A stretch of DNA of 63,964 bases, counting the filler, from Collodictyon triciliatum (taxonomy: Eukaryota): assembly GCA_043381765.1 (NCBI GenBank). It is 4 parts of 4 records of this genome, joined end to end, with 100 filler letters (N's around TTAATTAATTAA, not from the genome) between each part and the next. Parts side by side here need not be neighbours in the genome. Positions count along the whole stretch, not along the records: positions 1 to 18,723 come from JBHJMP010001346.1; 3 more parts are not named here. The stretch is one strand, 5' to 3'. The stretch's first letter is position 1. The number at the start of each line of letters is the position of its first letter. The position numbers were made by a program, and so were the translations under genes. Below, piece by piece: positions 1 through 63,964 of this stretch. The notes under the pieces were generated by a model, which saw only the letters and a list, made by a program, of their open reading frames with translations, was not told the origin of the DNA and searched no databases.

Positions 1-147
1 GAGAATCTGATCCTCGATGGACGTGAGTCCAGGCTGATCGCTTGCGTTGGACATGAAGCCGGCCTTCCTCCTTTTGGTCTGCTTTCTATCAAGATGGACA
101 ATTTAGCTAACATGGATGCCTCCACTCGGGATCTGGATCGGCTTTAA
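1..147 (+). CDS. Possible 3' end of an unidentified gene (partial)
   Basis: Frame 1 is open from base 1 (ENLILDGRESRLIACVGHEAG...TRDLDRL) to TAA at 145-147, followed by an A-rich tract. No family recognised. Confidence 0.3.
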   Translation, partial: ENLILDGRESRLIACVGHEAGLPPFGLLSIKMDNLANMDASTRDLDRL

Positions 148-1169
148 TGAAAAAGAAGAAATAAAAAAAAAAGTCTCTTTCTCGATGGCTCTTGTCAATC
201 ATCGTGTAGGGCTCTCCTTTTCTCGTCTGCTCGTGAATTACTGGAAGCAATTGTGGAAGCAGGTTTTTGAGGAGGGCTCAAAGAAAAACCGGTTGAATGA
301 ACAGTTGTATTTTGTGATGTCAAGCCATACCATTTATTACTTTCAAATGATAGAAAAGAACTCAAAATAAGATACATAAGAAAATTATAGTTGATTAATA
401 ATATATTCCAAATATAGAAAATCGAATTCGATTATCATCTTTTTAAATTCGTGTCGACATTTCGATGCACTACATGACCCATGACTGCAGTTTTTTCTTT
501 CGACTTAATCTGAATTAATTACTAGAACACACCAACTTATTTAACAAAACATTTACCGGATACAGACAGCGTGTGCTGAAGAAGGCCAAAAACGCACAAA
601 CACACGCTTTAAATTAGGCGCTAAAAACCATTTCATCGGTATATATATTAGAAATCCACCGTCCTGCGATTGACAGACGCTTTATTGTAATTCCTACAAT
701 CGGCCACTTTCATTTACCCTCCAAGTCACAAACACACCCAGCCACCCACGAACGCCTGCCCCGATCCCTGAACCAAAGGCACGTATGCCACATGCCAATG
801 ACAGCCACGCGCGAAGTTGGACAACAACAACAACAACTTCATTGCGCCTGCCAAACACACATATGCATACGGGATCATAGCACAACGCCTGTGATGAGTC
901 CTCCGAGAAACCGCGGGCCGCGCTGGTCGCAGCTGGTTCAAACAACCAGCTCCTCCAAGCTTTCTGGTGGTGCCCAGAGACCTCTGTCGCAGCGTGGATA
1001 TTGGATATATATATATATCCAATATCACAGTGGATGGGTGTGCCACCTGTCGAATGTCTCGCTCACAGACACCCTGATGCACGGCCAGAATGAAGCAGAG
1101 GAGGAGCGGAGGAGGAGCGGGGGGTTTTTTTTTTTTAAAAAATGACATCTTTAACCCTCTACCACCTAG

Positions 1170-4100
1170 ATGGAACTGACAGAGACATCGCGCTTCGGTG
1201 TCACCGTCAAGGATCTTCGCGAGTTGCTGGAGGCCGAGAAGGACAAAGGCGTCGAGCTGCTGAATACGAAATATGGAGGTCTGCAAACCCTTCATTTCTT
1301 CTCTCTTCATCTCTACTCCACTGAGGCGCTACACCTGGATTTCGCGTAGTGTCTTTCACTGCGATAGCAGCCCACTCATATATCTTATCTCCTCTCCACT
1401 CCCGCTCTCAATCCACACAGAATCAAATTCGTAGAATATTTCTCTTAGATTCCGCTTTTGTCATGATTGCACGAAGATTCACATAATCTGCTTTTTTTTC
1501 TTTGTTGTTGTTGCACGGCCTCTTTCAACAGGCGTCAGTGGGTTGGCTGCTGCGTTGAGAGTGGAGGTGAAGCAAGGAATTCCGTCCAACAACCCCTCGG
1601 GTTAGTATTCACATCTATTACTTCCCTTTCTCTGGGACAAACCCAAACAGCCAGTCAACCAATTATTTCATTCTTTTTTTTCTTTCTGCAGACGCTTTTA
1701 TGTTATGAGTTGGACGGTGGGTTCCCATATTCACTTCTGCTTCCTCTTTACACAGACGTTGCCGCGCGTATCTCACTCTTTGGAGAGAATGTGATGCCCA
1801 CGAAGCCGCCAAAGACCATCCTGGAGCTCGTGTGGAGCGCTCTGCAAGACTTTACCTTGATCATGTTGCTCATCAGTGCTGCGTTCTCTATAGGACTTGG
1901 TACTTTTCTTTTTCTTTTTTATGAGTAAAAAACCCCCTTTTTCATCTATGCACTTTGCCTCACCCAATTCTTTCCTTCGACCATGGTCATACGATCTTTA
2001 CTTCCACAAACCACCATAATAGCTCATCTTTGACGAGAAAGGTGATTAGCATGATGCGCTGTTTGTAATAGCCATTTTTCTTACTGTATTCTTCAATGAT
2101 AGGTATCTACGAAGATATCAAACATGATGTAAAGGGATGGGTGGAAGGAGTCGCCATTCTCTTCTCTGTCTTTGTTGTCGTCACTGTCTCCGCCCTGAAC
2201 GATTATGCGAAGGAGAAGCAGTTCCGCAAATTGAATGCCCAGGCCTCAGACATCTCCGTCAACGTCATTCGCAATGGCACCCAAGAGGTTTGTCCAATCC
2301 TATCGCAACGCTCATTCCTTGCTATTGCATGCCTCAATTACGGAACCAATAGTGCATTATTAGCAACCTATTTTCTTTTTGTTTGGTTTGCTTTCATGGT
2401 CACTTAGCCCATTATCATTCATACTTCAGGAAAATGAGTCCACCAACTATTCGATTCATAGCTTATATTATGGCTCAATTAAGCATTCATCTTTATTGTA
2501 GCAAATTTCCATCTTCAAGTTGCTTGTTGGTGATATTGTCGAAATCTCTGTTGGAGACATTCTCCCCGCAGACGGTGTTATTCTAGATGCAAATGACCTT
2601 AAAATCGACGAAAGCTCTCTGACTGGCGAGTCCGATATGATCAAAAAGTCCCATGAGAAGCCTTTCCTGCTGTCCAACACAAAGGTAAATTCCCACTAGA
2701 ATTATATTGCCATCCACATCAAAACAAAATACCTATGAATAGTCCATTCTTGCTATATCCCCCTTCCTTTAAGCAAGAAGTAACAAAACAAAGCAAGTTA
2801 AATCGGATTAATATGACTCTTACTACCTCCCGTATTATTTAGGTCATGGAAGGCAGCGGAAAGATGATTGTTGTTGCTGTTGGATGTAACTCACAGGCCG
2901 GCATTATCAAAGCACTCATTCTGACAGGGAAGTTCTCCACCACTGGTGCAAATACGTCTGAGGCTGACGGAGAGAAGTAAGTCTTGGCTACCTCTATGTC
3001 TTGTCACTGATGCGGTCTATCACAAGATGAGACGTCAGCGGTCCACCGTCAAGAATTTGAACATTTCCAAATCTTATATCTTATTGGATGTATGAACTCA
3101 TAGGAAGGAAGAGGAGGAGGAAGAGGAAGAAGCCACCTCTGTCCTTCAAGCTAAGCTAGAAGACCTCGCTATCCTGATTGGCAAGGTTCAATCTCATTCA
3201 ATCAAAACACCATGAAGAAACGTAGCAGTAGACGACAATTATCATCCACTTCAATCTAAAAAAAAAATCATCCATTTCAATCGGTCATTACGAGTTTGCA
3301 TCACATCACTATTTTCTAGAATTGAAGTAGAAAGTAACGGCTCAATGACAATTTATCGTTATAAAATTATCAGATTGGTACAACAGTGGCTGTTGTTGCC
3401 GTCGTCATTATGATTATCAGACTTCTTGCCCACAAACCAAATAACTGGGGTACTGATGAGTTCAACGATTTGATCCGCTTCTTCATCACTGGCATTACCA
3501 TTCTGGTCGTGGCTGTCCCTGAGGTTTGCATCCGTATGATATAGCTATGATATCAAAGCACTGAATCCATGGACGTTTTATATTATAGTGACTTTCTCCA
3601 TTCTAGGGAATCTGTTGTTTGCCTTCTAATTAGCTTTCATATTTCTAACATTCATCTGACATCCTTCAGGGTCTCCCACTCGCCGTTACACTTGCTCTTG
3701 CCTTCTCTGTCCAGAAGATGTTGGACGACAAGAACCTGGTCAAGCACCTTGACGCCTGCGAAACCATGTATGTTGACCTCTTTATTTCTGAAAAAATCAG
3801 AAAGAATCATGTTTTTTTTAGTACCAAACAAAAATGCAACCTAAAACAACCTGGGTTGCCTCATGAGTTATTCCTTATTCGTATCACCAACAACAGGGGA
3901 AGCGCCACCACCATTTGCAGTGACAAGACTGGTACCCTTACCACAAACCGAATGACTGTGATGTCCTCCTGGATTGGAGATATTAACTTGAGTCAGTTTT
4001 ATAACCCGATGTTTATGTGTCTACATAACCCAAATAAAGTAAGATATATCTTGGCCAATATTTACTGATTCACCTAAATATCGATACAATATTTCCTCGT

Positions 4101-7100
4101 GCGCATAGAGGAGAAACCAACTTTGAAGAACGTCAATCCCGGATATGCCGACCTCTTGGCCCGTTCCATCGCCGTTAACTCCACTGGACGCGTAGAGTTC
4201 AAAGGTGGCGTTTGGGACTACATTGGCAACAAGACCGAGTGCGGTATGATCAAGTTTTTAGTCGAGGAGAACTTCGACTATATGGCCATGAGAAGCAGTG
4301 CTCAGGTTCAAAGCAGAATCATCCTTTCCCTCATATTTGCTCAGTATTGATATTTCTTTGTATTTATGTTGCTTATCTTACAAATCATGGAGGAAATAAC
4401 TCACTCCAAGTTTCTCCCAGCCAATCCATCACACTCGTTCATTCTCTTGCATATCCAATTAAGTTTGCGCAGTATGAATCACACAGATACATCCCATTCT
4501 AATCCACTTACGAACCGTTTGTTAAGGTTGTGCGCGTCTTCCCATTCTCCTCCAAACGTAAGAGAATGAGTACCGTTGTCAAGCTCCCCACAGGTTCTCT
4601 CCGCATCTACACTAAGGTTTCTATCTTAAATAGAACTTTATTTGGAATATATATTACTTTCTACAAATATTTTGATTTGGGCACTGGAGATTGCCTTTCT
4701 CATCGTTAAGTTAATAATCACAACCAGGGCGCCTCTGAAATTATCCTTGGCCGCTGCTCTCACTATGTTGATGCTCAAGGACACTCTCACGTTATGACGC
4801 CCCAGAAGATGGAATCTGTCAATCGCGAGGTATTTCCTTAGCTTTTAATCGGCTTAGGTTCCGCTACACCATTTCCGTGACCACTTTTTGACGTAGAACA
4901 TATTGAACCCTCTTAGACCATCAACGCTTTTGCTGAAAACGGCCTGCGAACACTCTGCATGGCATACAAGGATATATCTGAAAGCGAACTCGAGCTTCTC
5001 GATGAAGAAAATGAGCCTCTCGCTGAGAAGGGACTGCAGTGTTTGGCCATCCTTGGTATTGAAGACCCTGTCCGCGACGAAGTCCCCAAAGCTATCAAGA
5101 CTTGCAATCGTGCTGGAATCACTGTTCGCATGGTCACTGGTAAGAACCGCATCCCAACACTCTTTTTGTTATTGAAACTCTTTATTGCACTGTTGTCGTA
5201 TACTGGCAACCGATTTCTATGCATTTTCCTCTTATGTGCTACTTCTTCGACTTATCACAAAATGATTCACCAGGTGACAACTTGACTACTGCCATCTCTA
5301 TTGCCCGCAAGTGCGGTATTATTCCTGAGGAGACACGCGACTACTCTATGTTTGCTATGGAAGGCCCTGCATTCCGCAAGCGTGTTCTTACTGAGGACGG
5401 CAAAATCAGACAAGTATGAAAGGCCAAATTATTCATATTCGATAATTGTCCAACACACTTCTCATTTCTTCTTTATATTGTAATTTTTTTTTGGAAAGCT
5501 GTTTTACTGACTCACCCAAAAAACAGGATGAGTTTGACCGCATCTATCCTCAACTCCGTGTTCTTGCCCGTTCCTCTCCTGCAGACAAATTTACACTCAT
5601 CACTGGATTGCTTGAGACCAATCTCCCTGATAAACAGGTTAGTACATCCAGACAGCAACTCACTATTCTAGCTATCTCTGGTCAGTGGATGAACCTCGTA
5701 CATATCATATCATCCTAATTCCTACTCTGATTAGGTCATAGCTGTCACCGGAGATGGTACCAATGACGCCCCAGCACTGAAGAAGGCCGATGTCGGATTC
5801 GCTATGGGAATTCTCGGTACCTCTGTCGCCAAGGTTTTCATTTTTTTTTTTTTTTACGCATGGGTATACTTTCCACTTGATTTGTTTGAAAGACCAGCCA
5901 TAATCACATGCAAACCAACGCCGAATGGCTATCTTCTTCATCCTTTTCCCCGTTCTCTTGGTATTTGAACACAATCATTCAAACTGATAGCCCGCGCGCT
6001 TATCTCTGTTTATACTACAGGATGCTTGTGATATCATTCTTACTGACGACAACTTCAGCAACATCGTGAAGGCTGTGATGTGGGGTCGCAACGTGTATGA
6101 CAGCATCGGCAAATTCCTGCAATTCCAGCTGACTGTCAACGTGGTTGCCATCACCATCGCTTTCATTGGTTCGGTTGTCAATGAGGAATCTCCTCTGAAG
6201 GCTGTGCAACTTCTCTGGGTGAATTTGATTATGGACTCCTTTGCTTCCCTGGCTCTCGCCACCGAGCCGCCAACAGATGCCTTGCTCAACCGCAAGCCAT
6301 ATCCCCGCGACCAATCCATCATCTCCGCCAGGATTGCGACCACAATCCTAGGAAATGTACCTTCAATTATATTCATCTATCATATTAGATTGACGCTCAC
6401 ATAGATGCTTTTGAGGTTTCTGCCCCTTTTACTGGACTAACAATCACCCTCGCACTGTATTCAGTCTATCTACCAATTGGTCATCCTCTTCACGATTTTG
6501 TACTCTCCCTCCTCGTTCGACCTTGAGGACGGATTTGGAAACACTCACCCTGGAGACCCGCCAACCAAGCATTTCACCATAGTGTTTAACACATTCGTGC
6601 TGATGCAACTATTCAACGAATTTAATGCCAGGTGCGAATTTAATGCATTAATGTTAATAATTTTATGTCTGATAATGCCGAAAAAATAAGAAAAATATAT
6701 GGTACTTGCAACTGTCATTTCGGTTCTGTAGATTAATGCTTAATTCCCACTAAAAAAAATTAATAGAAATCTTCACGGTGAGCTGAACCCCTTCCGCAAT
6801 ATCCAAAACAATCACATCTTCACTGGTATTTGGTTCGGCACATTTGTCGTTCAGGTTCACACACATTCTTAATTCGCACCCACAGAAATTAAATACAAAG
6901 CAGAGGTATCATCCGTTTTAATAAGCTACATAAGTCCCTTCCTTTCCTTCCCTCCCTTCCCTCCATTCCCTCCACCAATCAATCAATATATCTCACTACT
7001 TTGAGATACATTCTCTTTCTAGGTTTTGATTGTCTTCTTTGGTGACACCGTCTTTGGTTGCAAACCACTCAACGGGGACGAATGGGGCATCTGTATTGCC

Positions 7101-7334
7101 TTCGGAGCTGGAAACTTCTTCTGGGGAATCTTGCTGCAAACTGTCCCGGATGAATGGATTGCTAAGGTCATTCCCAGCCTTCAGACCGAGGCAGACTCCG
7201 CCACTGGTTACAACCAACATTCATCGATTCGCCTGCGCGACGGAGAAGGTGGGCAGCATCGCACAGCTTCTCGCCGCTCATCGTCCAAACGACAGGGTTC
7301 TGTCTTGCGCCGCGGAAACTCCCGCTTATCGTGA
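1170..7334 (+). CDS. PMCA: Plasma-membrane-type Ca2+-transporting P-type ATPase (P2B/PMCA), about 21 exons
   Basis: Spliced exons give [63 protein letters not shown], the phosphorylation motif CSDKTGTLT (~3916-3942), [64 protein letters not shown] and [16 protein letters not shown]. Introns are GT-AG. ATG 1170 follows CACCTAG, so an upstream exon is possible. Confidence 0.95.
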
Positions 7335-7460
7335 GCAACCACCTTAACTCTTCTTTATTTCTTTCCTCCCCTACGACCCTTCATAGCAACACACGCACAC
7401 AGAATTAACATTTGAAACCCTTGCATTAACATATGGATATGGAAGAGAAAGAGAGAGAAC

Positions 7461-7650
7461 AATAATAATAATAAAATAATAATAATAAAATAATAATAAT
7501 AAAATAATAATAATAAAATAATAATAATAAAATAATAATAATAAAATAATAATAATAAAATAATAATAATAAAATAATAATAATAAAATAATAATAATAA
7601 AATAATAATAATAAAATAATAATAATAAAATAATAAAATAATAATAATAA
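7461..7650. repeat. Compound (AAT)n microsatellite with a 14-bp period (AAAATAATAATAAT)
   Basis: Directly visible tandem array just downstream of the PMCA stop codon. Confidence 0.9.
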
Positions 7651-7789
7651 GTAGATATCTTCACCTTTTCAAACAAACAAACGATCATATATGTATCAGA
7701 GGAATGGAATAATTGTTGAATAGTATCCATAAGATAGGTGTTTTTTTTCTTTCTCTCTTTCCTCTCACTAATCCTATTTCATTTTCTCC

Positions 7790-8378
7790 ACCTTTCTTAC
7801 AACAACTACAGAAACAGCAACCAAGTTTGGCACCAATCCAGCGCCGGTGTCCACTAAAGTTTGGTCTCTATGGCATTATCATCACTTTGCTGGCCCCACT
7901 CTTTTGCTAGATGCAATTCATATATCAACCCTTTCTCTCTCTCCTATTCTTTTTCGTCCCCTTTTCCCTATTTTGTGTGGGGTGAGGTCGTTTCATTCCC
8001 CACAAACAGGCCAAAAGCTTGCTCTCGATCCTTTATTTCCCCCATCCATCTGTTCCGTCCCTGATTCTCCTCTCTATATTCTGCTCAACCACAGAATAAA
8101 AACTTCTTTATCATGGGAACACACCGAGTTGAACTCAAGTGATACCGTCGCTTCGGATGACTTGATACCAATCCTGAAACAGGTACTGGGCAGATTATTC
8201 CTTTTTTCTTCCTTCTCATCCCCTTCTCTCTTTTCTCTATTCCCCATCTCTATACTCCTCTGATGGCACATCCGCCATCACTATCCCCTTTTTACCTCGG
8301 AATACTTGCTTGGTGGTTGAAAAAAGATTGTTGGCATGGGCGCCAACAGCTAAGTCTGTCGTGAATAAAAAAAAAAAT
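7790..8378 (+). mobile_element. Probable decayed 3' end of a non-LTR retrotransposon
   Basis: The frame reading PSICSVPDSPLYILLNH resembles a degenerate C-terminal CCHC zinc knuckle of LINE ORF2. The segment ends in a stem-loop TGTTGGC-N6-GCCAACA (8329-8348), then GAATAAA and an A-run. No TSD found and the 5' boundary is approximate. Confidence 0.35.
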
Positions 8379-8867
8379 TTCCCTCTGTTCAAAGGCCGTT
8401 ACAAATAAAAATGAATAATTGATGAAGAGTTCATAATGTGATTGAAGAGATGGATTGGGTTGCAGTATTAGAAAACAATATTATTTCAACTATATTTACT
8501 TTGAAGGCAATCACAAAGCCGCTTATTCAGTTCTCCAAGACACTAGCCCCATTTTTTTCCCCTTCGCTCCATCACTTTTGCTATGCTTTTTGTGTGGATT
8601 TCTCTGCACGACCAAAATTTATCATAAGAAAACTAAATTTACCTATATCTTTGTACTTCAACCTCCGACCAACTCTTTCAAATCGGCTAGAGCAACTTCA
8701 GACTCGAATCATAAGCACACATTAAAGACACACACCTTCAACATCAGCACAAGCACATTTCCACCATCGAAAGCACACAGACAGTCAAGAACTTAAGTCA
8801 AAGACCGGCACAATACAAGTGATTTATTAAATCCCTTTTGCTTGGACACTCATTATTTTTAACTAAA

Positions 8868-8908
<41 letters not shown>

Positions 8909-10580
8909 CCGATCAACATAAGGTCAAGCAAACTGAATAACCCAACATGAAAACATACCTTTATTTTCTTTCTATTAAGAAAAGCGGAGGTTTACACCTA
9001 AGCAAGTCTTTTACCTTTGTCAGAATGTCAGAAGACTTTATCGAGAATGGGGTTGTCTATCAAAAGCTGGCAAATAAAAATAAAATGAAAGAAACAAGAA
9101 CGGGCCAAAGATGAGTCCCTTCAGCAAAACTTTATGTGATTGGCTCTAGTCGTGCCCAGCATAACCCCTGGGTTGTGGTGTCATTCACCAACCGACCAAA
9201 ACTCAAAACTCAAAACTTATTTACATATCCAAATAACAATAAATTCAACTCTTCCTCCTTCCTGCAAAGGTTTTAGGGCCCTCATCATTACGACAAAATC
9301 GCGAGCCAAGGAGAGCTGGGACTATTCCGGATTTCCGAGCCTTTCTGTTGCAAAGCATTGTTGGCCACGCATCCACACTATGTGAAATACCCCTTGATTC
9401 TTTTTTTTTTTTTTATTTTTTGAAGCTTTAGCTGACTATTCATTTTGTTGTTACTAAGAATTTTAAGTGAATCCTATTCCAATCTCATGCAGTTTGTGAT
9501 GCTTTTTGGGATCTTCGGGGCGATTGAATATCTGGTTGCTCTGCCCACAGTAAGATTACTTCGATGGAGATCCTTCAGACGTAGACTTTAAGAACGTCTC
9601 TTAGGTATTGGGTTTGATTCCAGGTTGGTTGTTGATCTGTTTGCTTTTTTCTCCTCAACTCGGCTTTTTTTCATGGGATATGCCTATTGGTGGAAAAAAT
9701 AAATCCCTCGTTTGTACATATTTTCCTTTATTCGATACAAGTGAATGAAGGAGTTTTTTTAAAATTTTTACAGGACGCCGTAGTTGTTGCATGTTGGCTG
9801 AAAGCAGTGACACGAGTCGGTTAAGGGGTTCAGGCCAGCAGCGTACGGAATCTTGATTTGTGGCTCGTCAATATACAACCGATATGGTCGAGAATAGTTG
9901 CAGCCTTTAAGAGGTGCGACTACCAAGGGCTCTGACTTCAATTTGATCGGAGGCCAAATTCTCCCTGGGGCGAAAGTGCACGCGACTACCCTGCTCTTCT
10001 TTACTATCAGATTCCTTTATATTCGTTCATTCTATTCGACTCCAAATTCAAAACCCTAAACTAATGCATGTCTAGTATTCAACAGATAACATATAGCAGC
10101 CGACAAACCAGCATAACTTCTTCAGCATAGGCATCAGCGGAACCGGCAAGAATATTGTATAATTATTTTTTGCAGACTCTGAAGAAATATACCTTTATTT
10201 TTAATTAGCAACTACAGTATTACTAAAATTTTTGGAAATATAGGTAATGCATTATCCATTCTTATAGTCTGAAGATAGTCATCCATTCAACTTGACTTCT
10301 TGAAATTCAAAATTATACTTTAATCGACCAGATTCAGTTATGACACATGTTTGGGAAAATCTCTACAGGTATTTTTATGGCTAAATAAACGCTAGAGTCT
10401 GATTCTTTGCTATCTTATTTATTTTTTACCTTTACTTTTCATAAGGCGTAGATGATATTGAATAATGCATGAATTAAAAATAGCCAAGTTGGATAAATCA
10501 ATCATGAGTTAAATTCAACGATATTAAAGGGTTTCATTCAAACAAAAAATATCTATATGATTAATACAAAATTTTCGACT

Positions 10581-10763
10581 TTTTTTTTATTCTTCCATTC
10601 CATTTTGTGCAGGACGGTGGAGATGTTGGCTTTGGTTCTCTAGCAATCGTTTGCATGGACGCAACTTGGTGGCCGGGTGGCATAGAATTAATCGGTAATC
10701 AGGAATTGCATCCCGCAGTTTGGCCTGTAGTCTGGGTCTTATGCTTGGATAAGAAAGACCAGG
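10581..10763 (-). mobile_element. 5'-truncated poly(A) retroposon copy with ~15-bp target-site duplication
   Basis: Flanked by ACAAAATTTTCGACT (10566-10580) and ACAAAATTTTCAACT (10764-10778). The T-run at the left end is poly(A) on the minus strand. Its 3' end matches the copy at 39496-39546. Confidence 0.75.
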
Positions 10764-13700
10764 ACAAAATTTTCAACTATTTTAATATTTTGATTATTTC
10801 TCAGGATGAAATCAAAAAAACCATTTATAATAGCACTTCACGAACTTTCAGAAAGGGCCCATCTGTCACCCATTTCATCTTACAAAGACTCTGGAGCTCT
10901 CATTTTTTGGTGATAAACAAGTCACAGTAAGTTGACCAAGCCAATTCATAGCATCGAAAGGAAATTTATTTCAAGGTTTCTAGTTATATTAATTTTTATA
11001 ATAATAAAAAACTTATAATCAAAAAGTTTGAGGGCATTAACAATAATAGAGCAATCTTTGGGCAAGATTTACCATGATTATAATAGTAAAAAAGTATGAT
11101 TCTTGTCTAATTTTCCCATCTAATTCTTATCATAAGTGAAAAGCACGAAATATTTTAAATTTGTATCACAGAAAATTCGTCACATGTTTTATATTCAATG
11201 GTAGAAAAACCAAATACGCACATTTTAAGTACATGTGTATAAAGCCTCATTTTTAGCAGATTATCAAACAAAATTCATTCTTCATTTAGGTCTCGCTTTG
11301 ATAAATGGTTCAATCTGGCAACTTCATGGACTAGCTGAAAAATCGCATTATTTTATTTAATCTACCATATTAAGTATTAATTATTCATCTTCAATCGGAA
11401 AATGTTCGAACTAAAGTCATGGACAAAACTCAGATACAGTTGAAAATGAGAGGGACAAAAGACAAAATCCGTGGGAAAGGGAACTGTTTCGATCTAATAC
11501 TTGGAGGAGGGGGGTGGGGTGGTGGATCGGCGGCTCCTAGTTTTCCCGATGGTCTGAAGTAAAGGTCTAAGAACGTACGGTGGGGGTGTTGGGTTGTGTT
11601 ATGTGTGGAAGTAAGTATGTCTTTGTCCAGTCATTCATGACCAAAAAATAAAAAAAATCATAATATTCTTTGTAAATTTTTGTAATCGAGAGTCATGCAT
11701 CCTTTTTTGCGGTAAGGAGGGTTAATCTAAGTTGAAAACATTACATATTTAACATATAAAATACAGCATGCATTAAGTCGAATAGTTTATAATTAAAATT
11801 ATTTCAGTTGTAAGACTATTACTACTAATGATAGTACAAAATCTATAAAATTAAGAATTATCATCGGAGTCTGGCCATTCTAGTTATTTCATTATTCAGT
11901 TGGTAGATTTAATCCTAACATAAAATACATGGAATCAATATTTTAATATTTATATTATAATTGCCCCAGCTATATATTTTCTAATGAAGTTAAATCAAGA
12001 TGAATGGTCTGCCTACAGAATCGTCATGCTATATCGTTTATTTTTCAATAATCGTATTACGTATCGCCTTATCTATATTAAATCTACAAAAAATCTTTAA
12101 ATTACGTATCTACCTGAAATTTTTTGTTATCTGCATACCCTTGGTATCCTTTTTTTAAATTCCGTTTTAATTAAATCAATAGATACACTTTTGCTTCAAA
12201 TGTGAATTTAAAAACCAACTAATCAACATATGAACCATTATTATGTCCAAATCGAAAAACACATACCATGTCCCCGCTAAAAACCAGTTTGCTGCTGAAT
12301 GATACACCACCCCTCCCCTTGACCGACCTGCAATCTTTCGTCCATAGCTTCACGCCCATACCCCTCACCTAACTAGACCTTGTTCGTTTCTCCAAGTGAA
12401 ATGATTTGTAGGTTTATCGCTCAATAAATAAACCAATATAATAGTTAATCGTTGTTATGTCATCTAAATTAGTTCAATTTTCTCCCTTAAATATTTAGAT
12501 GTCGATTTATCAAATCCAACAAACCCACCCTCCCCTTCCAATGAATTAGGGGTAATGAAAAGGTATTTCTTATATGTATTATTATGTTGCACTCGACTAA
12601 CCGAGGATATGGTAGACGGTTCACGCCCTTTTTATTTTTTCGATTATAATCATTCACGTTTATTCATAAATCCTTTTTATTAATCCTAAATATGTCTCTT
12701 ATATTTATGTTGATTTATAATTGATTTATCCATCTAACCCACCCCATATACAGTATGTCTTCTGTGATTAGTTCATATTAGTGATTCTATCATATGATTA
12801 AGCCTGATAGTGTTCAGTTTATTATGTTTGGTCAAAATATGGCAGAGTACAAGTATCAAATACGATTAAAATTTAATTTATTTATGTATTATTAATCAAT
12901 TTTCAACTAGGAACGTTATCTCTGTATTGATGCACACGTAAAATACCTCAATGACTAAATTTTCAATTATACATTACCGTTGAAACGATTGTGCTAGTAA
13001 ATTTATTAATATTCAGACCTGTGTTTCCTTTATCATAGTAATAATTATATTTTGTATCAAATTCTAGTACTAACCTTAGTGTAATAGACTTATTCTATTC
13101 AGAGCTCCAAAGAACCTTTATAGCACACAGTCTTCAAATTTTTAATGAAATATATGATTTACATATAACATATCACTATTAATAGTCAAAATAATAAAAC
13201 AATTTTTTTATCAGAGTGATTTGGTTTTGATTAGTATAGCTGGTTTTAGTTCAACAAATCATATTAATTTGGTTACTGTAAAAATATGTCCTTCAAACAA
13301 AGTTTGATTAGAAATCACTTTATTTGGGACTTATGATAGAAAATGAGATAATAATTGATATAAATCAGATAAATAAATGCAAAATGATACAGAAACGGGT
13401 TGTGAATCATGAAATCCATTAGAGATGATATCCAATACTCACACAACACCTTTTGATACTGCAATAAATTAGTTGCTGAAATTTAATGAATAATAGGATG
13501 TAGTTCATCGCTTAAGCCCCTATTTTGTACATAGACGGTTATACTTCAAGGGATATCATATTTTAATTATAATCAAATATAGTTGACTGAAAGACAATTT
13601 TCTAAGTTATATTAAATCATAATTATAATTTCTATCAGATATTATCGAAATTCATGTTCTAAAGGAAATCTTTTTGTTTGCTCCTATATGATGTTCATTC

Positions 13701-15320
13701 GATATAGTCAAGCGAACAGTAATTATTTTATCATTGTATCAGAGTAAGTTATCGAATAATATGACTTTTTTACAGTTATGATTGTCTGATTAATTATAAG
13801 CATAAAGGTTGCACTGGAAACAATAACGAATCGAATCAGTATATTTCGATAAATATGCAAATTATGATGATGAACAATTAATAATATACTGATTAATTTA
13901 TTGGAATACATCGATATTTATAGTCTTTCATTTTGAGGAATATTAAAATATAATTTCAACACTTTGAATCGAATAAAGGAAAAAAAATTTCAACAAATAA
14001 AGCAATTTTTCATAGGATACCACTGGTTCTGGTAATGAATATTTTATGAGATAATATTTTACAATATTCATCTGATGAAGAATCTATTAATACTTGCACT
14101 TGAATTATTATCGCATATCATTTCAATTTTAATATTATTCCCATACATCTCATGATTAATCCATATGCCAATCGATTAGCTATAAAAATTATATTTCATT
14201 TATCACTAACTTTTTAACATCATATCATCCGCTAATCCAATTCTGGATTGCTGAAAAAACAAGTTAAATGTATGATATATTTTTGGTCGATTAATCAAAT
14301 TAATTGGATGTTTTTTTTGATTTTAGACGCTGTTTCAAAGAATACATGATTGAATAACCAATTTAATATTTATTTCCTATCTTTATCAAATATTATATAC
14401 GAAATGTGAAAAATGTACCCAAATGATTGACACGGTTTTCCTTGATGACATGTTTTATTCATACTTTAGATGCACACTTAATTTCTTGATACGCATAACA
14501 TATAGCTGTTTTATCATCTTGAATCCTTTTAAAATCATGCAAATTGTTTGAATAATAATTAATTCCATATTTTTAATTATATGTGTGATATATTTTGATT
14601 TAAAAGTGCATATAATTGATTGAAAAGTCTGTTGTGAAATCTTTTGCTATTTTGGTTATCAAAATTTATTTATTTATAGCTTAGACAAACCAAACCTATT
14701 TTTATCAAAATGATCCATATATTATCCTATTATTTAAACTTAAACTTGATTTTTTGATTTATTATCATGCTCTATTCACAATAAGGCTATTTTGCATGAG
14801 TCCCATATTTTTGATATTGTGTTCCTTATGTCGTAAATTCATTTATTAGTTTTAAAGACATTATTTATCTAATGGTTTAATAGTAATTTTCCTTCAAGCA
14901 TCAAATCAAAATCTACTTATAATTGATACAAAAATGACCTTGCTAAAAATATAACCGAAGTCTAATGAATTTTATCAATCTTATAAAAAAATTGTGAGTT
15001 GATATCGATTTAATTTGAGATGGTGACTATTTTGCATTTTAATATAAGTGAATCAACTGATTAAGTCACTATATCATGTAATAAAATATTCATGTTTATC
15101 AATGGATATAAATATTAGTATTCATATTTTGAGAGATTTTATTATATAAGTATTATTGAATTTTTGTGTAGATAATCTATCTATGTATTTCTGAATCAAT
15201 TAATTAAAGTTTAAGTAGAGTGATTCAATATTAGATATTTAAGTAAATGTCTTGATTGGGTATTACATCACTTCATAAAATTTTGTATATATGTTTAAAC
15301 ACTCATCACATTAGTTTAGA

Positions 15321-18300
15321 ATGAGATTGAACTCAAAGTCGTTTGCAGCTATGTTGCTGTTGGGTGAGTTTTACTTTAATTGTCTTTTTTTGGTTTCTTT
15401 TCAACAGTTTATTGAGAGATTACTACAATTGTTTTAATTTTATTGACTTCAAATTATGTAGAATTTTAATTGATATATCTTTAGGATTGACACTCCACTG
15501 CCAATTGTATCTTGTTGAAGGGCAAGATGATTTGATTCGCACATTAACTGGTCATACTAGCAGTGTTCGCAGCGTTGCTGTTACTCCTAATGGATCGAAA
15601 ATCGTTTCTGGAAGTCGTGATAATACAATCAAAATCTGGAACCTTTCTGATGGAGCTTTGATTCGCACGTTATATGGTCATAATAGTTATGTTAACAGTG
15701 TTGCTGTAACTTCTGATGGATCGAAAATCGTTTCTGGAAGTAATGATAAAACAATCAAAATCTGGAATCTTTCTGATGGAGCTTTGATTCGCACATTGAA
15801 TGGCCATACTGGTAATGTTCGCAGTGTTGCTGTAACTCCTGATGGATCGAAAATCGTTTCTGGAAGTAATGATATAACAATCAAAATCTGGAATCTTTCT
15901 GATGGAACTTTGATTCGCACATTGACTGACCATACTAGTACTGTTTGGAGTGTTGCCGTTACTCCTGATGGCTCAAAAATTGTTTCTGGAAGTAGTGATG
16001 CTACAATCAAAATCTGGAATCTTTCTGATGGAACTTTGATTCGCACATTGACTGGTCATACTAGTGACGTTAGCAGTGTTGTTGTTACTCCCTATGGCTC
16101 AAAAATTGTTTCTGGAAGTAGTGATGCTACAATCAAAATCTGGAATCTTTCTGATGGAGCTTTGATTCGCACATTGACTGGTCATACGGATTCGATTGGC
16201 AGTGTTGCTGTTACTCCTGATGGCTCAAAAATTGTTTCAGGAAGTGATTATCCAGATAATACAATCAAAATCTGGAATATTTCTGATGGAGCTTTGATTC
16301 GCACATTGACTGGTCATACTAGTGGTATTTCCAGTGTTGTTGTCACTCCTGATAGCTCAAAAATTGTTTCTGGAAGTGCTGATAATACAATCAAAATCTG
16401 GAATCTTTGTGCTGCTGGTCAGTTCTATGATTCAGGTTCAAATTCTTGTCAACTATGCCCATCTGGAAGCTATAGCGCTGGAGGAACATCATCTTGTTCT
16501 TCATGCCCAAGTGGCACATACAATCCTTCAACAGGTTCTACAAATGTTGGTGCTTGTATATCATGCGCAGCTGGCACATACAATCCATCAACAGGTTCTA
16601 CAGATGTTGGTGCTTGTATATCATGCGCAGCTGGAACATACAATCCATCAACAGGTTCAACAAGTGTTGGTGCTTGTCTTTCATGTGCAGCTGGAACATA
16701 CAACCCATCTATTGGTCAGGTAACTTGTCTTTCATGTGCAGCTGGCACATACAACCCATCAACTGGTTCTACAAGTGTTGGTGCCTGTATTTTCTGCCAA
16801 GAAGGAAAATATAGCAACAAGACAGGTCAGATATCATGCCTTAATTGCGAACCAGGAACATACACAAACATTAAAGGACAGACATCATGTTTTGACTGTC
16901 CATTAGGTTTTTACAATCAAGAATCAGGAAAAACATTTTGCACACCATGCGGCCCAGGAACGTACTCGAATTCAACAAGAGGTAAATCCTGCGGAGAATG
17001 TCCAGCTGGGACTTTTAATCCAAACGTTGCGTCAACCAGCATAAGCAGTTGTCAACCGTGCCCACAAGGGAAATTTTCATCAAAATCAGGCGAATCAACA
17101 TGCGAAATTTGTCAATCTGGTTCGTACAATCAATATCCAGGTCAGACTGGGTGCACTAATTGTACTGACGGAACTTACAATCCGAGATTTGGCTCAACAA
17201 GCAACTCGTCATGTGCTAAATGCCCACAAGGAACGTATGGTAATGAACAAAGAGATGAATGTTTATCATGTCCAGCTGGTAAATTCAACAACAAAATAGG
17301 CTCATTCAATCAATCATCATGCATCTTATGTCCAAATGGAAGCTACAGCTCAGAAAGAAGTGCATCATGCAGCTTATGCGTATCAGGATTCTATCAAAAA
17401 GAAGGCATCACCAAAGACTCGAAATCATGCTACCCTTGTCCAAAAGGCACATTCAACTCAAACTCCGGCTCATATGGAAACACATCATGTATTGAATGTA
17501 CCCAAGGTACTTGGAATGATAGAGATGGACAAGCATCATGCACATCTTGTACAGCTGGTACATTCAACAACAGAACTGGTTCATTTAATCAAACATCATG
17601 CATTTCATGCCCAAATGGAAGCTACAGCTCAGAAAGAAGTGCATCATGCAGCTTATGCTTATCAGGATTCTATCAAAAAGAAGGAATCACAAAAGATTCG
17701 AAATCATGCCACCCTTGTCCAAAAGGCACATTCAACTCAAACTCCGGCTCATATGGAAACAAATCATGCATCGAATGTCCACATGGTACTTGGAATGAAA
17801 GAGATGGTCTAGCATCGTGCACATCTTGTACAGCTGGTACATTCAACAATAAAACGGGTTCATTTAACCAATCTTCATGCGTTTCATGTCCAAATGGAAG
17901 CTACAGCTTAACTGGAAGCTCATCATGCAGTCTATGTTTATCAGGATTCTATCAAAAAGAAGGAATCAAAAAAGACTCACAATCATGCTACCCTTGTCCA
18001 AAAGGCACATTCAACTCAAACTCCGGCTCATATGGAAATAAGTCATGCATTGAATGTCCACAAGGCACTTGGAATGATAGAGATGGTCAAGCATCATGCA
18101 CATCTTGTACAGCTGGTACATTCAACAATAAAACTGGCTCATTCGATGAATTTTCATGTATTGAATGTCCAGATGGAAGCTACAGCTCAGAAAGAAGTGC
18201 ATCATGCAGTCTGTGCTTATCAGGATTCTATCAAAAAGAAGGAATCAAAAAAGACTCACAATCATGCTATGCTTGTCCAAAAGGCACATTCAACTCAAAC

Positions 18301-18723
18301 TCCGGCTCATATGGAAACACATCATGTATTGAATGTGCCCAAGGTACTTGGAATGATAAGGATGGTCAAGCATCATGCACATCATGTCCAGCTGGTACAT
18401 ATAACAATAAAACTGGCTCATTCAACCAATCATTATGTATTTCATGCCCAGATGGAAGCTACAGCTCAGAGAGAAGCTCATCGTGCACTTTGTGCTCATC
18501 AGGATACTATCAAAGAGAAGGAATAGCAAAAGACTCAAAATCATGCCATGCTTGTCCAAAAGGCACATTCAACTCAAATTTCGGCTCATATGGCAATAAA
18601 TCATGTATTGAATGTCCACAAGGCACTTGGAATGATAGAGATGGACAAGCATCATGCACATCATGTCCAGCTGGTACATACAACAACAAAACGGGCTCAT
18701 TCAACCAATCAGCATGCATTTCA
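15321..18723 (+). CDS. Predicted secreted/cell-surface protein: signal peptide + 7 highly similar WD40 repeats + tandem Cys-rich (GCC2_GCC3/ephrin-receptor-like) repeats; 3'-partial
   Basis: Exon 1 15321-15363, GTGAGT...TTTAG intron 15364-15484. The spliced N-terminus is MRLNSKSFAAMLLLGLTLHCQLYLVEG/QDD. Seven GH...WN repeats at 15532-16407, then CxxCxxGT(Y/F)N repeats with many N-x-S/T sequons at 16408-18723, cut off by the contig end. Confidence 0.85.
17329..18723 (+). repeat. Intragenic higher-order tandem repeat, five 279-bp (93-aa) units
   Basis: CCA(A/G)ATGGAAGCTACAGC recurs at 17332, 17611, 17890, 18169 and 18448, an exact 279-nt spacing. Confidence 0.9.
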
Positions 18724-18823
18724 NNNNNNNNNNNNNNNNNNNNNNNNNNNNNNNNNNNNNNNNNNNNTTAATTAATTAANNNNNNNNNNNNNNNNNNNNN
18801 NNNNNNNNNNNNNNNNNNNNNNN
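18724..18823. other. Artificial contig spacer N44-TTAATTAATTAA-N44
   Basis: Identical 100-bp spacer at three places. The 12-mer puts stop codons in all six frames. Confidence 0.97.
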
Positions 18824-18936
18824 TATGTATGTATGTATGTATGTATGTATGTATGTATGTATGTATGTATGTATGTATGTATGTATGTATGTATGTATGT
18901 ATGTATGTATGTATGTATGTATGTATGTATGTATGT
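18824..18936. repeat. (TATG)n microsatellite at contig start
   Basis: Directly visible. Confidence 0.95.
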
Positions 18937-19084
18937 GCTTGTTATTTGCAGACTTTTTTTTTATCAATATAGTCATTTTGTCTCTTTTGAAACAAATATC
19001 GAGGTTACTTCGCCTTTTCTACATTCCAATTGCGAAAGTGATGAATAAAAAAGTAATCTAAACTTACACCAATCTAACACACAG

Positions 19085-24348
<5,264 letters not shown>

Positions 24349-24957
24349 GCCGTGGCACTGACCCGCTTCATGCATCAATCGCGAATAAACGCATAGCGCC
24401 ACACGACAATTTTAAGTGGGTTGCTGCCGAAGACGCGTTCTTGTGACACAAAACGAAAATTGGCCATAAATTCCACATATACATTCCTCATGCAATTCAA
24501 ACCTTCAAACTTTTGAAGTGACCTAAGCCTTCATGGAATTCTCGTGGCTGATACATCGATCCGTTTTTCGCCGAACTTTCACGCCGGCAGCAAGCACCAA
24601 TCAACGGATCGAAGGGCGTCGCGGCAGGAAACTTGGCCTCCACAAAAGTACGTTGCGACCGTGAGGAAGAATTCGGTCCGGGTTTTCAACAGGCGTTCGC
24701 CGAACTCGTCGATAACATTCGTCCCAGTTCGTATAATATATATACCAGCGCACAAGGCCGTCTCTCTTTCGATGACCAACCACTCTTTTGCCATCTCCCT
24801 CACGAAGTCCACGCGGTTGATCAGATAGGACGCAGCCCACCTCTGCGCTTCCCACACAAACGCAGTATCGCACTGACACAGCCAAACGCTCTAATCCTCT
24901 GGTGCCATAGACCCTGCAAAGGAAACAGTCGGCTGTAAGGAGAAACACTGCTTCAAA

Positions 24958-27900
24958 ATGAACTACAGCCTGAGCGAAGGAGCCATTATGGGCATCTACA
25001 ACGGCGGCCAGGTTGCGGCACCTGTTCTTCAAGTCATCGACATCAAACTTCTTCAGTCGCCCACTCCCCAAAGCGGGAACGTAGTAGAGCGCTACCGGTA
25101 AGTGCGGTTGGCCAAGCCGCTGATGTTGCTCCTAAGTAGACCAGCCTCACACGATCCCTCTCGGGGCATACTTTTGAACATGCTTTGTCTTTGCTTTCAG
25201 AACATTATTCTCTGTCATTACACATTCGAACGCGGCTGTGTGGCTGCGCGTCATGGGCCCGAGTGTTTGACTCTTCATACTTCCTAGTCTCGTGTTGTCC
25301 GACGGCCTCAACTATCAACAAGGAATGCTGGCCACGCAACTCAACCATCTGGCCAAGGATGGAACGATCCAGCTCCATAGTGTTATCCGTCTGAAAGAAT
25401 TCATGTGTAACGCTGTCCACGGGAGGAAGTGAGGCTTTGTTTCATCGCCCTTAGCTTCTGCTCTTTCTTTTATAAAAGCCCCTACATTCTAACCTTACGC
25501 ACTCTTGAAAGTAAAAACCACCACTTCTTTCCTTTCCTTTTTCCTTGTTCCTTTTTCCTTGTTCCTTTTTCCTTGTTCCTTTTTCCTTGTTCCTTTTTCC
25601 TTGTTCCTTTTTAACTTTTTTTTGAACTGTAGGGTTGTGATTGTTCTTGGGTTTGACTCCATGGGCCCTCCGTCCGAGTTCAAGATCGGCAATCCAAGAC
25701 CTGTTGACCCTTCCATGGGTTCAAACACACAGAACCAGGAAATGTCTCATACAACCAACCAGCCTTTGGCGCAGCAGCAAGTTAAAACGGAGCAAAAACT
25801 AACCCCAAACCCAGCACCGCCCGTGCGGAACACTGTGGCGCCAAGTCATCCTCAGACAGTTAGTTCCTACAATACATCTTCACGAACTTTTTATTTCAGA
25901 GGCCTACACCATTCAGCCCTCATCAATTTCTCCTCAAATCACGTTTTAATGTAGACAACTCATGCACATATGCATAACCCACCCGCACAACACAACCGCC
26001 CCTTTATTGGTGGGAACCCTTCTGTACCACAGTAAGTGAAGGTTGATATATCTCCAAGGTGGAGAAAAACCTTCATCACACACCCAATTTCATGTATAAC
26101 CGCTGAGAAAAGAATATTACTCTTGTCTAACTGATCTGGCGAAGCAGCGGTTTCTCACTCCTATCGTTTCTTGCTCAGAAATAGGCCTCCAACCTCTCAG
26201 ACTGTGGATGAAAGTTTGGTCCAGCCCATTGCAAGCATTTCCACATTCAATAACAAGTTCACGATAAAGGGCCGAGTAACATCCATGTCCGACATTCGCC
26301 GCTACTCGAATCAGAAAGGAGAGGGCAAGTTGCTCAGCATCGACCTTCTTGATGCAGAGGTTTGTTCATCACTTGTCCATATCTTCATTCTTAGCACCTG
26401 ATTGGAAAAAGAAAACCAGAAATATGATGACCTTCTTTCCATCAAAATTTGGCTTTACGATGGACAGAACATAGCTTCGTCCTTTATACGCACTTTTCTA
26501 TTTTCCTTCTTCCGTCTCCTGATACACTCTGATGACAGGGAGGAGAAATTAGGATGACTATGTTCAACGACATGGTCGACAAATTCCACCAAATTCTACA
26601 AATGGACAAAGTTTGTGTCGATGAGATTTTCACGTGCATAATTTTTTTCACTCGCGTGATATCTGTTTGTTAGTGACCCGTGAGATAACTTTTCTCCATA
26701 TTGGTTGCCATCATCACACCTTTGCATGGGTACCGCAGGTGTTTATTGTCTCCAAAGGAACTGTGAAAATGGCAGACCGGAGATACAGCCAAGTCAAGAA
26801 CGACTATGAGATCACCCTCAATAGCGACTCGTTGATTATCCCGTGCGATGAAGACCCAACCATCGAGCGTCTTCGCATAGATCTCTGCTCCCTCGAGAAT
26901 CTACAACACAAGCAAACAGACGAGATTGTCGGTGAGCCAAACGACACGCTCCCCATTTCCTCTGCTAAACAAAATACATAATACAAAAGAAAAGAAAAGA
27001 AAAGAAAAGAAAAGAAAAGAAAAGAAAAGAAAAAGCGTGGCCCTCCCATTTACCAAACCATCATCATTTATCCCCACCATTCGATAGATTCCTTGTGTAT
27101 GTTGAAAACAGGCATCGCCAATTAATTTAATGTTTCTGTTTCTGTTTTTTGTAATTACATTTTCCTTTTTCCTTATCCTTCCATGTACTACAGACGTTGT
27201 TGGTGTCATCCTGAAAGTCGGAGATGTCAACACCATCACGGGGAAAACCACCGGGAAGCAATTCTCAAAGAGGTCGCTTACGATTGTGGACTCGTCCAAC
27301 ACTACAGCAGAGCTTACTATGTGGGGCGCCACCGCCGAAAACTTTGCAGGAGCAGAGAAAGACACCGTGATTGCCAAGGCTGTCCGCATTGGAGAGTACC
27401 AATCAGGTTTGTCATCCATGTCTCGCGCAAGCCACGCACGCAGAATGCCGGCCTTTGAAAACGCTCCAACACTAACCCAACCCCATCCTTTCTATCGTTC
27501 CCACGTGCCCACAGCAAAGAATCTGTCCACATCAAACACATCGCAGGTGATTGTGAACGCAGACCATCCGGCCGTGCAGTCGCTTCGCTCATGGTTTCAA
27601 TCCACCCAACGCCGATGATACATACACCTTGTCCTTTTCGTTTCCCACCCTTATTTCTCTGTCCAACCCGCATGCTGGCGATGCCAGTTGCCGCAGCGGC
27701 ACATCCAGAGCACTTTAGTTCGGCGCACACCACTAAGCAAGGTGTGACCATCCCCCCACTGCAGGTATGAATCAGAGGGCCAGTACATGGCCCGGTCGAA
27801 CCCGCCGACATCCTCGGCATCGGCAGGCAGCGGAGCGCCACGCGGGATGGGCAACGACGAGCGGAAGGTGCTGAGCCAGATCAAGCAGGAGGAGCTTGGG

Positions 27901-28888
27901 CGCAGAGAGAAGGTAGGGGTTATCCGCGCGAGCATACCAGAAGCAGCTGTGCGACTGGGCCACCAATCACTCTCACACGTACACACACAAACCACTGCCA
28001 GCACCACCACCATCGTTTAATCCTATTCTTTCTCATCTCTGCCCCTCATGCACGGACCCAACCAGCCGGATTTCTTCATGACGCGTGGGTATGTCATGTT
28101 CATCAAGCAGGACGGGCCGATGTACTACCCGGCGTGCCCAACGGACGGCTGCAACAAGAAGGTCACGGAGTCTGCAGGCCGCTACTACTGCGAGAAGTGC
28201 GGGCGCGAGTACGAGCAGCCCGAGCACAAGTAAGTGTGAGTGTGAGTGTGAGTGTGAGTGTGAGTGTGAGTGTGAGTGTGAGTGTGAGTGTGAGTGTGAG
28301 TGTGAGTGTGAGTGTGAGTGTGAGTGTGAGTGTGTATGCATCTCCGAGCCCCACGGTTTCAGCCGCACAGGTCCCGCACGCCACCGGTACTGACAAACTA
28401 TTGCAAACCGCAGATACATCCTCTCCATGGTCATATGCGACCACACCAGCTCGCAGTGGGTCTCTGTGTACAACGACGTGGGGATCGAAATCATGGGGCA
28501 GACAGCCGACCATGTCGCGCAGCTCAAGACCAGCAACGACGTGAGTGCAGCCTTTGTCCTTTGTCCTTTGTCCTTTGTCCTTTGTCCTTTGTCCTTTGGC
28601 CTTTTTCCTTTTCTTTCGTCCCGCTTTGTATGTATATGTCGACCAGGAGCAAAACAACCAAACAGACAAACAAACAAACAAGCACGCAAACAATCACAAC
28701 AGGACAAAGGCCTCTCGGACATGATCAAGAGCGCGTCGTACCGGCCGTTCATGTTCCGGCTGATGGCCAAGTCGGAGATGTACCAGGACGAGCCGCGGGT
28801 CAAGTGCCAGGTGCGGCAGGTGCTGCGCATCAACTACGCCAGCGAGGCGCGCTCCATGCTGGACGAAATCCGACGGCTGCGCGGCTGA
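24958..28888 (+). CDS. RPA1: Replication protein A large subunit (RPA70), multi-exon
   Basis: N-terminal OB fold ([10 protein letters not shown]...PVLQVIDIK...ERYRLVLSDG), OB-A ([32 protein letters not shown]), OB-B ([15 protein letters not shown]...[10 protein letters not shown]...LTMWG), C4 zinc finger [14 protein letters not shown]...CEKC, and C-terminal [15 protein letters not shown]...INY. Confidence 0.95.
28235..28334. repeat. Intronic (GTGTGA)n microsatellite directly after an RPA1 splice donor
   Basis: Directly visible; begins immediately after the GTAAGT donor. Confidence 0.95.
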
Positions 28889-29108
28889 TGCGTCTGTGGG
28901 CGACAGAGACCCGCCCCTTGCATGGAATAAATATGGCATGTGTCCTCGTGTAACTCCCGCTGCCACACATTTCGCACTGCAACGCCAGCGGCTGTGGCGC
29001 GTGTCTGAAAGCATTGCGCTGCGGAGCGAGGACGCAAAGGCCGCCCCACTGATGTGTGCACCGGGCCATAGATCGCACAGATCACGGGTCGCGGATCGCG
29101 CGTGAGGG

Positions 29109-40900: not shown

Positions 40901-43900
40901 GCATCTTCATGTCTTAAACTATTCGGCTAGTACTTAATATTTTATTTGGCGGGGGGGGGGGGGGGTTATACAAATTGAATCCCTATTTAATTCTATGAAT
41001 ATAGGAATTCACTTAATCTACTGAAAAAGAGGATCACATCAAGACGATCAACCGGATTTTTCTTCGTTGAAAAGCCATTTTTCGATGTGGATGTTGAGTT
41101 AACCATTCCACAAGTGAGCATGAACCCATCTTTGGACGAAATTCAGAAATCTATTAATGCTGTTAGTGTTAGCATACTAGGCTCCACAAAATCACTACCA
41201 ATATGGAGACAGGTAGCCTACTATTATACCTTCTTTTTCTTTTTTCTTTTCTTCTTTTAGTCTTTAGTCATTTCTCATTTCTCATTTCTCATTTCTTTTT
41301 CTTTTGTTTTTACTTTCTTTATTTTCATTACATGATAAAGTGAACATGGTTATAGGCCAAAGAGGCCAAAGAGACTTTCTACGACATCATAGCCAGAGAT
41401 AAGGCTGTTGTTAGGATGGTTCTTCTACTAACGGGAAGGTAATTCATAAAAAGTTTTTTTTTTTTGTCGCAAGAACTGTAATTTAACTTAATTTTAGCTA
41501 CTGCATATCAACATAATCAAATTTCACAATATGAGGATTATTGCATCACCACCTAATTTTCACCCCCTTCAAAAAAAATAATAATTCAGCATTGAAGGTC
41601 TAAAGATGCAAGTTAATGATTACCTATCGACGTTTCACAAATATGAGTACTTATGGAAAGAAGATATGAAAAAGTCTTACGAGAGGTTTACAGAGTCTAA
41701 CCCCAGCATAGAGGATTTCGAACATGAAATGAGGAAATATCTAGACGAAGAGCACGCCATATCTTCTATTACAGCAATTCATGTGATTGGAGCTCTCTCC
41801 CTACACACACAGTCCCTTCGCTATTCATTAAAAGCTGAGGCAGCTGGTTGGAAGTTACAGTATGCCAAAAGCCTGCACAAACAAGCGTATGACGAGATGG
41901 TTGGAATAATCAAATACATTGAGACCACAGAGCAGCAACTTAAACAAGAAATTGTCGACATTGATTCCCTAAAGATAATTCTGGATCTAATCAAAGTTGT
42001 CCGGGACAAAAACACTGAGGTAGACATTATTATCGGTCCTGTAGAGGAAACTTATTCGCTGCTTACTCGATACGAGGTGCGAGTTCCAATGGAAGAGCTA
42101 GACCAAGTAAGTGAGCTACGTTCAAGATGGAAATCACTGAATAAGAAAGTGGCTGATGTCAACGACAATATACAACAACTTCAAATCAACTTCAAGAGGG
42201 ATCTAATTCGAAACATCAAGTCCTTCCAAGTTGACGTGATACAGTTCCGAAATGATTTTGACTCCAATGGCCCAATGGCTCCTGGTTTAAAATCATACGA
42301 GATTCTAGAACGGATGAAGTTCTTTCAAAGAATGTATGACGAAAGAGAGCGAAAGTCGACCACCTACGAAACTGGAGAGCAAATATTTAGTCTACCAAGA
42401 ACTGATTTCCCGGAATTAATAAAAACCAAGAGAGATTTAAAAGGGCTACAGTACCTTTTTAACCTTTACGAACAAGTGGAAGAGTCTATGGAGAACTGGA
42501 CGAATACTCCTTGGTCCAATATCAACCTGAAGCTGATTAAAGACAAAGCTGACGAATTCGAAGGGGTATTCAAGAAAATTCCAAAAAACCTTCGTGAGTG
42601 GGAGATTTCGTCAGAGATTAAGTCTACCCTAGACGAAATAAACAGAGCTCTGCCTATCCTTGAAAGTCTCTCGCATCCTTCGATTCGCCCCAGGCATTGG
42701 AGCCAAATCATGCACATTGCCGGAAAGAGCCTCAAGCTGGACTCTGATGTTCTCTATCTCAAAAATATTCTAGATGTCGGTCTGTCAAAGCATAAAGAGG
42801 ATATCCGTCAAATAGTCGAGGGCGCTGAAAAAGAAGAGTTTATTGAGCACCGACTGAGACGGATTCAAGAAGACTGGGCAGATCAGGTGTTTACATTTAC
42901 TGCGTTCCGAAACCGAGGCCCCATCTTACTGAAAATACAAGAGACATCTGAGATCATGGGACTACTGGACGAAACACAGACAAATTTATCCACTATAATG
43001 GCATCGAGGTATATATCCGCCTTCAAGGAAGAAGTTGGTTCATGGATCAACAAGCTCTCTATGGTTTCTGAAGTAATAGAAGAAATTTTGGCAGTACAAT
43101 CAACTTGGAGCTCGTTAGAATCCGTCTTTACCACTGGAGACATAATGAGGCAGCTCCCTCAAGAGACCAAACGGTTTTCGAACGTTGACAAACATTGGGT
43201 AAAACTAATGAATAAAGCCTTCGAGGTAAGAAATGTACTTCATGTATGTTTAGCCACAGAGAATGTCCGAAACATTTTGCCTCATCTTATGGAACAATTA
43301 GAGCTTTGCCAACGTTCTTTAAGCTCATACCTGGAAATGAAAAGGTCGATATTTCCCAGCTTCTACTTTGTATCCGACTCTGTTCTTTTAGAGGTACTGA
43401 GCCAAGGAATGGACCCAAATGCGATCCAAGGTCACTACAAATCCATTTTCGAAACAGTGTCTTCATTGATAATCAAAGAATCATCCGTGGCGAATGAGCC
43501 TTCCACAATCAGAGCTGGTGTATCCCCCGAGGGAGAAATCATCCAATTATCCACACCTGTCAGTAGTAGTAAAACTGTCGAAACATATTTGAAACAGGTA
43601 GAGGCTGGGATTGTCCATACCATCAAAAAATCATGCATGGAACTATCTGCAGGATTCCAGGGATTGAGTCTGGCAGACTTGCTAGATAAGTATATTTCAC
43701 AACTTGGTATTATTGGACTCCAACTTTTGTGGACCTCAGATGTTCAAAATAGTATCTCAAAATCAAAGACCGAAAAGAATATTATGACCATCCTCGGCAA
43801 GCGGATAAACTCGACTCTAGCCGATTTAATATCACTAGCTAGTAAAGAAAACAGCGGGCCAATCAACCAGATGAAGCTGGAAAACATGATTATGTTTCAA

Positions 43901-46900
43901 GTCCACAATAGGGATGTTTTTGATGAAATTGTCCGAAAAAAGGTGAAAGAGACAACCGACTTTGATTGGACCAGACACATTAGATACTACTGGAAGAGTG
44001 ACTCTAACGATCTGTGCGTGTCCATCGCAGACCAAGAAATTGTTTATGCCTATGAATACGTGGGGTGTAAGGAGCGGCTTATCATCACACCCCTAACCGA
44101 AAGATGCTTTGTAAGCTTATCGCAATGTCTTCACCTCAAGCTAGCAGGGGCCCCGATAGGTCCATCTGCCACAGGGAAAACGGAAACAATCAAAGACCTT
44201 GGGACTACAATTGGTAAAATTGTTCTTGCCTTCAACTGCTCTGATCAAGTCGATTACAAAAGCATGGCCAGAATACTCAAGGGTCTTGTTGAAACTGGAT
44301 ATTGGGGCACCTTTGACGAATTCAACAGAATGGATGATATTATTCTTTCAGTAGTGGCACAACAAGTCCAGACAATATTCGATGCACTAAGAGAAAAGAA
44401 GCAAACGTTGTATCTATCCGACGGACCTGCCATCAAAATCAACCCCCGAATGGGAATCTTCTTCACCATGAACATGGAAAAAAGTGGTCGACATGAACTA
44501 CCAGAAAACCTTAAAGTACTGTTTAGACCCATTTCGATGATTGTACCTGATTATGGTATTATTATCAGGGTTCGATTAACCGCAGCCGGATTCCAAGACT
44601 CTGCCAACCTTGCTCGAAAGATATACACATTGTATACCGCATGCGAACAGCAGCTGACCAAATCTGTTCAGTATGATTTTGGTCTTCGAAACATACTCAC
44701 CATCCTTCGCAGTCTCGGACCAATTAGGAGGTCTCAAAATGCTTCAACTCCTCAAGAGCATGTGTTTATCATGAGAGTGCTTCGCGACGCAAATATCGGA
44801 CGGCTATCAAGCGAAGACGTTCCAATTTTTTTGGCCTTGTTGAGTGACACATTCCCGAATTCGCGGATTGAGCGCACGAGAATTGACAAGCTGGAGCAAG
44901 CAATCAAAAAAGTTATCATGGAACAAAGTCTCGTAGTTGTTCCCGAGTGGATGGATAAAATAACACAGATTTATGATACATCTATCACTAGACAGGGCTT
45001 AATTATATATGGGCCTGCTGGCTCTGGAAAAACAAAGGCTTTGGAAGTCTTACTGACAGCACTTACAAATTTGGGTGACAATCAACGACAAATTCGTATC
45101 AATCCAAAATCATTATCGATGGGTGAATTATTTGGGTACTTTCACCCAATCAACGGAGACTGGGTTGATGGAGTTCTTCCTTCTTTGTGGAGAAAAGCGA
45201 GCAAACTAAGACACATGACCACTTGGTTTATTTTAGATGGTCCTATGGATACCCTATGGGTTGAAAATCTAAATTCAGTGCTGGATGACAACAAGGTTTT
45301 GACCTTGGCCAACGGCGACAGACTGCCACTCAATGGAAACATTCGTATTGTTTTCGAGACAGATTCTCTAGAAAATGTTTCACCAGCAACTGTGTCTAGA
45401 ACCGGTGTAATTTGCCTGAACGAAAATATCATCGGGTGGAGGTCACTCGTAGAAGCATGGTTAAAAACAAAGAGATCCTCTGAAGTGCCTATATTTTCCC
45501 CCCTTTTTGATCTATACATCGAACAATTTTACAACTTTATAAAAGGGAACGTTTCATGCATTCTGAAAATATCTCTCTTGAACCAAGTATACTACATGAC
45601 GCAATTGCTGAATTCTGTGTTGCCAGCCCCCATAGATAGTGATGGGCTTACTGAGACGCAGATTGAACGCGGATTTATATTTTGCCTACTTTGGTCGCTA
45701 GGAGGAATGGTAGATGTTGCAGATCGGCCAAAAGTTGACAGGTTTTTAAGGTCTCTAAATGAAGCACTGCCTGGAAACGAGTCGGACACTATATACGAGT
45801 ACTACATCAATGAGGATACGGGAGAATGGAGCTCCTGGGCACATCGTTTGTTGTCCACTTTGCAAACTCAACACTCATTCGCAAATTTTGATGTCTTTGT
45901 ACAAACACAAGAAACCATCAGACTTCAGTACTTTCTGGAAAAATTGCAAGAAAAATCTTACCACATTCTTGTGGTTGGTCCTAGCGGAATAGGAAAATCC
46001 TCAACAATCCACAACCATTTGTTAAAGGCTAATTCAGAACATACATGCTTCCGTACGCTTTCGTTCTCATACAGCACCAGTGTTTCGACCTTCAAAAAGA
46101 ATTTCGAGTCCCTGATTGATCGTAGACAGGGCAAAGTATACGGACCTCTCGGGGGGAAAGCCATGACACTTCACATAGAAGATCTGAATATTCCACAGGA
46201 GAGCCAATGGGGAGATCAACCGACTAATGAATTTCTCCGGCACCTAGTCGAAGAGCGTGGTTTCTACAACACGCAGAAAGTGGGTGATTTTTGTCTCGTC
46301 TCTGATATCTCATACATCGCCAGCATGGGGATACCTAAAAATGGCCAGATTAAGCTTTCAGATCGATTGTGTCGCTTCTTTGTTCCCTTGCAGCTCACCC
46401 CACCTTCGATTGATTCGATTTATAACATATTCAATACGATTGCTCAATCAATTGTCGACCTGTCCCCAGAGTCTGAGTTTAGACAGATGCTCGAGCAGTT
46501 CCCTAAGGCGACAATCAGGGTATGGGAGCTTTTACGGGCCAAGTTGACTTCAACTGCCACAAAACCTCATTATGAGGTTACGATGAGAGAAATTTCCAGA
46601 ATCATCCTATCAATCGTCCGAACTAGCAAAGACAAATTCAAGGACTTGAAAGGATATAGCGAGCTCATAAGAATATGGTCTCATGAATGTTCCAGGGAGT
46701 TTGGAGACCGTGCTGTCAGCGCCGAAGATAGGTTAATGATTGACTCGACAATAGAGTCCGTTGCAAGCATGATTTGGGGAGACCATGGGTTAATGCAGGG
46801 CCCTATAAAACCAGTTTGGCTGACGAAGCTTCCAGAAGACGATCCGTTGGACTCCATTGACACATCCATACCCATTGGATTCAACAACATGGCTCTAATA

Positions 46901-49900
46901 GAAGATGCCAATCTATATTACCCTCTTGCCGTTAAATATCTGAGTTCATATAATGACATCCCATCGAACGGATTTATGAGCATATCTTTCTTTGAAAATG
47001 CTTTACAAAACTTGATGAGATTGCTGCATGTATTGAACAAAACTAGGGGATGTGCATTACTCGTAGGTGTCGGGGGCTCAGGGAAGCGGTCTCTGACAAG
47101 GCTGGCCTCTTTCATATCAGGGCAGGAATGCACTGTGTTGACGAATGAGAAGAGCTATGGTGCTTCAAATTTACTAGAGCTTTTCCGAAAGCTTTTGAAG
47201 CAAACAGGTGTAGAAGGTAAATCAGTAACATTTCTGATTCCTGAAAACACACTAAAAAATGACGAATTTTACGATATTTTTAACGGATATCTAAACCATG
47301 GACATATACCCGGATTGTTCTCGAAGGACGAAATCGATCAAATTGTCAACGATTTACGAATAGTTGCAAAGAAGCAAATCCCTGGCTTCGTCGACAGCTG
47401 GGACAATCTGTTTCGTTTCTTTTTAGATCGAGCACGTGATAGGCTTCACATTATCATTTGTGTGTCCTCTGTTGGAGATGGCTTCCGAAACCAATTACTC
47501 AAATTCCCTGGCTTCTTGAAAGGCTGTACCACTATTTGGTATCCTGATTGGCCGGAGCAACTTCTCCAACTAATCGCCACCGAGATGATCCATAAATTCG
47601 AACTGCAATTGGATCCAAGACTAAGAAATGAAGTGGGTTATTACATGTCATCTATCCACTTGATTGCCTTGAAAATTGCCGAGGATTATCGAACAAAGTT
47701 CCACAGGCAAGTTCATGTTACTGGGAAGACTTTCATAAGTTTTGTGAACCAATTCCATAGAATCTACTCAAGCAAGTTTATCGAGGAGGAGACACAGATG
47801 AAGAGAACTCTGGCAGGACTAGAAAAAATGAAGAAAACCGAGATTGATGTTGAGCGAATGAAGACAGAGTTGCTTGAAAAGGAAAAAAGCTTTGTTGAGG
47901 CTCAAAAAACATCTACGAAATTGCTTTCTGATATAACAGAAAAAACCGCTCGTGCAGAGAAAAAGAGAGCCGAAATTATGGCTGTACGAAATGAGCTGGC
48001 ATCCGAGGCTGAGAGAATCCAGCGGGAAAGAGAAGAATGTGAACAAGACCTATTGGCAGCGAGGCCGCCCCTGGATGAAGCTATCCAGATAGTAAAGTCT
48101 ATTCAACCGAAAGACATTCAAAATCTCAAAGTCTTGAGAAACCCTCCTGAACTCATAAAGAGAATATTTGATTGTGTCTTAATTCTATTCCAAAAGAGCC
48201 TTATTCCAGTGGAACCTGTTGAGGTAAAGGGCAATTTGTACTTTAAGGATTCCTATCAAAATGCCCTGATATTAATGACAGACCCTGGGTTTTTGACAGA
48301 AATCCTCAATTTTCCTATGGACCATTTAACTGACGAACAAGTCGAGTTGATGGAGCCATATCTTGCTGCAGAGGATTTTACATTCCAAGAAGCAAAAAAA
48401 ACATTCGGAAATGTCGGCGCTTTATGTAAATGGATACAAGCGTTGGTTGATTATCACAAGGTCTCCAAAATCATACGCCCAAAAATCTTTGCTCTGGGAG
48501 CCTCTGAGGTGAAAGTGAAGATAGCTAACGAGAACCTTCAGGCTGCCATCGCCGAGCTGGAGCAAAGCCAGAAGGAACTCGACCAAATGCAGGTAGATTT
48601 TGACCATGCGATGTCTGAGAAAAGAAAGATACAGGACCAAGCTGAAGCGACAAAGAGCCGAATTGAGGCTGCAAATGAGCTCTTGGTTGGACTGCTTTCT
48701 GAAAGGAGGCGATGGAGTGACTATGCGAATGAATCTGTGGAGAGGCGCGGGAAATTGGTTGGAGACTGTGCCATAGCCGCTGCATTTATATCTTACTGTG
48801 GTCCATTCAATCATGAGTACAGAGATATGTTAGTTTCGTCCATCAAGAAAGAGTGCTCCGAGAAAAAGATATCCATGTCTACTAACCTCGACCTGGTGAA
48901 ATTCATCCAGTCAGATGCCAAAATTGGTCAGTGGTTTATACAGGGTCTTCCAAATGATGCGCAATCCATCCAAAACGCCTTGATTATGACCCAGACTAGA
49001 AAATCGCCCATTATTATTGATCCCCAGTCACAAGCATCTGACTGGATAAAGAATTGGCCGGAGGCAGAGGGTTTGAAGATGGTGTCTATGCTAGATAAAA
49101 ATTTTAGAATAATATTGGAGGAGGCCTTATCATCAGGCAGAAAAATCGTTATCGACGGAGCCACACAAGACTTGGACCCTGTTCTAGAAGCCTTGTTGGA
49201 GCTAAACATCGTCAGAACGAATCGCGGTGCTAGGGTCATTCTTCCCGATAAAGATGTTGAATTCCACGAAACCTTTGAAATGACTGTGATCTTGCGAGAG
49301 CCAAATCCTCATCTGAACCCGGAAATATATGCTAGGTCAACAGTAATTGATTTTAGTCTCACCATGAACGGTCTAGAATCGCAACTACTCTCAAGGTTAT
49401 TGCAAAAAGAAAAGTCTGAGCTTGAAGAGCAAAACAAAAAGAATATGGAAGAAACGAATACGTTGCGTGCCCGCATAGAGTCGGTAGAGTCTGAATTGCT
49501 CGCATTACTGTCAAATGCAAAAGAAGATCTGTTGAATGACACCGAGGTCATTGATTTAATGGGCAAGGCAAAGCGAACTTTCCAAGAAATTTCAGAAAAG
49601 CTAGAGTTGATGGCCGAAACCGAGAAAAGGATAAACACCGCCCGAGAAGAGTTTCGCCCTGTTGCTACACGGGGGGCCGTGATATACTATTTACTCCTTG
49701 AATTGAATCTCCTCTCTCCGCTATACCAGATCTCTCTGGGTCAGTTTGTGAATGTATTTGACTCTGCAATCAAAACTGCAGAGAGAGCAACAAACGTTTC
49801 AAAAAGGTCTGCAAATGTCATGGACAACTTTACATTTATGATCCACCAGCATACATCAAGAGGATTATTAGAGCATCATAAACATGTATGGCTGATTTTG

Positions 49901-52237
49901 CTTGCAACCAGGATAGGGATTTATTCAGGTTCTGTTACTCCAGCAGAGCTTAACATGTTTTTGAAAAGTGTTATCTGGCAGGATGGAAAAGCTCCAAAAA
50001 AGAAACCCTTTGATTGGCTTTCAGAACAAACATGGGGGTCTATTGTATCGCTTACTACTCTGCCCAATTTTGATAGTCTTTCTGATACAGTCTCGAGGAA
50101 TGAAGCGTTTTGGAAGGGGTGGTTGGAAAATGACGCTCCAGAGGAAGTAAAAATTCACGAGTTGGATGACAGGCTGACAGCTTTCCAACGGTTTTTGCTC
50201 GTAAGAGCATTAAGAGAAGACAGAACTTTACATGCCGGAGTTGAATACGTCAAAGTTAGTCTTGGGAAGAAATTTTCTGCCTTTCCGCCTTTGGATATGG
50301 AGCAGGTTTTAATCGATGGAAACTGTCGTTCACCCATCATCTTTATTTTGACCGCTGGGATGGAACCCACCCCTTTAATCATGGAATTAGCCCGGAAAAA
50401 GCAAAAGGAGATCAAAAACCTTTCTTTGGGCCCTGGACAGGATGCAAATATCAAGCGAATACTTTTGCAAGAATTTACCACAGGGAATTGGATTATCCTC
50501 CAAAACTGCCAATCAAATCTGCGGTTCCTTGTGGATGTGGAGCACTTGCTGACGCGAAAAGATATCTCGGGTGACTTCCGCCTGTTTATCACAACCACTG
50601 CCACCTCCAGATTCCCTGTGTCCTTGGCTCAATCCTCCATCCGCATATGTATGGATTCTACTCAAGGTGTCAAGGCAAGTATGCGAAAGTCGTACTCGCT
50701 GGTCACCCAAGACATAATGGATTGCTGCGTCATCACAGAATGGCGTCCTACAGTCTATGCAGTGGCCTTGCTGCATGGAGTTATTCAAGAAAGAAAAAAG
50801 TTTGGCCCTGCTGGGTTGAGCGGGACGTACGAATTTTCCCAATCAGACTTTGTGACTGCCATACGGTTCCTTCGAGAACACTTTGTAGAATCTGAGGCAA
50901 AGAGGACGCCAGTCTCATGGGGGATGGTAAAGTATATCCTATGCGAGATTGTCTACGGCGGAAAGATAACGGATGAGTATGACAAGAGAATTTTCTCAAC
51001 TTATGTGGATGCGTGGTTCTCACGTAAAATGAGCGAGCAAGGATTCCACTTTTCTCATGTGTCGTATGTCGCTCCTAAATTTGCAGAGTTGAATCGAGTG
51101 CGTCAGGCTATAGAGGAGTTACCAAGCAATGACCACCCAGACCTGTTTGGTCTCCAGGCGAATGCAGACATCGCGTACAAGACTGCAGCTGCGCGCGCAA
51201 ATCTTGTTTTGCTGGCTGATTTCCAGGCGAAGGAGTCTGTCTGTGCCAATTCCATCCCAAGAGAGGAAATTGTGCTTAAAACCTGCGAAGAGGCATTGTC
51301 CAAACTACCTGGCGACTTTAATATGGAGGAGGTGAGAGATAAGATTAACAAAAAGTTGGGCGGACCGAAGCCGATGAATATGTTTTTAGTGTCCGAGATA
51401 GAAAAGCTTCAAAGTTTGTTATTAATGGTTCGGAGTTCCCTGGTCGAGCTCAAAGATGCTGCCTCGGCCAACATAAGCCCTGAATCGGATTTGTCTGAGC
51501 TGTTCGATAGTATCTTTGAGTCTAGAGTCCCCTCGTTGTGGTCGAAGCATTCATGGGCTTCTTCCACGTTGTCTTTGTGGCTGCAAGGTCTAAACCAACG
51601 AGCCGACCAGTTGAATTTATGGGTGAATAGTGGCAAACCAGCGGTGTTGTGGATGCCTGGGTTCTTCAACCAACAAGCATTTTTGATGGCCATGAAGCAG
51701 GAGGTTATCCGAAAGCACCCTGGGTGGGCCTTGGATGATACAGTCCTAGTTAGCGAGGTCTTGCCCAAGGACAAAGAAGAAATCAAGAATGCGCCTGAAG
51801 AGGTTTGTCTTTTCTTTTTCTTTTTTTTTTTTGTCTCAGAAAACTATAATCTTCAATCCATTCCCTTCTTGGCTTCTATTCAACTACTTGCGGCGAAATA
51901 TGCCGAGATAAAAAAAAATACAAATATCTAAACCACAGCGCCACTGTAGGGTGTATTTGTGTCTGGTCTATTTTTAGATGGCGCTGCATGGGACAAAAAA
52001 GCTGTGAAGCTAATCGATCTTCCGCCCAGAACAACTTATTTCCCATTGCCTGTTGTCTTTATCAACGCTGTAAGCGTCACGGAGCCAAGGAAGGACCAGC
52101 TGACTTACACCTGCCCGTGTTACAAATACCCCACTCGTGGAATGCTCAACCATGTTGTCGATCTCGACTTGCGATGCGAGGAAGACCCGGCCAAATGGGT
52201 CAGCCGTGGAGTTGCTGTCATATGCAACCAACTCTAG
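37942..52237 (+). CDS. Axonemal dynein heavy chain, outer-arm gamma (DNAH5/8-like) type, 5'-partial
   Basis: Tail DNVKYLSTLEKYTEPLY...IHTIARFYSTSDRMTTLFYKITNQMI and RNAPPVAGNIAWARQLLRRIEEPM. Four P-loops GPSATGKT, GPAGSGKT, GPSGIGKS, GVGGSGKRS; FDEFNR, YDFGLRNIL, WVENLNSVLDDNKVLTLANGDR; microtubule-binding domain LRNPPELIKRIFDCVLILF; C-terminal GLFLDGAAWD, YTCPCYK, KWVSRGVA. Confidence 0.95.
38935..39127. repeat. Intronic compound microsatellite (TTTTTTG)n + (TTTGA)n
   Basis: Directly visible in a dynein intron. Confidence 0.95.
39496..39546 (-). mobile_element. Very short 5'-truncated retroposon copy with 10-bp TSD inside a dynein intron
   Basis: Flanked by TAATAGTTTT at 39486-39495 and 39547-39556. 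The body TTTTATTCTTCCTTTCAATTTTGTGCAGGATGGTGAAGATGTTGGC closely matches 10585-10630. Confidence 0.75.
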
Positions 52238-52566
52238 TCTGCTCGATGTCGTTATCTCTTTCTTGTCTATCACGTCTCAGCCTTCTCTTCCTTTCACACA
52301 AACGCACTATTTCGATAAAGAAGAAAGTCTCCCATTTATGCCCTGTGTGTGGGTTGAATTACTAAAAACCTTTGTCGAAGTTCGACACGGAGAATCATAG
52401 GCGGCCCCGTGAAAGTTTGACTTGTTTATTGATTAGGTGGTGCCCGAAACACCTTCTTTTTGTCCAGGAAAGACTGGAACAGGGAATGAGTGCTGATGGT
52501 ATAAGATGCAGTCATTATGCTGCCCCCCAACCGCGCCGGGCTTTATCAAATTTCATACGGTGAGGG

Positions 52567-55500
52567 CTACGTACGTTGTCCGAAATATCTGAAAAAAAAT
52601 ATAATCACTTGAGCTATGTGGATGGAGTCATGTTTTTAGTTGCAATCTCATCAAATGTTACATTTATATCTGGAGCTGGTTTGTAAAGCAAAGTCGCAAT
52701 GAGAATATACTTTTCTCGAATCCTTTGTGCGTTTTCTGATGAAGAATACCCCGCTTTTGGGCGAACACCAAGCAAGTCAGACGTTTCCTTTCACAAGAGG
52801 ATGTGATTTGGGGAATACCAGTATCGAAGTATTATAACAAAACAAACAAACAAACAAACAAACAAACAAACAAACAAACAAACAAACAAACAAATAAATA
52901 AATAAATAAATAAAAAGATAAAATGTTTGAATGACATCATGAATGTACCAGATAAGGCAGCGTTTAGAACACAATAATTCACTTACGTCGTCATCATCTT
53001 CGTCATCTTCGTCGAAAGAAACAGGTTCTTGCCTGATTGCCATAAAAAAGGTGACTACAAACCATAGACCCATGAAAAAGTTTGCTAGAGAATGCAAATA
53101 TTAGTCCATCAAACGGATTGTTGTTACTTATTTAGAATGCTATATTGCACAAATGTCTAAGGCTGCAAAAGCAGGAGGAATTAATGTGTCTCACCACAAA
53201 GAAAGAACCCTGAAAAGAATGACGAGCGCAAAAGAATTTGGTTAACATTGCGGGATAGTTGTGTCATTACGCAGTCACTGGGTGTCTCCAAGTCGCATTG
53301 TTCCTTGTTGCTATTCTAGGTTGGTTTACCAACGATTATAAAAGGAGGCTCAACAACAACGGGCATTCTGGTGAGTATGTTGTATTTTTTTATACGTTAT
53401 CTTTATTTTAAGTCTCCAATCAATGGAAAAATACAAACATCAATGAATTTTTGAGAACCAAATGTTGCATATTGTGGAGCGAGGGTCAAGAATAGGACGC
53501 TAAACCCGAGCATCGTGAGCATCAAAGTAATCTTGTCGTGGTAAAGAGGTTGTATTTATGTTTCATTAATGTTGTTCTTTTTTTTTTATTTTGTATATTT
53601 TACATGCCGAAAAAATAGCATTTCAATTTTTTTAGGAAATTAAACTGCAATTACAGTTGTAAGAAGGATGGCCTGAGGAACAGACTTCTTGACTCTCAAT
53701 TTGAAGAGCTATTTGAGAAAAAAATAGATTATAGATATGATGTCATTAAATGGTGGTGTGTGTTTTTTTTTTTAAAAACAAAAAACAAAAAACAAAAAAC
53801 AAAAAACAAAAAACAAAAAACAAAAGAAAAGAAAAGGAAAAGGAAAAGGAAAAATTCGTTAAGTTCATAATGTTTAGATGTCGGTTTACCAGGAACCAAA
53901 ACAAGCGAATTCCTGCTTTGTAGATTCCAACAAAAGTAGCCAAGAAGAAGTAAACCACGAAGAATCCAGTTATAATATAGTCAAATGGGAAATACTGTGC
54001 ATAAATACTATGTTTTAGAAAGGATGATGCATCAAACAGTTGCGTTCAAAGTATTATTATATTAGCACACAGTTCGTATGTTTGCTAAACCAAAAAAATA
54101 TATATAAAATAATTGAGTCCCACCTCAGAAAACACAACGAGCATTTCATCCACAGGATTTGTTATTGTTGGCTTGTTTAGTAGGAACCCACAGTCCGCGC
54201 CACAAATGGAGTTGAAAAGACGATCAAAGCTCGTTATTTGCTTATTAATGGTTAGTTACCGATAGGTGCTTTTTGCTACACTTCGTTCTTAAATCCGAAG
54301 AAAATCGTTTTGTTGCTTACAAATACTAAATTGCTGTGGAATAAAATAATCTTACAATAGACACAATCACCAGAATATTGAAACAAAACAAAAGTATTCC
54401 GACAACGATGAAAAATGGAGAAAAACACTTGAAGCATTCATGTATAAATGAAGGTTTTTCGAGCTGTGACATTCTTTGAATCAACATTCTAAATGAGGAT
54501 ATTGCATTTCACAAAAGGGTTCATCATCTTCTATCTTTCTCTTTTTCCTCTGCAGATAACATAGGAAACAAAATTATATTTTCATGAGGAAAAAATGAAA
54601 GAATATGCGTAGAATAATAAAAATGATTATTGCTTACCTCTCTTCGCGCTGGAGTTTAGAATATTTTGTCTTATCTTCACTTGAAAGTTTTCTGTCAGTA
54701 CTGTATTGATATTTGTCGGTGATAACCCTATGCAGAAGTAATTGTTATGCAAATAATTTGAATCAGATTATGAAATGTGCTGTTTTGTTTTGTTTTGTTT
54801 TGTTTTGTTTTGTTTTGTTTTGTTTTGTTTTGTTTTGTTTTGTTTTGTTTTGTTTTGTTTTGTTTTGTTTTGTTTTGTTTTGTTTTGTTTTGTTGATTGA
54901 TTGTTTTGCTTGCTTGCAAATATTAGGCCGTTTAAATACGAATAATATACCCCAAAAAATCGAACATCACTCACCTTTGTTTCTCCCGATTGATTTCTAA
55001 TTCTCCCCTTAGTGATGGGATATTATACGGTACTTTGTTTCCTCTAATGAATAGAATCACTATAGCATTCATGCCATAGACCTATATATAGTTTCTCTCA
55101 TAAATGAATGTACGATTCATTTTTCCCAAAATATAAAGAGCTGATTACAAACCGAATATGTGGTCAAACAAATCGTTCCAATAATGGCGAGAATAGAAGT
55201 TGCAAATATGATTGGACTACCAATATCTAGGTAATTTCGTCAATAAAGTCGTAAATGATGGTATTGAGCAGAGCAACTTATGACATTGCATTCATTTTTG
55301 TATCACTTTCTTTACTGAAAAAAAAAAAGGCTAAAGTATAAATAAAACGAAAGAATATTGGTGCATCAATTATGTTTTTTTTTTCCTTTATTCGATTCAA
55401 AGTGGTGCATCAATTATGTTAAAAAAAAAAGCATCCTCTATGCCGTAGAACTGGTATGTAATCCAAGGCCAACAAAGGAACTCACCATCTTTGGAGGAAT

Positions 55501-63964: not shown

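What the first reader, a model, noticed from the sequence alone, without database searches (positions are those of the whole stretch)
15321..18723. Candidate diversifying surface receptor: secreted WD40 propeller on a Cys-rich stalk
Seen: the ORF track misses a small first exon (15321-15363). Splicing it gives a plausible signal peptide, MRLNSKSFAAMLLLGLTLHCQLYLVEG, with cleavage after V-E-G. It is followed directly by exactly seven WD40 repeats (one full propeller) and more than 770 aa of CxxCxxG repeats rich in N-glycosylation sequons. Known: WD40 propellers are overwhelmingly cytosolic or nuclear, whereas such Cys-rich repeats are extracellular stalks of protist surface proteins. Inference: a ligand-binding propeller held away from the cell surface, possibly for prey, pathogen, mate or self/non-self recognition. 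I do not recognise this architecture as a described family.
Basis: partly seen in the sequence, partly recalled or inferred. Interest (0 to 1): 0.85.

Follow-up and report, generated by a model that had tools for sequence, protein, structure and literature searches.

The report
Secreted WD40 propeller on cysteine-rich stalk
A microbial eukaryote gene, cut off by the end of its contig, appears to put a normally intracellular seven-bladed WD40 binding propeller at the tip of a long disulfide-rich extracellular stalk, a head type I found nowhere else on this kind of stalk.

Summary
The sequence features are real. A 43-nt ATG exon (15321-15363), a 121-nt GTGAGT...AG intron and a long open exon (15485-18723) give a 1094-codon frame with no stop. 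It encodes a hydrophobic signal-like N-terminus, exactly seven near-identical WD40 repeats (28 strands, pLDDT about 95) and 772 aa of Ephrin_rec_like repeats (84 Cys, 41 CxxCxxG).

The gene stops at a contig end, followed by an artificial linker, so the C-terminus and any anchor are unknown. Splicing has no RNA support, and no signal-peptide predictor was available.

Half of all amino-acid differences between the WD repeats sit in four codons (omega about 2.4, against 0.23 elsewhere). By spacing and flanking residues, these match the four top-face codons under diversifying selection in fungal HET-E/NWD repeats. The stalk super-repeats are under purifying selection (omega 0.14-0.30, all 10 Cys columns invariant).

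None of 488 fetched proteins and none of 163 fetched loci combines WD40 with this stalk. The same stalk does carry RCC1, Kelch and lectin heads elsewhere, some with signal-like N-termini and membrane anchors.

Verdict: probably a real surface or secreted recognition protein, and a new head variant of an uncharacterised "head-on-stalk" design. Earlier scan notes on other DNA describe the RCC1-headed version.

The parts
15321..15363 (+). Exon 1: start codon plus the n-region and first half of the hydrophobic core of the putative signal peptide (14 codons + 1 base)
   Evidence: It is the only phase-compatible ATG exon with a consensus donor in 12000-15484. It is not verified by RNA.
15364..15484 (+). 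Putative 121-nt intron, GTGAGT...TTTAG
   Evidence: Its size is similar to the ~147-nt dynein intron on another contig. One freshwater metagenome contig of a relative carries a net 47-nt indel inside it (joint 15369->15427 with 10 letters between, 61 letters on the shorter side). That length is not a multiple of 3, a weak hint that this stretch is non-coding.
15485..15522 (+). Start of exon 2: rest of the hydrophobic core and the c-region, ending V-E-G before the mature Q-D-D
   Evidence: Kyte-Doolittle 9-residue maximum is 2.57 at residues 8-16. V at -3 and G at -1 fit the -3/-1 rule (recalled).
15523..16407 (+). Seven-bladed WD40 propeller: 295 aa, 7 repeats of 42-44 aa, no Cys
   Evidence: Pfam PF00400 4e-74 with 7 stretches. 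TRF finds a 126-nt unit x6.9 at 86%. AlphaFold2 gives 28 strands at pLDDT about 95. The best solved relative is 2ymu_A, E=3.5e-177. Variation is concentrated at repeat codons 11, 13, 29 and 31.
16408..18723 (+). Cys-rich stalk: 772 aa of Ephrin_rec_like/TNFR-like repeats, open at the 3' end
   Evidence: Pfam PF07699 5e-119 with 18 stretches, plus NCD3G and TNFR_ELAPOR1. It has 84 Cys, 41 CxxCxxG and 22 N-x-S/T.
17265..18723 (+). 279-nt (93-aa) super-repeat x5.2 within the stalk, running into the contig end
   Evidence: TRF: 88% matches. Between copies dS is 0.28-0.57 and omega 0.14-0.30, and 10 of 10 Cys columns are invariant. The contig probably breaks inside this array (inference).
18724..18823 (.). 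Artificial contig linker (N44-TTAATTAATTAA-N44); not part of the gene
   Evidence: The same linker occurs three times in the window. The joined pieces are 18723, 18730 and 18763 nt long.

Best explanation
This is a real, 3'-truncated gene of a microbial eukaryote. It encodes a secreted or surface protein.

Proposed mechanism:
- An N-terminal signal peptide, assembled from exon 1 and the first 12 codons of exon 2, takes the chain into the ER.
- The first domain is one complete, cysteine-free, seven-bladed WD40 propeller. It is of the highly internally conserved, consensus-like type otherwise seen in cyanobacterial and fungal STAND/NLR-like sensors.
- The chain leaves the propeller after strand C of blade 7, on the bottom face. 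It runs straight into at least 772 aa of disulfide-stapled Ephrin_rec_like repeats, which act as a rigid spacer.
- The top face therefore points away from the stalk. It carries four hypervariable residues per blade and is the ligand-binding surface.
- The likely job is recognition or adhesion (prey, mate, self/non-self or microbe). The ligand is unknown.

Shown: exon and intron signals, the open frame, domain identities, the repeat-variation pattern, and purifying selection on the stalk.

Inferred: splicing, signal-peptide cleavage, extracellular location, orientation, binding function, and the anchor (C-terminus missing).
For: - Frame and splice signals. There is no in-frame ATG anywhere in exon 2.
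- Domains: WD40 x7 and Ephrin_rec_like x18.
- Propeller model: 28 strands at pLDDT about 95.
- Closest solved relatives: a repetitive 'WD-40 repeat protein' (2ymu_A, 3.5e-177) and designed propellers (7bie, 6y7o).
- Repeat variation: codons 11, 13, 29 and 31 hold 127 of 256 nonsynonymous pairwise differences, with omega 2.43 against 0.23 for the other 34 codons. They lie in two pairs 18 codons apart, each flanking a conserved residue. The same layout is reported for codons 7, 9, 25 and 27 of Podospora NWD repeats, on the top of the propeller (passages of PMC1805685).
- Stalk copies: omega 0.14-0.30 and 10 of 10 Cys columns invariant. The gene has therefore been under selection and is not decaying.
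- Same design with other heads: a complete transcript-derived protein has a signal-like N-terminus, an RCC1 propeller, an Ephrin_rec_like stalk and a TM segment (P0380). Another has a Kelch head, a stalk and a TM segment (P0388). Kelch repeats run directly into the Cys repeats in L045 and L059.
- GC3 of the gene (0.23-0.30) equals the local non-coding GC (about 0.28) in both halves.
- Upstream, 8000-15330 holds no ORF longer than 163 aa, and none with an obvious domain (one ORF was tested). No NTPase or other cytosolic N-terminal module is therefore in sight.
Against: - There is no transcript evidence for the exon 1/exon 2 junction or for expression.
- No SignalP-type prediction was run; the signal peptide rests on hydropathy and the -3/-1 rule.
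- The C-terminus is missing, so no TM segment or GPI signal is seen.
- No second instance of WD40 plus this stalk was found: 0 of 488 fetched proteins and 0 of 163 fetched loci. The architecture rests on one contig of a fragmented assembly.
- GC3 is far below that of the ATPase exons on the same contig (0.5-0.6), the dynein (0.45) and the OSBP gene (0.61). Preferred third bases also differ between the WD part (T-ending codons) and the stalk (A-ending codons).
- The omega contrast is within one gene, on seven non-independent repeats. The four codons were also the four most variable in my own table, so the match to the fungal sites is only partly a priori. I mapped the fungal numbering from the text, not from the paper's figure.
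- The propeller has no disulfides, unlike the extracellular CRINKLY4 propeller.
Confidence: 0.6

Rival explanations
1. The gene is real and extracellular, but it is a structural or adhesive coat, wall or matrix protein. The propeller would serve as a scaffold or oligomerisation module, not as a specific, diversifying receptor.
For: CXXC-rich proteins form protective surface coats in protists (abstracts of PMC3656445 and PMC6341118). The stalk is long, repetitive and under purifying selection. No ligand, partner or signalling domain is visible. Freshwater metagenome contigs pile up mostly on the stalk super-repeat, as expected for an abundant repeat family.
Against: The concentration of amino-acid change in the four top-face codons of each blade, with omega about 2.4 against 0.23, is what a binding surface shows. 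A mere scaffold would not be expected to show it.
Confidence: 0.2
2. Assembly or gene-model artefact. Either the WD40 array and the Cys-rich array come from different genes (or organisms) and were joined in this contig, or exon 1 is not used.
For: The assembly is fragmented and the contig ends in a repeat. No other WD40+stalk protein was found. The codon third-base preference differs between the halves, and GC3 is unlike the ATPase on the same contig. In the metagenome runs, WD-like contigs continue after 16405 into further WD repeats, not into Cys repeats (loose ends).
Against: The frame is open across the junction with no N. The propeller ends exactly after its 28th strand, and the first Cys follows at once. 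Beyond the last repeat, the two arrays share only about a dozen bases with earlier repeat ends, too few to mislead an assembler (read; inference). Both halves share the very low GC3 and near-exclusive AAA for Lys. Kelch-to-Cys junctions of the same abrupt kind exist in independent contigs.
Confidence: 0.12
3. A young, lineage-specific fusion that is not (or no longer) functional or expressed. It could have arisen from a horizontally acquired cyanobacterial-type WD40 cassette landing in front of a stalk gene.
For: Of the 80 prokaryote loci fetched, 76 match only the WD part, and most of their record titles name cyanobacteria; best segment identities reach 65%. GC3 is at the neutral level. No orthologue was found.
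Against: There are 1094 codons without a stop. Stalk copies have diverged at synonymous sites (dS 0.28-0.57) while every Cys is kept. The 34 non-hypervariable WD codons have omega 0.23. Consensus-like WD40 repeats from any source match each other at 50-65% identity, so similarity alone does not show transfer.
Confidence: 0.08

Closest known systems
Uncharacterised 'propeller head on Ephrin_rec_like stalk' surface proteins of protists (RCC1-headed, e.g. P0358, P0380; Kelch-headed, e.g. P0388, L045, L059). Earlier scan notes e1-560553 and e1-1478263 describe RCC1-headed versions.
   Same: Signal-like N-terminus, one N-terminal beta-propeller, and an immediate transition into a long array of Ephrin_rec_like/TNFR-like Cys repeats. 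In full-length members a TM segment or hydrophobic tail follows.
   Different: The head here is a canonical PF00400 WD40 with near-identical repeats, not RCC1 or Kelch. Stalk identity to these proteins is only 27-37%. The C-terminus is not available. None of these proteins has a tested function, as far as my searches show.
CRINKLY4 (ACR4/PpCR4) receptor kinase ectodomain of land plants
   Same: An extracellular seven-bladed propeller followed by a Cys-rich, TNFR-like domain. The propeller carries the signalling function (abstract and passages of bioRxiv 10.1101/2020.08.10.245050).
   Different: The nearest structural relatives of the CR4 propeller are BLIP-II and UVR8. It has a disulfide in every blade and a pore-filling N-terminus. 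The propeller here has no Cys and matches PF00400. CR4 has one ~90-aa CRD, not at least 772 aa of repeats. A kinase domain cannot be checked here.
HET-E/HET-D/NWD WD40 domains of Podospora (fungal NLR-like allorecognition proteins) and cyanobacterial STAND-WD40 proteins
   Same: Highly internally conserved 42-aa WD repeats. Variation is focused in two codon pairs 18 codons apart, on the top face (passages of PMC1805685). These are the best sequence matches of the head.
   Different: Those proteins are cytosolic and carry an N-terminal effector plus a NACHT/STAND NTPase. Here a signal-like peptide precedes the propeller and a Cys-rich stalk follows it. Concerted evolution across a gene family could not be tested.
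PKN, the female-gamete recognition protein of brown algae
   Same: Signal peptide, seven-bladed propeller, glycosylated spacer, TM segment. Fast-evolving residues lie on the distal face of the propeller (passages of bioRxiv 10.64898/2026.02.20.706836). This is a working analogue of how such a protein can act.
   Different: Its spacer is a mucin-like disordered region, not Cys repeats. The paper text I searched does not use the word WD40 (0 occurrences). No sequence comparison was made here.

Membership tests
WD40 repeat beta-propeller (Pfam PF00400) | About 40-aa repeats with GH...W[DN] signature matching the family model above threshold | tested here: met
   E=4e-74, 242 bits against a cut-off of 27, 7 stretches.
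WD40 repeat beta-propeller (Pfam PF00400) | A closed propeller of four-stranded blades | tested here: met
   AlphaFold2 single-sequence model: 28 strands over residues 4-294 at pLDDT about 95. Seven D-type strands and seven A-B-C sets, so the N-terminal strand can close blade 7 (read).
Ephrin_rec_like / GCC2_GCC3 Cys-rich repeats (Pfam PF07699) | Match to the family model above threshold, with a regular Cys pattern | tested here: met
   E=5e-119, 388 bits against a cut-off of 23.1, 18 stretches. 41 CxxCxxG and 84 Cys in 772 aa.
Secreted / type I membrane protein | Cleavable N-terminal signal peptide | tested here: inconclusive
   Charged n-region (R2, K6), an 11-residue hydrophobic core, and V-x-G before the mature end. 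No dedicated predictor was run and there is no RNA proof of exon 1.
Secreted / type I membrane protein | C-terminal TM helix or GPI signal | not testable with these tools
   The gene is cut by the contig end at 18723. No whole genome is held.
Propeller-headed Ephrin_rec_like stalk proteins (RCC1/Kelch heads) | N-terminal propeller directly followed by a long PF07699 array | tested here: met
   The propeller ends at 16407 and the first Cys codon starts at 16408. The layout is the same in P0380, P0388, L045 and L059.
Propeller-headed Ephrin_rec_like stalk proteins (RCC1/Kelch heads) | Head of RCC1 or Kelch type | tested here: not met
   The head is PF00400. Of the 120 best stalk relatives, 0 list PF00400, 9 list RCC1 families and 2 list Kelch.
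CRINKLY4 receptor kinases | Propeller with one disulfide per blade and a buried N-terminal strand | tested here: not met
   0 Cys between the signal-like peptide and the stalk. The feature is described.
CRINKLY4 receptor kinases | Cytoplasmic kinase domain | not testable with these tools
   The C-terminus is missing.
Fungal/cyanobacterial NLR-like STAND-WD40 proteins (HET-E/NWD type) | NACHT/STAND NTPase N-terminal to the WD repeats | tested here: not met
   A signal-like peptide directly precedes blade 1. No ORF longer than 163 aa lies in 8000-15330. Pfam lists no NTPase family among the 25 best of 53 families.
Fungal/cyanobacterial NLR-like STAND-WD40 proteins (HET-E/NWD type) | Highly internally conserved repeats with hypervariable top-face codon pairs | tested here: met
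   26 of 42 repeat columns are invariant. Codons 11, 13, 29 and 31 carry half of the nonsynonymous differences. The layout is as in PMC1805685.

The most novel reading that the evidence does not exclude
A hypervariable, NLR-type WD40 sensor domain, possibly of cyanobacterial origin and able to fold without the cytosolic chaperonin, has been moved outside the cell. There it serves as the recognition head of a stalked surface receptor in a freshwater protist. It would diversify its top face by repeat exchange, as fungal allorecognition genes do. That would make it an extracellular counterpart of an intracellular immune-receptor module, used for prey, mate or self/non-self recognition.
Probability: 0.2. 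Interest if true: 0.8.

Novelty: new variant of a known kind. Interest (0 to 1): 0.55.

Why it matters
From my own knowledge, canonical WD40 propellers are treated as cytosolic or nuclear interaction platforms, and extracellular propellers belong to other families (YWTD, Kelch, Sema, FG-GAP, RCC1-like). A PF00400 propeller behind a signal peptide and in front of a disulfide-rich stalk would show that this fold can work in the secretory pathway.

It would also show that the 'conserved scaffold plus four variable residues per blade' logic of fungal NLR-like allorecognition proteins can be used on a cell surface.

It adds a head type to a widespread but unstudied class of protist surface proteins, in which interchangeable heads sit on Ephrin_rec_like stalks. 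It also gives a compact, well-behaved head domain with which that class could be studied experimentally.

Tried and rejected
Resources that were unavailable or gave nothing:
- RNA evidence: no RNA holder was listed for 14800-18723.
- Whole genome and paralogue count: no genome is held. The window holds no second copy (tblastn of the protein against the window gave 1 HSP, the gene itself).
- Earlier scan notes for this genome: none. The by-sequence look-up gave only two unrelated bacterial WD40 notes.

Searches that could not answer the question:
- Whole-length and junction homology searches were flooded by multi-propeller WD40 proteins and giant Cys-rich proteins. They cannot show that the architecture is absent from the databases. 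They show only that it is absent from the best 120, 150 and 120 rows listed.
- Only 80 of 359 relatives (metagenome) and 80 of 287 (prokaryote genomes) were kept and examined.

Metagenome runs X1-X4:
- Many short contigs are 85-99% alike, mostly on the stalk super-repeat.
- One X4 contig (record 31) seems to bridge a WD repeat end to the stalk start, but only 21 letters lie on the shorter side. That is too weak to count.
- Parts without cover mean nothing.

Ideas tested and dropped:
- One N-[LI]-S sequon per blade as a sign of adaptation to secretion. W-N-x-S/T occurs in 214 of 4255 WD motifs (5.0%) of 319 fetched WD proteins, and in all motifs of three of them. The seven repeats here are also not independent.
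- Giant-virus or integrated-element origin of the AT-rich right half of the contig. The three viral loci match the stalk only, at 30-43% identity. The 7 kb upstream holds no gene-like ORFs.
- Naming the organism. A recalled guess (a freshwater foraminifer) has no support from any call. A literature search on it with WD40 gave 7 papers, none relevant by title or abstract.

Other:
- Stalk structure: the single-sequence model has pLDDT 30-48 over the Cys repeats and says nothing.
- A paper flagged (PMC4501334) mentions WD40 only for coronins.
Full report
WHAT THE WINDOW IS. The window is not one stretch of chromosome. Three identical linkers (44 N, TTAATTAATTAA, 44 N) at 18724-18823, 37554-37653 and 56417-56516 join four pieces. 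The first three pieces are 18723, 18730 and 18763 nt long, which looks like size-sorted contigs of a fragmented assembly. The gene of the finding lies at the 3' end of the first piece and is cut by the contig end at 18723. What follows the linker is unrelated: a (TATG)n run and a Sec5-like exon. The other pieces carry clearly eukaryotic genes. One is an axonemal-type dynein heavy chain in a 3448-codon open frame. Another is an oxysterol-binding protein. No whole genome is held for this window.

- An ATG at 15321 opens a 43-nt exon that ends before a GTGAGT donor at 15364.
- A pyrimidine-rich tract ending in AG closes a 121-nt intron at 15484, and exon 2 joins in phase 1.
- The spliced frame runs for 1094 codons to the contig end without a stop. 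Met occurs only at residues 1 and 11, so the long exon cannot start translation by itself.
- Among all ATG-to-GT candidates in the right phase between 12000 and 15484, only this exon has a GT[AG]AG donor; the second hit is its own internal ATG.
- A dynein intron on another contig is about 147 nt, GT..AG, so the proposed intron is of ordinary size for this assembly.
- One metagenome contig of a relative has a net 47-nt length difference inside the proposed intron. This is a weak hint that the stretch is non-coding.
- The N-terminus has two basic residues, an 11-residue hydrophobic core (9-residue hydropathy maximum 2.57) and V-E-G before Q-D-D.
- I could run no signal-peptide predictor, and no RNA run holds the locus. 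Splicing and cleavage therefore remain predictions.

THE TWO DOMAINS.
- Pfam finds WD40 (E=4e-74, 7 stretches) and Ephrin_rec_like (E=5e-119, 18 stretches), with NCD3G and TNFR-like models over the same Cys repeats.
- The WD part is a 126-nt unit repeated 6.9 times.
- A single-sequence AlphaFold2 model gives 28 strands at pLDDT about 95, that is seven four-stranded blades. It gives no confident model for the Cys repeats.
- The mature chain begins three residues before the first outer strand, and the first Cys follows the 28th strand at once. A complete propeller cassette is therefore fused, without a linker, to the stalk.
- The stalk is 772 aa with 84 Cys and 41 CxxCxxG. It has 22 N-x-S/T sites against 15.2 +/- 3.2 expected from its composition, a modest excess.
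- Its last 1.46 kb is a 279-nt super-repeat x5.2 that runs into the contig end. This probably explains why the assembly broke there (inference).

SIGNS OF SELECTION.
- Between the five stalk super-repeats, dS is 0.28-0.57 and omega 0.14-0.30, and all 10 Cys columns are invariant. The stalk has been kept by selection since its copies diverged.
- In the seven WD repeats, 26 of 42 columns are invariant. Four codons (11, 13, 29 and 31 in my register) hold 127 of 256 nonsynonymous pairwise differences. Their pooled omega is 2.43, against 0.23 for the other 34 codons.
- These four codons form two pairs 18 codons apart. Each pair flanks a conserved residue: a V/I, and the invariant Asp.
- Paoletti et al. 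2007 report that in Podospora NWD/HET-E repeats codons 7, 9, 25 and 27 are under positive selection and flank the purified codons 8 and 26. Those codons lie in the d-a loop and the b-c turn on the top of the propeller (passages of PMC1805685).
- The layout is the same with an offset of four. I mapped it from the text, not from their figure.
- Caveats: this is one gene, the repeats are not independent, and the four codons are also simply the most variable ones in my table.

WHERE THE HEAD AND THE STALK HAVE RELATIVES.
- The best matches of the head are multi-propeller WD40 proteins of cyanobacteria and other bacteria, and fungal NACHT-WD40 proteins.
- The best solved relatives of the head are 2ymu_A (E=3.5e-177) and designed symmetric propellers, ahead of FBXW7, G-beta, APAF1 and WDR5.
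- The stalk's best relatives are only 27-37% identical.

HOW UNUSUAL THE COMBINATION IS.
- Of the 120 stalk relatives listed, none lists PF00400. Nine list RCC1-type propeller families and two list Kelch families together with PF07699.
- The same test on fetched DNA gave 0 of 163 loci with both. That covers 80 metagenome loci (45 WD only, 35 Cys only), 3 viral loci and 80 prokaryote loci.
- These sets are the top of much longer hit lists. The combination is therefore rare among the best relatives, not proven unique.
- Full-text searches found no paper describing it. One search gave one unrelated paper. Searches gave none by title or abstract.

THE DESIGN IS NOT UNPRECEDENTED.
- P0380, a complete transcript-derived protein, has a signal-like N-terminus, an RCC1 propeller (residues 90-384), a long Ephrin_rec_like array, then a TM segment and a C-terminal membrane domain.
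- P0388 is built the same way with a Kelch head. P0358, whose cluster has 302 members, has an RCC1 head and a hydrophobic tail.
- In metagenome loci, Kelch repeats run straight into the Cys repeats (L045, L059). A C-type lectin sits among them (L003). A signal-like N-terminus with a weak B-lectin match precedes them (L011).
- Two earlier notes of this scan describe RCC1-headed stalk proteins in a green alga and in marine archaea. I saw only the notes.
- The best-studied parallel is plant CRINKLY4, with an extracellular seven-bladed propeller plus a TNFR-like Cys-rich domain. Its propeller is BLIP-II/UVR8-like and disulfide-stapled, unlike the Cys-free PF00400 head here.
- A working analogue for function is brown-algal PKN: signal peptide, seven-bladed propeller, glycosylated spacer and TM segment. 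Its fast-evolving distal face decides gamete recognition.

HOW IT MOST LIKELY WORKS.
- A Cys-rich array of this family can only be expected to fold in an oxidising compartment. It is translated in one frame with the propeller, and the only usable start adds a signal-like peptide. The whole chain is therefore most likely exported (inference).
- In the canonical WD40 topology (recalled), strand C ends on the bottom face, while the d-a and b-c loops form the top. The stalk would then leave from the bottom, and the 28 variable residues (4 x 7) would face away from it.
- The head is of the consensus-like bacterial type, and its nearest solved relatives include designed propellers. It may therefore fold without the cytosolic chaperonin that many eukaryotic WD40 proteins need (recalled; inference).
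- The anchor, the ligand and any signalling are unknown.

WHAT SPEAKS AGAINST IT.
- GC3 of the gene is 0.23-0.30. It is 0.5-0.6 for the P-type ATPase exons on the same contig, 0.45 for the dynein and 0.61 for the OSBP gene.
- The low value equals the local non-coding GC of about 0.28 and is shared by both halves, as is near-exclusive AAA for Lys. I therefore read it as weak codon bias, not as a chimeric contig. Foreign or recent origin is not excluded.
- The WD half prefers T-ending codons and the stalk A-ending codons. In arrays amplified from single founder units, this says little.
- There is no expression evidence at all.

VERDICT.
Surface anchoring and between-individual diversification are untested. 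The architecture is a new head variant of an existing but unstudied design, not a wholly new one.
- Confidence in the main reading is 0.6.

Noticed in passing
window 18724-18823, 37554-37653, 56417-56516: Three identical artificial linkers (N44-TTAATTAATTAA-N44) join pieces of 18723, 18730 and 18763 nt plus a fourth piece. The window is a chain of size-sorted contigs, so genes on different pieces are not neighbours.
   Followed up: yes
window 15487-18723 versus 3649-6380, 41585-51700 and 60752-63700: GC3 of the finding's gene (0.23-0.30) is far below that of the ATPase exons on the same contig (0.5-0.6), the dynein (0.45) and the OSBP gene (0.61), but equals the local non-coding GC of about 0.28. 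Weak codon bias, an AT-rich compartment or foreign origin are all possible.
   Followed up: partly
window 41585-51801 (+), intron about 51802-51948: An axonemal-type dynein heavy chain in a single open frame of 3448 codons (Pfam DHC_N2, AAA_6, DYH2-5-8_CC). An intron of about 147 nt follows before the conserved C-terminal region. The organism can therefore build flagella or cilia.
   Followed up: partly
window 60752-63889 (-): An oxysterol-binding protein gene with a PH domain in one long open frame. It has poly-Lys, (PK)n and (SQ)n low-complexity tracts.
   Followed up: no
window about 1467-6404 (+): Exon-like ORF pieces of a P-type ATPase. The phosphorylation-site motif DKTGTLT is visible in the ORF at 3649-4068. 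The family is assigned from the motif by recall and was not run through Pfam.
   Followed up: no
window 18824-18935; about 28.2-29.8 kb; 31.6-32.0 kb; 57.6-58.2 kb: Many long microsatellites ((TATG)n, (CAAA)n-type, (GT)n/(GA)n-type) appear, often as repetitive pseudo-ORFs in several frames.
   Followed up: no
L058:4358-8797 and L062/L081 (same protein): A contig labelled as a giant-virus MAG encodes a protein of more than 1400 aa. It has a signal-like N-terminus, a ~427-aa head without a Pfam match, and then Ephrin_rec_like repeats. This is another head type on the same stalk, in a viral context.
   Followed up: partly
window 15385-15419: Several metagenome contigs from two runs match only this 35-nt T-rich stretch inside the proposed intron and then run on unlike it on both sides. 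It is probably low-complexity sequence.
   Followed up: no

What the first reader, a model, noticed from the sequence alone, without database searches (positions are those of the whole stretch)
15532..16407. WD40 repeats homogenised at DNA level but variable at predicted binding-face positions (HET-E/HNWD-like pattern)
Seen: 126-nt repeats with a near-invariant scaffold (LIRTL.GH...V.SVAVTPDGSKIVSGS.D.TIKIWNLSDG), including shared synonymous codons. Variation is concentrated at the residues flanking the first V/I (S-R, Y-N, N-R, T-W, D-S, S-G, G-S) and flanking the Asp after SGS (R-N, N-K, N-I, S-A, S-A, DYP-N, A-N); repeat 6 has a 2-codon insertion there. Known: these correspond to top-face hot-spot positions of WD40 propellers and are the kind of sites under diversifying selection in Podospora HET-D/HET-E allorecognition proteins, whose repeats shuffle by concerted evolution. 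Inference: a similar repeat-shuffling specificity generator, here used extracellularly.
Basis: partly seen in the sequence, partly recalled or inferred. Interest (0 to 1): 0.8.

Follow-up and report, generated by a model that had tools for sequence, protein, structure and literature searches.

The report
Variable-faced WD40 propeller on secreted stalk
A microbial eukaryote gene encodes a probably cell-surface protein whose head is a ring of seven near-identical WD40 repeats that differ almost only at the four residues per repeat that form the binding face, a pattern known from fungal self/non-self sensors but here found in an unusual extracellular setting.

Summary
15532-16419 holds seven in-frame 126-nt WD40 units (unit 6 has 2 extra codons), 81-90% identical at DNA level. 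16 of 42 codons are identical in all seven.

Variation is concentrated at codons 11, 13, 29 and 31. These are the top-face hotspots R1-2, R1 and D-1 of WD40, plus D+1. They are the same two pairs as the four positively selected HET-D/E codons. There dN is 1.30, against a scaffold dS of 0.27. 0 of 1500 neutral simulations reach the observed excess. A second tandem array in the same gene shows only scattered, low variation.

The gene is not an NLR. It has a signal-peptide-like first exon, one 7-bladed propeller, and at least 18 Ephrin_rec_like cysteine-rich modules. It is cut off by a contig end at 18723. The extracellular location is a strong inference, not shown.

Repeat shuffling or concerted evolution is not shown. 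The mosaic test is not significant, and no paralogues, isolates or whole genome were available.

No WD40-plus-stalk relative was found, whereas RCC1 or Kelch heads on such stalks are common.

Verdict: a new variant of a known kind, of moderate to high interest.

The parts
15321..15363 (+). Exon 1: start codon plus 14 codons and 1 base; signal-peptide-like N-terminus
   Evidence: The ATG at 15321 is preceded by an in-frame TAG at 15312-15314 (read). It has a basic start followed by a hydrophobic core, with 9-residue Kyte-Doolittle means up to 2.57. The long exon has no in-frame ATG at all (translation), so the start must lie upstream. Inference: no signal-peptide predictor and no RNA evidence were available.
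15364..15484 (+). Intron, 121 nt, GTGAGT...TTTAG, phase 1
   Evidence: Splicing 15363 to 15485 restores the frame of the long exon. The intron is AT-rich. It is not confirmed by RNA (one search listed no RNA holder).
15485..18723 (+). Exon 2, an open frame with no stop, cut by the end of the contig
   Evidence: ORF 15343-18771. A spacer of 44 N, TTAATTAATTAA and 44 N begins at 18724.
15532..16419 (+). Seven WD40 units forming one 7-bladed propeller. The first strand closes the last blade.
   Evidence: PF00400 matches in 7 stretches, E 4e-74. AlphaFold2 model: pLDDT 90.5, pTM 0.87, four strands per blade. Foldseek: 7big_A TM 0.98 (normalised to target), rmsd 0.7 A; 5yzv and 2ymu follow. Best PDB match by sequence is 2ymu_A, E 3.8e-177. 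H8, D30 and W36 are invariant in 7 of 7 units.
15562..16386 (+). Hypervariable codons 11, 13, 29 and 31 of each unit. They lie at unit start +30, +36, +84 and +90; in unit 6 the last lies at +96. Unit 6 has a 2-codon insertion at 16249-16254.
   Evidence: 6, 5, 5 and 4 amino-acid states among the 7 units. dN 1.30, dS 0.43, ratio 3.0. 0 of 1500 neutral simulations reach the observed value. Codon 11 ends the D-A loop, codon 13 is the second residue of strand A, and codons 29 and 31 flank the Asp of the B-C turn. These equal R1-2, R1 and D-1 of Wu et al. 2012.
16408..18723 (+). Cysteine-rich stalk of Ephrin_rec_like (PF07699) modules. It includes a 60-nt-period array at 16501-16790 and a 279-nt array at 17265-18723.
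   Evidence: PF07699 E 5e-119 in 18 stretches, plus NCD3G and TNFR_ELAPOR1 hits. Tandem arrays. 84 Cys and 22 N-x-S/T sequons. The five 93-codon units have dS 0.39, dN 0.08, ratio 0.21, with 31 of 93 positions variable at no more than 3 states each.
18724..18823 (.). Contig-joining spacer: the gene's 3' end is missing
   Evidence: 44 N + TTAATTAATTAA + 44 N. The same spacer occurs at 37554-37653 and 56417-56516.

Best explanation
This is a real gene of a microbial eukaryote for a secreted or surface protein. A signal peptide is followed by a single seven-bladed WD40 propeller, which sits on a long, disulfide-rich stalk of Ephrin_rec_like modules. The C-terminus, and therefore the anchor, is unknown.

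The propeller arose by tandem amplification of one 42-codon blade of the consensus-like type seen in bacterial WRAP and fungal HET-E proteins. The blades kept a common scaffold under purifying selection. The four residues per blade that point out of the top face (R1-2, R1, D-1, D+1; 28 residues in all, plus a lengthened B-C turn in blade 6) diverged faster than synonymous sites.

The most likely working model is a ligand-binding head. Its specificity would be set by this variable top face, held away from the membrane by the stalk, for recognition of cells, prey, microbes or mates.

Shown: the repeat anatomy, the location of the variable sites, the excess of dN over dS, the fold and the domain order. 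Inferred: secretion, binding function, and positive selection as opposed to homogenisation that spares these codons.
For: Repeat anatomy and codon table.

Selection: the four codons give dN 1.30 against a scaffold dS of 0.27 and scaffold dN of 0.06. The observed non-synonymous differences at the four a-priori codons sum to 124.7. The neutral mean is 39.3, and 0 of 1500 simulations reach the observed value. Even the best 4 of 38 all-neutral codons reach it in 0 of 1500 simulations at d = 0.27, and with P = 0.025 at d = 0.43.

Internal control: the 279-nt stalk array of similar age (dS 0.39) has no position with more than 3 states and a dN/dS ratio of 0.21.

Fold and top-face assignment: with Wu 2012 (passages read). 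The layout matches the HET-D/E codons 7, 9, 25, 27 (passages read).

Secretory context: splice model and hydrophobic N-terminus. There are 0 Cys in the blades and 84 in the contiguous stalk, and a WN[LI]S sequon in blades 1-6. Relatives of the stalk carry typical extracellular heads (RCC1, Kelch, F5/8-C, VWA, TSP1, CUB, FN3) or receptor kinase/GPCR parts.

Weak outside support: in short metagenome contigs 85-100% alike, 13 of the 28 listed differences inside the array fall in the four codons. One contig lacks the 6-nt insertion of unit 6 (codon mapping is mine; only 40 of 201 differences were listed).
Against: There is a single locus from a fragmented draft assembly, so the order and number of 81-90% identical units may be mis-assembled. 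There is no RNA evidence for the intron or for expression. No signal-peptide or transmembrane predictor was available, and the C-terminus is missing.

The dN/dS contrast could instead come from gene conversion that homogenises the scaffold and lowers dS, while old differences at functional codons are kept. At a neutral distance of 0.6 the post-hoc test loses significance (P = 0.32).

Canonical WD40 domains are nearly always cytosolic (general knowledge). I found no second example of this architecture: 0 of 250, 0 of 80 and 0 of 120.
Confidence: 0.6

Rival explanations
1. HET-E-like generator. The array is kept similar by ongoing unequal crossing-over and gene conversion within and between paralogues. 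Blades are reshuffled and vary in number and order between individuals, giving a population-level repertoire of surface specificities.
For: The same four codons and the same pairing as in HET-D/E. The hypervariable codons evolve faster than synonymous sites. Metagenome contigs join the start of unit 1 to later units with other letters in place of codons 10-13, and show indels at the B-C turn. The contig breaks inside a second repeat array, as expected for a repeat-rich, hard-to-assemble locus.
Against: There is no significant mosaic signal: 9 informative scaffold sites, homoplasy excess 3, 6 incompatible pairs, P = 0.05-0.33. Neighbouring units are the most alike, and units 1-3 versus 4-7 share synonymous markers, as simple duplication predicts. 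dS of 0.27 between units is far from the up-to-100% identity described for HNWD repeats. There is no paralogue in the window. The metagenome joints were made at 85% likeness with short sides and may come from other organisms.
Confidence: 0.2
2. Relaxed constraint only. A propeller amplified some time ago is simply diverging where the fold tolerates change, with no adaptive diversification.
For: Top-face loop residues are the least constrained positions of WD40 blades in general (Wu 2012). Positions 6, 10, 20 and 42 also vary, with 3 states each.
Against: Pure neutrality predicts dN about equal to dS. Observed dN is 1.30 against dS of 0.27-0.43, and 0 of 1500 neutral simulations reach the observed value for the four a-priori codons at d = 0.27, 0.43 or 0.6. 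Several of these codons differ at two or three bases.
Confidence: 0.1
3. Artefact or dead gene. The array is an assembly chimera or collapse, or a pseudogene fragment. Alternatively the signal-peptide exon is wrong and the protein is not secreted.
For: The assembly is a draft with contigs of about 18.7 kb, and the gene is truncated at a contig end. No RNA run holds it.
Against: The reading frame is 3.2 kb long without a stop and runs through two different repeat arrays. dN/dS is 0.2 in both scaffolds. The fold prediction is confident. The splice restores the frame exactly, and the exon has no in-frame ATG of its own. 84 cysteines in Ephrin_rec_like modules are hard to reconcile with a cytosolic protein.
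Confidence: 0.1

Closest known systems
Podospora anserina HET-D / HET-E (HNWD family) WD40 repeat domains
   Same: Both have tandem 42-codon WD40 units with high internal conservation. Both have four hypervariable codons in two pairs, each pair flanking a conserved residue, on the interaction face (HET codons 7, 9, 25, 27; here 11, 13, 29, 31).
   Different: This protein has no HET or NACHT part and is not cytosolic. [quoted passage not shown] Units are less alike: 78.5% amino-acid identity and dS 0.27. Concerted evolution and repeat-number polymorphism are untested. The organism is a non-fungal-looking eukaryote with an axonemal dynein gene.
WRAP propellers (Nostoc punctiforme Npun_R6612, PDB 2YMU) and other recently amplified WD40 propellers
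   Same: This is the closest solved relative by sequence (E 3.8e-177) and by fold (49% identity). The consensus-like blade is shared, and the R1 position also varies between WRAP blades.
   Different: WRAP is bacterial and is the C-terminal part of a STAND ATPase protein. It has 14 blades with no synonymous differences. Here there are 7 blades with dS 0.27, a 42-residue rather than 41-residue unit, a signal peptide and a Cys-rich stalk.
Plant CRINKLY4 receptor-kinase ectodomain
   Same: The order of parts is the same: signal peptide, N-terminal seven-bladed propeller described as an extracellular WD40 domain, then a cysteine-rich TNFR-like domain (passages read).
   Different: CRINKLY4 blades each carry a disulfide, and the N-terminal strand fills the pore. 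Its nearest folds are UVR8 and BLIP-II. Here the blades are canonical PF00400 units with 0 Cys and are near-identical to one another. Whether a membrane span and a kinase follow cannot be seen.
Ephrin_rec_like (PF07699) stalk proteins of protists and metagenomes with other propeller heads
   Same: The stalk is 25-40% identical over most of its length. About 26 of the 120 best relatives carry an RCC1-type propeller and 2 of 120 carry Kelch. Named sources include Anaeramoeba, Andalucia, Cafeteria and Paulinella (counted by eye from the precomputed Pfam lists).
   Different: 0 of 120 list PF00400. The WD40 head with hypervariable top face is not seen in them.

Membership tests
WD40 repeat beta-propeller (PF00400) | Significant matches to the WD40 profile in consecutive units | tested here: met
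   7 stretches, E 4e-74, 242 bits against a cut-off of 27.
WD40 repeat beta-propeller (PF00400) | Structural His / Ser-Thr / Asp / Trp tetrad residues in the blades | tested here: met
   H8, S26/S28, D30 and W36 are invariant in 7 of 7 units. The tetrad definition is from Wu 2012.
WD40 repeat beta-propeller (PF00400) | Closed seven-bladed fold with four strands per blade | tested here: met
   AlphaFold2 pLDDT 90.5, pTM 0.87. TM 0.98 and rmsd 0.7 A to 7big_A. This is a prediction, not a solved structure.
HNWD / HET-E family (fungal NLR) | N-terminal HET (or other effector) domain and a NACHT NTPase | tested here: not met
   The 1079 residues are filled by WD40 and Ephrin_rec_like matches, and neither domain appears among the 25 families shown of 53. 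There is no ORF of 80 aa or more between 12000 and 15343. The upstream neighbour is a P-type ATPase.
HNWD / HET-E family (fungal NLR) | High internal conservation of repeats (about 85% amino-acid identity over at least 100 aa; Dyrka 2014) | tested here: inconclusive
   Mean 78.5%, range 66.7-85.7%; 88.4% without the four variable positions.
HNWD / HET-E family (fungal NLR) | Four codons under positive selection, in two pairs around conserved residues, on the binding face | tested here: met
   Codons 11/13 flank V/I12 and codons 29/31 flank D30. The ratio is 3.0, and 0 of 1500 neutral simulations reach the observed value. Only seven units from one locus were tested.
HNWD / HET-E family (fungal NLR) | Concerted evolution within and between paralogues | tested here: inconclusive
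   The within-array mosaic test gives P = 0.05-0.33. There are no paralogues in the window and no genome is held.
HNWD / HET-E family (fungal NLR) | Repeat-number and repeat-order polymorphism between isolates | not testable with these tools
   Only metagenome contigs of 81-256 nt match, and none spans the array.
WRAP-type recently amplified propellers | Near-identical blades without synonymous differences, in a protein with a STAND NTPase | tested here: not met
   dS is 0.27 between units. There is no NTPase domain. Sequence and fold similarity to 2YMU is high.
CRINKLY4-type ectodomain | One conserved disulfide per blade and a pore-filling N-terminal strand | tested here: not met
   There are 0 Cys in the seven blades. 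The first strand closes the last blade in the model.
CRINKLY4-type ectodomain | Membrane span and cytoplasmic kinase after the Cys-rich domain | not testable with these tools
   The gene is cut at the contig end, 18723.
Ephrin_rec_like (PF07699) extracellular repeat proteins | Repeated Cys-rich modules matching PF07699 | tested here: met
   E 5e-119 in 18 stretches. 84 Cys in 774 residues.

The most novel reading that the evidence does not exclude
The gene is one member of a so-far undescribed class of variable surface receptors in a free-living protist. A WD40 propeller head would be diversified by blade duplication, exchange and selection at 28 top-face residues. It would be an extracellular, non-NLR counterpart of the fungal HET-D/E system, used for allorecognition, mating or discrimination of prey and microbes.
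Probability: 0.15. Interest if true: 0.85.

Novelty: new variant of a known kind. Interest (0 to 1): 0.55.

Why it matters
Internally conserved WD40 arrays with hypervariable binding-face codons are known from cytosolic STAND/NLR proteins of fungi and bacteria, where they are linked to non-self recognition. Finding the same residue-level pattern on what is very probably an extracellular head, mounted on a Cys-rich stalk, in a different eukaryotic lineage has two implications. It suggests that this way of building and tuning a binding surface was recruited independently for cell-surface recognition. It would also add a canonical WD40 to the short list of extracellular propellers. It gives a concrete, testable candidate for a recognition receptor in a poorly studied protist.

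Tried and rejected
- **Whole-genome search of the window's own assembly:** no genome is held.
- **The look-up of sequencing runs:** no RNA holder is listed. There are only small shares (0.09 or less) in 10 metagenome runs of 10 studies.
- **Read laying on 4 of those 10 runs:** short contigs only, and none spans the array. This allows no conclusion on repeat number or order. The joints were made at 85% likeness with short sides and may come from other organisms.
- **Searches for the same architecture:**
  - Whole protein: the top 120 are WD40-only.
  - Exhaustive HMMER plus local phmmer: 0 of 250 fetched proteins have both parts.
  - Junction region 226-430: none has both parts; one protein has RCC1 plus stalk.
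  - Metagenome loci: the best is 59% identical, and 0 of 80 have a Cys-rich part.
  - Stalk only: 0 of 120 list PF00400.
  - These tools rank by summed repeat score and cannot query by architecture. Short or fragmentary relatives could be missed, and the source genome's own proteins appear not to be in the databases, since there was no self hit.
- **The protein-atlas search:** scores of 0.84 or less for the head. The OSBP query gave no useful taxonomy. The organism is not identified.
- **Test for gene conversion or mosaicism in scaffold sites:** not significant.
- **Considered and rejected:**
  - A cytosolic NLR-like protein, because there is no NTPase domain.
  - A variant genetic code, because the long ORFs are open under the standard code.
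- **Complex prediction:** not used, because no partner is known.
Full report
**What is in the sequence**

Tandem Repeats Finder finds a 126-nt period at 15531-16408 with 6.9 copies, 86% matches and score 1187. The array lies in one long open frame, 15343-18771, with no stop.

In frame there are seven 42-codon units starting at 15532, 15658, 15784, 15910, 16036, 16162 and 16294. Unit 6 has two extra codons after the Ser-Gly-Ser.

16 of 42 codons are the same triplet in all seven units, 15 of them at residues with synonymous alternatives. The number of amino-acid states is 6, 5, 5 and 4 at codons 11, 13, 29 and 31, and at most 3 elsewhere. DNA identity between units is 81-90%. Amino-acid identity averages 78.5%, or 88.4% without the four codons. 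'Homogenised' is too strong, because synonymous divergence between units is about 0.27.

**Is the concentration of changes more than chance?**

Nei-Gojobori estimates were pooled over the 21 unit pairs, codons 1-38:

| Codon set | dS | dN | dN/dS |
|---|---|---|---|
| The four codons (11, 13, 29, 31) | 0.43 | 1.30 | 3.0 |
| The other 34 codons | 0.27 | 0.06 | 0.23 |

I simulated neutral codon evolution on a tree built from the scaffold sites.

- The four codons, taken a priori from the HET-E and WD40 literature, carry 124.7 summed non-synonymous differences. The neutral mean is 39.3, and 0 of 1500 simulations reach the observed value.
- The most hostile control takes the best four of 38 codons when all 38 are neutral. 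It reaches the observed value in 0 of 1500 runs at a neutral distance of 0.27, with P = 0.025 at 0.43, and with P = 0.32 at 0.6.

So these codons changed faster than the synonymous sites of the scaffold. The same contrast would also arise if conversion kept lowering scaffold divergence while sparing functional differences.

An internal control is the second tandem array of the same gene, five 93-codon stalk units at 17266 onward. It has dS 0.39, dN 0.08 and a ratio of 0.21. 31 of its 93 positions vary, none with more than three states, and they are scattered. The hypervariability is therefore a property of the propeller, not of tandem repeats in this gene.

**Where the variable residues sit**

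A single-sequence AlphaFold2 model of 15487-16467 has pLDDT 90.5 and pTM 0.87, with four strands per blade. It superposes on the 7-bladed WRAP-T design 7big_A (TM 0.98, rmsd 0.7 A), on PkwA 5yzv and on 2ymu.

In the model:
- repeat positions 12-17 are strand A, 23-28 are strand B, 32-37 are strand C, and 1-6 of the next unit are strand D;
- the first strand closes the last blade;
- codon 11 ends the D-A loop, and codon 13 is the second residue of strand A;
- codons 29 and 31 flank the invariant Asp of the B-C turn.

Wu et al. 2012 (PMC3419727, passages read) define the general top-face hotspots. R1-2 and R1 lie two residues apart at the start of strand a, and D-1 lies just before the Asp of the structural tetrad. 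These are codons 11, 13 and 29 here.

Paoletti et al. 2007 (PMC1805685, passages read) report four HET-D/E codons (7, 9, 25, 27) under positive selection, in pairs around purified codons 8 and 26. The spacing, 2-16-2, is the same as here.

I had no model coordinates. The top-face assignment therefore rests on strand order plus these papers.

**What the gene is**

Pfam gives seven WD40 stretches (E 4e-74) followed by Ephrin_rec_like PF07699 in 18 stretches (E 5e-119). There are also NCD3G and TNFR_ELAPOR1 hits.

The long exon has no in-frame ATG (translation). An ATG at 15321 is preceded by an in-frame TAG. It opens a 43-nt exon that ends at a GTGAGT donor. Splicing to the AG at 15483-15484 restores the frame. 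The resulting N-terminus has a basic start and a hydrophobic core, with Kyte-Doolittle means up to 2.57.

The blades contain no cysteine, whereas the stalk contains 84. No hydrophobic segment separates the two. Blades 1-6 each carry an N-x-S sequon at the Trp-Asn position.

I infer that head and stalk are both extracellular or lumenal. This is not shown, because no predictor and no RNA evidence were available.

**Limits from the assembly**

The runs of N at 18724-18823, 37554-37653 and 56417-56516 each consist of 44 N, TTAATTAATTAA and 44 N. They are spacers between contigs of about 18.7 kb.

- The gene is therefore cut inside its 279-nt array, and its C-terminus is unknown.
- The dynein heavy chain and the oxysterol-binding protein genes elsewhere in the window are not neighbours.
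- The true upstream neighbour is a multi-exon P-type cation ATPase.
- No whole genome is held.
- The window has no second WD40 or stalk copy: 0 of 17 tblastn HSPs fall outside the gene.

**Shuffling and concerted evolution**

Among 99 scaffold sites there are 9 parsimony-informative sites. The homoplasy excess is 3 on the best of 945 trees, and there are 6 incompatible site pairs. Tree-like simulations reach this with P = 0.05-0.33, depending on rate heterogeneity.

Neighbouring units are the most alike. Synonymous markers at codons 21-24 separate units 1-3 from units 4-7. The data fit simple tandem duplication and give no positive evidence for exchange.

**Evidence from elsewhere**

Ten metagenome runs hold small shares of the stretch. 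I laid four of them.

- Contigs of 81-256 nt, 85-100% alike, cover parts of the array and of the non-coding upstream region. One 151-nt contig matches 15101-15251 without a difference.
- Of the 28 listed differences inside the array, I map 13 to the four codons, 8 to synonymous third positions and 7 to other replacements.
- One contig lacks the 6-nt insertion of unit 6, and another has 3 extra letters at the same turn of unit 4.
- Only 40 of 201 differences were listed, and the contigs may come from paralogues or other species. This is a weak echo of the pattern, not a test of polymorphism.

**Relatives**

- By sequence the head is closest to the cyanobacterial WRAP propeller 2YMU (E 3.8e-177), then to designed WRAP-T proteins.
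- The best database hits are bacterial and fungal STAND/NACHT/kinase-WD40 proteins, at up to 64% identity over the blades.
- The stalk is 25-40% identical to Ephrin_rec_like proteins from metagenomes and protists (Anaeramoeba, Andalucia, Cafeteria, Paulinella).
- About 26 of the 120 best stalk relatives carry an RCC1-type propeller, 2 carry Kelch, and others carry lectin, VWA, TSP1, CUB, FN3, kinase or GPCR parts. 0 of 120 list PF00400 (counted by eye).
- No protein or locus with both WD40 and this stalk was found: 0 of 250 and 0 of 80.
- The tools cannot search by architecture, and the source genome's own proteins seem absent from the databases. Absence is therefore weak evidence.

**Comparison with known systems**

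- The residue-level pattern works like HET-D/E. The protein is not a member of that family, because it has no HET or NACHT part.
- It is not a WRAP in the strict sense: dS is 0.27 and there is no STAND ATPase.
- The nearest architecture is the plant CRINKLY4 ectodomain, with a seven-bladed propeller followed by a TNFR-like Cys-rich domain. Its blades are disulfide-stapled and of a different type (passages read).
- Highly repetitive propellers are mostly bacterial, and fungi supply 84% of the eukaryotic cases (Pereira & Lupas 2022, passages read).
- High internal conservation is rare among WD, ANK and TPR repeats outside fungal NLRs, at 0.4-1.2% (Dyrka 2014, passages read).
- One full-text search for extracellular or secreted WD40 phrases found 2 papers, one of them the CRINKLY4 preprint. 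I did not see the supplements of any paper.

**Verdict**

The most likely reading (0.6) is a surface or secreted recognition protein. Its WD40 head would have been built by blade amplification, with the binding face diverging under selection. I rate it a new variant of a known kind, with interest 0.55.

Noticed in passing
window 18724-18823, 37554-37653, 56417-56516: Each N stretch consists of 44 N, TTAATTAATTAA and 44 N. This is a six-frame-stop spacer joining separate contigs of about 18.7 kb, apparently ordered by size. Genes on either side of a spacer are not neighbours.
   Followed up: yes
window 17265-18723 and 16501-16790: The stalk itself contains two tandem arrays: 279 nt x 5.2 copies at 88% matches, and 60 nt x 5 copies. 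The contig ends inside the first, so the assembly probably broke on this repeat.
   Followed up: partly
proteins P0371, P0372, P0374, P0387 and others: Ephrin_rec_like stalk proteins with RCC1-type propeller heads make up about 26 of the 120 best stalk relatives. Some clusters have up to 302 member sequences in metagenomes. Whether their blades show a similar variable face was not examined.
   Followed up: no
window 15640-16284 (Trp-Asn-x-Ser in blades 1-6): An N-x-S sequon sits at the same place, the end of strand C on the bottom side, in six of the seven blades. A seventh sequon lies in the A-B loop of blade 1. This is a possible glycosylation signature of a secreted propeller.
   Followed up: partly
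window 41606-51931 (+): A 3441-codon axonemal-type dynein heavy chain lies in a single uninterrupted frame, on a different contig. The organism is therefore flagellated or ciliated and uses the standard stop codons.
   Followed up: partly
window 60752-63667 (-): A 971-codon PH-domain oxysterol-binding protein in one frame, on another contig.
   Followed up: partly
window 1467-6401 (+): Fragments of a multi-exon P-type cation ATPase (N- and C-terminal domains hit). This is the true upstream neighbour of the WD40 gene. About 5 kb of AT-rich (28% GC) sequence lies between the two genes.
   Followed up: partly
window 18824-18936 and about 20370-20400: A perfect (TATG)28 microsatellite at the start of the next contig, and a CTTT-type run further on.
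   Followed up: no
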